A stretch of DNA of 64,000 bases. It comes from a virus (taxonomy: Duplodnaviria; Caudoviricetes). Location of the stretch: positions 32,442 through 96,441 of IMG/VR virus record IMGVR_UViG_3300032038_000040; one strand, written 5' to 3'. The position numbers and the translations under genes were made by a program. Below the pieces are notes generated by a model. It had not been told where the DNA came from. It made no database searches and saw nothing but the letters and a program-made list of their open reading frames with translations. Below are positions 1 to 64,000 of the stretch, one piece after another (within the stretch, counting starts at the first letter, position 1; every line of letters begins with the position of its first letter).

Positions 1-740
1 CTGATTACTTTGTGTCCTCTGCAGACATTAAGCCAGAAGACAGGATAAAAGTACAAGCTGTATTACAGAAATATATTGATGCAAGTATATCTTCAACTAT
101 TAATCTCCCAAAAGAGGCTAGTGAGGAAGATGTCTATGACATTTACATGAAAGCATGGGAAAATGGACTCAAGGGAGTAACTGTATATAGAAGTGGGTGC
201 AAAAGAGAGGGGGTGCTTACAAAAGAACCTCAAGTTCCCAACACTGTGGCTCCTAAAAGACCAAAAGAGTTGGAAGCTGATTTCTATACAATTAAAAGTA
301 AAGGCAACCAGTATATTGTATTAGTAGGTTTATTGGGAGGAAAGCCCTATGAGATATTTGCATTTAAACCTAATGTTGAGCTTATTGCAAAATCTCATAA
401 AGGAATTATAACCAAGAAATCAAAAATGCATTATAGCTTTAAATCTGATATTATTCAGATAACAGAGCTTGAGCTGGCAAATGATAACGTTGAAGAGAAA
501 GCGGCTACCCTTTATGCATCCATGCTTCTAAGACATGGCGTTGACATTAAATACATAATCAAAACAACAAAAAAAGTTAATGATAACATCACATCTTTCA
601 GTTCTGCAATGTGCAGGGTTCTTTCAAAATATATTCCTTCAGAAGAACTAAAAGAAAAATGTCCTGAATGTGGAGGAATATTAATAAATGAAGGAGGCTG
701 TATTCATTGTAAGAATTGTGGGTGGAGTAAATGTAATTAA
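1..740 (+). CDS. nrdJ: Class II (B12-dependent) ribonucleotide reductase, C-terminal part (5' truncated by window edge)
   Basis: DASISSTINLP and GLKGVTVYRSGC motifs; C-terminal CPECGG...EGGCIHCKNCGWSKC cysteine tail; followed by dUTPase. Confidence 0.88.
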   Translation, partial: DYFVSSADIKPEDRIKVQAVLQKYIDASISSTINLPKEASEEDVYDIYMKAWENGLKGVTVYRSGCKREGVLTKEPQVPNTVAPKRPKELEADFYTIKSKGNQYIVLVGLLGGKPYEIFAFKPNVELIAKSHKGIITKKSKMHYSFKSDIIQITELELANDNVEEKAATLYASMLLRHGVDIKYIIKTTKKVNDNITSFSSAMCRVLSKYIPSEELKEKCPECGGILINEGGCIHCKNCGWSKCN

Positions 741-742
741 TT

Positions 743-1261
743 ATGAAAATACTAATAAAAGAAATCACAGAAGGCTGTATGCCAATAAGAATGAATGGTG
801 ATGCTTTTGATTTAAAAGCCGCCAAAGACATTATTATTAAAGCTCCGCAGTCTGGAGTGCTACATCAGGAAAATAATGAAAAGGTCAGAAATGTATCCTT
901 TAAAAATTTTACCATAATTCCTTTGGGAATAGCAATGAAACTACCAAAAGGATTTGTTGCTGACGTAAAACCAAGAAGTAGTACTACAAAGAAATGGCAT
1001 ATCTTGCAGACAAATAGTCCGGGACTAATTGATTCTTCTTATTGTGGTGATGGTGATGAATGGGGATTTCCAGTAGTTGCCATAGGAAATTGCCATATAC
1101 ACAAAGGAGACAGAGTATGTCAATTTGAAATACGTCCTTCTCAATTTGCTAATTGGAAGCAAAGACTCAAGTGGTTTTTCCATAAGAAAATAGAGTTCGT
1201 TAAAGTAGATTCATTAAATAGTCCAAATAGAAATGGATTTGGCAGTACAGGAGAAAATTGA
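743..1261 (+). CDS. dut: dUTPase (trimeric type)
   Basis: FDLKA, PRSS, GLIDSSYCG, GDRVCQF, RNGFGSTG motifs. Confidence 0.93.
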   Translation: MKILIKEITEGCMPIRMNGDAFDLKAAKDIIIKAPQSGVLHQENNEKVRNVSFKNFTIIPLGIAMKLPKGFVADVKPRSSTTKKWHILQTNSPGLIDSSYCGDGDEWGFPVVAIGNCHIHKGDRVCQFEIRPSQFANWKQRLKWFFHKKIEFVKVDSLNSPNRNGFGSTGEN

Positions 1262-1698
1262 TTATGTGGAATATATTTAAAAGAAAAAAGAAAGTTCGTC
1301 AAATATCATTTAAAGAGACTCTTGATTTAACAGAACTTCCTATAATTACATTCGTAAATAATAAGCAAAAGCTTAATTTTATTTTCGATACTGGAGCTAC
1401 AAAGTCAATGATAGATAGAAATATCCTAGATAATTTAGCTTATCAGACTAATGATGAGAAGACTGTTACTACTGGAGTTGGAGGAAAAAGTAATGTGCTA
1501 AGCACTATAATAATGGATTTAATGTATAGAGAGTCCTTATTTTCTGAAACATTTCAAATAATGGATTTATCTCATGTTGTATCTACAATCAAAGAAGAAA
1601 CAGGAGTGACTATACATGGACTATTAGGAAATACTTTCTTTCAAGAATATGGTTATATTATTGATTATAATGATTTTATAATTTATAACAAAAAGTAA
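1258..1698 (+). CDS. Retropepsin-like aspartic protease
   Basis: FIFDTGAT catalytic motif and HGLLGNTFF; start may be ATG 1264. Confidence 0.85.
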   Translation: MIMWNIFKRKKKVRQISFKETLDLTELPIITFVNNKQKLNFIFDTGATKSMIDRNILDNLAYQTNDEKTVTTGVGGKSNVLSTIIMDLMYRESLFSETFQIMDLSHVVSTIKEETGVTIHGLLGNTFFQEYGYIIDYNDFIIYNKK

Positions 1699-1699
1699 C

Positions 1700-3742
1700 A
1701 TGATATATGTTGTGTCTCAATCTCAAGAACTATTTGCAGATGCCTGTGAGAGAATCTCAGTAGAAGAATCTATAAAGCTATTAGAACCATATAATAAGAT
1801 TCAATTAGACACTGAAACTACAGGGATAGACTCTAGAATAGATTCAATATTGACTCTTCAGTTAGGAACCAAAGATTTTCAAATAGTCATAGATGCCACA
1901 ACAATTCCATTAAGAAAATACAAAGAACTCATAGAAAAGAAATTTATTGTAGGTCATAACTTAAAGTTTGACCTACAATTTCTTTTCTCTATAGGAATTA
2001 TCCCTACATCAGTATATGATACAATGATTGTGGAACAATTATTACATCTTGGATACCCAGTAGGGACAATTTCTTTTTCATTACAGGCTGTAGCACAAAG
2101 AAGATTGGATGTATATATAGATAAATCTGTTAGAGGGCAAATAATCTGGAGAGGTATAGATACAGAAACAATTGTTTATGGTGCTACGGATGTAAAGTAT
2201 TTGGAAGATATAATGGAATCTCAGTGGAAAGATGTCATAAAGCAGGATATGTGCAAGGGAGCTAAATTAGAGTGTCAATTTGTACCTGTCATTGCTTATC
2301 TTGAATGGTGTGGGATTTACTTGAATGAAGAGAAATGGAAAGCAAAGATGGAGCAAGATAAAGAGAAATTAAATTTATATAAGAAGGAACTTGATGATTA
2401 TGTGATAAAGAATGAGAAATTAAAAGAATTTACTTATGTAAATACTCAAGGTGATCTCTTTACAGGTTTTGATCTCACACCAAAATGCTCTGTGAATTGG
2501 GATTCTCCTCTTCAAATGGTAAAATTATTTAAAGTTCTGGGCTTCAATACTAAAACTTCAGACAAAAAAACAGGCAAAGACAAAGATTCTGTTCTTGAGA
2601 AAGTATTAAAAGGACAAAAGGGAATTGATGATAATTTCTTAAGTATCTACTTTAATTATAAAGAATTTTCAAAAGTGTGTTCCACATATGGACAAGGACA
2701 TCTTGATGCAATTAATCCTAAAACAGGCAGAATACACACTGTCTATAGGCAATTAGGCACTGCATCAGGAAGAATGTCTTGTGGTTCAAACAAAGGAAAT
2801 AAATCTCTGGCAGCATTAAAGAAACTTCCAGAAAGTAGATGTATTCAGCCTAATATTCAGCAATTACCAGGTAACAAAGAAACTAGAAGTTGTTTCACAG
2901 CACAAAGAGATGATTATATAATATGTTCTTGTGACTTTAGTGCCTTGGAAAGTAGATTGGGAGCAGATATATATCAAGAAAGTGCAATGTTAAATGAATA
3001 TCTTCATGGTAGTGGAGACATACATTCTCTTGTAGCAAAAAAATGTTTTCCCAAAGAACTTGAGGGAATTGAAGTGAAAGATATTGCTGAAGTAAGACCT
3101 GACTTAAGAAAAAAAGCAAAGGGTCCGGAATTTGCCATGCAGTTTGGAGGAAGTCCAAAAGCAATACAATCATCTTTAGGTTGCAGTAAAGAGGAAGCAG
3201 AAGAAATAGCTTCTTCCTATTGGAAGGGATTTCCTAATATTGCTAAGTTCAAAGCTATGGGTTCTAGATTCGTAAAAGAACATGGCTATGTCTTAATGTG
3301 CAAACATACTGGACATAAAATGTATTGGTATGGACATAAGGAATGGGTAAATACAGAAAAGACATTCACTCCAGAATTTTGGAGAGAATATAAAGCTTTT
3401 CATAAAGGAACTGGAGACCTTACTGAATTAATGGTAAAAGAACATTCCAAAATAGGCAGTTATTGGGAAAGAATGGCACTGAATTCTGTGACTCAAGGCA
3501 CAGGAGCAGTCATTTTAAAATATGCTATGGTCTTATTCTTCAGGTGGATTTTAGACAATAACTTATTTGGAATAGTATATCTATCAGCATTAGTACATGA
3601 TGAGTCAGTAATTGAATATCCGAAAAATATGCCTGAAGTTGCAGAAAAACTAAAAGAATGTATGGAAGAGTCTGCAGCTACTTACTGTAAATCACTTCCC
3701 ATTCCGGCAAAGCCAGAAATAGAAAAATATTGGAAACATTAA
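1700..3742 (+). CDS. polA: DNA polymerase family A with 3'-5' exonuclease
   Basis: DTETTG (ExoI), GHNLKFD, TASGRMS, NIQQLP, CDFSALESR (motif A), RKKAK (motif B), LVHDE (motif C). Confidence 0.95.
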   Translation: MIYVVSQSQELFADACERISVEESIKLLEPYNKIQLDTETTGIDSRIDSILTLQLGTKDFQIVIDATTIPLRKYKELIEKKFIVGHNLKFDLQFLFSIGIIPTSVYDTMIVEQLLHLGYPVGTISFSLQAVAQRRLDVYIDKSVRGQIIWRGIDTETIVYGATDVKYLEDIMESQWKDVIKQDMCKGAKLECQFVPVIAYLEWCGIYLNEEKWKAKMEQDKEKLNLYKKELDDYVIKNEKLKEFTYVNTQGDLFTGFDLTPKCSVNWDSPLQMVKLFKVLGFNTKTSDKKTGKDKDSVLEKVLKGQKGIDDNFLSIYFNYKEFSKVCSTYGQGHLDAINPKTGRIHTVYRQLGTASGRMSCGSNKGNKSLAALKKLPESRCIQPNIQQLPGNKETRSCFTAQRDDYIICSCDFSALESRLGADIYQESAMLNEYLHGSGDIHSLVAKKCFPKELEGIEVKDIAEVRPDLRKKAKGPEFAMQFGGSPKAIQSSLGCSKEEAEEIASSYWKGFPNIAKFKAMGSRFVKEHGYVLMCKHTGHKMYWYGHKEWVNTEKTFTPEFWREYKAFHKGTGDLTELMVKEHSKIGSYWERMALNSVTQGTGAVILKYAMVLFFRWILDNNLFGIVYLSALVHDESVIEYPKNMPEVAEKLKECMEESAATYCKSLPIPAKPEIEKYWKH

Positions 3743-3754
3743 AATTAAAAAATT

Positions 3755-4171
3755 ATGAATTTTTCAAATTATCCTCCAGGAGTAAGTGACAACACTCCTG
3801 ATGCACCATGGAATCAAGTAGAAAATGAGCCTGAGAATGTTGATGTGTGTGTCAGTATTACTATGAGTAAGAGTACCACAATCAGCACAACAGATTATAT
3901 TAAAGAAGTTTGGGATGAGTATGAAACAGGAGATGAAGGAGAAAGAATTCACATAGGAGGAACTAACTATGACTTCTCTGAAAGTGATCTAAAGTCAGCC
4001 TATAAAAATTGTGAATTGACAATTCCTTCTCTTCTTGCTCTTCTGGAATCCTACCTTCTCAAGGATTTGGAAGAAAACAAAGGAAACAGAGAAAAAACGG
4101 ATATTATCAATCTTCAGCTAGAATCTCTTAGAGATTGGATAGTAGATGAATTAGAAGTAACACAAGAATAA
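3755..4171 (+). CDS. Hypothetical protein (NYPPG...APWNQ phage family)
   Basis: ATG, operon packing, acidic composition. Confidence 0.75.
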   Translation: MNFSNYPPGVSDNTPDAPWNQVENEPENVDVCVSITMSKSTTISTTDYIKEVWDEYETGDEGERIHIGGTNYDFSESDLKSAYKNCELTIPSLLALLESYLLKDLEENKGNREKTDIINLQLESLRDWIVDELEVTQE

Positions 4172-4172
4172 A

Positions 4173-5000
4173 ATGAAACTATTAAAACAAAAGGCAGAAT
4201 TGTTAATACAAGGACCTTCTTATGATGATATGTTGAGACATATAGAAATATGTGGAAAAGTATGTTACAAAAGCGATGTCTCAAATAACAGGGACAGTAC
4301 TAAAGCATTTGTGACAAGATTGTCAAAGATGGGTCATATGAGTGTCCTTGAGCATGGTACTGTATATATGGAATTACCCACAAAGGGTATAAATAAATAT
4401 GCTCTTGCAAACTATGCACTTAAGGATAATCCTTACACATATTACCATGATGATGGTAACATTATCCACGTTACTACTAACTATAGGGTGATAATGGAAA
4501 AAGTACTATCAGATTTCCTTGATTACACAGTACCTGAAGGACAGAAGAAAAGATATACTATGAAAGTGCTTACTGACATAGGAGTATCCCGTGAGATAAA
4601 TCGCCACCGTCATTTCAGTATAACTAACTTCAGTGTTACTGAGCAAAGTACAAGATATTGCAATTACAGCAAGGACAAGTTTGGTAACGAAATTACCTTT
4701 ATAGTTCCTGCATACTGGGATAAACTCAGTGGTTCAGAGCAGGAAGACTATAAAAGAATATTGAAGAGAGCTGAACAGGATTATATGCTCATGATTGAGA
4801 GAGGATATAAGCCTGAGCAAGCAAGAGAGTTTCTACCATTGGCGACTGCCACTGAAGTAGTATATACAGCATTTGAGGATGACTGGAGACACTTCTTTGA
4901 CCTTAGGTTAAAGGAAACTACAGGAAAAGTTCATCCTAATATGAAGGAACTTGCAGAGCTGATGTATAAAAGATTTACTGAAAATGGTATAGAATTATGA
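4173..5000 (+). CDS. thyX: FAD-dependent thymidylate synthase
   Basis: GHMSVLEHG, SREINRHR, EQSTRYCNY, EQAREFLP, FFDLR motifs. Confidence 0.93.
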   Translation: MKLLKQKAELLIQGPSYDDMLRHIEICGKVCYKSDVSNNRDSTKAFVTRLSKMGHMSVLEHGTVYMELPTKGINKYALANYALKDNPYTYYHDDGNIIHVTTNYRVIMEKVLSDFLDYTVPEGQKKRYTMKVLTDIGVSREINRHRHFSITNFSVTEQSTRYCNYSKDKFGNEITFIVPAYWDKLSGSEQEDYKRILKRAEQDYMLMIERGYKPEQAREFLPLATATEVVYTAFEDDWRHFFDLRLKETTGKVHPNMKELAELMYKRFTENGIEL

Positions 5001-5371
5001 GAAAAGGTAATTTTGAATTCAGAAAAGCCACCTATTTAGGTCCAGAGCCTGAGAACCCATCATGGCATGTGGATTATTGGTATCCTAATCCTTACTATGG
5101 TAAGGAGAATGAATACCCCGAAGATCCAAAAGACAAGAACTTCAGAATGTATCCAGGTGAACATGGTTTCAGAATAGATAAATCTTGTTTTAAATATCCT
5201 GAGTCATGTTTCAGTGTAGCCTCTTTTAATTATGATGGTGAGGGTACATATGAGGTACATTTTATAGGAGACAGACCCTTTAATCTTAGTAGAAAAGAAA
5301 CTGAGGTTTTTTGGGAAGTACTTACATATGGACATAACTTTTTAAACAGAGAAAATCATGAAATTCATTGA
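4997..5371 (+). CDS. Hypothetical protein
   Basis: ATGA overlap with thyX stop. Confidence 0.7.
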   Translation: MRKGNFEFRKATYLGPEPENPSWHVDYWYPNPYYGKENEYPEDPKDKNFRMYPGEHGFRIDKSCFKYPESCFSVASFNYDGEGTYEVHFIGDRPFNLSRKETEVFWEVLTYGHNFLNRENHEIH

Positions 5372-5561
5372 CAAATATCCAGAATGTAATGGATGCCCAG
5401 TAGAAAAATACTGTGGTACAATGGTTGGCAGTATTACATTATGTAACAGCTATGGTGAGGACTCTACCATAGAAGACCTTCAATTGAAGGAATACTATGA
5501 GGATTCTGTAGCTGATGCTGCCCTGTTAGAAGAAGCAAGTGCAGTCTATTGGGAACCATAA
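5358..5561 (+). CDS. Small Cys-containing hypothetical protein
   Basis: ECNGCP..YC motif; operon packing. Confidence 0.6.
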   Translation: MKFIDKYPECNGCPVEKYCGTMVGSITLCNSYGEDSTIEDLQLKEYYEDSVADAALLEEASAVYWEP

Positions 5562-5568
5562 AGAAATT

Positions 5569-5832
5569 ATGGAAGAGGAACTTAAAAGAATACTTACATG
5601 GGCAAAGAATGTCAATGGAGGACATATAAACACTCCTACATTCTTTGCTGATGTTGAACAAGCTCTACAAGGGTATGTATGTGACATGAGGTATAAGATG
5701 AAAGTACTTGCAGCAAGTGATCACAGTGCTACCTTGAAATTCCAAGGAAAACGTTTTTATTACCTGTATGATTTTAGTAAAAAAGAATTCACCTGCTTTG
5801 AATTAAAAGAAGGTGCATACACAAACTATTAA
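5569..5832 (+). CDS. Hypothetical protein
   Basis: ATG at 5569 preferred over upstream GTG; fills the gap between neighbours. Confidence 0.6.
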   Translation: MEEELKRILTWAKNVNGGHINTPTFFADVEQALQGYVCDMRYKMKVLAASDHSATLKFQGKRFYYLYDFSKKEFTCFELKEGAYTNY

Positions 5833-5842
5833 ATTAAAAATT

Positions 5843-6007
5843 ATGACACCACAAGCACAAAACAGTTTAAGCCTCTACAAAGGAGGCAACCCTGCAACCA
5901 TTGAACAGTTGCTTAAGATGCAGAAAGCATCAGTAGTTAATGAACTTAAAGAGCACTTTAAGGCTTCTGATCTTAAAGAATTAGCTATTAAGTTAAGTAT
6001 AAACTAA
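5843..6007 (+). CDS. Small hypothetical protein (MTPQAQNS...)
   Basis: ATG after the A-rich leader AAATTAAAAATT, typical of Bacteroidota genes. Confidence 0.6.
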   Translation: MTPQAQNSLSLYKGGNPATIEQLLKMQKASVVNELKEHFKASDLKELAIKLSIN

Positions 6008-6016
6008 AAATTAAAC

Positions 6017-6085
6017 AGGCACCTGAGGACAGGTAACTTCTTTAACCTCCTTTCCGTCTTCAAGTAACCCTGTCCAAAGGTGCCT
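6017..6085 (+). ncRNA. Candidate structured RNA: long hairpin with a pyrimidine-rich anti-SD-like loop
   Basis: AGGCACCT(6017-24)/AGGTGCCT(6078-85), GGACAGG(6027-33)/CCTGTCC(6069-75), ACTT/AAGT; loop contains ACCTCCTTTC. Confidence 0.45.
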
Positions 6086-6097
6086 TTACCAAGCAAT

Positions 6098-6379
6098 ATG
6101 GAAACCATCAAACCAGGAACATATACACTCCCCGAAGGATGCACATGTATCAAAAAAGGGGACACCATAGAGATTAGACCATCAAAGAGACTTCCCAAAT
6201 GTGAGCACTATTGTTGTGAGTGCAAATGGGCAATGGTAGGTTATTGCGGTAATAGTTTATATAAAACTAATGTATGTGAGAAAAAACCTAAGAACAAACT
6301 GCATTACAAATCAAAAGAACATCTTTACTATGCAGTTGGGTTAAAGAATAAAGCTTGTGATATGTTTAAACAAAAATAA
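6098..6379 (+). CDS. Cys-rich hypothetical protein
   Basis: HYCCECKW...YC...VC...AC putative Zn ligands; ATG 6098. Confidence 0.65.
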   Translation: METIKPGTYTLPEGCTCIKKGDTIEIRPSKRLPKCEHYCCECKWAMVGYCGNSLYKTNVCEKKPKNKLHYKSKEHLYYAVGLKNKACDMFKQK

Positions 6380-6394
6380 TTAAATTTAAAGACT

Positions 6395-6784
6395 ATGGAC
6401 TACGAAAAACTTTACAAAGATGCTCTTGAAAGGGCAAGAGAGATGTCTGCATTACCAGATGACAGAGCAACTATTGAATACATTTTCCCCGAACTCGCAG
6501 AAAGCGAGGATGAGAGGATTAGGAAACATTTGATTTCTTTAGTGAAAAATTGGGATAAAGATGGAATATTTTCTAAATATACAAGCAATCCTAATGATAT
6601 AAAGAAAATACTTGCTTGGCTTGAGAAGCAAGTCGAGCAAAAGTCTGGTTGGGATGAAGATGATGAGAGATTAAGAAAAACATCTATTGCCTTTCTTCAA
6701 GAATTTGCTGCTAAAGGCTATGAAAATGCAATAGAATGTATGGATTGGCTGAAATCACTCAAAAATAAAATTAAAAACGAATGA
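6395..6784 (+). CDS. Hypothetical protein, IFPELAESEDE family (paralogue of 10350..10670)
   Basis: Shares ALERA...YIFPELAES.DE..RK.LI...WLEKQ with 10350..10670. Confidence 0.75.
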   Translation: MDYEKLYKDALERAREMSALPDDRATIEYIFPELAESEDERIRKHLISLVKNWDKDGIFSKYTSNPNDIKKILAWLEKQVEQKSGWDEDDERLRKTSIAFLQEFAAKGYENAIECMDWLKSLKNKIKNE

Positions 6785-6796
6785 CTATCAAAGTAA

Positions 6797-6889
6797 AATA
6801 AGCACATCGGGTCTACGCCACCCTTTTAAGGTGGAGAGGTTAGGTCACACTTTAAATGTGCCCGATAGTAGATTGTCGGTGTGCTTATT
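6797..6889 (+). ncRNA. Candidate branched structured RNA with two anticodon-like stem-loops
   Basis: Outer stem AATAAGCACATCGG/TCGGTGTGCTTATT, GTCTAC/GTAGAT, hairpins CCACC-CTTTTAA-GGTGG and CACA-CTTTAAA-TGTG; G-U pairs favour the + strand. Confidence 0.55.
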
Positions 6890-6900
6890 ATTAAAGATAA

Positions 6901-7155
6901 ATGACTATGACAAAGGAAGAATATTTAAATTGTGTCATGCGTAACGAGCTTGGCAATCGTGACCCAGATATCTATGACATAGAGGATGCATGGATAGCAG
7001 GGTACAATCATGCAGTGGAGATGACTGTTGCATGGATGAAAGAGGATAAATTCGTCTATGAGGATAAATTCATCTATGATAACGATGGAAATAAACTCTC
7101 CAAAGTTAACTTGGATGAGTTTATAAATAATTTTAAAAAATCAATGGAACTATGA
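6901..7155 (+). CDS. Hypothetical protein
   Basis: AWIAGY motif; internal 18-nt tandem duplication (EDKFVY/EDKFIY). Confidence 0.65.
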   Translation: MTMTKEEYLNCVMRNELGNRDPDIYDIEDAWIAGYNHAVEMTVAWMKEDKFVYEDKFIYDNDGNKLSKVNLDEFINNFKKSMEL

Positions 7156-7346
7156 AACCAAACAAGTACAACTCACTTGAGTTCTGCCGTAGAACTATAA
7201 AGTCATGCACTACAATAAAACAAATGCAGACCGCATATAACCTTGTATTAAATTTCAAGATAATGTTTGATGACCTGTTTTGTAGCTTATTGCTTGGTGA
7301 TGAATGGTGGTATAAGTATGAGGAAATATGCAAACAAAAAATGTGA
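7152..7346 (+). CDS. Hypothetical protein
   Basis: ATGA overlap. Confidence 0.55.
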   Translation: MKPNKYNSLEFCRRTIKSCTTIKQMQTAYNLVLNFKIMFDDLFCSLLLGDEWWYKYEEICKQKM

Positions 7347-7348
7347 TT

Positions 7349-7537
7349 ATGAAATATTATTATAATTCAGACTATATGCACTGCAACCAAGAAAGATGCC
7401 CAAGACATGAAGAATGTTGGAGGTATGAGCTTGGTAAAATGTGCAAAGGTATAGCATCATTTTATATGCCTGATAAAGACGAGGACTTGTCTGAGTGTGA
7501 ACATTTTATTGACAAGGAAAACTTTAAAATCAAGTGA
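7349..7537 (+). CDS. Small Cys-rich protein (DYMHC...CP...C.RY)
   Basis: C-x4-C-x5-C-x-R pattern; ATG 7349. Confidence 0.6.
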   Translation: MKYYYNSDYMHCNQERCPRHEECWRYELGKMCKGIASFYMPDKDEDLSECEHFIDKENFKIK

Positions 7538-7545
7538 GGTGAGAA

Positions 7546-7764
7546 ATGAAAAATATTAAATTGCTTGACGGAAAATTGATAACAAAGGACAATAATGGGT
7601 TGTTCATTGACAATGGTACTATGTATGACAACCTGCCATTTTATGTCCTTGATGAAGAAGACGAGACATTGTATCTTGTCAATGAAGATAATTGGTTTGA
7701 TTGGTTTTCTGATTTCAACAAAGAGAGATTTAAATACTATTACCCGAAAGGAGGTGAGGAATGA
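7546..7764 (+). CDS. Hypothetical protein ending KGGEE
   Basis: ATG; its 3' end contains the SD-like site of the next gene. Confidence 0.6.
   Translation: MKNIKLLDGKLITKDNNGLFIDNGTMYDNLPFYVLDEEDETLYLVNEDNWFDWFSDFNKERFKYYYPKGGEE
7746..7764 (+). promoter_or_regulatory. Strong SD-like translational coupling site GAAAGGAGGTGAGGAATGA (second copy 7931-7949)
   Basis: Identical 19-mer at two ATGA stop/start overlaps. Confidence 0.6.
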
Positions 7765-7949
7765 AAGTTTATGTTGATAAATCTAAATTAATAGAAGAAT
7801 TAAGAATGCAGATAAGCCATTCTCATCATAATGCAGATGAATCAGCTACATTGTATATGCAACATTATTATGATGGCATGAAAGAAGCATACAAAAGGGT
7901 AATATCGTATATTGATAATATGGAAATATTGAAAGGAGGTGAGGAATGA
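7761..7949 (+). CDS. Hypothetical protein ending KGGEE
   Basis: ATGA overlap. Confidence 0.6.
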   Translation: MKVYVDKSKLIEELRMQISHSHHNADESATLYMQHYYDGMKEAYKRVISYIDNMEILKGGEE

Positions 7950-8248
7950 AAGCAAGAAAAAGAAATTCAAATGATGATTGGGAGGAAGTTGAATATGTTC
8001 AACTAAGAGACTCATACGTCATTACAAAGGCAGACCAAATGGAATTTGATGTTTCACATGGAAAAGAACAATCAGAAGATGAACATTGGAATGATGTAAG
8101 AGAACGAGCCTCTATTGCTGCTATGCAAGGAACAATAACAATTCTAAGCAGTAGTGACAGCGTTCCTAATAAATTTCCTAACGAGACTGCTGAATTTGCA
8201 GTTGCTTGTGCTGATGCTCTTATTGAAGAACTCAAAAGAATAAATTGA
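7946..8248 (+). CDS. Hypothetical protein (AAMQG...AVACADALIEEL phage family)
   Basis: Recognisable C-terminal motif common in phage accessory proteins. Confidence 0.7.
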   Translation: MKARKRNSNDDWEEVEYVQLRDSYVITKADQMEFDVSHGKEQSEDEHWNDVRERASIAAMQGTITILSSSDSVPNKFPNETAEFAVACADALIEELKRIN

Positions 8249-8251
8249 ATT

Positions 8252-8635
8252 ATGATACAAGAAAGATATTGCAGTTTTGAAGTCAGTAAACTCCTTAAAG
8301 AAAAAGGATTTGATGAAGAATGTTATACATTTTATGAATATGGCAGTAAAGAGTTTTATCGTGAAGAGATTCCTTGTTGTAATTCGTGTAGTGATGATTA
8401 TGCTGCCCCAACCCATCAGATGGCTGTGGATTGGTTAAGGCAAAAGCATGGTATTTTAATATCTATTATACCACAAGAAATTGCTGTAGGTGTTTATGCT
8501 TTATGTTATGGTATCTATAGGGTAATAGGCAATTCATATAACCCTATATATAATGGACAAGCAGCAGCTTCAAATGATTATAAAGATGTAGTAGAAGCTG
8601 CATTGGAATTTTGTTTAACTGAATTAATAAAGTAA
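8252..8635 (+). CDS. Hypothetical protein (SKLLKEKGF...APT..WLR family)
   Basis: Motif common in Bacteroidota phages. Confidence 0.75.
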   Translation: MIQERYCSFEVSKLLKEKGFDEECYTFYEYGSKEFYREEIPCCNSCSDDYAAPTHQMAVDWLRQKHGILISIIPQEIAVGVYALCYGIYRVIGNSYNPIYNGQAAASNDYKDVVEAALEFCLTELIK

Positions 8636-8653
8636 AATAATAATTGTAATATC

Positions 8654-8908
8654 ATGAGTGCTCTAAAAGAATTACTACAAAAAGATTGTCCTTTTGAGCC
8701 TTATCAGTTTATTGAGGCTAAAATTGTTCTCGATTGGCTATGGCGAAATGTCCCAGATGCAGAACTACAAAAGTGGCACATGGAAGGTGTCCACGAAAGA
8801 CTGAATTACTACCTATTTAATTACTTCTACGAAAAAATGAGACTTAAGCCTATTAGTAGATGTAGTGTTGACGAACTTGAACAAGAACTAAAATTAAGAA
8901 AATCATAA
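8654..8908 (+). CDS. Hypothetical protein
   Basis: ATG, operon packing. Confidence 0.6.
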   Translation: MSALKELLQKDCPFEPYQFIEAKIVLDWLWRNVPDAELQKWHMEGVHERLNYYLFNYFYEKMRLKPISRCSVDELEQELKLRKS

Positions 8909-8910
8909 TT

Positions 8911-9390
8911 ATGGAAAAAGAAGTAAAAATTGTTCCGCCTGATGGCTATGAGATTGATAGAGAAAACTCAACATTTGAGTGCATTAAGTTTAAGCCTATT
9001 CAATCTAAAAGATGGAGAGATAGTAATCCTAATGTAAGTGGATGGTATGTTCGTAGTAATTATATAGGTGGTAAGTATGTTCTATTTTCTTGGAAAGATG
9101 GTGAACTTGATGTATTCGCTACAGAGAGGCAGGCTAAATCAGCTCTTGCAATGGCTCAAATTAGTCAGATTATGGCTAATGATGAAAGATTTGGCGGTGT
9201 TGTTACTGATGAAGAGTGGAAAGATACTAAAGTAGACAAGTATGTTATACTTCGTGATAATAGGGGTGTTATAAGTGATAGTAGGGCAACTTTTACCTAC
9301 TCTTTTCTTGCTTTTCATACAGAAGAACAACGTGATTTGTTCTTAAAAGAGAATGAAGATTTAGTAAAAGATTATCTAATGATAGATTGA
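8911..9390 (+). CDS. Hypothetical protein (PDGYEIDRENSTFECIKFK family)
   Basis: Motif seen in crAss-like accessory genes. Confidence 0.75.
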   Translation: MEKEVKIVPPDGYEIDRENSTFECIKFKPIQSKRWRDSNPNVSGWYVRSNYIGGKYVLFSWKDGELDVFATERQAKSALAMAQISQIMANDERFGGVVTDEEWKDTKVDKYVILRDNRGVISDSRATFTYSFLAFHTEEQRDLFLKENEDLVKDYLMID

Positions 9391-9394
9391 AGTT

Positions 9395-9742
9395 ATGAAA
9401 CAAGAAGATAAAGAACTATTACTCAAAGACCTTTGTGCAAGGTTGCCTTATGGAGTGAAATGCGTTGTAGAAGGTCTTGATGATTGTACTCTAATGCCTT
9501 CTGATATAGAGGAAGAAAGAGAAATCAAACCTTATCTCCGTCCAATGTCAAGTATGACACTTGAAGAACTTGAAGAATATAGACGTTTTGGCGACCATAT
9601 AAGAGATGCTGAATGTAAAATTCATATTGCTAACTATGAACAAATTGATTGGCTTAATAAGAATATGTTTGATTACCGTAATCTCATTCAGAGAGGTCTT
9701 GCGATAGAAGTAATTAAAAGTAATAACACTTATGAAAATTAA
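9395..9742 (+). CDS. Hypothetical protein (LLKDLCARLPYGVK family)
   Basis: KPYLRPMSSMT...FDYR.LI..GLA motif. Confidence 0.75.
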   Translation: MKQEDKELLLKDLCARLPYGVKCVVEGLDDCTLMPSDIEEEREIKPYLRPMSSMTLEELEEYRRFGDHIRDAECKIHIANYEQIDWLNKNMFDYRNLIQRGLAIEVIKSNNTYEN

Positions 9743-9917
9743 AATAAAATACATTGATTGTGGTGGATTTGGGACTATTATAGATTGTGAAACTCCGAGG
9801 ATATTTTGCCCTTTCTGTAGAGAACGAGTCATTTCTTTTGAAGAAAGTAAAGAAGTTACTCCTACTGAATTATATGAATTACTAAGAAATAACTATAATA
9901 AAATTATATTAACATGA
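9732..9917 (+). CDS. Small hypothetical protein
   Basis: FCPFC; operon packing. Confidence 0.55.
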   Translation: MKIKIKYIDCGGFGTIIDCETPRIFCPFCRERVISFEESKEVTPTELYELLRNNYNKIILT

Positions 9918-10333
9918 ATAAGATATGCACAAGTATAGAACAATCCAGAAAACTCATAGAGTTAGGGATTGACATAAAAACTTCAGACATGTATTATTGG
10001 TGTGGTGAAGAACTTAGAATATATGCAGGTGGATATAAGGCACAAAATAAGGAATATGATATTCCTGCTTGGAGTCTTTCTGCATTAATGCACTTGCTCC
10101 CAAGTGTATTGACAGTAAAGGGAGAATATTCTGAAACTCAATATGAAATAGATATTCGCAAGTGTGCATTAACTGATATGGTAGATATTTATCAAATTGC
10201 TTATGGTAATTATCGTTGGCATGATGATGGAAGCAGCTCCTGGTCAGACATGATTAATACTGGTCAAAGGGAAGAGTTAATTGATGCGGCATTTGAAATG
10301 GTTTGTTGGTTAAAAAAGGAAGAGTACATATAA
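9914..10333 (+). CDS. Hypothetical protein (TSIEQS.KL.ELG...PAWSLSAL family)
   Basis: ATGA overlap; recognisable family motifs. Confidence 0.75.
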   Translation: MNKICTSIEQSRKLIELGIDIKTSDMYYWCGEELRIYAGGYKAQNKEYDIPAWSLSALMHLLPSVLTVKGEYSETQYEIDIRKCALTDMVDIYQIAYGNYRWHDDGSSSWSDMINTGQREELIDAAFEMVCWLKKEEYI

Positions 10334-10349
10334 AATAAAACAAATAATT

Positions 10350-10670
10350 ATGGAAGATTTTAAGGTTAAATATTATGAAGCTCTTAAAAGAGCAGAGAAA
10401 TTATATGAGCAAGGTACAATTACCGAAAGTCTTAATTATATCTTCCCCGAACTTGCAGAAAGTAAAGATGAAAAGGTAAGAAAAGCACTAATAGAATTAG
10501 TCAAATTTTCAAAAAAGAGCTGTTTTGAAATACTCAAGGACGAGTCATTTAATATCGTTTCTATGGATGCAATGCTTGATTGGCTTGAAAAGCAAGGCAA
10601 ATCTGCTGATTTTGCTGAAATCCAGAATGAAAGTGGCTTTCAACAAAGGTTATATCACAGCATTAGATAA
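10350..10670 (+). CDS. Hypothetical protein, IFPELAES family (paralogue of 6395..6784)
   Basis: See paralogue; 3' end overlaps a possible short ORF starting at ATG 10627. Confidence 0.65.
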   Translation: MEDFKVKYYEALKRAEKLYEQGTITESLNYIFPELAESKDEKVRKALIELVKFSKKSCFEILKDESFNIVSMDAMLDWLEKQGKSADFAEIQNESGFQQRLYHSIR

Positions 10671-10711
10671 CATGGAAAAATTAATTAAAGAACTAAAAAA
10701 TAGAATTAATT

Positions 10712-10930
10712 ATGACGAAACAAGTATTGGAACTAATCCTTCGGAAGTTCAAGGAGAACAGGCTAACAATGGATGAGGCAGTGCTTCTCATTCAAAGTTA
10801 TAATACCATCACTTATTCGCCAACTTATGTGCCTAGTGTATTTAATACCTTGGAACCAGGAAAAGTAACATGTACTCCAGAAACTACAATAACAACAAGT
10901 GATGGTATAGTCACCACTAAAATAAATTAA
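10712..10930 (+). CDS. Hypothetical protein
   Basis: ATG with A/T-rich leader. Confidence 0.6.
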   Translation: MTKQVLELILRKFKENRLTMDEAVLLIQSYNTITYSPTYVPSVFNTLEPGKVTCTPETTITTSDGIVTTKIN

Positions 10931-10933
10931 ATT

Positions 10934-11164
10934 ATGTTACCATTAAAGATGTACAATAGTCTGTCATACAGACAGAGAAAACAGATTGCAAGAACAGTGT
11001 TCTCACACATGGGAGATGAGTTCATCAACCGCATGGCAGAACCATTTCACCATAACTTTGACTATGACGAGGGGCATTGGTATAAGCTCATGCTTGACCA
11101 TTGCTCATACAATAAGGAAAAAAAACTAATAACAATCAGAATCAATATACCAGTAGAATTATGA
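10934..11164 (+). CDS. Hypothetical protein
   Basis: Operon packing. Confidence 0.6.
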   Translation: MLPLKMYNSLSYRQRKQIARTVFSHMGDEFINRMAEPFHHNFDYDEGHWYKLMLDHCSYNKEKKLITIRINIPVEL

Positions 11165-11248
11165 GTGTTATACCAAAAGAGTTTGAGAAACTCAGAAGAG
11201 AAGATGAGGAAAATTGAATTTAATATCAAATTTTAAATTAAGACAATT

Positions 11249-11653
11249 ATGGGATGGGAAACTAATGTACCAACTATGTTGACCTTTAGTAAGGAAACAT
11301 ATACTAATGAGTATCAAGTTGAAAATGAAATAGAAGACTTGAAAAAGCAGATTGCTGACCTCAGGGAAGATTTGGTTATCTATGCAATGGGTAATCCAAA
11401 AGACTTTGTTGAGAATGAGGACAGTACAATAATGTCAGTCAAGGAACTGGTCAAAGATACTCTTGAGCTTCTTGAAGATGACTATTATAAGTTATGGAAA
11501 CTTGAATGTCTTCTTAAAAATTTCAAATGTCGTGGTGGTGACTTTGTGGAGAACCCCGACTATGAGAAGAATATCAAAGAATGGCTTGATGAAAGCTATA
11601 TCAATGGTAATATAAAGTATTATAATGAGCATAAAGAAGAAGAATCACAATGA
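11249..11653 (+). CDS. Hypothetical protein (coiled-coil, acidic)
   Basis: ATG, 134 aa. Confidence 0.7.
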   Translation: MGWETNVPTMLTFSKETYTNEYQVENEIEDLKKQIADLREDLVIYAMGNPKDFVENEDSTIMSVKELVKDTLELLEDDYYKLWKLECLLKNFKCRGGDFVENPDYEKNIKEWLDESYINGNIKYYNEHKEEESQ

Positions 11654-11745
11654 GATGTTCAGGAAATTGTCTTGCATGGCTACTGATATTTCTTATCAGT
11701 GGAATATTTTGGTATGGATTATTTAAACTTATAAGCTTACTTTAA
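11650..11745 (+). CDS. 31-aa hydrophobic single-TM peptide (not in ORF track)
   Basis: MRCSGNCLAWLLIFLISGIFWYGLFKLISLL; ATGA overlap upstream; stop 1 nt before the GH16 start. Confidence 0.55.
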   Translation: MRCSGNCLAWLLIFLISGIFWYGLFKLISLL

Positions 11746-11746
11746 A

Positions 11747-12475
11747 ATGAAACTAATTGAATTAATTAAAAGAATTTTTTGTTGGAGAAGAAAACCAACA
11801 CCTGTAGAAAAGTATCAGCAATTATCTGATATTGAGTGGGAAATCTGTCCTGAAGGACCTTCTGCTTGGAATAAGCATGCTGGACTTAAGTACCAGAAAG
11901 TAATTATTGGCAGACAGCCTTGTATAAGACTTGCTTGCAGGAAATCATCAAAAAATGAAGATGGCTGGCAGACAGCTGCCATAAAATCTATACAAGCTTA
12001 TGGTGATGGTAAATTTGAATGTTGGGCTAAATTTAAAAGTGGCAAAGCCACTTGGCCTGCTATATGGATGTCACACCCTGGTGGAGCAAAAAATAACTAT
12101 GCCACATATTATGAGATAGATTTAAGTGAGTATTATGAAACTCGTGATAATACTGAAACTACTTATCATTATCCGCAATCAATGAGGAAAGAATCTAAAT
12201 TTATCAATGTAAAAACAAAGATAAATCTGGATGAATGGAATCACTTTATGTGTAAGTGGGATGAAAAGAGTATTGAAGTATATATCAATGACAACCTTGT
12301 TCTTAATATCACTAATACTAATGATAGTACTTATTTCCCTGTTAACAAAGAAGACAGGACTTTTCAGATTATCCTAAGTATGCAGTATACAAATAAGTGG
12401 CTATCTGAACCTGATTTGAGTGAATTACCACTATGGATGGATGTCAAAAATATTAAAATCTATAAAAAGCTTTAA
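11747..12475 (+). CDS. Glycoside hydrolase family 16 protein
   Basis: GKFECWAKF, TWPAIWM, catalytic EIDLSE (E-x-D-x-x-E), WNHF...W. Confidence 0.85.
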   Translation: MKLIELIKRIFCWRRKPTPVEKYQQLSDIEWEICPEGPSAWNKHAGLKYQKVIIGRQPCIRLACRKSSKNEDGWQTAAIKSIQAYGDGKFECWAKFKSGKATWPAIWMSHPGGAKNNYATYYEIDLSEYYETRDNTETTYHYPQSMRKESKFINVKTKINLDEWNHFMCKWDEKSIEVYINDNLVLNITNTNDSTYFPVNKEDRTFQIILSMQYTNKWLSEPDLSELPLWMDVKNIKIYKKL

Positions 12476-12477
12476 AA

Positions 12478-12627
12478 ATGAAAACATACTATTTTAGAAT
12501 ATACCAGTTTGGTGATGAGGATGGTGATACCATACATATGAAAGGATACTCACCAGAGGATGCTGAGAGAAGTATAAGAAGAGAATATCATTCCATTGAT
12601 AAACTTATTTATTTATATTGTAGATAA
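12478..12627 (+). CDS. 49-aa hypothetical protein (not in ORF track)
   Basis: MKTYYFRIYQFGDEDG...LYCR; exactly fills the gap. Confidence 0.5.
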   Translation: MKTYYFRIYQFGDEDGDTIHMKGYSPEDAERSIRREYHSIDKLIYLYCR

Positions 12628-12629
12628 TT

Positions 12630-13046
12630 ATGGATAAAAAAGAAATTAAATTGCCAGATTCTTTTCTTACAAAAGAACAAGAAGAGATGCTAAAAAAATC
12701 TCTTGATGAGATATGTTGGGATAATTACGTTATTGGAAATAATGTTAATCATCCAAAACATTATAATCAACATCCTTCGGGAATAGAATGCATAGAAATA
12801 GTTCAATATTATGACTTTTGTTTGGGAAATGCCATTAAATATATATGGAGAGCAGGACTAAAGTATGATGAGAGCAAGTATCAGACTAAAGAAGATATTG
12901 CAGAAGCTAAAATAGAGGATTTAAGAAAAGCAATATGGTATTTAGAAAGAGAGATTGACCTTATTGAAAAGGGTAAAGAGAAGTCAAAAACAGAAGTAAC
13001 TTATGATCCTGCTGTTACAAGTATAACAGAAAACATTGAAAATTGA
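12630..13046 (+). CDS. DUF3310 (SaV-like / T7 gp1.7-like nucleotide kinase family) protein
   Basis: VNHPKHY...IECI...FCLGNAIKYIWRAG.K...EDLRKAIWYL. Confidence 0.88.
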   Translation: MDKKEIKLPDSFLTKEQEEMLKKSLDEICWDNYVIGNNVNHPKHYNQHPSGIECIEIVQYYDFCLGNAIKYIWRAGLKYDESKYQTKEDIAEAKIEDLRKAIWYLEREIDLIEKGKEKSKTEVTYDPAVTSITENIEN

Positions 13047-13341
13047 AATTATGTGTGTCTTTTTTATGATTATTGGGATAATCTCTATATTATTGTTTAT
13101 TCCCAAATTTATTGCAGTGTGTCTGATAAGTCATCTTAATAAGATAAGACCAAAAGAAGAAAAATATAATGCTATTTACTACTTCTCTTCAGACAAATGT
13201 ATTTGGTGGAATGCAAGAGAGGGATTTTATTTTTTGCCTTCCATAAGTTCCACATTTAGTTCAAAAGAACTTGTCTTTGATGTGAAATGGCTTGCATTTA
13301 CATACACTATAGCATACTATTATAAGCACGCTAATGACTAA
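13036..13341 (+). CDS. Hypothetical membrane protein
   Basis: N-terminal hydrophobic helix; start could be ATG 13051. Confidence 0.55.
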   Translation: MKIEIMCVFFMIIGIISILLFIPKFIAVCLISHLNKIRPKEEKYNAIYYFSSDKCIWWNAREGFYFLPSISSTFSSKELVFDVKWLAFTYTIAYYYKHAND

Positions 13342-13344
13342 AAT

Positions 13345-13376
13345 AAATATAGGAGGAAGAATCCTCCTATATTTTT
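13345..13376. terminator. Bidirectional intrinsic terminator between the convergent arms
   Basis: AAATATAGGAGGA-AGAA-TCCTCCTATATTT perfect 13-bp stem with A/T tracts on both sides. Confidence 0.85.
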
Positions 13377-13379
13377 ATT

Positions 13380-16300
13380 TTAATTATATTTGTTATTGAA
13401 AATTGTAAATACGTTGTCCTGATTTTCAAAGTCTATTGTCTTTTCAATTCCTGACCACCAAGGAATAGTGTATGTTTTAATACCATATAAATATTTATCC
13501 ATACCTTTGTATTTTCCTTTAGATACTTTATCCCCAATATCTCCTACTCCTAAAATAGGGTATAGTAAGGCGTTAACAGTAGAAATGGCTGCAACAGGCT
13601 GGTTAATCATGGTCTTAATTTCCTGCCAAGCTCCAAGCACACTAGTTAATTTGGCATCCATAGTCAATCTCTATAATTGATACCTCGCCATTCTTGTCCA
13701 CCAATCATCATTCTTTTTTGGTCCTCCAAACAATGAAGAAAGTCCCATTAATCCGAATATCATAACTTGCTCTGCCCAGAATTTCCTTCTATTTCCAAGC
13801 ATCCTTTTTCTTTCCTCTTCTGTCTTAGCATCTTTTATTTTTACAAAGTCCTCTACTTGAATTCCAGCAAGAGTTTTAATATAATTTGTATAATATTTAA
13901 ACATCTCATACTGAAATCCTTTTTCCCACATTTTGGTAGATGCACTCCAATGTTCTTTTCTGAATCTATTGGAATACATTTCCACCATCCACTATCTAAA
14001 CTACATTGCTGCCCTTCCTGTCATCTTTTGTGCTATAAGACCTTTATCTTCTTTGTTCATAGATCCATGCAAGTTCTAATTGCATTCTCTTATTTGACCT
14101 TTGAGAGTGGTAATATAACCTTCCATAGTCACAGGTATTCTTCCATCCTTATCTACTGTCACTCCATTCTTTATCCTCAATTCATAATTTCCATCTTTCT
14201 CTACTCTTTCAAATATAGAATCTCTTGTGCCTAAGACTGGAACTTTCTTTCCATTGTAATACACTTTGGCATTATGCAGCATTGCCAACATTACATGAGT
14301 ATGAAAAAAGTACTCTCCAGTAGAGTATCCAAACAGTGAATTAAAAGAACTCAGTATTCTTCTAGAAACACTCTTATAATATCTTTTTCTGTTACTCTTC
14401 TCAAAAGAATCCTAGCATGGGTCAAACAATTCTACCAATAAGTTCATAGTACTTCTCTAATCATTTGTAATCCAATCCAAGAAGTTACTTCTACTTGTAA
14501 ACCTGTTATTGGCAGCCATCTTTCCTAGTGCCCAGACATAATCTTTTAAATTAAAGAATCTTCCTCCCATAGCTTCCAATATTGTCTGATACTCTCCAAC
14601 AATACCGTTATTTATCCAGCCTTTCATATTAGCTGCAAGTCTTGACTATGTAGTATATTTTAGTAAGAAATCTCCTACTCTTGCTGGAAGTCCCGTGTCT
14701 TTTTTCTCAACACCATATAATCCCTTTTCCATATAGCCATCAAGAATTGCAAGCAAGTCCTCTTTCTTAGCTATATCTGCAAGTTGTTTTGCAACTACTC
14801 CTGCTTGAGATTCTGATACTTCTACTTCATTATTCTTAGTAGGAACAAATGATTTCTCTTCAATATAAATCTGTAACATTTCCATAATAGACTTGACATC
14901 ATTAAGCTGATTATAATTAGTTGCTGTACCTGCAAGTAATTCCATTCCTGCGGAAAAATCTTTTAGTAATTCAGCTTGGTTACTTAATTTCCTCATATAA
15001 AATACAGGAATATCTCTCTGCTTAGATCCTTTACTTGTTCCTTGTGCAACTTTATAGTCTTCTCCTTCGATACTTAAAGCATTCTGAACATAATCAGTGT
15101 CATCTTCTTTTATTTTAAAAGGCTTCATTTTTTCCTTTAACACATTCCATGTATCTCTGGCAGAAAGTCTTCCTTTTACACAGTCACCCAATACATCTAA
15201 AGTGCTGTTTCTAACCTAAGGAGGAAGATAATGGTTCTGTGCATAGGTAGGTAATAAAGTTCCCAGTTCTCCCTTAATCTACATCATTGTATTATAATAT
15301 TCCAATTGTGCCTAAGTGAGATTTGCCATTTCATTTCCCTGCCTGTAGTTTCGATTTGGAACTCTTTCTGTTCTTTGAGACACCTAATCTACAACTCTTT
15401 CTACAGTATTTGCATCTTCCCAGCTTCTTAGTGCTTGTTGAAATTCAATTCCTTGAAGACCTGCATTTTTTAATGCATATATTTTCTTATTTCTGGCTTT
15501 ATTATATTTAATCCAATCAATATCAGAAATAATATAGCCATAGGAATTATACATAAATCTAGAATCAGAACCTGAATTTAATAATTTCCTGTTGGCTCTT
15601 GCAATTCGTCTTGATATTCCTGCCTTTATTAAATCCCTTTTGTCTCTGGCATCCTATAGCACAGTGCCCATCAATGCAAATAAAGGCTGAGTTGACCTTC
15701 CCATAGAATATAACATCTCTAATGTAGTTCCTTTGTTTTGCAAATCAAGCAAGTCAGTAATTGCTAATCCATTTGGAGTTTCTGGACCCATAATTTCAAA
15801 CAATAAATCAACTACAGCCTATTCTCCCAAACTTCCCTCTCCATCCAAAAGCTACACTCTAAGATTAGCCATCTTATCTCGCAATTTCTTAGCAACATCC
15901 TACAATACAGTTCTGTCTTGAGGAGTAATATTAACTTCTATTGTATCTAAAGTATCCAAATTACAAAGAGCCTCAACAGTAATAGAATAATTATTTATCA
16001 TATTATTTATAGTATTAAATACTTCAGCCCTCTGCTTTATATATTCCATCATATTACCATTATTAGTTATACCTCTCATAAGACTGTCTGCAATATTAAA
16101 CATTCCATCCAGTTCTCCTAAGACATCTAATAATGCTGTATAATGCTATTGTTGCTGAATTTTATTCTGTAAATCTATTATTTTATCTTCTATGGCTTTC
16201 AGTTGATTTCTCTGCCCATATTTTTTCAAATTATTTAATTGTCTCTGCAATCCAAGAATAATATTGTCTGCAGCATCTGTGAGAGATGTCACCCTGTTTC

Positions 16301-17240
16301 CTATCAGTCTTGCTTCTCTTCCACTTAATCCTGCCTTTCTTGCTATTTCATCCCATTTCTTTTGTATAGGTAAATTATCTGAATTCTGTATAATTGTATC
16401 ATACTGTTGTTCAAGAGTTCTTCTTAACTGATATACATTCAAAGGATAATTTTTACATAGGTCTATAGTATTTTCTATAAACTGCATAGTTGCAGGGCTT
16501 ACAGTATTATTACTGTAGGCATCAAACACTTTTGTAGCAACATCTTCCAGTGTTCCCCATCTATTTAGCATATTCTATACTTGGGCAGTAGATTCTCCCA
16601 TAGTAAGCAATGCTCTCAGCTCTTCTTTTGTTAGATTTGAGTTCTGTTTATTTTTTAATATATCCAAAAAATTAAGGAAAGCAGAAAAATGCATAGGATT
16701 AGCAGTACTTCGCATAAAATCAAAGTTATCTATGTTTATTCCGGCATTCTAAAATTCCTAAGAAAGCTAATCCCAAATCTATTTTTGTGTTTCTAGTTCC
16801 TCTTTATATAAAATATTATCCTTGTTTATATCTGTAGTTATTATAGTAAAGTCATCACCTCTTGGAACTATTTTAGCTATTCTTCCTTTGTGTTGAGCAT
16901 TAAAAGTTATAGCTTCATCCATAGCCTCTTTGAAATCTGTATATACTTTCTAATTTCCTGTATTTGGATCTATTCCTGCTACTGATTTAGACCTTATATC
17001 ATTGGCAATATCTGCCACATGAAGGAAATTATACACATCTTTTGCCTGATGCTCCCCCTATTTATTTCTTTTAATGGGGTTTGTAGGATGATTTTCCATT
17101 AAGTCACCTATATTCTTAGCTACATATGTGGCATACACATAATTAGCCAAGTAATTATTCTTGCATATCTTATGCAGATTTTTATATAATTTACTATATT
17201 CCCCATTTGGGGCTAATGGTATTGTACATGATGCTGCCAT
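13380..17240 (-). CDS. Large virion cargo protein (~1286 aa, TAG=Gln)
   Basis: Seven track fragments share one frame and break at TAG; ATG 17240, TAA 13380; syntenic with the last giant gene of the crAss RNAP cluster. Confidence 0.8.
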
Positions 17241-17255
17241 AATAATCTATTTTAA

Positions 17256-20200
17256 TTAACAATATTCTATTGCTGAAGTATCTATATCACTTGTATCTAT
17301 AACATCATCTCCAGTTATTTCTTGTAAGATATTTTGCATTTCATCTTTTATTTTTTGCTCCTGTTGTGCTGGAGTTAAACCAGAGTTTTGAGCCTAGTTA
17401 GGGAATAGTTCTTGTCTTAGGTTTCCATATACTTCTCCTAGTTCTGCAGTCTATGCCTGTATTTGAGCCTGCTGTTGTGTTTCTGCATAATCTGCATCAA
17501 CAACTTCTACGTCTACTTCCATTCCATCAACTACATCTATATCTACAGGAACTGACTCATAGCCATCAGCAACTTCTACATCTATTTCCTAACCATCTAC
17601 GACATCTACATTTTCAACTTCTGCTTCCTAAGCAACTTCAACGTCAGTAACAGCTTCTACTCCTTCACTATTCTCTTTAGATTTAGACAATTCTTCTTTT
17701 CTTTTCTCAGCTCTTTTTTCTGCTAATGTCATATCATTAAGTTTCTTTCCAATTTCAAAATATTCTCCCTCATTTCCTAACAAGGAAGATATTCTCCATT
17801 TTCCATACTCATCTTTTACAAGTAGCTTCTCAACATCATTCTCTTTCACTCTGATTGCAATTGTAGCATCGTCTACAATGCCATCTTCACCTAGAAGAGG
17901 TTCACCACTGGAAAGTAGAACTGATACTGTACCGTCTTCTTTGTGCTGGATTCTGCAATTCTCATATAATTGAGCTGACCTTGGATTATTTCTTATGTAG
18001 TCTACCATACAAGAATATTTTTCTGCTTCTCCCATAAGAATTGGATTAAGGTATGTCTAAGCATAATTACCCATTTGAGCTTTTACAGAAATAGGACACA
18101 AAGAAAGGAAAGTATAAGGACTGAATTTAGTTCCTGTTTTGTAGCAGTTATATAAAAATAACTTGGCTGACAATTCAGGATTAGCTTGATGTAAGTCTTC
18201 CCAAGCTGCAGAAAGCATATTTTTAAGTTTCTTGTCAACCCCAAGAGATTGTATCTGCAAATAAATATGTCCTTTCCTATTGGCAGTTAAGCTTATGGAT
18301 TTCAGCAGTAGATTATCTTTAAGTTCCTCAGGCAAATTCTGTCTTATATTCATGAACTCTGATGGGAATTCATCAATAAAATACTCAAGTCCCATATTTT
18401 GTGGTATCCCATACTTAGCTTTTACAGACTGTTCTCCATGAGAAGCAAAGAATAAATAAGACAAATAGAAATCAGAAAATGCCTAAAGCTTCTTTTCTCT
18501 TTCTACTATTCCTAGATCTTCTGCCATAGAGAGAAAATTAAAGCTATTTGTAGGGAATCTTGTAAATATATCCCTAGCTATGTGATATGCCTAATAGAAT
18601 TCTCTTAATACAGGATGGTCATCAAATACCCTATCTAAAGTAACTTTGTCTTTTCCTATATACAGACTACCTCCCTGCTCAGGGAAGGCATTGGAAATCT
18701 TATGCCCATTAATGATAGTATTTGTTATCTATGGGCCTACAGCACTAGTGATAGAATTTAATCTGGATACTGATGTAGTGCCCTTTATTTTATTCAATAA
18801 GAGCATAAACTTACTTAAGGCACTAAGAGTCTTAAATTCTCTGACATCATCATAATTTTTTATTCCATCAATCAACTCTTCTTGTGTAATATCAGACATC
18901 CAAAGAGCATTTTCTTCATTTACTCCTAAGTTCTTTTTTAATTCTTCTATTCTTTCAGATACAGTGCTGTCAAATGTTGCCCAGCCCTCCTTTAATTGTT
19001 TCTTATTGTATTTATTAATTATGTCAGTTATTGCTTTCTAAGATAAAAACAGGGATGCTAATTCAAAAGACATTCCACATCTTATAAGAGCTGTAAGTAT
19101 TGGTGCAGTCTGATTATTAATATTCATCAAATTAAGTACAGGGTCCTTTACAGCATCTGCAGCACTTGCAACCAAACTTCCAAGTATTTTACCAATCAAT
19201 TCTCCCTTTTTATTAAATTGAGCATCCAAATTTAAGAATGCACCAAATTTAAAATCTCCAAGAGAGAATCCCTATAGATTATTCATTGGAAGAGTGTCTG
19301 CCACTTTGACTCCTATCTAATTACCTTCAAACACTGAATGTGCTGTTTTCTATACTGCAAACATTCCTAATATGGCTCCAGCCACAACATTTTGCTTATA
19401 GAATTTCTGGTTAGTGCCAAAGAACAGAAGATTCTCTGATTTCTAAGCAAGGTCTGCAAGCTATCCAATTTCCATTTTTTCTAGTACTTCAAAAGGAATG
19501 TTTGTATTTCTTGCTGCCTCTACCAAATATCCCATCTTCTTCTATGCATCGAATCCTCCAGGATTTAATACCTGGTTTGCCTGAGTTTCGTGTGTCATAA
19601 GACCATAGGACATATTAAATAAAGTGTTGTTTCTTCCTGCAACTCCTTCAGATTCTTCTTTGTAAGAATATGCCAATTTCTAATATTCCTAAGCAATAAC
19701 ACTATGTATTTTGCTTCCTTTTGGCACTTCCAAGGTTTCCATATACCTGTCTATGATATTAGAAATACCTTCCTTCTGCTGGTCAGTCAAATTAGAGTAT
19801 CTGTTGAAGACATTCTCTTTTAATTTATTTGTATCAACAGCATTAACCTCAGTTTTAAACTCTTTCAGCATCACATAGAATTTATCTATATCAAAATCTG
19901 AACCTGTAAGTGTAGTAATATCATTAGGAAGAACAATCAAATCTCCTGAAATTTCTGGAGTAAATCCAACTATTTTCAATGGAGCCACAGAATATTTAGC
20001 CTCAGTAGGAATTCTATATCCCAACATCTTCAACATTTCTGGATTAGCCTGTTCTATGGCTTTAATATCCACTTCTCCCTTTTCATTCATGAATGGAGCA
20101 AATAGTTTTTTGCTATATACAGGAGCAAAGCACTCATAATAAGCAATACCAGCCTGGTTCTCTTGTATATATTCCTTGTAAGTCTGCTTTTTAGCAAGTC

Positions 20201-23200
20201 TGATAACAGCATCTTCATTTATTACTACATATTCAGTATTGTCTGCCCACATGGTTCCCTTATCAAGGATTATAACATCAGCATTAGTTCCTTTTCCATT
20301 TAAAGTATAGTCTCTCATGTCTTTAAACCGTACTACTTTTGCATCCTTCTTTATTTTATATGCACTAACTTTAGCATAATCTCCTGTATAATGACGATTT
20401 CTTTGGGTTACAACCTCGCCATTTCTCATGAAAGTTTCATCTGACTTATCTGTTCTGGCTTTAGCATAATCTTCAGCTTCTTCCTTAGATGATGTGAAAT
20501 ACAGTGCTCCTTTTAATGAATCATCATAATCTATAGCAGTATGTCCTACAGTCTCACTCAAGTTTTCTGCTTCTCTATCTTCTGTAAGAGCGTACCCTCT
20601 GTACATTACAACGTCTTTTCCATTACCATCTTTAAGAGCCTCTTTTTGATTTGCACTTTCCTTTTCATATTCAGCTTTTGTAAGGAGAGTACCTCCGTCT
20701 TTACTCTTAAACACAATGTTTAATTCAGTGCTAAATCCAAAGTTAGATGCCTGTACAAGAGGACCACCAGCTATTTTTTGTTTATTTATTCTATTTTTTA
20801 TAATTGAATACAATAGCTGTTCTACTCTTTTACTTTGAATAGGATCTGACAAAGGAAAATTAAAATTACCATATTCATCGAGAGACACTGCATCCAAAAG
20901 CTCTATTCCATATCTAGGAGAATTAATTATCTCTTCTCTTAGTAAGTTTGCTATCCTTATATTTTGTTCCTGTTCACTTCCATCAAGTCTCAGTTCTGTT
21001 CTTAATATATTTACACTTTCAGATATATTCTCGGCTACAATATTCTCAAATTCTTTTTTATATTCTCTTGCACTGAGAGACCTTGTTTCTCCTGTTCTTG
21101 AATCATAAAAGTCATATTTAGCCTCACTGCCATCAATATTTGTATATGCTAAGTCAGAATTAAGCACATATCTTACCTATGAACCAAATAATTGTGCATG
21201 GTCTTTAAAGTGATCAGGAATTTCCTGCTGAATAGAATAATCTTCAAATGGAATCTCGAACACATAATCTGAATTATATCCTTTATTTGCATCTCCTATT
21301 ATGGCCATCATATGTTGATAGGCAGCTTCTTCACTATCAAACTTAGACAGATCTATAGTTTTCATTTTTCCTACCTTCACAGCAGATTCAAACTGAATGG
21401 TATCTATACCTTTCTTTTTATTTATTTTTGCTGTATCTTCCATCACCCTAAATAAGGCTCTTAGAAGATTAGGTCTTGATGTGGAATGTCCTTGAAGCAT
21501 AGCATCTGCCATCATTATCAGATATTCAGAGTTCTTGTTTTGCACTCCAATTTTAAGATTTGTTATTGGTGCATCTACTTGAGAACTTTTAAATACTTGA
21601 GAATATACGAATGGCTTAAGAGGTTGAAACGCTTTCTGTATATCAGAAGCATTCCATTCTCCCTACATTATCTTTTCATATGTCCTTTCTGCCTATTCAG
21701 ACCATTTACCAAACATGAGGGCTTTCTTTCTATATGCAGTTGGAGAAGAGAAACCCTAGGCATCAGCCACATTGATATTCCAAAATAATCCTCCATTATC
21801 TTTTATAGAGCCATCTTCATTGTAAGTTCTAGGTCTTACTAGGCTGTTTTTAAGCTATTCATATCCAGCTCTTTCCTAATCACTTTTAGATTCTGCAATC
21901 TTCTTGTCAAAGACTTCCGCAATGTTATCACAAATGTTCGATACAAAGTCTTCTATGTCTTTAAGATAAAATGTTCTCTAGATTCCATCAGATACTCTTT
22001 CTCCTTTAAAGTCAGTAGCCAATACATTAGGTCTGAGTCCAGGAGCATGAATTTCAGCAAGTCTCTTCTGCAAATCCACAGCATTTTTATACATTGCAGG
22101 ATCAGTAATTGTAAGTTCAAGGATATTAGCAGAAGCATAAACATCATTCCAAAGGAATTCCCTCAAGTTTCCCTCTAAGTTACTACTATCTAAGCCCTTT
22201 ATATTATTCATATTCTCTAAAAGACCTGAACTCTTCCAATTTTCGATAGTCTCCGTAACTCTGGCATCTATATTATCTATAATAGATTGCCGCAACAATG
22301 TCACAAGTTCCGATGTATCCCAAATATCTAGGACTTCACCATCTTCTGCAAGACTTATTTGCTTATCAAGCAACTTTCCAAGCTCTGTGCCATTTTCTCT
22401 TTCTGTCTGCAAGAAATCAAGCATTACAAACTTCCTACCATTTTTTTCATAGTTACTTATGGCTGCAACCTGTTTTCCTTCCAGTGCTCTTAAATTAAAT
22501 GTAGCTATTCTTGCTATCTCTTGTCTGGCTATTTTCATAAATCCATCTACAATAGCAGCTTTGGCAGTAGACTCTGTTCCTGCGGAGAAATCTCCCTAAA
22601 AGCGTTTAAATTTAATAAATTCAAAAGATGGTTTATTACTTAGCATTGGAATCTTATAGAAAGCCTCATCAACAGCACTTTTCAAACTCCTGTCAGTAAA
22701 ATATTGAGCAAGGGCAGCCAAGACATACTATTCTGGAAGCATATCTTTCATATAGTTTTTTCCATCAAAACTAAGTTGTACAATATGATCAAATTTCTAT
22801 TTCCTTTGTTCTGGAGTCATATTTGCCAACCATTCCAAAATTTCTATGTTCCACTCTTCAGTGTCCTAATTTTTGAACCATTCTGATTGACCATATTCTT
22901 CCTCAATAAATTTATTGAATTCCTCTTCAGTACTGTTTGCAATTTTTTGTACTAATTTAGTCATATAAGATGGAGTCACATACTCCTAATATGTCTTTCC
23001 ATTATCATAAGTGACATTATCTCTTGTTAAACCAAGAGAATCTTGGAATGGCTTAATGAAACTTATGACATTTCCAGCAATTCCCTTTTTATAGTCCGTA
23101 ATATCATATGTGGAATTATTCTTATTTGCATTTAAATTCTTTAATATATATTGTAGAGATGACCTTATAGAAGTAATATCCTAAGAACTGAGAGTCTTTT

Positions 23201-26200
23201 CTTCAATAGCAGACTAAGGAATCTCATACCCAAGATATTTACTTATTTCCCTGATGGTATTAAATACTTCAACCTGATTAAAGTCTGATATTTGCTTGTT
23301 GTCTTTGTCTGTTACCTGAGTTCTTAACTGGTCACTAAGTTTATTTAACTGATCTAAGGAAGTCAAATTAATTTTTCCGTTGCTCAGTATAGGATGAGTT
23401 CCAAGTAGTTGCAATGCTTGCAACTGTCCTTTTACTTCTTTATTAAGAGGATTAGTATTTGCAGGTATAGACTTGAGAACACCCTTTTCCTTAATTACAA
23501 TAGTATAATTCTAATGATGCTTACATATTGTAGTAAAGAACTGACTCTAAAATACCGCATTTGGATTTTCTTTGCCATTTACTATTGTCAATTTTTCTAC
23601 TAAGGGCTTTAACCAAGGATTATTCTCTACTTGTGCCTGCAATTTCTACAACATATCCTTATAAGAAATCATTCCCTATGTCCAATTGACTATTTTATTT
23701 ATTGCTTCTGTGGCATCTTTTCTCTTTCTTATTCCATATTCATCTGTTCTATATATAGGATTTCCCTCAGTATCAAAATCAGTAATATCAAAGAGCTTGT
23801 GCATTTCCCTTTTTACTTCCTAAGAAGCACTTAAAATATCCTGTGTCCTGCTCTCTGTCTGCCAATGCTCTTGCATATTTCCCTCAGTTTCTCTTAAAGC
23901 ATCATCATCCTAAGAATTCTCATCTCTCTGAGAACCCTCAGTAGCTTTGGACATTTCTGATGTGCTCAAGAAAGTGAATCCCTCGAGTTCAAATATTTCA
24001 TCTGCAGCTAAAGTCATAAGTCCGCCAAAGTTTTCTGAGAATACTTCTGCTTTAGTTACAGTATCGTCCTCCAGGTTCTCATTTACTTCAAAATCCAACT
24101 ATTCATTTTCTACAAAAAGTTCTGCATTAGCTAATTTAATGAGATTGTCAGCTCCAATATAATTCACTGTCTGCAATCTGGACATTCCTTTTAGTTTCTC
24201 AATTTCTTTTCCTTTTTTATCTTCTGCAATTTCTTTACCAAAATTATCAAAAATAGCTTCAGGATGCTCTTGATAATAAGTTATCATATCACTTATCTTT
24301 GTAGCTACAGACTATGCTACCTCTCTTATTTCCTAAGAAGGTATATGTATTCTACCATTGTTTTTTATAGCTTGAATTTGCTTTATGCCTCTTTCTACAG
24401 AAGACTCTTTCTTTTCTCTTTTTGTTTGTTTATTAGTTTCAGTATTTTCTTGTGTTGAAGGAGTAATAACTTCAGATTGTTTGGCTTCCATTGATTCTGG
24501 AGTCAATCCATATTGCAGGGCATTATTCTTTTGCTCTACATCCATTCTATAAATTTCTTCTTTCAAAGAAGATAATTTTTCTTGTAGATATTTATATGCT
24601 TCCGAATTTTTTACCAGCCCCTTTCCTAAATCACTAATTGGAAGAGCTATTTTCAATCCTGCTCTAGCCATTTCCAGAGCTCTGTTAATAGCATTATCTA
24701 CGGACAATTTAATATCATTAACATTCTAAGATGATGTATCTATGAAAAGCTGATTTGCTAAAGAACTTTGTTCACTGCCCTCCAATATATAAACTGTTTT
24801 TGGATTCTCCTATATAGTTCTCGTTGTTGGATTTTCAATAAATTCTACTCCAACATTCTTAAATTCCTAAGGAATTAAAGAAGGGTCTGTACGTTTGAGT
24901 ACTTCCAATGCCTCTGCAGGAGTCAAAGGATTTTGTCTATCTCCAGACATGAAGTTGTATTCTTCCTTTTCAGCCAGTGCTTCCGGAGCATTAGGGAACT
25001 AATCAGTAACCCAAACTCCACCACCTTCAAAATAAGGCTGTAATAATGCAGAGGCTGCCTCTCTTAATTCTTGTTCCTACAATTCAAGAGATGCCATAGC
25101 ATGAGTACTTCCCCAAATAGAGCCATTAATTCTCTCATATTCAGAAACAGCATCTGTTAAATCCATTTCCTCGTTACAAACCTTATTATATAGCTCAGGA
25201 CTAACATCACTCAATCTCAATGCAAGCTCATATTCATAGGCTTCTGCTTCTTTTTGTGCTTCCTACCACTCTTCTTTTTGTGATTCTGAATAGGAATTCT
25301 ACATTTCCCTTATTCCTTCTTCTATAACCTCTTGGTTTATGGTTACTATACCATTATTAATAGAAACTGCGTCCTAAGAGAAACCTAAATTCTATATCAC
25401 ATCCAACAGAACATCCTAAGCAAGCTTGTAATCAGCTACTACTTCAGCATTCTCTTCTCTTTTTAGCTTCTTAAGCCAATAATTGCCATGATAAGAATGT
25501 AAAATATATTCACCTCCTTCTGACTAGATACTATTAACACGATTGAATTTAAATCTGGTATTCATTAAGAAATCAATCACTTCTGTGCTGTTATTGAACA
25601 GTCTTGGAGTCACACTGTCAACACTTATAATCTTATTTCCTCTATAAGCATTGTATGAATCCCGCTGTTCTTGTATCTTTGCCTGCTAGGTCTTAATATC
25701 TATTACATTATTAATCTGCTTTAATACTCCTTCAAAGACACTGCCTTGTATGTCAATACCAAAATATTTGTTGAAAAATTTAGCAAAGGCATTAACAATC
25801 TTATCCCATACAGACTATTTATTGTCGGGATCTTTAATTTGTGCCAATTCTTTTTGGAATTCTATATTACTGGCAGCTTCAGATAAGAACTCATGTAGGT
25901 TACTCATTCCATAGAATGACGCTGCTCTCTATCCTAATGCAGTCTTGGATAAATCATATAATCTAGAAACTTCATTATAGAAATCAGACTCTTCTTTGGA
26001 CAGGGTGTCGGGAGCTTCCTCTCCACGATCTATTATATCAATACTAAAGGTGTGCAGGCATTCATGCAGCAACATATTTGTAAGTTCCCTGACTGTGCTT
26101 CCCTGAACCATTAAAGGATTAATTCTAATCACTCCATTATTAGCATCTGCAAGAGGAACAAATGAAGTTTTGGTTCCATCAGCTCTCATATGTTCTATTC

Positions 26201-29200
26201 TCTATAATGCCACAGCTTTTATTACAGGAAATGCCCCTCTCTTCTAGTATGAATCTAATATAGCTTCAAACAGGGTTGTTCTAGGCCCTGTCTATGTGCT
26301 CAAGTAATCAGAAAGCTGTTTCCATAGCCTGTTATTAAGTTGGAATGGAAAAGCTCTTTGCGGAAATCCAGAGGCCACTACCCAACCTTTTACTTTGGCA
26401 TCATAATACATTCTACAAGCATTCTTGCCTAATAGATTTCTTCCTTTCTATAAATAGTCATATGCAGAAGAGAAGTCTTTAAATAATTTTGGTCTGGAGA
26501 AATGCTTTCTGAACATATCTAATTGACCTGGAGACATAGGATTATTTTCTGGAATAGAAGGAAGGTCGTCAAGACTTTCTTCTAAATCACTTATAGATCT
26601 CTTTATCATTTCCTCTGCATTAGGAAGAACTTCTTCAGGAGTTTTCTCCATAGCTTCCTTGTCTTCCTATTCTACCATATCTTCATCTGCAAGGTCTTCA
26701 CTTTGAGATTCCTCTCCTCTTAATGCAGTATAATAGTCATTAATGTCCATTGCCTAGGCCTGCAAAGTAGAATATGTTAAACTCTCTGCTTGTTCTAAGG
26801 CATTTTTATCTACTTCTCTGTTAGTAATTCCCTTCAAGAAATCTATGATGCTATGCCATATTTCCTGTAACATCGACTTAAATTCCTTATTATTCATAGG
26901 AGGAACATTTTCCAATAACTCCCTAAGAGAATCATTTGTAAAGACCTCAGCCAAGAATTCTATAGCATCAGTAAATCCATATACAGGTGCTGGTGATGAT
27001 GGTGATGTAGGAAACAATACAGATGAATCTAATCCACTTTCTTCTATGTAGTCTCTTACATGATCCATGAATCTGTTAATATAATCAGCAAATTCTTTTC
27101 CTTCTTCAGTAGCAGAAGAAAGCTGATATAAGGTTCCTGCATGAATCATTTCATGCATAATTGTATTACAATCTGCTTGATTAGAAATCCAGATTTCATT
27201 CTTATAAGCATAGTACTAGGCAGGAACTAAATTTCCATTATCTGATTTTATTTCATTTCCACCAATACGAATTTTTACATCTGGATTGGCTTTTTCTATT
27301 AAATCAAATAAAATTTTAAATTCACTATGCTCAGCAGTTACTTTATCTCTTACTTCCTAGAAAGTACCATCTCTTTGAGTAGTTTCATTTTTATATACTG
27401 CAAATAGTGGATTATTAACTAAATCTTTCTATGCCTAATTTAATTTTCTCTCTAACTTTGAATTATATTCGGAGTCATAGTTTATGTCATTGCTCCTTTC
27501 AGAAAATTCTCCTGTATTAGTAGTTGCAGACTTTATCTGGTTTGGATCTTTAGCTGCATACCATACTTGTCCATTACCAAAGTCATGAATCATGCCATCA
27601 TTTCCTGATTTCATTACTCCTTCAGCAGGATTCTTGACATTCAGGAATACTGGCATATTTATTTGACGGCTGCTTCCTTGGTAATTGGAGAAATAGAATC
27701 CTCTTCCAAACAACGCACTTCCTGTTAAACTTCCTATAAAGGACCTTAACTTTGAGAATTTCGTAAATTTATTATTTGTGTTGTGGTATACTACCAAAGG
27801 CTCTCCGTTCTCATCAACTATTTTAGAGACAGAATTATTTTGTGTTATTTCAGCAATAGCTTCTTTTAGAAGATTTCTTTTTTCAGCGATTTCCCCATTT
27901 ATAACTTCCTTAATAGGTACATTGCTATACTCATCTATATCTTCTAAATTCCTTCCTCTTGTAATGTCAGCAATGTGTAAAGCTATTAATACTTCAATAG
28001 CATCATTCACATTAAGATTTCTTTTGACAGCATCATTTACAATTCTCCTGGCATCTTCTGCTGTAAAAGATTTATCCTCTTCAAGGGTCATCATGTGATT
28101 AGCGATTGCAAATTTTGCAAGTCCACTAATCTTACCTTTAAATATCTTGTCAAGTATTTGTTCACTTTGAAAACCATGCTTATGACCCCCATGGAAAGGT
28201 TTGGCTATATCATGCAGTGCTGCAGCAACAATCAAACTTTGCTTGAGGTCTTCTGTAATGTCAGCTACTTGTGCAGACTTAACAACATTCTGAAGATGCT
28301 CTAATGTATTATTTTCTCCTATATGATGTTCTTTTCTTTCTCTTAAGGTTTTTCTACCTCTAGCAAATAAAGACTCGTCAGCATTTTTAAAATAGTTATC
28401 AGTAAGTTCCTCTAATTTTTCAAAGTTAATGCTACCACCTTCATTTAAAATTTCGAGTGTGTTCAGTTTGCTTTCTGCCAAAGATTCCCAATCACCAAAC
28501 CAGTTCTTGAATGCCTTTGTCCTTACCTGCAGCCATTGACGCTCTGTGAGATTTGTAGGCTTGCCATTAGGTGCTTTCATGAAAGTACCGTCAGCTATTG
28601 CCTGTTGTTTTATGGACTGCATTTCATTGTCATATCGAACTTGCATATCTCTAAAACGAGCCTCATTGGCATCAAGAATTTTTTCTATGGCAGACTCAGC
28701 ATCTCTAAGTAAAGTATTATTTGAGTTTATGTGCAACAAGTTCTTGAACCATTCTATCATTCTTTGAAATATATTGCCTTTTCTTGTTGATGGGAGTGCT
28801 CTCAATACTTCTCTAAATGCCTTTCTTCCCAAAAATTCAGCAACAAATTCATTAGCATCCTTTCCTGCATAACCCAAATCAATGCCATACTATACACCTA
28901 AACTTCTATAATCCTTGAATATCTACAACAAATCTCTTTTAGCTTCAAAATCAAGACCCTCCAATATATCTATAGTGAGTTCATGACCTATTTCGTGTAT
29001 TACAGTACTTTCAAAATTATTGATTGCGATGCTTCTATTTTTCCCCTACAGGGCAGTGCCATTTATTTCTATTTCTCCACTTCTTCTTCTATATCCTCTG
29101 GCACCCTCTCGTTTACCAGTATAAGTAATTTCTTTCTCTGCAATTTCTTTAATGTCTGAAATTCTATTAAGCAGAGATTTAGCCATCACTCTTATAGCCT

Positions 29201-31550
29201 TATCAGAGGATTTTTTGGATATATAAGTAAGAATATCTTTGATGTTTGCTTTGTTGTCAGGAAAATATTTTGACACATTAATATCAAAATACTTTTCTCC
29301 AAGCTTACTGTTCATGTAATCTTGGATTCTTTGAGCTACTTCCTGCTGTACATCCAAAGGCAGATTCCATTGATTTGCTCTTATTTTAGCCAAATCTCCA
29401 TGTAACTATTTTGTCAAAAGTCCAAATCTTTTAGACTTGGCTGAGCCTCTTTGTTTTTCTGGAACATACCAAGCGAAATCCCAAATATCTTTCTATCTTT
29501 GCCAGCGTACTTTCTTACTCATAGCGTTTTCTGCATTTGATATAAGATATTCGGAATCTCCTATTTTCTATTTCCTAAATCCATAAATATTAGGAGATTC
29601 TCCAATAAAGAAATCCAATAATTTGCCTTTTACTCCATCATTTAAATATAGTTCTTGTTTGGATAATTGCATTCTTCCTATCTCATTTCCATTCTCATCT
29701 TTAATAATTTGGAAATCTTTTACTGTAGGATGACTTTCCAAAGTAAACTTTCTATCCATTGAGATGTATGTTTCGGTGGAATTCTTTCTATTATCTGTAT
29801 CTATAATAGTTCTTACGTGTTGAATATTAGGAAACAGGGAATGTAACTTTTCTTCCAGTTGTGCTTTAGTAGTTCCATTTTCAGTACTGAAGTCAATATC
29901 ATGTAATGGATTACTAGATGGACGATACACAGTTCCCTAAAGTCTTACTGCAGTACTCCCAGTTAAAGCTATTCCAGCATCTGATAATTTTTTTATTATT
30001 TCTGCCTCATATGGATTCTCTTTAAATGCCTGCTCTACATCTAAGAGTTCGGCTAGCTATGTTGAGTTGCCTTTAATTCTTGTTCCTCTTATTAAAGAAT
30101 AATCCTCTCTTCCAAGAGATTCTACTATATTTCTAACCAGTTGCTTTCTTTCATTTACTCTATTGCCATAAAACAATTTGCTGAAGAAGTCAGAAATAAC
30201 ATTCCAAATTCTTCTAGCTAAAGATGTTTTTCCAATTTCTCCTGTATATGCATTTCTCCATTCTGTTGCTATTTGTTTTCCTATAGAACGAAAGGCTTGA
30301 TCTTTTCCAGGGAATCTATTCATGATGTCTGCAAGAGAAACCTTTTTCCTACCTACTAATTTGGCTACTCCAATAGGCAAAGTAAATATTTTATCTTGAG
30401 GATTTTGAATCATTTTTTCAAGAGCACTTTCTGGAATAATGAAATCCAATCCTTTCATCTGCTCATGAATAAGCCACTTTCTCATTGCTGGATTAAATTG
30501 CATCATAAAAGCAATAGCATATCCAACCCCATCAGTAATTTCTGAGGCATTTCTTGTAGTTATGGCTCTATGTAAAGCATCAAAAAGAGGAACATTGCCA
30601 TTATAACTGGCTGCTTCCTAATGAGTCATTCCAAAAGACTCGAGAAAACTATTGATACTTTCATCTAAAGTAGTTAGTCTATTAGGGAGAGGCTATTTAA
30701 AAGAGGAATCTGTCAATAGCTTGTCTGCCAAGTGTTCTTTTGATGAAAGTTGAATTTTTTCAGCATCATTTTGAGTTGCGTTTATTTTTTCTCTTGTCTG
30801 TTCATGATACTGAATATTATCATATTTATTTATTCTGCTCTCCTCAGTAGTTCTTCTATTTGTTTCTTTTGCACTTTCATTGTATATTATTACATCGGCA
30901 CTTTCCAAGAAAGAACTATTCGCAGTTATGACAGTTTTACCTTGCTTAACTAGTTTCTATATTTCCTCCCTGTATTTTTTCCCAAACTCTTTCTTCTACT
31001 ATGCAGACAAAGTATTAAAGAAAAATCCAGCAGTATCTCTTGATACTCCCAAAACTTTTCCTAAAATAACATCAGAATCTATCACATTTACATTATCTGC
31101 AATTGTGGTTTTTCCTGTTCCAGCTTCTGCATAAATTAATTTTCCTTTGTACTCTTGTTTTAAAGGAGTGGCATTAAAGGTTTTTAAGTTTCCATCAGAA
31201 TCTTTCATAACAGGAGTACTGACAGAGCATTCATATCTTCCATCAGGCAATTCTTTTTTATTTATTGATTCTGGATTAAAGAATCTCCCTGCGTCTGCTA
31301 TATAATCATTTGGATTATCTACTATTACCGGATCACTATATTTATTCCACCAAAGTTGCATTTGTGCATCAGAGGTTATTACATTATCCTCACTATGAAG
31401 GTGGTCTCTAATCCAATCATCACTAGCAAATTCATCAGTATTATTCTAATTTTGATACTAGTGCTGTAAATTTCTTAAATGTCCAGAACTAATATTCAGT
31501 CTTTTTGCCTATTCTTTGAATTCTGTGTTATGTATATTTACGCAACTCAT
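17256..31550 (-). CDS. Giant virion RNA polymerase fused to polyvalent domains (~4764 aa, TAG=Gln)
   Basis: 19 track fragments in one frame, all checked to end in TAG; GYRIP...GSDFDIDK catalytic motif (DFDID 19884-19898); ATG 31550 (MSCVN), TAA 17256. Confidence 0.88.
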
Positions 31551-31565
31551 ATTGTTATTTATTTA

Positions 31566-34500
31566 TTAGAAACATTCATTTAACTAATTAAAGAAATCCT
31601 CCACATCATCAAATTCCAAACTTATTCCTTTTTCTGCAAGGAATGCCTTCTTATCTGCAAATGTCTTGCCTAATGAAGATATACTGCCATCTTTTGGAAT
31701 CCAGCCTTTCTCTTTAGCCATCTCTACTAACTTATCCTTATAAGCAGAACTCTTCATTATTCCTGCAAAGGTAGTTATTTTTTTCGATTTATCCAAATCA
31801 GATAGTTTGATTTTTCCTGTTTCATTTGGATTGGAACTCTTCTTTTCTTTCACCTCTTCTTTCTAGGCTTTCTCTGCTTGTTCCTTTTCTTTCTCTGCAG
31901 ACGTTGTTTCTGTTGCATTGGTACTTGAAGGAGATACTCCAAACATATTCATAAGAGATATTTCTTCTGAAGTTGCCTGATTTAAATCTATATCTTCAGT
32001 TTCAATGGCTTCAACTTCCTATATGCCAGATTGCTATTCAGCAGCTTCTTTTTGTTTTTTCTATTTTTCTAATTCCTGTTCCGCATTCTGTCTTCTTTCT
32101 TGCTCCATTCTTTCTTTTACTCTCTCATTGATTAGCTGATTAGTAATCTCTTGACTTGCCATATATACCTTACCATCTCTTGCTTCTGCCCAAACTATAG
32201 GATTAGTAGCATCATTTTTTATAATGTAATACTTATATTGTGCATCAGTAAAATCAGGAGTCAGCTGATTCTCTCTTATATACATACTGCACTGGATATG
32301 TCCTTTAGTCTCAGCATCTGTAACAGGTTTATAAGACTCGTCATACAACACTCCATCTATTTCTCTATATACCTTTCCTTCAATTATTGTTGACTTAGTA
32401 TACTTTTGTTGGGTCCTTCCAAAATCTCCAGAAGTATCATTAGATTTTCCCTATGACCAAGTAGTATTTTCTACAGCTATTATGTTGCCTTGAGCATCAC
32501 ATTGATACACTGAGTATAAAATTCCAGAGGTCGCTAATTTAGCCGCATCTGTCTACATTGCTCCTGCCTCACTGTACATCCTTATTAATGATGGTGACTA
32601 AAAGATTGCCTCGGTAATATTAATTCTTGGGTTAAGTTCAGTGAGCTATTTCATTATTTGACTTCTGTCATATCCTCTATTTAACCATATTGGATCTGAT
32701 TTTACACCATTTTTTATTATGGTAATGCATGGAGCATCAGGAGTTCCTATAAGAATGTTCTCACTTTCTCCAAAATAGAATCTTTGTACAAGTTCTGTAA
32801 TAGCCGCTTTTCTTGTTTCATAATCAGGATTTATTAATTTATGAAACAACTAGTCCAACTCCTGTTTTAGTTTACTGCCTTCTTTTAAGGAAGAATACCT
32901 GCAAGGGTCAATTCTTATAGGTATATACATTCCATTAAGAGTAGGAATATATATAAATGCAGCACCTAAGTTACCATCAACATCTTTAGGGTCATATCTT
33001 CTTTCCTAAGGAACATTTGATTTAACTTCATCATTAAATTGAATTCCCCACTTTAAATTTCCTAGAGATATTCCATGAGGATTTCTCACTCCTCTTTTAC
33101 CATCAGCAAGTTCTGCGACAGACCTTTTTGATGTTTCTGCATCAGATATTAGCTGATGAGTGATATATCCATTGGTAGCTGAAGCCACAGTGGTTTTGAA
33201 AGTTGGTGATACATAGGCAGATAATTCAGATGTTGGAGCTGTCTTACTAAAGAACTACTGTCTCTCATTCATTAGTATGGATTTAGTCTGATTATAGTTA
33301 CTTCTCTAAGCAAGAGTACCCATACTGAATCCTAATGTTCCAACAACTAAATATCTCTTTCCTCCACATTCAACAGTTCCATGCTCTCCACCATGAATTC
33401 TCTTCACCTTATCTGTCAATTCCACTACATTAAGTATTGTGGAAGAGGCGAATGCATTTCCTGCAGGCAACATTGCAAACTATATTCTGACTCCTGTCTT
33501 TAATATATCAGCTAACTCGTTGTCTACAGTGTCTTGTATACTACCCTCTTTATCTTTATACAAAAGCTCATTAAATGCCATGTACTGAGAGAATAAATCT
33601 CTCTCATTTCTTCCTTTCTTTCTAACCTGTCTGGCTTTTAGCCCAGATAAGTCATGTCTATGATACTCCACATAGTAATTTCCAGCAAGCAGTCCAGGAT
33701 TTCTACTATTATCTGTTTCCACAGATGTATTATCCTCATTAATTTCGTGAGAGTCATCTACCGAATCAACATTCTCCTCTTTCCCTTTATCTCTTTCTGA
33801 CAATGTTGGAGTAACAGCCATGCCATTCTCATCTACAGTAATTTCAGATGTTACCATAGCATCCTTATTAACAGGCTTCTCACCTTCAATTTCAGATGTG
33901 TCTATTACTTCATTCTCTTCAGGAGTTTCAACATCACTGGTATCAATAACTTCTTCCTCAGTACTGGCAACATCATCAGAAGATATGCCTTCTTCACCTT
34001 CCTGACTTTCTACATCAGTAGATTCTATTGGTGTTTCTCCTTCAGCACTTTCTACATCATTGTTTTCTATAGGAGTCTCATCAACTGGAGCTATGTCATC
34101 AACATTTACTTCATTAACATCAGAAGTATAATCCACTGTCCATCCAGAAGTATCTACAGCTTCATTTTCTCCTGTTTCCACATCCTCAGAAGTCACTCCC
34201 TCAATATCATCCAATGGATCTATAGTCCCATTTTCCAAGTTAATAACCTCATTATCTATAGTTAATGTTGCCGCTTTTTGATTTCCATTGTCTTTTGGAG
34301 CAACAATTTCTCCTGCCCTGACTCTTAATTTTTGTTGCTAATCTTGAGAGCTTACATATTCAGTATCTTGAGTTTCTCCCTACTGATTTTGCCAAGGATT
34401 ATCATACTTAATGCCCATTAATACAGGCTTTCCTTTTTCATCTCTTTTAAACTCAACTATAGTTCCATTTCCTTTATCTGTATGTACTCTGCCTCCATTA

Positions 34501-37500
34501 TGAAATCCTGACCATCCCCAGTAAGAACCGTCGTTTTTTACTTTTTTGACATTATCCTCTTTTCTTTTTTGTATTTTTGTGGCATCCCTAGTTAACTTAA
34601 GTTTTTCAGCCACTTCTGCTAACATTTTAAAGTCATCTTTAGCCTCAGAATTTGATTGCTAATCAATTAAATCTTCAAGAAGAGACATTACTTCTGCTGA
34701 TGATTCTGCATCTGCAAACTATCTTTGCATGGCTTCTATATATACATTACGCTTCTCCTCTGTCATATTTGGCAGCATATCAAGAGCAACTCCCAATATT
34801 CTTTCCGTATTGAAAGTTTCCCTCAAATCATTCAGTGGATGCTACTCAATAGGGATTCCTAATTCTTCTGCATCTTCTTTTACAAAGGTATTAAATTCAG
34901 AAACAGAAAGTTTATCTGTGCCTACAGAAGCTTTGGCATATTCTTTCATTCTATTGATATGCTCCTATGAAGTCAAGTCTCCGCCTGAAGGATCTTTACC
35001 TAAAGCCATGAAAGTATCCCTCACATCAGACCTTCTTATGTCTTTATATATCCTTGTTAAGTCAGCAAATTTTCTATCAGATATTCTCTCTACATACTCA
35101 GCATATTGCTCTGGATTATCATATATTTTTTCAAGAGCCTTCTGATTCATTTCTATTCTCTCGTTTATTTCTGCAGCATCATCAACTGTTTTCAACAGGT
35201 CTGGATTTTTCTGCTTTAATAATCTTCGAGCTTTGTCTATTTCTTGTCTCTGCTATTCACTATAATTTCGTTTTGCTGACTCATCTAACATTTTACTCCT
35301 TTGAAAAGGATTCAGATTTAAAATCTACTATGCAGACAGCACTTGTCCTAAATCACCTGACTCACCATCATTTTCAAGGAATTTCACCTCATCTTCAAAG
35401 TGTTTTACAGTTTCCTTTTTTGTTTCAATCTGCAAAGCCAAAGCCTGTATTGCTTTTCTTAGTGTCTTTTTTCTTTTTATTGATGAGGCACTATCAAAGT
35501 GATGATTAAGTCTTTTATCTTTATTCTCAAGTTCCTCTAATTCCTTTTTTTCTCTTTCTAGATTTTCCTGAGCTATTTTAACCATCCTGTCTTTACCCTC
35601 TTGAGTAGAATATTCTGCGGCTAGTTCTCTCTAGGTATTTACATTCTCATTTCCACTGATTTCAGTTTCCATCTATGCCAGCCTTTCTTTCCAATTAGCA
35701 TCCATAACAAGATTATAGAGAATTTGAATCTTTTCTTTTTCTCCTTTATTTGCTAATTGTTTACTAGACTCTATTTTAGCTTTGACTTCATTAAATGTCT
35801 ACTGCATTTTCTGAAGCCTTTCAGCATTTTTTAGAATTGTTTCTCTGGCTATCTACTATTGTTCTTCCTCTGTTTTTCCATCCTTTATTTCCTGATTCTC
35901 GTGTAAAAAGCTGGAAATCATTTCCTGAGATATATTACCAGTAGCTAATTCACTTATTTGTTGTATGGCTCTCTAAACAAGAGGATTATTTGCCATTACC
36001 TCATTTTGAGATGCTATATCTAGAAAGTTAATTAAAGAGAAGACTGCTGCCTCTTTTTTATCTTTTGATTCTAATGTTGAAATGTCCTTATCTGCAAGTC
36101 TGTTATAATTCATTATAAGTTCAGCTATGCCATCCAAATCATCTTTGTGCTTAACCATCACTTTATTGATGTCTTCCAGCAAATCATCAGCCGCCCTTAC
36201 TTCAGAAACAGCATTTTGGTAAGAAGCGATAACTGGAAGAGTTAACCAAGTATTAACTTTTTCATACCATTTGGCTTTCTTTCCAGTATCAACATATTCT
36301 TTTTTTTCTGCATCCCACTTGCTCAGTCCATAATATTCTTTTGTTTTGTTTCTTGCATCTTTACTATTGACCATAGGACCAAAAGCACCTCCTCCTGCTC
36401 CCAACATAAAGGCAATAAGGGATTGTTTTGCAAACCATTTCTAATTACTTTCAGACACTGCACCCTAAACTCCAGAAAGAAAATCACTGGATATTTGATG
36501 ATGACCCAATACTGTGCCTTCCGGGTCATATTTTCTAGCCAAGTAGTTATTATAATCTCCAAGACCAAATCCAACAGTTAATCCTGTTGTGACCTCATCT
36601 AAGTAGTTAGATTGTCCTGAACTCCATACAGGAACAATTATTCCTTTTGCTTTATGCCATCTGGCAGCTGACTTTGAAAGAGTGGCAGCTCCAGTTTCAG
36701 TATTATATTCAGCTCCTTTTGCTGCAAGCTTTTCTGCGGTATTTCTTGATAAATACTGCTATGATGAAGGACTTAACATGTATTTTCTGAGTGTTGCAGT
36801 AGCTCCAGCATATCTAAGTAATTCTATTATGTTGTCAGATAGAAAAGTAGCATTGGCACTTTCTTTCAGATGTTCAAAATCTTCACTGTATTTTCCATAA
36901 TCATCTATATTCCCATCTTCGTCAAATGTAATTCCAGCTTCTTTGAGGAACTCTTGCTTCAAGGCAGTATTATAATCATTTTTTATTGCCTGTACAGCCT
37001 GATTTTTATCATATCCTTTTTCTAAGTAAGGTTTCAACTGTGCATCAGAAGCAATCATGAAATTATTATTTCCCTTGCCCTCTTTTGCATCTTTAGATTG
37101 GGAAGGTAAACTAGAATGTTCTTCAGCCCATTTTGTGGCATCAGCATCTATCAGTTTTTCCAAATCTGCCTTTCCTCTGTCCATCACCTCATGGTATGCA
37201 CCATAAGAATATGAGAATGCTATAGGCATAGCATTGTTAGTTACTTCCAAAGTAGCAGTAAGACCCTTTGGAAGCCTCATTGCTTTACCTACACCTCCTG
37301 TAGCTTGTGCCAATAAATACTACGCAATGACGAACTTGGTCATTTCCATCATTTCTCCAAAGTTCTTCATTGTTAGTACACCCTATTCATCTTTAGCAGA
37401 GTAAATTGGATTATAAGGTGATAGTCCACCATGTTTATCTGAAAGTTTTATTTCATCTGTATCATAAGTATTATATTGTTCTACCTTTTGCCAATATTGT

Positions 37501-38963
37501 GGATCTGCCAAAAAGCTATTTTCGGTCCCATCTCCAGAAGCATCTCTTCCATTCATCCATTCATAAAGACCTTTTTTCCCATATTTCGCCTCTACAGCAT
37601 AACTTTCCAAGTTCATTATGAAATTCATCAACTGTGCTTCAACACCAGTCTTTAATATTCTACTGAGATGCTGTTTTGCATTATGCATTGTTGGTACTCC
37701 ATTATCAAATTCTACTTTCCCGGCAATGTAATTCTTCATTATGGTTTCAGCTGCAGGCTATGCAGATATTTCTCCATAATTCTACACAACAGCTAGATAC
37801 TAAGAAAGCATAGTCAGTTTGTCTTCCATTGGTATGTTATCCAAATCAGCCTCATCTTTAAATCTCTTATAATGGTTTGTACCATTAAAGTTTTCTTCTT
37901 TAGTTGGAGTGCCCTCAAATTTAGAGAAGTCAAATATAGGATTTCCATTTTCATCTCTAGGAAGTTGAGATATACTATCTGGTTTCTCTGTAATATCATC
38001 CAAATCTTTTTCTTTCCCTTTGTTTTTATCATCTCCCTTGAAAACCTTATCCCACAAATCCATTAAATAGACATCATAATCCTTCTTAGTGCCATCAGGC
38101 AATTCCATTTGCAAGTTCTGACTCATGGCTGTTTGCCACATGCCTTTCATATTCTAAGCATCTGTGTCAGAATTGTCTATCTTATAGTCAGCATCTGCAG
38201 TTATAATATCTTGAATTTTCTTGCTTTTCTCTGCAATTTGTTTGTTAAATTCTTTTGCTTTTGCATCTTCTAATCTTGTGATTGTTTTTTCTTTGCCTGT
38301 TTTTGGGTCATAAATAGTTGTGGTGCCCAAAAGACTGGTGTTCTCTGGAGTGACTGCCTGTCCAGCAAATCCTGCAGTAAATCCACCTTCCTACTACTAT
38401 TTTTTAACAACATCTACAAGTCTTTTTTGAGAATCATACGCTTTTTGTACATTCTAATCAGCAGTTTGTTTTAGTTCTTCTTTATTAAGAACACCTTCTT
38501 CTAACATCTTTCTTTTTCCTTCTGGAGACAACAATAGTTGCAAATTAGGAAAATCATCATCTTTGTTGTAATAATTCTCAAACACTTTCACAGCTAGCAT
38601 ATCATTGAAAGTCTCACCAAGATGAGGAAGAATCTCAGGAGAATTTGTAACAAGAGCATTAAATGCATCTTTGCCAAATGTATTAACAAACTGTCTGTTT
38701 CTATGCCATACTACTTGCTGTTCAAATGGTACTGCATCAGGATTTTTACCTTCAGAACGCCACATTTCTTTCCATTTTTCCTATTCATCTTCCGATAAAT
38801 CAGTAAATGGTTTATAAGCAAAATTATTATAAAAGTTAAGGTTTTCTTTGGCTGAAGAGAGTCCCTTCAGCCCTTGTAAAGCATACAATCCAGTGTTATT
38901 ATTATATAATGCACGAGATGCAGTATGTGAAATACCCTATAACATATCTTTAAGTGTTCCCAT
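31566..38963 (-). CDS. Giant virion cargo protein (~2465 aa, TAG=Gln)
   Basis: 13 fragments in one frame; ATG 38963, TAA 31566; coiled-coil and acidic low-complexity segments. Confidence 0.8.
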
Positions 38964-38982
38964 AATCAATCGCTTTTATCTT

Positions 38983-40512
38983 TTAATAGCCTCCCTAATC
39001 TATTTCCTCTGTTTGACCACTCACCAATCCATAAGAGGAATTATTTGTATTTCCTACTGCTTGAGAATTAGCTAATGAATAGTATGAATCTTCTTCAGCA
39101 TTATAATAAACAGTATCACCAGCCCTCAATGCTTTAAGTATTGGATTTGGTATGTCCTTAATCTTTTTATCGGCAGTCTAAACTTTAGTGGCGTTCTAAG
39201 GAAGTGCTTTATATTCACTTAAATCTCCCTATACATATTCTTTAAAATCAATGGGTTCAGTGCCATAATTTCTCTGCGTATATATCTGTCCATTACTCTA
39301 ATAGAACGTGGCTCCTGGTATTGACTATGATTTTTCTTTTTCTTTGCCTTTTCCTGAAGTCACCATAGTAATCTTTGGTATTCCCTTATCATTCATTATT
39401 AGATTCCCATTTTTATCTTGTGCTAATGTTGCCTGACCACTACTAATTAGAGCAGAAATGATAGCAAATTCCTTATCAACAGGTCTATTCTTTTGTTCCT
39501 GGGTCTATTTCCATATTTCCAGCTGTCTAGCTGCTGCCGCATTTCTATCGCTTGATTCAATCTATGCCATAGATGTTTTATATGAAATATTTTGTCCTCT
39601 CTTTGTTATTTCTCCAGAATAAATCGTAGAAGCATCAACTTTAGACCTGTCTGCAAGTATCTGATGTTGCCAAGAACCCATTCCCTAAGCGAATGACTGC
39701 TGTACTCTATCAAGAATATAATTCTTATCATTCTAGTTTTCCCATCCAGTTAGTCTATTGGACATACTTCCAAGATATTCATTGAGTTTATCTACTGTAG
39801 GTTTTATTTTAGCTATTTCAGCTTCTGCTCTTTGTTTTGCCTAGTTATATTTTTTGGAATCTTTTTTAGGATCAATGCCTGCCACAGCATTATCTACAAT
39901 CTGCTTTTCATACTATCCATTGCCCAAAGCTTGAATTACTTCTGGAGTAAGTCCTTGTCTAGTCATTATGTCTATATACAATCCTCCAACAGGAGAAGAC
40001 TTTATTTCATTAAATGCTTTTCCTAAGGCAGTAGCATAATCTGCTGCCCTCTTTTCTTCTTTACTTACATCAATAGTAGTATTATCTGGAGTAGCCCCAT
40101 GCAGAAACTCTCCTATTCTTACATTGTCATGCTTGAATAATATATCAGGATTCTGCTATTGAATAGCCTGTCTGGTTTTTATGAATTCATCTCTTTTAGT
40201 TTTAGCTTCTAGAAGAGGCTTTATATTTGTATTATAACTTAGTCTCGCATTCATTAATTTCTTTCTTGAATTTTTCAAGCCATGTGTCATTAATGAATCC
40301 AATCCCTCATTATATTTCTAATTAAAGTCACTCCACATTTTATATGCATCAGCGTCCTAATTGGCATCAAGCAGCTCTCCCCACTAAGAGGCATCTTCTC
40401 CCAAGGTGGCATATAAATCCTCCTGTCTTCTGAACTCTTCCCCATACATCTGAAGAGGTTTAACCATCTCATCAAATGTTATAGGAGTAAAATAACTCTG
40501 TATTACTGCCAT
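38983..40512 (-). CDS. Virion cargo protein 2 (~509 aa, TAG=Gln; absent from ORF track)
   Basis: Starts MAVIQSYFTPITFDEMVKPLQMY, resembling crAss cargo proteins; start and TAA 38983 in the same frame. Confidence 0.72.
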
Positions 40513-40523
40513 ATTCTATTAAA

Positions 40524-43055
40524 TTAAAATGTTAAACCCTTCTTTTTTCTTGTACGGAGTTTTCCTCCCTTAGCTGCACCATGTTTCTATTTGTATGCAT
40601 AGAGGTTTCTCATATTATCCCATCCATTTTTAGTAAAGTCCTGTAATGGTGTATCAGGCAGTACTCCAAACACATCATTTACCATTGCCCACATAGCATT
40701 ATTCTTATTCCAATTCTCAGTACCAAGGTTTCCCAAAGCCTTACCAAAGTATCCTCTGTTCTCGTCTCCCTGGTCATCAACCCTGATTCTTTCATTATCC
40801 CTAAGCTGTGAAGTCTTAAGTAACTGCTGTGCTATGGCTGTTCCTCTCTGCTGATTAGCCATCTATGCCTGCAGGTCTCTCTTATAGAAGTCCTCAAGTA
40901 TCTTATTATTGAACTCTCCAGTCTTAAAGTCTAATTCAGTCTGTGCAGCCCTTGCCTGTTTCCTTGCATTGGCCATAGCCTGCTATGCCTGAGCATCAGC
41001 AGCAAGAATATTTGTCATTTGATTTGCACTGTTTGTATTGCCAAGACTTAATGCCGCATTTCTTGCAGCACTGTTTTGAGCGGCTATCTATAACATATCA
41101 AAGTTAGGGTCCAGTATTTCCCTTTCCTTGAATCCTCCAGCAGGACTTGTTCCAATTGTAGGTATGGCATATGCAGCCTGTTCAGCCCTTTCTATATTTC
41201 CATAGAATGGGTCAGTAAATAAATCTTTCAGTACTTGGGCACCGTTTGTTATAATAGGAGCATATCTCATCCATGTAGGAGCATATTTTATACCCTCAGG
41301 CTCATTATTTTTCTGAGGTTTCTCCTGATAATTATTCAATCCAGCAAATGGAGTATATGTATTTATGGCATCTAATGGAGCTATGACTTTTTTAGTAGTA
41401 TCAAGTGCAGTATCAACATTTTTGGGAATTATTAAATCCTTCTTTTTTGGTGCCACAATCTCGACTTCATTCAATGTTCTCTTGTCATTATTCCATAAAT
41501 AAGGAATTTCCTCATTTGCAAATACCTTTCTTAAGTCAATGTCCTCGGGCTTCTCATCAATATTCAAGTATGCGGGGAATTGACTTCTTATATAACTACG
41601 TCCTTCCTGATTATATGTATTATAATTATTCAGAATATTTCTTGCACTATCCCAAGTCAGATTTCCTTCTTTGACTAAGTTTATTAAATCTGGCGGTATT
41701 TCTGGAGGAGTAAACTTATTATATGCAGAACCACCAGAAAGGAACATATTAGGAAGTTTTCCTCCAAATGCCGCAACAACAGCCTGTTGCTGTTGTGATT
41801 CCTACTCAGTCATTTTAATTTCTTCCTAAGCAGCCATTAAATCTGACATTGCAGACATTAATCCATTTTTACTTATTACACTGTTAGGTCTTTCTTCAGA
41901 TTCTTTAGAGAGCTTCTTTGAAGCATCAGCAAAAGTGAGATTCCCACCTAATTTATATTTCTTTGCCAGTAGTTTTGGTATTTTTATTCTATTTGAGAAT
42001 ACATAATCATTAAACACAGTTTCTCCCTACTCTACTAAATTGGGCTATCCATCAGGAGCAATTCCCATAGGTACTCCCTGAAGAGGATTCTATTCATGAG
42101 TTCCTCCTTGATTTACAAATATAACACCATTAGTAAAGTCTGCTCCCTAAGTATTTAGTTCTCCACCAAAAGCATTCCAATTGGCGGCATTTCTAGCAAA
42201 ATTTGCTTTCTTAATAAGGCTCACAGGATAGTTATCTTTATTTGAGAGAACCCTGTTTGCAAATTCCTGGACTCCCAGTCCTCTCTTCTTTGCTTCTCTT
42301 GTAAATGAACCTACATTTTCAGGATTTATATTTATTCTTCCTCCACGAGCAAATGTCTGTAGAGGAACAAATCCTTGCCATCTATTTAGAGACTAATTAA
42401 AATTTCCATTATTTGTTACTCTGTCTCCAAATATTGGCATATATCCACCGAATGCATAATCATTAGCTTCCATTTCATATCTCTTTTGATTTTCTACTGC
42501 TTTTGTTTTATCCCATAATCCTCTGAATCCTCGAAGATTAGCTCTTGAATAAAGCCTATTTATTTTAGTAGCCTGATTTTTGGCTTTTTTGTTTCCTCGC
42601 AACCATCCGAGAACTCCACCTAAGGTTCCTACAATTACACCTGCTGCAGCTCCATATGGTCCTCCAATAGAAGCTCCAGCCAAAGCTCCTTTCGCAGCAC
42701 CAGTTGCAGTATTCATTATACCCTATCCAGTTTTTAATCCTCTTATGTCTCTCCAAGACATTTTTTGCATAGGAATATAGGAATTCCATTCACTCATCAA
42801 CTAATCATTAGTGCTTGCATTTGATACACTGTTGTATAGTCCTTTGGCTTTGGATTCCTATGCTGAAGTATCAGCTATTTTACTGTTGGATGTGAAAGCT
42901 TCTACAACTCCTTGTACTCCTTGAAGAGCAGCCGTAGCTCCTTGTATGTTATCTTCAACAGTAGATCCCTTTCCAAATGTGTTATTCCATCTTTCCTTAC
43001 TATTGGCACTGGCCTTATCAAAGAAACCATTATTTTTTTCTGTTATAACTGACAT
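40524..43055 (-). CDS. Virion cargo protein 1 with glycine zipper and repeated xxGG motifs (~843 aa, TAG=Gln)
   Basis: Five fragments in one frame; GAAKGALAGASIGGPYGAAAG zipper; GGTHEQNPLQGVPMG..VEQGETV..YVFSNR; ends KKKGLTF. Confidence 0.8.
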
Positions 43056-43077
43056 ATTAATTACATTATATTATTTT

Positions 43078-43131
43078 TGCAAATTTAATAATAAAAAAAC
43101 AATCTATCAATAGAATAAAGAAATAATTTAT
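43078..43131 (-). promoter_or_regulatory. Late promoter P4 (upstream of cargo/RNAP operon)
   Basis: ATAAAT-N12-CTATTG-N20-TAAATTTGCA; matches Bacteroidota -7 TAnnTTTG. Confidence 0.75.
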
Positions 43132-43166
43132 TGATGAATTATATATTTAGTTATAAAAGCAAAACT

Positions 43167-44948
43167 TTAAAGAGGGACATGTGCTACAACATAATCTAAG
43201 GCATACCAATCTCCATCATAATATATTAAATTAGCAGAGAATAATCTTGTGTTTACGTCAACATATCCGTATGTTGTACTATTCAATGCTGGTGGATACA
43301 TTGTTTTTTGATCAATGTAATAAATCTTACTAGAAAACGCTAATCCATAATGCTTACTGGTAGTTGATACAAGTTTTACTTGTAGTATCTTACCATTTGG
43401 ACATGGAGAAGGCAATGTCACTATTACAGATCTATCAGATTCTATTATTGCAATATCATCGTTCATATCCAAAGACACTCTTTGTTGGGATGAACTTGAA
43501 ACTGTATATATATTAATGTTTTGAGTAAAACTTTGTGATTGTATTTTTCCTTTAATTGATAGTTCTCCACCTGTATCCCATGATAAATTATTATTGGCTA
43601 CATAGCCACTTCCATCAGCTTTAAGCCAAATAGAAGGCGTCTAAGAATTGAGACCCAATTTTAATCCAGCATCTGGCTTTAAAGAAGTAAGAGTAATTCC
43701 ATTTTTCACTTCTGCTATGATAGTATCCGTATCTATATGCACTTCATTGGCAATCGTTGTGATAATATCACCTGTTTGTATAATCTAATTTGCTGTTTGG
43801 GATATGTATTCAGGAGTTTGTATGATTGAACTCACCTTATTATTCACAGCATTAGTCACAGTACTTATAATACTATCATCACTTATCAATAAAGATGCAA
43901 TAGAACTAGAGTCAATATTACCTGCAATTATTTGCAACTGATTGGCACTCATTGTTATGTTATTTGCAATGGTGTTTAAATCCTATGCACTTAAAGTAAT
44001 ATGCCCAGCTATTATGGATGCATATTCAGAACTCAGTTCTAGTTTATTTATTAGAACTCTTGCATTATCGCTGTTCCAGTCTAGGTTGTTTATAGCAGCT
44101 GTAAGAGTCTCTGAAGATATTGTTATCTACTTAGCAATTGCTGTAAGCTAGGCTGCAGTTAATTCTTTATGTGCAAATGCCACACTCTGCACTTGTGACC
44201 ATGGAGATTCATTACCATCAGAATAAAATGCCTTTACACAGAACCACCCATTATTATCTGACACAGGATTTGTACTCCATCCTGATGGTGAAGTAAATGT
44301 TCCTGTATTCCAATCATAAGAACCTCCCTCAGGTGATGATGGCAATGTCTCCTATTGTTTATATACTACTGCCACATAAGTCTATACCGCAGATCGTGGA
44401 GTAGGAATAATTCCAACAATCTGTGTTGGGGTACTCCAATCTATATTCCCATTATTGTAGCACTTTCCTATGCTCAGATATATAGTATCAGAGTCTACTT
44501 CTTGTGCAGTTAAATACCATCCAGTTGGAGGAGTGAGTGTTTCTCCATCCCAGTTTCCACCTGAAGGAGTATTTGGACTGTCTCCATATATTATCTAAAC
44601 ACTGAAATAATTCAACTGATGCACAATTTCATTATCTATTCGATTTTCTAATTCAGTAATTTCTGGAGTGATACCATCTTTTCCTTTTGGAAGAGTAAAA
44701 TTAAATACTAATGTATTTCCATTTTTTACATTGACACTTACTCCTGCAGTACTGGCTTCCTATGCATATGCCTCAGCTTTTATTTCTGATAATCCATTAT
44801 TGCTGATACTAGTTTTGAGGTCATTTATAATTCTACTCAAAGGGTTTCCAATGTTGTCGTATACAGCATGAGTACTAGTGACAGGATATATATCAGTTTC
44901 TCCTTGTTTTCCAATATCGGAATTTTTTAATATTTTAATTATTCCCAT
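43167..44948 (-). CDS. Tail fibre/needle-like protein (~593 aa, TAG=Gln)
   Basis: Fragments in frame; IYPVTST.AV N-terminus; repeated P.GG.(W/Y)D...P.GW units; lies after muzzle. Confidence 0.65.
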
Positions 44949-47900
44949 AGTCTCTGTTGTTATTATAATAATTATTTGTTTCTTCAAAGTAATTAACCAT
45001 TATATCTTGTAATACCATTTTATAGTTGTTATTATCTTGCTTGGACAATTTAATATACAACCAAGGATTTCTCATTCTATCTCTTGTTTCAATAACTTCC
45101 GGAATTTGAATATTAATATCTGTATTGCTTTCATTGGCAGGAATATCTGGAATTTCCATATCATTAAAAAATATATCATTCAGATATTTGCCATATGTAG
45201 CTCTTGGAATATTAGCTCTCCAGATTCTGAATTTCTATTTTAATACTGATGGTTTATCTAGTACATCAGTCAAAGTAGCATGACTCTACTAGTATTCATT
45301 CCAAGTGTCTATAGTATCAAAAGTCTTCCTGATAAATTCATTGTTTTTCCACATATCAGCTCTAAATTCAACTTGATTAAATATCTTATCTAATGTGGGA
45401 TTCTAATTAGCTATCACAGTAATATAATAAGGTTTATATTCTCCATAAAAGTAATTATATTCCCCAGCATTGTTCTAATATAATTTATTGTCATGAATCT
45501 AAAGCAACTTGTTACTCAAATTTCCAAAATAATGAGTCCCCTAATAATCATAAAAAGAACTGAATTCATCTAATGCCTCACTAAAAGCAAGACAATAATC
45601 TCTATTTACTATGAACAAGTCTTTATTAATTTTATCATAATGCAACGTGAATTCATTATTCAATGGATTCCATTCTTCTTGAGATATTAAATTGGATTTG
45701 AAGAAAGAATCAAAACCCTTTATTTGTGATACATTTTTAATTCCCTCTCCAAAAGAATATAAGTCCTTACTTAGACTGTCTATGAAATACAGGCTATTAG
45801 GAGTCTCACAAATAGACCATTTATTTGTACAACCCACTTGCTCTGAATAGTATCTTATTCCTTGTACTTTGCCACTATTGGCTATTTCAATAGGAACTCC
45901 CTCAGTAGTAGAAATCTGGTTTTGCTCATTATATAATAATTGAGCTATTGCTTTATCCTAGAAAATTAACAATGTGTCTTTGTAGTTTCTCAATGCTCTT
46001 ATTCTGCCTTTATTCTAATCAGCATTTTCTATTGATGCCAATGTGATATTTGTCCAAGAATCTATTAATGCACCAGAATTTTTAGTTTTAGTCCAAGTCA
46101 CACTATTTGGAAATTCCTCATTGTGTACCCTATTCTTATTAAATGTTCTATAGGTGAAAAAGTTATTCTGTTGTGAATATACATCATTTAGCCTATTAAA
46201 ATTAGTATTAGAAACAGCCAAGTTAGAAGATAATCCTCTATTTCTATCATACCTTCCATCTATATTTATTCTTGTTTCACACATAAATGATACTATCTCT
46301 ACAAGACCATTCTTCTCTTCTAGAGAATAAGGATATGTTTTTAAGTTATCATATCTCTAATAGTAAGTATCTCCTTCATTCCATACTAATTCAGTAGGCG
46401 TATCTTTCTTTATACTGATTCCATCACCACAAGGAAGCCACTGATTATTTTCAATTGCTTCTTCAGATGTTCCTCCAAATCTATTTTTTACATTGTCATT
46501 ATAGATTTCTCCAATCCACAAATAACCGCAATTCTAAACTTTTTTATAATCCTCAGTATTATAGGCAGTAAAGTTTTGAGGTAATATATTATCCTAATAT
46601 GTGGCATATAGTGTATCAGTATTCCATAAAGCATAGCCTTTAGTATCTTCATTTTCCCTGTTTATATTACCTAGAGATGGAAGTATCCTTTGTTTTTTGT
46701 CCTTTGTATAATTAAATGCCAACACTAAATGTGGACTGCTTTTGTATCTTAATCTTACAGGCATCTTAGAAAACTACTTTTGTAAATCAAAATTAGATTC
46801 TCCAGAACCATCATCCATATTCTTTTCTCCTATAGGTACCCACCTTGATTTGGCAAAACAGTCATGATAGCCATTCTTAGTTAGTAACTATTCATTTCTG
46901 GATACTGCTTTTGCCTCTTTTTCTGCAATCATAATAGGGTATCCCTCAGAATTAATCTCACTTCTTATATATGGCATAACGATTTTATCTACATTGCCAT
47001 AATAAGTTAATGTGGAAAGAGAAGAATTTTTTGGGGATTTTAATTTTGTTATTGTTTCCTAATCAGAATTAAATAGCTATATGTCAGAAACTCCAGTAAG
47101 ATTATTATCATTTTCTTTATAGGAATTCCAAATAGCACTTGATTTAAGATATTCAGTACATATAGAATATCTTAAATTGGACATTTTTTTATATTGAATT
47201 TTGACTGGAGTTATTTCTTCTGACTGAGAAAAATTAGTCAGAGCCTCCTTGTTCCAAGGGTATACTATATACCCAATCTCTTCTTTTTCTACATTTGCAA
47301 TTTTATCTTTCTTTTTTGTATACCCATCAAACCAATATGGAGCACCCATTAGTACTTTCCAACCTGATAAGGATATATTATTAATTTCATTTGATTCCTT
47401 ATAAAAGCCCATAGGAGCATATGTAAGGTCGCCATTCTGAAGAACTTGCACTGTGCCTTCAGTAGAAATATCCACATCACCCTGATGAGAAGTCAGAGGG
47501 ACTCTTCCAACAATTCTAAATTTATAATTAGATAAGTCAAGAGATTGAATGCTGGAATCAAATTCAATATCTGGAGAATGCAGGGTTACTATGGATTTAT
47601 CAACATAGAAATAATTATTCTTTTCTGTTGCTAAAGTTTGTATGTTTGAAGTGTCTATAGTATATACTTTATTCCTGTCATCTTCTGTTCTTGTATCAAT
47701 CAATGCAGGCTTTGCTTTGGAATCTTCTATAACCTTATTATATACATCGTACATACATTGTATCTCTGCATTTATGTAAGAATTAAAAGGCAAATGTTTA
47801 TTATGTCTAAATTCCACCCATGAGCCTCTATTAAATAAATCAATTTCCTCCCTGCCTCTCTAATCTCCTTCTTTATATGCCCTGGAATTTGTCAGCCAAT

Positions 47901-49506
47901 TCTAATCACCATTCCATAAAGCTCCTGTCAAGCTATTGTGGTAATAGGTTTGGGAATTTACTGTTCTAGATGTAGGATTGGTTGCAGTTTTTGGATTTCC
48001 CTATTGTTGATTCCAATCCTGTTTTTGTGCAGACTAATTAAGATAACTAAGACTCACTCCAGAGTTTGGCCTTGCATACCAAGAAGAAATAACAAATGGA
48101 GTATTATTAAATCTATCATTTATATTAAACACAGTTGGGCATACAATTCCCTGACAAATACAATCCCTGTCTGTTACACTTGGATACACAATAACAGGTC
48201 TTGCTTTAACATAATTGTTTTTTAGTAACTCATTTCCTATACTGGAACTTAGTAAGTAATGTGCAGTCACTAAAGATACTTCAGATAAGTCATTGGATGT
48301 ACTTCCATTTGGAATTGTATTTTTACAGTCACTTAAAAATACCGGTTCAGACCATTTTCCAGTTATATGTTGAAACTATATTCCAAATCTATACCATTCA
48401 AGATACTTAAATGTTTTTATTTGCTGAGAATTAGAAGTCAGCTAATTCTTATATCCATAATGCTCATCTTCACTTTCCATTATTTTTAAGTGCTTATCAG
48501 CCTTGAAAGTTACTTCTTTGCCCTTCAATACATTGGATACTTCATCAGGAACTAGTTTTCTCTTTAAAGTTATTCCACCCAAAAATAACGTATTATTCTT
48601 TTGAGCCATTGTTTTAAATGTGGCTTCCTCTCCACCAATATATAAAAGTTCTGAATAGTCAACCTGACTACCAGAAGTACCTGTATCAATATAAGTTATA
48701 TCATCAGTATTCTCACTTATCGGAATGTCAATAACAATCTTACATTGTGGAGTTGCATCTATACTTGTTCTAAGTATAGAATAGATTCTTAGATATTGAA
48801 AGGATGTATCTATGTTTTTAATTTCTATATTGAATGATGTGGATACAATATTATCTGCACTTGCACCTCTATCTGTATAAGAAGTATAATACAAAGGAGA
48901 AATATAAAAAAGACTGGACTACTAATTATATTGATTATAGTAGGATAAACAATATTGAATACTTCCAGGGGCAAACATACCATTGGCTATATCTTCCCTA
49001 AAGATAGTAACTTCTTCCTCTAATTTCATCGTTTGTACAAAATCAAAAGAATAGTCATTATATTGAGGATTTAACTCTGCTATATTAATAACTCTTGGCT
49101 GATTTATGCCATCTGTCCAATAGACCTTTTGTACCTTCTCATTCTCATAGTAAGGTAAAGTTTCAATAGGATGCTGAACATCAAAATTTAAATCTCCTTC
49201 ATATAGACATTCCCCTATAAATTCAGTTCCTTCAGTAATTTTATATATTCTATCTTTTTCCCCTGTGGTAAATATAATCCACTGTTTATCTATTACTGCC
49301 TGACCAATAGGAACTCCTTCTATCTAGAAATCAGGAATTTCAATTTCTTTTGTGCCTCTTTCATTAGATAATGCCAAAGAGGTATTCTCCCCAGTAGTGA
49401 GGATACGAATATTTTTATTTTCATAGGAAAATTCAGAATTAAATGAAGATACTGACAAATCCCTCTACATTCCTTTTATTTTCCACTAAGATTGTTTCAT
49501 TGCCAT
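44935..49506 (-). CDS. Tail stabilisation / muzzle protein (~1523 aa, TAG=Gln)
   Basis: Six fragments in one frame; starts MAMKQSQWKIKGMQRDLS...ENKNIRI; C-terminal RDRMRNPW; syntenic after tubular protein. Confidence 0.8.
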
Positions 49507-49507
49507 A

Positions 49508-50191
49508 TTACTGTACTCTTATATATTCTCTACTGCCTAAAGTCTCATAGTGATTTTTATGCTCACTTACTCTTTGCACCAGAGTGTTCCACATATTTGT
49601 AATGCTTACCATTTCATCCATAGAAGGAGTTGTCAAATCACTTGTTGCCTGTCCTACTGCCCAAGCATACTCCTGCTGAACATTTTGTAATACAGAAGAA
49701 CTAATTTTACCCTAATCAAATAATATTGTATATCTTTGTTTCTTTATATAAAGCTCCAATGCCTCAGCAAAACTTCCATTATCTGGCAACAAGGGAAATC
49801 CATCATCATCAAGCTCTATTGCTCTATAGGATATAATTATTTCTCCATCTCTTTTTGAGGAGTATAAATAGTTATTTTGCAGTTTATAAGTAAACTCTCT
49901 TCTTTCACATTCTCTCTTTATTGGATCTAAATGCAGAGTGTCTGTAGTATATCTATATGCCCTCCTATCTCCATCCAACACTTGAATCATTTCTATAAAA
50001 TCACATGGAAGAGGACATCTATAATCTTTCAGTTGAAGATGAGCTACTTTGTCAGTATATGCCTTTGGACAACCAACTTTTCTTATAAATTGTACTGCAT
50101 AGTTAACACATCTTTCCAAAGTTAAATCTTTGAGTAATGGATTATCCAGCAGGTCATCCATTATTTGTCTTATTGAAATATACTATATCAT
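49508..50191 (-). CDS. Tail tubular / ring protein (~227 aa, TAG=Gln)
   Basis: YISIRQIMDDLL...LPCDF...DDDGFPLLPD...QEYAWAVGQ; ATGA overlap. Confidence 0.78.
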
Positions 50192-50709
50192 ATTAAAAAT
50201 GCATCTAATTCATTATTACTCAATTTATCTCTCATTCTTTTCTGCACACTTCTAAATATTCTCAACTTATAATATATTCTATTTTTAAAATTGGCACTGT
50301 CTTTCTTTGTATAAATTATAAAATAATTATATTTTTGTTCATATCTAACAAGTGTTTTCTTTCTTTTTGCTTCTTCGTCCTATGACCATAGTTCAACTGT
50401 TTTTCCCCAGTCAATTCTTAGATTGGTTTTTAGAACATTGTTATCATATGTTATACAACATTTTTCTTTTCTTACCTATAGTTTACCTAGGCCATAGGGA
50501 ATAGAAACAATTCCTTTATTCAATAGAGTTTCTATAAAATCTTTATTGCATTCTCTTATTATTCTTCTGTATTGATGCTTACTTATATTCTGTTTTATCC
50601 CAATTTGCTTATTCTTTTTCAACCAATGGTACCCTTCTATTACTCCTATGCAATTTTTAATTTTTGTTCTTCGCTTTTCTTTGACTTTCTTTATTTCTTC
50701 TGGTGTCAT
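50188..50709 (-). CDS. IHF/HU-like DNA-binding protein (crAss gene 53-like, ~173 aa, TAG=Gln)
   Basis: Basic; IPYGLGKL(Q)VRK...IDWGKT.ELW; synteny. Confidence 0.7.
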
Positions 50710-51440
50710 TTCTCAAGAGATTTAGCTAATTCAGATTTTATATTTCTTCTAATAAATCCAGCCAAGTCTGAAAGGTCATCTGAAGCATTGTTTGTATCAT
50801 CTTTTGGTCTGTAAGAAGTACCTAAAACATCTTTTAAAAGCATCTCAAACAATTGTGGTATTAATGCGTCTTCCAAAGGAAACTTCTTATCTAGAATATC
50901 ACAAGAGCCTGATTCTTCATCACTTTTTTCACAAGATAATTTAGCAGCCTCTTCCGGATGCTCAAATACCCCAGATACTTTGACATTTTCTAAGTACTTG
51001 AATTGAGGATTTGCCGAATTAAAGTACATATAGTCATCTGGAGTTATTGTACAGTATATAATGTTTTTTAAATATTTGTTATATCCTATATATCTCATTC
51101 TCTCTTTTGATATATATGCTATATCTCCTTGAAAAAAATCCTGTAATGATACTGTTGGAGTTCCAACAAGAGAATCAGGAATTTTTTCTGTTGTTCTTAA
51201 ATATGTTCCCCCAGAGCAAGGACTTCCATCTATAGCATTTACTTCCTCTAATGAAAGACAAAGGACTTGCTAATCAGATTCTGGAATTTCTTCTTTCTTA
51301 TTCTCATATTCTTTTTTAAGAATGAGGGCTCTATATTTTCCTGCCAAATAGATTATATGCTCCTCTGTTAAGTCACTATCATCGGATAGCTACTTTACCA
51401 TGTCTAATATAAAATATACAATGTGTCTATATGTATTCAT
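50706..51440 (-). CDS. Tail ring protein (~244 aa, TAG=Gln)
   Basis: MNTYRHIVYFILD..SDDSD.TEEHI...GVFEHPEE...FPLED...PKDDTNNASDDL. Confidence 0.75.
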
Positions 51441-51462
51441 ATCAAATAAAATTAAATACTCT

Positions 51463-51516
51463 TGCAAAGATAATTATTTTAAATTATCTAAGCAAGAGTA
51501 TTATTGATTTATTTAT
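51463..51516 (-). promoter_or_regulatory. Late promoter P3, embedded in a 48-bp palindrome
   Basis: ATAAAT-N12-CTCTTG-N20-TATCTTTGCA; inverted repeat 51455-65/51492-502. Confidence 0.7.
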
Positions 51517-51546
51517 AAGTTCTTTCTTTTTTTCTTAGAAGTAGAA

Positions 51547-51840
51547 TTAGAATTTCAATGGAAAAATATATTCAAATACATTGGCTGTTTTATCGCTGTA
51601 TTTATCTATTTTCAAGTCTTTGCTTTCATAATCTACCAAGCATGATGAATTATCTATACATTTCATAATATCATTAATTATAGCAAGTTCTTTTTCTCCA
51701 ATGTTATCAGAGAAATCTTCTATTAATTCATTTAATGCACACGCAATTACCAAGGAAGTAGTAAGACCCAGATTTACATATCCAAGGTTTTTCAATGTGT
51801 TATAGTACTTGCATAAACTTTCATATATTACTTCATCCAT
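51547..51840 (-). CDS. Tail hub-like protein B
   Basis: MDEVIYESLCKYYNTL..LGY; ATG 51840 overlaps the previous gene's end; synteny. Confidence 0.65.
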   Translation of the reverse strand: MDEVIYESLCKYYNTLKNLGYVNLGLTTSLVIACALNELIEDFSDNIGEKELAIINDIMKCIDNSSCLVDYESKDLKIDKYSDKTANVFEYIFPLKF

Positions 51841-52378
51841 GACATCCACAACTTTTGTAAATTCCTCCAACAGGACTTTTCTTAAACATAGTTTTCCATA
51901 TTTCTATTGCTTCTTCTATGTGATTAGTCTTTATTGCTGTTTTAAAGTACAGATACTTTAAACATAAGTTCAATACATCTCTAGGAAAATCACAATCTTC
52001 TACAGATTTAAACTTAGATAAAAACTCATGAAGAAACCAATCCTTTACAAATGTAGCTCCAGTAATCTGCTTTTTTGCTACACATGGACTACATGATTGA
52101 CCTTCTCCATTTGATACAACTGTAACTATATAAAGATTGTCTGAAATGCCATCAATATCAATGTATTCCTAAACTCTTTTTGGACCTGTCAGATTCCCCT
52201 TGTCATCATATTCCTCATCATAATAAATGGTTTGGAATGGGGTTTTTCCATAAGTATCCTAAGTATCTATGATTACAGCTGTTATAACTGTACACTCCAG
52301 ACAGTCTTTATCTTTTATCTAAGCATCTATATTCAAATATTTTTCTCCTATTATGCTTAGATTATTAAATTGTATCAT
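51833..52378 (-). CDS. Tail hub-like protein A (~181 aa, TAG=Gln; absent from ORF track)
   Basis: MIQFNNL...IIDTQDT...ends SCGCHG; ATGA overlap. Confidence 0.7.
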
Positions 52379-53247
52379 TCTTCTGTCAATGCTGTTTTAA
52401 GCTGTGTAAGAGCTGCTTTGTCTGCAGTCTTGGCAACAAAAATTATATCTTTCTCAGATTTCTGAATGTCTTCACAATTTCCCTGATAAGCATAATGAAT
52501 ATCCAAAGTTGCATATTGTGCAGTTTCATCTACCATATACTTAGTCTCAGGAATTACTGGGAAGCCATTTCCTCTATAGATGTCAGCTCTTTCTCCCATG
52601 TAGAAGTACTCCATATCTGCAATCTTCTTTCCATTGTTTACTTCAGTTTCAGATATTCCATACTACAAAGTAGCCGGAATTTCCTCTGCATCAGTTGTCT
52701 TATTTATAACAGGACTTATCTCAACCTTGAACTCTACAGGGTCTGCATTATTGATACCTCTTCTGTAGTTCTCACTTTCTTTCTGAGTAATTTTAAGATT
52801 AGTAGTATCAATGTCAAAAGGAAGATGCTACTTATCTACTGTAGTCTTCATTACTCCAAGTGCCTCTTTAAGAGTTGCCTCAATGCTAGTTTTAAACATT
52901 GCATCACCAAATACGCACTGAGTATTCTCCACATTATCCGCAACTTCATAAATCAACTTGACTACTATGGCTTCTTTAGGACTTACCTCAAAACTCTTGG
53001 CACTCAGAGTTGCCTCTTTGAATTTGATTTTTTCATCCTTTACATCACTTATAGTATCTATGTTTTCAATAAGATCTGTAGAAACCAGTCCTCCCTTCCC
53101 CATATAAAGAATGGAAAAGGCTGTCTTACCTTCTTTGGTGATAGTATCTACGAAGAAATCGCCCTCATTCTGAACTGCAGCTGCAGTCTCTTTCTTGGCC
53201 TTCAAAACATAAAACTGTCTTGCCTGATTCGTGCTAAATACGCTCAT
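52375..53247 (-). CDS. Auxiliary capsid-like protein (~290 aa, one TAG)
   Basis: MSVFSTNQARQFYV...ADMEYFYMGERADIYRG...LDIHYAY..QKSEKDI. Confidence 0.75.
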
Positions 53248-53249
53248 AA

Positions 53250-54029
53250 TTAATTGTTTTTATTATTATTGTTACTATTATTATTTGTCATGCTCACACT
53301 TTGTAATGCCAATTGAACAGCATTCTCAAGTATTATTCTGTGTAAAGCAGGATTTAATTCGCATTCATTTTTTTCTCCTTTTCCATCTATTTTCAGAGTA
53401 TTACTACCTCTTTCTATGTCTTCCAATATAATTGGATTAGGTCTTCTGAGATAAGTAACATTATAGCTTCCTATTGGATACTTTGATATTAATGACACTC
53501 TTCTTATTTCTTGTGTGCTGATGACATCTAATCTGAGTGCTCTTCTTTCATTGTATTGTCTAAATGGATTCTAGCTTATTCTATAATAAGTATCATAAGT
53601 CACAGGAATTACTGCAGCTACTTTACCATCAAGACAGGAATCTTCACTTGTAAATACTACTGATTCATATATAATGAATAGTAAATCCCGAGGAAGTTCA
53701 TAAAATGTTTGTGTATCTCCAGGAGAAATCCTCATAAGACTATGTTCATCCTATTCAATCTCTTCTATTTGAGAAACATTTGTGTAAGTCTTTATAAGAG
53801 CAGCCAGATATGTTCTTATTTCTTCTGTTTTCTCAAATGAATCATTAAATGGATTTTTTCCATTATACATGGAAATTACTACTTGTTCTTGAGCTTTAGT
53901 CAAGAAAATAGATTTCTCATATTCGTTGAATTCTATGGAATCTAAAATTTCTTGACTATCGAACTTTTTAAATCTTTTATAGCTGTCTATTAAGACATCA
54001 AATTCATTGGAAAACTCTTCACAGGTCAT
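53250..54029 (-). CDS. Tail ring protein paralogue 3 (~259 aa)
   Basis: MT.EEFS.EFD.L...EYEKSIFLTKAQ...YLRRPNPIIL...CELNPALH. Confidence 0.78.
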
Positions 54030-55219
54030 TGTCTTCTATCTTCTTTATTATCAGAAGGCTATGCTACTTTTCCCCTAGATGTGAGTACTAACTATATAGC
54101 CATCTGAAGTATTTCATTATGCAATATTGGATTCAATTCACACTCTGTAATAGTATTATATCCATCAATATTAAGAGAATTATTAGTATCATAGAGATTT
54201 ACTAGAATAATAGGTCTTGGTCTTCGCACATACCTTACTTTATATTCCTTAAAGTCCGCAGCATCACTTCTCATTATTATTTCTGTAGATACTCCAACTG
54301 TATTTTCGTCATTATTGAAAAGTCTCCAAGCTTGTCTTTTTAATGGCTCATCATATGCTTTGGATGAAATTCTATCATACTCCTTATAATTAAGTGGAAC
54401 TACAACATAAGACCTGTCATTTACATCTATAACTCTTTCATTCAATATAAATAGACATTTGAGAGAAGTTAGATTAATAGAAATTCCTCTTCCTGTAAAA
54501 GTATCTTGTGTCTTCTTTCCAGTAGTAAATTCTATACTCAGTAATCCATGAGGATCAGATTCATCCATAGTTCCCATATGTATATATCCTCTCTTTGTTT
54601 CTGAAATGTAAAAAACTATCTAATATTTGTATATGCTATTCTCATAAGAGAGTTCATTCACTTCATTTGGATATATGTACTCACTTCCTCCTTTCTATTT
54701 TGTATACTCTATGCGAATGTTGCCTAAAATGTAATTAGCATCATAACAAGAAAGCATATTCAGTATTAATTTTCCTGAGCTGTCTGGATTAAAGGACAAA
54801 TTCCTCTCTCCTTCAACAACAAGAATTTTGTCTCCTGTTATAGTATCTTCTATTGTAGCATTATTCTCAACAACAAAATACTCTTCCAACGTTGTTCCTT
54901 TAGATATTGAATCTCCAGATTCTCCCTACGCAGTATATTGATGGGTATCAAATTCATCTGCAGAAATGCTTCTATAAGACACCAAATTACTGAAATCTAT
55001 TTGTCTTTCAGTAGAATCATCAAATCCCATCTATTGAGAATTAGTGTGAGATTCAAAATATGATTTTACTATTATGTCCTAAGCTTGAGTCAGGAATATA
55101 GATTTTTCATATTCATCCAAAGTTATGTCAGCCTGAGAACTTTGTTCTCCAAATTCCTAGGTATGAAGATAGGAGGCTAAAAGAGTATCAAAACTATCAC
55201 TAAATTCCTATGTTGTCAT
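54026..55219 (-). CDS. Tail ring protein paralogue 2 (~397 aa)
   Basis: MTTQEFSDSFDTL...EYEKSIFLTQAQ...YVRRPRPIIL...CELNPILH. Confidence 0.78.
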
Positions 55220-55221
55220 AA

Positions 55222-56466
55222 TTATCTCTGCTATTGATTAATTCCCATATTTGTTTCACTATTCTATCCTAGAGATACCTAGGATACCAAATCTCCAGTA
55301 TAAGATGCTTTTGCTAATTCGACAGCCCTTTGCAGAATATCATAATGCAACTACTCTGGGAGTTCACATATTGTTGCTTTAGATATGCCATCTATTGTGT
55401 TCTCAGTACTTCCAATATCTGACAATATTATAGGCAATGGTTTCTTTATATAACGCATTTGATATGTAATATCCCCATTAAATTTGCCTATAATCTCAGC
55501 TAATGGAACCTATATTACATTTGTTATCAATGTAAGACCATTTTCTTGTAGAGTTTTATCGAATTTACTTGGGGCACTGGACATTGTAAACAAATCAAGT
55601 CTTTTAGCTGCTGTTACCAAATCATTTTCTGTGGCATCGAAAGAATCTCCCAAATACTTCTTTAACTTCAAGAATCCTTCTTTTATTATTTTAAAAGCAT
55701 TCTCATCATCCCTTTCATCTGCATTGTCTATCCTTACATACAAATATATTTCATATGTCATTTTATCTGCTGACCACCCACAATCTGCTATTACTTGTGC
55801 ATAAGACACATTTTCAACTGTGTCTACAGGGAAGTACATTGTCTATCTACGAAAGATAAACGTGTCAGTGTTATGTAAGGGATCCCAGTCATCATATAGT
55901 TTTATTGTAATGCTGAGATTTCTCTTTTTATCTGCCCAAGAAGTCAGTATTTTATATGTACAGTCTTCTTCTCCATTTTGATTCCAAATAACACTATTGC
56001 AATTCTTTTTATCAGTCAGGATTCTCCAAGCAGCCTTCTTTACTGGATAAGCATAAGGCTTAAGCATCAATCTTTTGTATTCTTCATATTGCAATGGAAT
56101 AACAGAATATATCTACTAAGAATCAAAAATAATCTCATTGACACTAATAAAATAATCATCAGGAAACATGAATACCTGACTTCTTTTATCTAATTTTTCT
56201 AGAATAGATACTCTCTCTTTTGCTATATTGACATTTATAAGACTCGCAGTTTTTGTGATATTAGAAAAGTCATATTGTCTGATTTCATTTCCATCAAATC
56301 CAGACAATGACTTATTTGATATAGTACCAAAATAAGCTTTCAGTACTTCAGTTTGAGCTTTAGTCAGAAAGACAGACTTCTCATAATCATCCAAACTTGG
56401 AGCTTGATTACTTGTTATATTATTGTAAAGAACATCAAATTCTGTAGAAAATTCTTGTAGTGTCAT
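55222..56466 (-). CDS. Tail ring protein paralogue 1 (~414 aa)
   Basis: MTLQEFSTEFDVLYNNITSNQAP..DYEKSVFLTKAQ...YIKKPLPIIL...CELPEQLH.ILQRAVELAK. Confidence 0.8.
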
Positions 56467-56467
56467 A

Positions 56468-57376
56468 TTATTTTACTTTTGCTTCCAGCATAAATTTAAC
56501 TTCTTGATGTTTTGGAGAGTTCAAATACTTGCAAGCTATATTTAGAGTTGGATTCTCATTCATTTCACATAGTGGAGTGCCATCAGATAAATAATAGTTA
56601 TCTCCTTTCTTTCCTATAGCACCTGCTTCCAAAGCTTTCCTTATAAGTACTTTAGTACTCAACATAGGATCTTGAATAACCTTTAAGAACATCTTACTGT
56701 CATTAGTAATATGCTCATCAGCTCTTGTTTCCAGGAATTCGTATTTCGTATTTGCTGATGTTGGTCTTCCATCAAGAGTTTCAATAATTACTCTAAGAGC
56801 ATCCACATCTCCATTCAATTTACCAAGTTCCTTATAGCAGAGTTTCTTATTAGAAAGTCTAGTTTCTGCTTGTTTTGCGTCTTCTCCCTCACTTATTATT
56901 ACAAACTGATATGTTGCTTTAGGTCTGTCTTGCAATTCCTATATTGAAGGAGCTATATAGTCATTGTTAGCTAGAAGAATTTTATATTTTATATATTGTT
57001 CGGGATCACTCAAATCAAGAAAATTATCTGTTTTTCCCAACTCTACAGTGGCTGCAGGATTATCACTGCTCCAATAGTTATTTACCTTCTTATAAATACT
57101 GAGAGCATTATATTCCAATCCCATGGCATCCTCTAGAAAGGCTTTTTCACTATCTGTCAAAATGTTTTTATATGCTCCAGAAGATAGAATAGGAGCAACA
57201 AAAGTTCTTTTTGCAGTTTCTGCCATTCCCCCAAATAAAACGTGTTTAGGGTTATTCACTAGCCCATTTGGCTTATTTATATGTCTTATTGTTATTTTTT
57301 CATTTCTAAGACAATTAATTAGTCCAGTACTTTGACTTGTTGTGCTATTATTCTCTTCCATTTTTCTTCTTCCCAT
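56468..57376 (-). CDS. Conserved crAss gene-75-like protein (~302 aa, one TAG)
   Basis: LFGGMAE...LDLSDPEQYIKYKILLAN; immediately downstream of MCP. Confidence 0.78.
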
Positions 57377-57391
57377 AAAGTTAATATTTTA

Positions 57392-57424
57392 AAAGGAAGG
57401 TGGGTAAAATACCCACTTTCCTTT
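57392..57424 (-). terminator. Intrinsic terminator after major capsid gene
   Basis: AAAGGAAAGTGGGT-ATTTT-ACCCACCTTCCTTTT on the - strand. Confidence 0.75.
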
Positions 57425-57435
57425 GATTGTTATTT

Positions 57436-58941
57436 TTAAGATAGAATTGCAGGTATCAATGACATTGTTCTTGTAGGGTCAAATACTGCAACTCCAAGAG
57501 TAGCCATCTTGTGTATAACTGCAGCGTCCTCATCAAAGCTTGCATAAGGATTTCCTGCCTGTCCTGTAAATGGATTTCTGAAAGGTCCCCACTGATAGCC
57601 TCTATACTCTTCCTGCCCACGAATCTTGCACTTCTGAATATTAGGCTGTTCTGTAGAGCCAATGTAGAATATATCATAACGATAGGAGAATGCAGGACCT
57701 CCAAAAGGATGCTGAATCTTATTTCTTACAGGGTCATCATACATAGGGTCAACATCTATCTTGACTCTCACACCATTAGGAGCCTGATACTCTACAAACT
57801 GGAAGCCGGCAGTAAGTGCATTACCATGAAGAGGAGAATTGGTCTTCTTTATTATTCCAAGAGCATCTCCATTCATTTCAAACTAAGTCCATCCACTAAT
57901 AGTATCAAGAACTGCTTTGTGGAACTGTATTGCACCCTTCTCTCCTGTCTTTATTACGAAATATCTGTCCTTAAATTCCAAATTAGCATAAGAAAGCTGA
58001 TATAGAGCATCCTCAAGAAGCTTCAGAGAAAAAACATTGTAGTACCTAGTATTACCAAATTCCATCTGCTCAAAGAGTCCAGCACCAGTCTTTATGACAT
58101 TTCCAGATTTACCAATGTTATTGTATTCTCCATTGCTGTTTCTATTGCTTCTTCCCCAAGCTATTGCCCAGTTCTTCTCCTCAGCAAACTCCTGCTCAAA
58201 CTGCCAATCAACATAGTGCATCCACATATTCTGCACTACTTTGTTGCCATTCTTGTCTTGGAATGGAATACCGCAAGCAAGTTTCTTATTGAGCATACTT
58301 CCAGGAACCTTATGCTGCTTTCTGATAGTAGACCATTCATTTCGCATTGTTACTGGAGAAGTAAATCTCACATCACCAACTTTTCTTGAAAGTTCCTTCT
58401 CAACAAAAGCAGCTCCTCTTGAGAATCTCTCTCCTCTCTGAAGTCTCTCTCTAGGAACACCATCACTGTTATTTCCCCAAAGTTCAACACAATAGACAGC
58501 ATTGGTTCCTTCCATTCTTGGATCTCCGAGAATCCTAAACTAATACTACTCATTAAGCTCACCTTCAATTAGTTCACCATCAGCAAACCAATCTTCAGCA
58601 AAGACCAGATAGAATCTCTGTTGTCCTATTCCAATGTTATCATTTCCCTAAGCACTAACAGGTGTCCCATCAGCATTTCGAGCTTCTATCAAAGGAATGT
58701 TTCTTCTACTAGAACCAATAACTTCCCAAAAATACTCACTGTCATCATCAAATTCCTTTGTAGGGAACTGACTCAAAAATGCATCAAAAGATTTACCTCT
58801 ATGATATGCCAAAAGCTAAATCATAATGTCTGAGGCTTTCTACGGATGCAACTAAAAAATCTGACCCAAATGATTCTCTTTGGAAAGTCCTTTCCAGTGA
58901 GAGAATGTAGTGGTCTGAAATCTACCTAAAGTATTCGCCAT
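57436..58941 (-). CDS. Major capsid protein (~501 aa, at least 7 in-frame TAG)
   Basis: WKGL..ENHLG, EYFWEVIG, MRNEWSTIRK, KTGAGLFEQ, GFQFVEY.APNG, MYDDPVRNK crAss-type MCP motifs. Confidence 0.9.
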
Positions 58942-58961
58942 AAATTTATCTGTTTAATTAA

Positions 58962-60089
58962 TTAAATATCTAAAGTATAGCCTTTGAAAATAGATTCTGG
59001 GTCTTCCCCAACACCACTTACAAATTTTAAATTACCATCTGAGGTTCTTGAAGTGTTATTAAGGGTATTTTCTAATTCTCTTATAGCTTTTTTAGATTCT
59101 TTTTTTACTTTGTCCGAAACTAATTTATTGAGATTAGTGAAGCCATCTGTCAGAGTGAAGAGCAAACCTAGATTTTTCATAAATTCACTCTTGTTTTCTT
59201 TCTCATATTTTTGAATTGCAGTAAGCATTTCTCCAGTTTCAGAATCTTTGTATAGCGGTTTCATAATTGTATCATAAGCTTTCTGTCTTGTAATTTTATT
59301 TACAGCCAAATCTCCAAAAGCTTTGTCATTATCAAGCAGATCCTTTTTAAAATCTTCCGCTAATTTTTTCTTCTCTGCAATTTCTTTTTCTTTCTCTTCC
59401 TAAGCCTCCTTAATAAGATTGTTGTATGCACTTTCAAAATAATTCATATTGCCTCTCAAGGCTCTCTATGCTTTTTTTATGTCAGTGCCATTATTAAAAG
59501 CTTCATTCATCTCTTCTACTGCCTCATCCTGAGTATAGCCTCTATTAAGCAAATCTTGGTAGATAAGCTATTTTCTGAGGTTCTCTCCCTACTCATTTTC
59601 CTCTTTCAAGTCTTCTTCTTTTATATTCTTCAAGTAATTTATAGTATTTTCATACTACTTTATCTGAGAAGGCTCTACTCCAGCATTGAGCAAGTCATTG
59701 ATTCTTTTACTTGTTTCGTCCAATCTATTTTGGACTTGCTGTTCAATCATATCTGCAAAATCTTCTGCATTTGTGATTTCCTCAGGATTAAGGTCAGTGA
59801 AGATACTATCATCTTTCAAGGCTTTGGCAATGGAAGAGTAGAAGTTGGGAGAAGTGCCACTCTTTTCAGATGTAGCATCTTCCTGTACCTCTGTATTTTC
59901 ATCACTACCTACGCTCTCCGGTTTAGCAAATAAAGTATCTGTATTGACCTCAGTAGTTTGTTCTTTATTAGTTTCCTCTTTTTCTTCTTTTTCTTCAGAT
60001 GTTTCTTTTACATCTTCAGGAACTTCAGTAAACAAATTATCTATTTGTTCTGAAGTTAAAATGTTATCAATACTTAAATCTTCCCCCAT
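58962..60089 (-). CDS. crAss gene-77-like protein, putative scaffold (~375 aa, TAG=Gln)
   Basis: Acidic N-terminus, FYSSIAKAL, LFTLTDGF; immediately upstream of MCP. Confidence 0.75.
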
Positions 60090-60111
60090 AGTTTTCCATA
60101 TTTAAATTTTT

Positions 60112-60165
60112 TGCAAAAATAATATTTATTTAGAAATTAGTCAATAGTATAATTAAATAATTTAT
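60112..60165 (-). promoter_or_regulatory. Late promoter P2 (upstream of scaffold/MCP)
   Basis: ATAAAT-N12-CTATTG-N20-TATTTTTGCA. Confidence 0.75.
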
Positions 60166-60183
60166 ATAGCATAAATTTTTTAT

Positions 60184-60963
60184 TTAAAATTTACTTTTGA
60201 ATTTTTCCCATTCTGTCTCATTGTTAGTATCTCCAGTTTTATTTCCTTTGTTATCATAGATAGGAGCTTTATTCCAACCTACAATGCCAGGACACATTTT
60301 GCCTGTAATATCATAATGTCTGACAACATTACTCTTAGGTATATTATACATTTTCATCAAGTATTTGACAAGCTTGATTGCATTATTCAAGGAAGCATCA
60401 GTAAAATACCATCCTTGATGATTAGCCACAGCAGCTGAATAACCTGACTTTAAGTTGGAACATATTTCTATGCTGATAGTATTCTTATTGGTAGCTTGAC
60501 CATGAAGCTGGCCACCACCTGTATAAGGATTCTTTTTGTCTCCTACACTCCAACAATAATAATTCTTCAAGTGTGGATTAATTTGTACAATATCTCTATC
60601 ATCAACAACAAAATCTGCAGATGCATTCCTTTTTAAGAACACATTTCTTGTAGCCATTGCTGTCCCAGGTTTAGATGTTCCTCCAGCTGTATAGTGAACA
60701 ACAATATACTTTATAGGTCTGCCCGCACTTGGACTTATATGAACATTGATATAGCCTTCTCTGATTTGAATACTTTCAACATTAAGCAAACTTGCCCAAG
60801 TCTTGTCACCTACTATGCCATCAGCATCAAGGTTGTGAGCCTTTTGATAAGCCTTTACAGCCTCTTCTGTTTTAGGTCCAAATACACCATCAACAGTTAT
60901 TTTCAATAGGGTTTGAAGTTTTTTTACTTCCTCGCCCTTATCACCCTTGTTAATTGTTTTCAT
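60184..60963 (-). CDS. Endolysin: PG-binding domain plus N-acetylmuramoyl-L-alanine amidase (Amidase_2)
   Basis: VDGVFGPKTEEAVKAYQ...DGIVG; IVVHYTA, SADFVVD, ISIEIC, VRHYD..GK.CP; no TAG. Confidence 0.92.
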   Translation of the reverse strand: MKTINKGDKGEEVKKLQTLLKITVDGVFGPKTEEAVKAYQKAHNLDADGIVGDKTWASLLNVESIQIREGYINVHISPSAGRPIKYIVVHYTAGGTSKPGTAMATRNVFLKRNASADFVVDDRDIVQINPHLKNYYCWSVGDKKNPYTGGGQLHGQATNKNTISIEICSNLKSGYSAAVANHQGWYFTDASLNNAIKLVKYLMKMYNIPKSNVVRHYDITGKMCPGIVGWNKAPIYDNKGNKTGDTNNETEWEKFKSKF

Positions 60964-61279
60964 TCTTACTTGCCTTTTTTCCTTTCGTGACTTTTTCTAT
61001 TTTAACTCCCATATCATACAACTTATTTGTAAGCTGCAATACTTGGATTCTTAAGTTTCTTACTTCCTCTTCCAACTAAGCATTTCTTTCTAATACTTCT
61101 TCAAGTCTTGATTTGTTATCATCAGAAAGTTGCTTATAAAATTCCAATGACTTCTACATATTATCTATTACTGCATTATCTACTTCTGCACTATATTTTT
61201 TCTTAGCTTGTAACCAAGAGATTAATCCACTGGCAACAGTGCTAATTAAACCAATAAAAGCTATAAAAATTTCTGACAT
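60950..61279 (-). CDS. Holin-like protein (~109 aa, two TAG; absent from ORF track)
   Basis: N-terminal TM helix IFIAFIGLISTVASGLISWL, then coiled coil; overlaps endolysin start. Confidence 0.65.
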
Positions 61280-61284
61280 AGTTA

Positions 61285-61890
61285 TTATTTTATTATGTTA
61301 ATAAATCTTGTTATAGTATCATCAATATACGGATTTTTTTCTATTACATCCACAGCCACATACTTCCTTTTCTTTTGAAACCACCTTATAAAAAACCATT
61401 TGCTTCTTGGCTTGACATATTCTTTCTTTTGGTTCACAATAATGTATTTCTCACTTATAAACTTTGGTTTTGTTATAATAGTGTCTGGATATGATAGATG
61501 TAATTGCAGCTAATAGTAACTATCTCCAAGTAAAGTATCTATGGGGGTACGCAGTTTGTCTTGGAAAATAGTATCTCTGAAAGCAACAGTATCTTTTTTT
61601 TCTATTATAGAATTTATATACTGTACTTTCTCAATGGTTTTTTCCTTTATTCCTTCCTATTTAACCACTTTAAGTATTTTCTGATTTATAGTGTCAGAAG
61701 AGGTTTTTAAATCATTAATAGTAAATTGGAACTCACGTATATTTCCCTTTAGAGAGTCATTCTCTGCTTCATACGCTTTTATATTTGAAACTGCAGTATC
61801 AAGTTCTTTCTTATATTTTCTTTTTTCACTGCACTAATGTTGCAATAAAACAAAGCAAAAAAGCAACAATATTATTAAGTATTTATTCAT
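61285..61890 (-). CDS. Spanin-like membrane-anchored protein (DUF6549-like, ~201 aa, TAG=Gln; absent from ORF track)
   Basis: N-terminal TM, NIKAYEAEN, KWFFIRWFQKK...EKNPY; adjacent to holin and endolysin. Confidence 0.6.
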
Positions 61891-61904
61891 AAGTCATATT
61901 TTTA

Positions 61905-61958
61905 TGCAAATGTAAGAATATTTTATGGTTCTTGCAATAGCTTAAATATTTTATTTAT
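61905..61958 (-). promoter_or_regulatory. Late promoter P1 (upstream of lysis cassette)
   Basis: ATAAAT-N12-CTATTG-N20-TACATTTGCA. Confidence 0.75.
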
Positions 61959-61968
61959 TAATAAACAA

Positions 61969-62000
61969 TAAGTACCAGAGTCATTTAACTCCAGTACTTA
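61969..62000 (-). terminator. Intrinsic terminator separating fibre genes from lysis cassette
   Basis: UAAGUACUGGAGU-UAAAUG-ACUCUGGUACUUA (13 bp including G-U), then UUGUUUAUU. Confidence 0.7.
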
Positions 62001-62035
62001 TCATATTTCTAAAAGCCCTATTATTAAAGATATTT

Positions 62036-62614
62036 TTATTCATCTTCTGTAAGGGAGCAAGTGTATGCTTTTTCAATATCATATATTGCTATGCCATACA
62101 TTTTTGTTCCTGTACCAACTGCTTGTACTTTTATCGGAGTATATATTGCCATTATAGTACCTTCTGAAGTGCCCTCCACAAATCTAATGTTAGCAGTACC
62201 ATTCAGATACTATTTAATTGCAGCTATTGCAGACTATTCATTAGTACACGTAAAAGTATTGCCGGCAGAGTCTATTTCGATAGGAATAGTTATCATATTA
62301 CTTCCACCACTTGTACTCAACACTCCATTCTCATTGACTTGAAGCCCATCTCCTACTATTATACCGCCAAGCTTTTCAGTAGTAGCCTTTGCTAAGGAAA
62401 TATCTCCTTGAGTGCCCTAATCATTAAAGCCTTCTCCTAAAGCCACATCAATCACTCCAGGAGTTTGATTGTTAATGTTAAGTCCTATACCCGGTATTAT
62501 TACACCTTTATTATTATTAGTAGCATCCTCAACTGTACCACTACCTCCCTTCTTCCTAAGCTCTTCAAGAAGGTCATATTCTCTTTTTGTAAATACTTTT
62601 CTAATGTTACTCAT
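62036..62614 (-). CDS. Head/tail fibre-like protein (~192 aa, TAG=Gln)
   Basis: Two AT...GG(I/V)I.G.GL.(I/V)N..G fibre repeats; open to TAA 62036 through TAGs. Confidence 0.65.
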
Positions 62615-62629
62615 AATATTTTATTTTTA

Positions 62630-62854
62630 TTAATTAATATCATCCCATTGGTTATTTTCATAATCAATTTCCTCCTCTTCTATGATGGCGTTCATGCGCT
62701 CCTCCCATGCGTCCTTCTCAGCCTGTGTAGCATCCCTGTATTCAACAGGCGAATTGTCAGGAGCATAGATTACACTTGTGTACATTCTCTTGTTGTCTGG
62801 CACTTCACTCTTCTGAGTGAGCCACATTCCTTCTTTTGCCTTGTAAGTTTTCAT
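62630..62854 (-). CDS. Small fibre-associated protein (possible chaperone)
   Basis: MKTYKAKEGMWLTQ; directly follows the LRR fibre gene. Confidence 0.6.
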   Translation of the reverse strand: MKTYKAKEGMWLTQKSEVPDNKRMYTSVIYAPDNSPVEYRDATQAEKDAWEERMNAIIEEEEIDYENNQWDDIN

Positions 62855-62868
62855 ATCTATTTTTGTTT

Positions 62869-64000
62869 TTATGATGCTGAAAGTGTATAACCTTTTGCTG
62901 TTATCTGTTCTTTTTCCTCCTCCGTCAGCAAGTTCAGAGAGGCTTGCGGTATGCCTATGGTGTAGGCGACATCAGCAGTCCCAAGTCCATCTGGGTCAGT
63001 AGCCCTGTCATAGGAGTAGGTAATCAGCGAGTCAACGAGACTCTGCCTTGCATCTGGGTTGTTGGCATCCGCTATCCCCCATTTCCAGTTCTGAATCCTC
63101 AGTGTGAAACCGCTGCCTGCCGTAGGTCTCACATAACCGATGTCCTTGATAAGAGCATATCTCAGATTTCCGCATCCTCTGAGGAATGACGGAGCACCGC
63201 TTGCATACCAAGATGTCATATTCCTCACGCTGAGACCCTCTATGCGTTGCAGTGCGGAGCAATCCATAAAAGTGAATTGCATATTGTCGCAATCTGCCGT
63301 GTTGACTGAGATGTCACCCACCCTTATGAGCGATGCACATCCACGGAATGCGTAAGGAATCCTTGTCAGTCTTATAGTGCCAAGTTGGTTTATCTCTACC
63401 AAGTCGTAAAGAAAAGACATAAAATAGAAACCTTCCTTCGGTCCTCCTGCCAAATTGAGGTCGGGTGGTATGGTTTTCAGATTTGTACAACCACGAAGGA
63501 AAGGAGCAGTGTTGTTATTTGCACCAACTGTCGTTATGCCACTGTAATCCGCTGACGGAAGATAATAGAGGTTCTGATTGGCAACCAAATTATTGTGTGC
63601 TGATGTCTCCGTAGGAGGTGTTGTCTTCCAAGTCTCCCTCTGACTGACACCAAGTGCAAAACCATCCTTATTGACTGCCCCCTCGATGTAGTCGTAGATG
63701 TCGTAGCCCAAGCCAACTATCGAAGCCATTGCAGAGCCGTCTTCCACTCCCTTCTGATACATAGCATCAAACTGTGCCTGTAAATTACCTATATCCTTTG
63801 CATGACCGCCATAGCCCATCACATACAAGTAGTTGTCAGTATCATGGCTTATGAGTTTCTGAAGATAGGCATATCCATCATTAGGTGCTTCAAAAGCACC
63901 ATATACAGGAGATTCATGCTTTTCAATTATTACTCTATTCTCATCAGTAAACACAAGTGGAACAGCACCACCTGTTCTAACAAGGTCAAGCAACAATACC
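62869..64000 (-). CDS. LRR (BspA-like) tail fibre / receptor-binding protein, C-terminal part (5' truncated)
   Basis: F.GC.NL..I repeats; C-terminal LTEEEKEQITAKGYTL; visibly GC-richer; no TAG. Confidence 0.7.
   Translation of the reverse strand, partial: VLLLDLVRTGGAVPLVFTDENRVIIEKHESPVYGAFEAPNDGYAYLQKLISHDTDNYLYVMGYGGHAKDIGNLQAQFDAMYQKGVEDGSAMASIVGLGYDIYDYIEGAVNKDGFALGVSQRETWKTTPPTETSAHNNLVANQNLYYLPSADYSGITTVGANNNTAPFLRGCTNLKTIPPDLNLAGGPKEGFYFMSFLYDLVEINQLGTIRLTRIPYAFRGCASLIRVGDISVNTADCDNMQFTFMDCSALQRIEGLSVRNMTSWYASGAPSFLRGCGNLRYALIKDIGYVRPTAGSGFTLRIQNWKWGIADANNPDARQSLVDSLITYSYDRATDPDGLGTADVAYTIGIPQASLNLLTEEEKEQITAKGYTLSAS

Follow-up and report, generated by a model that had tools for sequence, protein, structure and literature searches.

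In the human gut, crAss-like phages outnumber every other group of viruses, and hardly any of the proteins that they inject have been characterised. Among their described cargo, the homologue gp66 of phi14:2 is packaged and translocated and is a polyprotein with a zincin (10.1101/2020.03.07.982082), and RNA polymerase (RNAP)-associated cargo proteins of crAss001 have been detected in virions by mass spectrometry (PMC10172136). The polyvalent protein concept places zincin-like metallopeptidases (MPTases) and ADP-ribosyltransferases (ARTs) as hubs of such polypeptides (Iyer, Burroughs, Anand, de Souza, Aravind 2017, PMC5512222). A separate body of work concerns the nucleotidyltransferase (NTase) toxins of the MenT type, which act on tRNA 3' ends (PMC7450476). 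MenT1 and MenT3 are neutralised by auto-phosphorylation induced by antitoxins that have no kinase motifs, and phosphorylation at MenT3 S78 or MenT1 T39, an acceptor two residues before the DxD motif, inactivates these toxins (PMC11375011).

The locus described here lies in a window of 64,000 nucleotides, the whole stretch of phage DNA that was analysed. We consider it fairly probable that the region under study is the front of a polyvalent cargo protein in which two independent cassettes are fused to a crAss-like virion RNAP.

A giant recoded protein with a virion RNA polymerase core

The minus strand of 17256..31550 forms a single 4764-aa ORF under translation table 15, with 80 in-frame TAG codons and neither TAA nor TGA; under table 11 the same interval splits into pieces of 492 aa or less. 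Glutamine, as which we read TAG, occupies 19% of homologue cells at the TAG columns against a background of 4%, and a tRNA gene with a CTA anticodon is present in the phage genome. The C-terminal half is homologous to phi14:2 gp66 (PDB 6VR4, E 6.2e-23 over ~470 residues), with the polymerase core at residues ~2351-4560 (17871..24500, minus strand, as are all features below) and the catalytic DFDID at 3885-3889 (nt 19884-19898). The ORF sits in a late/structural block, flanked by other giant ORFs.

Ahead of this polymerase, unrelated effectors are combined in the one polypeptide: a P-loop kinase, an NTase, an HD domain, ART-PolyVal and three HExxH domains, of which the zincin-like HExxH motifs and ART-PolyVal are hallmarks of polyvalent proteins. 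The original prediction, whose interval 27850-31150 corresponds to residues 134-1233, was right to place kinase, NTase and HD on a single polypeptide, as supported by fold models and by PF01966, and this polypeptide is joined to an RNAP whose homologue is packaged in virions. The train opens with a segment of 130 residues (1-130; 31161..31550) that has HMM relatives and no Pfam match. It was found in 8 of 150 NTase-family members, starting within the first 8 residues in all 8, and RNAP was detected in 7 of these 8 relatives. The first zincin-like metallopeptidase (residues 716-965; 28656..29405; HEIGH at 852) is homologous to segments in P0007 and P0086 and in a Vibrio phage protein, while two more zincin-like domains follow at 25791..27350 (HEMIH at 1466, SprT-like, and HECLH at 1829), with weak SprT-like Pfam matches and homology to L003.

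Homology to phi14:2 gp66 and to crAss001 cargo, together with the position in the late/structural block, suggests that the protein is delivered in the virion. By analogy with the zincins of PMC5512222 and 10.1101/2020.03.07.982082, zincin 1 may act as a protease, and proteolytic release of the cassettes would be plausible.

The nucleotidyltransferase and its upstream partners

The putative NTase spans residues 506-715 (29406..30035), with a core at 527-694. All strings on which the original prediction was built are present, namely IALTGSTAVRLQG (G531-S532), LHDIDF (D551, D553), LLDFF (D646) and KKVRWQRQKDIWDF (K680, R685, K687, D688, D691). This NTase-like pattern is not due to chance. The stretch is conserved as a domain, for which 339 cluster representatives were found at E<=1e-3 (116 at E<=1e-30), and it contains invariant residues. 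Family size is thus at least 339 protein clusters (50% identity), nearly all of whose members sit within giant phage proteins. Across 13 diverse members, H550, D551, D553, K643, D646 and K680 are invariant. The hG[GS] then [DE]h[DE]h signature is present as L-T-G531-S532 ... H550-D551-I-D553-F, with GS kept wherever the segment is present, and the third catalytic carboxylate, D646 (K643-L-L-D646-F-F), falls on predicted strand 143-150 of the model. In the distal motif, where model pLDDT is ~50-65, R685, K687, D688 and D691 are conserved alongside K680, with a spacing that resembles MenT1. Judged by these residues, the domain is predicted to retain the full catalytic set of GS, DxD, third Asp and distal Lys/Asp.

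Fold modelling likewise indicates an NTase of the Pol-beta superfamily. The model, built on a 3-sequence alignment, has a mean pLDDT of 71.6, with two of five models poor; its alpha/beta core superposes on solved NTases, and the solved structures nearest to it are MenT3/TglT, MenT1 and JHP933 of the DUF1814 group. The first 11 rows of the structure-search list all belong to MenT3 or MenT1, and JHP933 gives the sole sequence-level signal. The small-molecule NTases ANT(2''), TM1012 and LnuA score just ~1-1.5 Z units under MenT, so the substrate need not be RNA.

The proposed AbiEii/MenT/DUF1814 assignment is thus borne out by the closest solved structures but not by the AbiEii/DUF1814 HMMs. PF08843 (cut-off 22.5 bits) had no match at E<=10 in the window NTase piece, at E<=5 in the 13 members or anywhere in the whole phage genome, and PADLOC and Pfam scans of the 13 members returned no NTase or AbiE family. 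Nothing useful came from single-sequence searches of Pfam, NCBIfam and PDB with the separate pieces (NTase, P-loop, mid); a profile of the kinase-mid-NTase module had 0 matches among PDB sequences, and a BFVD fold search retrieved just generic viral NTase-fold proteins. Word-indexed searching yielded only unannotated fragments as near-homologues of the NTase profile, and no longer homologues among proteins of 406-2000 aa. The family is recognised by no Pfam, NCBIfam, PHROG-annotated or PADLOC model.

Immediately upstream lies an all-helical domain, here called mid (residues 291-505; 30036..30680), with an invariant IAFMMQ block at 346-351. Its model is helical at pLDDT 60-79, and it had no Pfam, NCBIfam or PDB sequence match. 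Mid is preceded by a predicted P-loop kinase-fold domain (residues ~129-284; 30699..31166), whose compact kinase-type core superposes, in the model, on solved kinases. The Walker A motif AGTGKT is at residue 141 (A-G-T-G146-K147-T148), and 19 of 20 sequences retain its GK[ST], the exception being a fragment without that segment. D158 and D160 are conserved in 18 of 20, as is the LID R239, and D219 completes the mapped residues; D158/D160 may correspond in position to SK D32/D34 or Pnk D35. The nearest structural neighbours are mostly small-molecule or nucleotide kinases. Curated HMMs produced only AAA_29 at E 0.015, under its cut-off, and NCBIfam no match; an IMG/VR scan with the P-loop piece alone found none, and a word-indexed search with the same piece found the window's own fragment only.

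Two cassettes and their distribution

Of 150 family members examined by HMM, 111 have mid ahead of the NTase, and 21 carry the P-loop kinase, always together with mid. The kinase-mid-NTase block is variously placed, N-terminal of RNAP, C-terminal (P0082) or inside other giants (P0063, P0069, P0084, L006), and the non-RNAP carriers appear in the cluster table as unnamed proteins, with contigs of at most 114 kb.

The HD phosphohydrolase (residues 1041-1235; 27846..28430) belongs to different surroundings. It is inserted between an '...NGKPTNL...FKNWFGDWE' element (residues 966-1040; 28431..28655; phrog_30335) and the ART-PolyVal ADP-ribosyltransferase (residues 1236-1400; 27351..27845; PF18760, 63.4 bits vs a cut-off of 31.2). 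The NGKPTNL/WFGDWE element has matches in crAss-like RNAP-associated and DarB-like proteins and usually adjoins ART-PolyVal, standing directly beside it in several relatives (e.g. P0003, P0006, P0008, P0028), and the WFGDWE-HD-ART order is repeated in L003 (71% identity) and L004 (50%). PF01966 reaches 24.7 bits against a cut-off of 22 when the HD domain is scanned alone and 20.3 bits in the whole protein; all 3 HD relatives match it (best E 3.6e-8). The metal ligands H1085, H1113-D1114 and D1195 are invariant, and H1152 is also mapped. An HD domain of the CCA-adding or RNA-healing style had been proposed, and no specific link to those enzymes was seen: a PDB profile search matched nothing more telling than a generic 'predicted HD superfamily hydrolase' (2pq7, E 0.39).

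The three domains were originally taken to be one module. HD is present in 0 of 150 NTase-bearing relatives, and L003 and L004, the closest HD-bearing relatives, are without kinase and NTase; the three domains are therefore not one unit, and we reject a co-evolving kinase-NTase-HD triad. For HD, this is the outcome that the original prediction itself had named as refuting it. Domain order and co-occurrence instead argue for two independent cassettes separated by a zincin, kinase-mid-NTase (~129-715) and WFGDWE-HD-ART (~966-1400). The suggested fit with a phage that rewires its genetic code fares no better: four NTase-bearing relatives (L001, L002, L005, L006) use the standard code, so the NTase is not tied to code rewiring, and we reject the link to TAG recoding.

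Candidate functions and comparison with known systems

A working mechanism can be sketched as follows. The phage probably packages the cargo protein in its particle and would eject it, before the DNA or together with it, into a Bacteroidota-type host, where the protein's own zincin-like protease domains may cut it into pieces. Early in infection, the NTase would then add nucleotides to the 3' ends of RNA, most likely the acceptor ends of host tRNAs, and so might shut down or re-programme host translation. The helical mid domain could serve as a substrate-binding or auto-inhibitory partner of the NTase, and the kinase may provide an accessory activity on the NTase's substrate or nucleotide donor. 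Addition to RNA 3' ends in the manner of MenT is the most speculative part of this scheme, and the choice of tRNA 3' ends as target, already put forward in the original prediction, we infer by analogy only. That the cassette is a phage-side, virion-delivered offensive weapon derived from the AbiEii/MenT toxin fold, extending or in some other way blocking host tRNA 3' ends within minutes and before phage gene expression, is a tentative proposal that we regard as possible but unlikely. Bacteria deploy this fold in defence against phages (AbiEii) and in toxin-antitoxin pairs (MenT).

Also unlikely, in our estimate, is a modifier of small molecules or nucleotide signals, in which kinase and NTase (cf. 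chloramphenicol phosphotransferase/shikimate kinase and ANT(2'')/LnuA) would phosphorylate and nucleotidylylate a small host molecule and so neutralise it at entry; second messengers of defence, nucleotides and precursors of the cell envelope are candidates. The dominance of MenT3 and MenT1 in the structure search and the JHP933 signal both tell against such a role, no candidate ligand is known, and a large conserved helical partner would be more typical of enzymes with macromolecular substrates. RNA end-healing, the other option in the original prediction, would have a PNK-like kinase, the NTase and an HD phosphoesterase restore tRNAs that anticodon nucleases or further defence RNases of the host had cut or trimmed, and seems doubtful; Rnl2-type and RtcB RNA ligases were absent from the phage genome in searches whose controls worked.

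More doubtful again is protein NMPylation, whereby the NTase would place AMP or another NMP on a host protein, for example a defence toxin. MNT antitoxins have been shown to NMPylate HEPN toxins, and ART-PolyVal, its neighbour, is likewise an effector that modifies proteins or nucleic acids. Such a function was predicted for Pol-beta NTases in polyvalent proteins, but those NTases belong to another, minimal group that is NTox45-like and confined to Firmicutes conjugative elements (Iyer et al. 2017, PMC5512222). MNT-type NTases are not among the listed structural neighbours, which is weak evidence.

The view that such NTases are controlled by kinases is outdated, as MenT auto-phosphorylates (PMC11375011), and the phospho-acceptor is not conserved here. 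The residue two before DxD is L/F/A/I/M, always hydrophobic, in all NTase members, and alignment to JHP933 with a 4-residue insertion puts the acceptor equivalent at a position that is S/D/A/K/H/V across members; in the window protein a Ser at 545-546, in an R-P-S-S stretch, aligns to JHP933 R-F-S-E. A kinase that acts as a built-in safety switch, phosphorylating the NTase active site to keep it off in the producing cell, is thus highly improbable despite this Ser and the inactivating phosphorylation at MenT3 S78 and MenT1 T39, given that MenT phosphorylation is auto-catalysed with antitoxins devoid of kinase motifs, that neither candidate position holds a constant acceptor and that the kinase accompanies so few NTases. 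To our knowledge, P-loop kinases of the shikimate/adenylate/polynucleotide kinase fold class also rarely act on proteins.

Whichever substrate is used, the analysis defines a large domain family whose NTase fold is predicted to be closest to the tRNA-blocking MenT toxins and which travels among giant phage proteins as a fixed cassette with a helical partner and, in a minority, a kinase. The corrected boundaries show which fragments to clone. Should tRNA prove to be its substrate, the cassette would provide the first MenT/AbiEii-type activity on the phage side, delivered pre-made, and if the weapon reading is true, the phage would control host translation immediately, before any of its genes is expressed.

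Set against the DUF1814 toxins (MenT1, MenT3/TglT, MenT4, AbiEii, JHP933), the phage NTase lacks a PF08843 or PADLOC AbiE HMM match and has the 4-residue insertion ahead of DxD. It aligns to the N-terminal lobe of MenT3 only (residues ~30-218 of 288); it has no C-terminal helical lobe and carries an upstream helical fusion in its place. Its distal K680/D688/D691 may correspond to the motif III Lys and motif IV Asp of MenT (MenT3 K189/D211; MenT1 K137/D149). Unlike the AbiEi/COG5340 and MenA pairs, it is internal to a 4764-aa ORF with no separate upstream antitoxin gene, and it is predicted to belong to a phage protein that is injected, not to a chromosomal toxin-antitoxin or abortive-infection pair. 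The P-loop kinase resembles shikimate kinase, archaeal adenylate kinase, the kinase domain of Pnkp/T4 Pnk, gluconate kinase and chloramphenicol phosphotransferase but, in contrast to known small P-loop kinases, is in every case a fusion partner ahead of the mid-NTase pair and is recognised by no Pfam or NCBIfam kinase family.

As in described polyvalent proteins, we find a giant multi-effector polypeptide with zincin hubs, ART-PolyVal, a virion RNAP fusion and a late/structural gene location. The published survey, however, found Pol-beta NTases only in the conjugative-element proteins of Firmicutes, as minimal NTox45-like domains, and reported fusions to N4-type vRNAPs and Ser/Thr/Tyr-kinase-like protein kinases (PMC5512222), whereas here the NTase is larger and MenT-like, is accompanied by a helical domain and a P-loop kinase, and is found in phage giants, crAss-type vRNAPs among them. 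The protein also shares with the crAss001 gp47/gp49/gp50 cargo and phi14:2 gp66 the DFDID catalytic loop, the gp66-homologous C-terminal half and a late block with giant ORFs as neighbours. While gp66 has 2180 residues and no effector train, the protein described here carries ~2300 extra N-terminal residues with at least 8 additional domains.

Reading frame and carrier protein

Under table 11, the minus-strand interval 17256..31550 is split into pieces, the longest of 492 aa; with TAG read as Gln, it forms a single 4764-aa ORF with 80 in-frame TAGs and free of TAA and TGA. Coordinates 27850-31150 correspond to residues 134-1233 of this ORF, and every motif string quoted in the original prediction is present in the code-15 translation. 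The recoding is strand- and module-specific, as every late gene on the minus strand between 13380 and ~62600 requires the TAG reading, whereas the plus-strand genes of 1-13000 are open without it. In-frame TAGs occur in nearly every minus-strand late ORF, the four giants having 80, 44, 27, and 23. At the TAG columns of the window protein, Gln fills 19% of cells in standard-code homologues, against a 4% background. The phage record (96.4 kb, ~95% complete) also encodes, outside the window, a tRNA with anticodon CTA, found by tRNA gene search in a minus-strand cluster with Met(CAT) and Arg(TCT) genes (L007:13225-13915); within the window itself, the search found no tRNA genes. This tRNA, an amber suppressor that ARAGORN labels 'Pyl', fits the reading of TAG as Gln in late genes, and the late-gene requirement, the Gln columns, and the CTA tRNA together support recoding. 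The proposal that the nucleotidyltransferase (NTase) suits a code-rewiring phage fared less well, because the NTase ORFs of four relatives' loci (L001, L002, L005, L006) are all open in the standard code.

Residues ~2351-4560 constitute a crAss-like virion RNA polymerase (RNAP), with DFDID at 3885 and a match to phi14:2 gp66 (PDB 6VR4; E 6e-23). The translation of 20190-20650 (minus), in the RNAP core before DFDID, includes '..VVMYRGY..' and '..ALYFTSS..'. The gene sits in the late/structural block, as do those for the major head protein (57436-58941) and a virion structural protein (44935-49506). It is flanked by two TAG-recoded minus-strand giant ORFs of 2467 aa (31566-38969) and 1286 aa (13380-17240), neither with a PHROG match at E<=1e-5. 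A comparable 2507-aa ORF lies immediately upstream of the RNAP giant in L005, indicating that synteny is kept between the two. Packaging of gp66 and its translocation into the host have been described, and certain crAss-like phages have gp66 and its neighbors fused into a huge polyprotein, with cleavage by a zincin-like protease thought likely (10.1101/2020.03.07.982082). RNAP-associated giants of crAss001 have been detected in virions by mass spectrometry, and their extrusion through the tail modelled (PMC10172136). As these packaging data come from gp66 and crAss001, we only infer that the 4764-aa protein is delivered into the host.

The N-terminal segment (residues 1-130; 31161-31550, minus) has no family match and may act as a signal for packaging or ejection; it starts within the first 8 residues in all eight relatives where it was detected, seven of which have a detected RNAP. 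Behind the third zincin, a Cas2-like Pfam match (PF09827, residues 1916-1965; 25656-25805, minus; E 0.0026, 18.3 bits vs a cut-off of 23.8) is probably spurious.

Two cassettes separated by a zincin

A search of 1.84 billion representatives with the NTase profile found the domain in 339 proteins (116 at E<=1e-30), nearly all unnamed and 2000-4900 aa long, from contigs that reach 114 kb. The 150 best-scoring proteins were then scanned, using both pieces of the window itself and HMMs. An all-helical domain (residues 291-505, here 'mid') lies directly upstream of the NTase in 111 of these 150, and a P-loop kinase is present in 21, each time with mid, including 12 of the 15 RNAP-bearing members; the HD domain is present in none. 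None of kinase, mid, and NTase is recognised by curated models.

The kinase-mid-NTase block is N-terminal in RNAP giants (P0007, P0057, P0060, P0086, P0107, L005), C-terminal of the RNAP core in P0082 (4295 aa; residues 1824-2375), and deep within other giants (P0063, P0069, P0084, L006). In L006:1704-10565, it lies near the giant's C-terminus (residues ~2100-2666), with no RNAP match in the stretch fetched. The P0082 and L006 placements show that this cassette is shuffled among cargo proteins.

Proteins most closely related to the HD segment keep the order WFGDWE-HD-ART-PolyVal but have none of kinase, mid, NTase, and first zincin; identity is 71% over residues 964-1288 of the window protein for L003 and 50% over 993-1360 for L004. 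Scanned alone, the HD domain scores 24.7 bits with PF01966 (cut-off 22), all three HD relatives pass (best E 3.6e-8), and the metal ligands H...HD...D are invariant. In several other NTase-family members WFGDWE adjoins ART-PolyVal directly, so that HD here is inserted in an ART cassette. WFGDWE behaves as an ART-PolyVal leader. This element ('...NGKPTNL..W.QVRTKAFKNWFGDWE', residues 966-1040; 28431-28655, minus; phrog_30335) is the sole part of the region widely common to annotated phages, and is also found in a crAss-like 'RNAP-associated protein fused to zincin protease', DarB-like antirestriction proteins of Pseudoalteromonas and Shewanella phages, and Bacteroides phage BF1-TP2.

The absence of HD from all 150 NTase hits, with HD-ART relatives that lack the first cassette, shows that the region holds two cassettes, each independent of the other and parted by a zincin (HEIGH at 852). 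The predicted three-domain module thus does not hold: kinase and NTase share a cassette with mid, and HD belongs to the other. That HD domain had also been likened to those of CCA-adding and RNA end-healing enzymes, to which our searches found no specific similarity.

The nucleotidyltransferase, the kinase, and their possible targets

A model of the NTase (residues 500-730; three sequences, pTM 0.72, weak at the C-terminal K/D motif) matched JHP933 first in Foldseek (E 3.5e-5), followed by TM1012, MenT1, and TglT/MenT3. In agreement with this fold result, the top two matches of a 13-member NTase profile among PDB sequences were JHP933 (E 0.15 and 0.37, not significant alone). In the alignment to JHP933, the GS..R.SE..DLDF core is matched, the window protein carrying a 4-residue insertion. 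H550, D551, D553, K643, D646, and K680 are invariant in all 13 family members compared, and R543, R685, and K687 nearly so. No pass was obtained with PF08843 or the PADLOC AbiE models. On its predicted structure, the domain is one that should work like a Pol-beta NTase and most resembles DUF1814, from which that family's HMM excludes it.

The kinase fold call for residues 129-284 is sound; the model comes from a 20-sequence alignment (pLDDT 85-97) that retains GK[ST], D158-x-D160, D219, and R239. No curated family matched; both aligners, Foldseek being one, place the domain among small P-loop kinases, which make up nearly all structural matches listed, among them shikimate kinase (score 8.8), archaeal adenylate kinase (8.5), C. 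thermocellum Pnkp kinase (7.7), gluconate kinase (7.1), chloramphenicol phosphotransferase (6.3), PSTK (6.2), and Trl1 kinase (6.0).

Frame, folds, catalytic residues, and the cassettes' composition and mobility are what our analysis shows; on function we are more tentative. The 4764-aa protein would be packaged and ejected together with the virion RNAP, and its zincin domains would release the effectors. The leading reading of NTase function, though less likely than not, is that it would then nucleotidylate RNA 3' ends at the start of infection, host tRNA acceptor ends being the most plausible. In this scheme, mid would partner the NTase by binding substrate or by auto-inhibition, and the kinase would assist by acting on the NTase's substrate or on the donor of the nucleotide.

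A small molecule or nucleotide signal as target is a serious rival to RNA ends, as ANT(2''), LnuA, and TM1012 trail MenT by just ~1-1.5 Z units among structural neighbors of the NTase and the kinase's neighbors are largely small-molecule kinases. Repair of tRNAs, as originally envisaged, is less likely: the phage genome lacks Rnl2-type ligases and RtcB, and MenT enzymes favor intact CCA ends, which they block (PMC7450476). Protein NMPylation is likewise less probable. So is a kinase safety switch, and the suggestion that such NTases are controlled by kinases did not hold: the antitoxins of MenT1 and MenT3, which have no kinase motifs, neutralise them by inducing auto-phosphorylation at T39/S78, two residues ahead of DxD (PMC11375011), the equivalent position is hydrophobic throughout our family (S/D/A/K/H/V at the alternative aligned R-P-x position), and most NTase carriers have no kinase.

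Relation to polyvalent proteins

Polyvalent proteins, their virion-RNAP fusions, and the crAss virion RNAP polyprotein are already known, and we found no account in the literature of phage giants in which a MenT-like NTase is combined with this helical partner and a P-loop kinase. The region has the polyvalent architecture of Iyer et al., with metallopeptidase hubs that, on their proposal, free individual effectors, and Pol-beta NTases were reported there solely in conjugative elements' polyvalent proteins (PMC5512222). Whereas those NTases are of a minimal NTox45-like type, the one described here is MenT-like, is joined to a helical partner and a P-loop kinase, and is carried by a phage giant.
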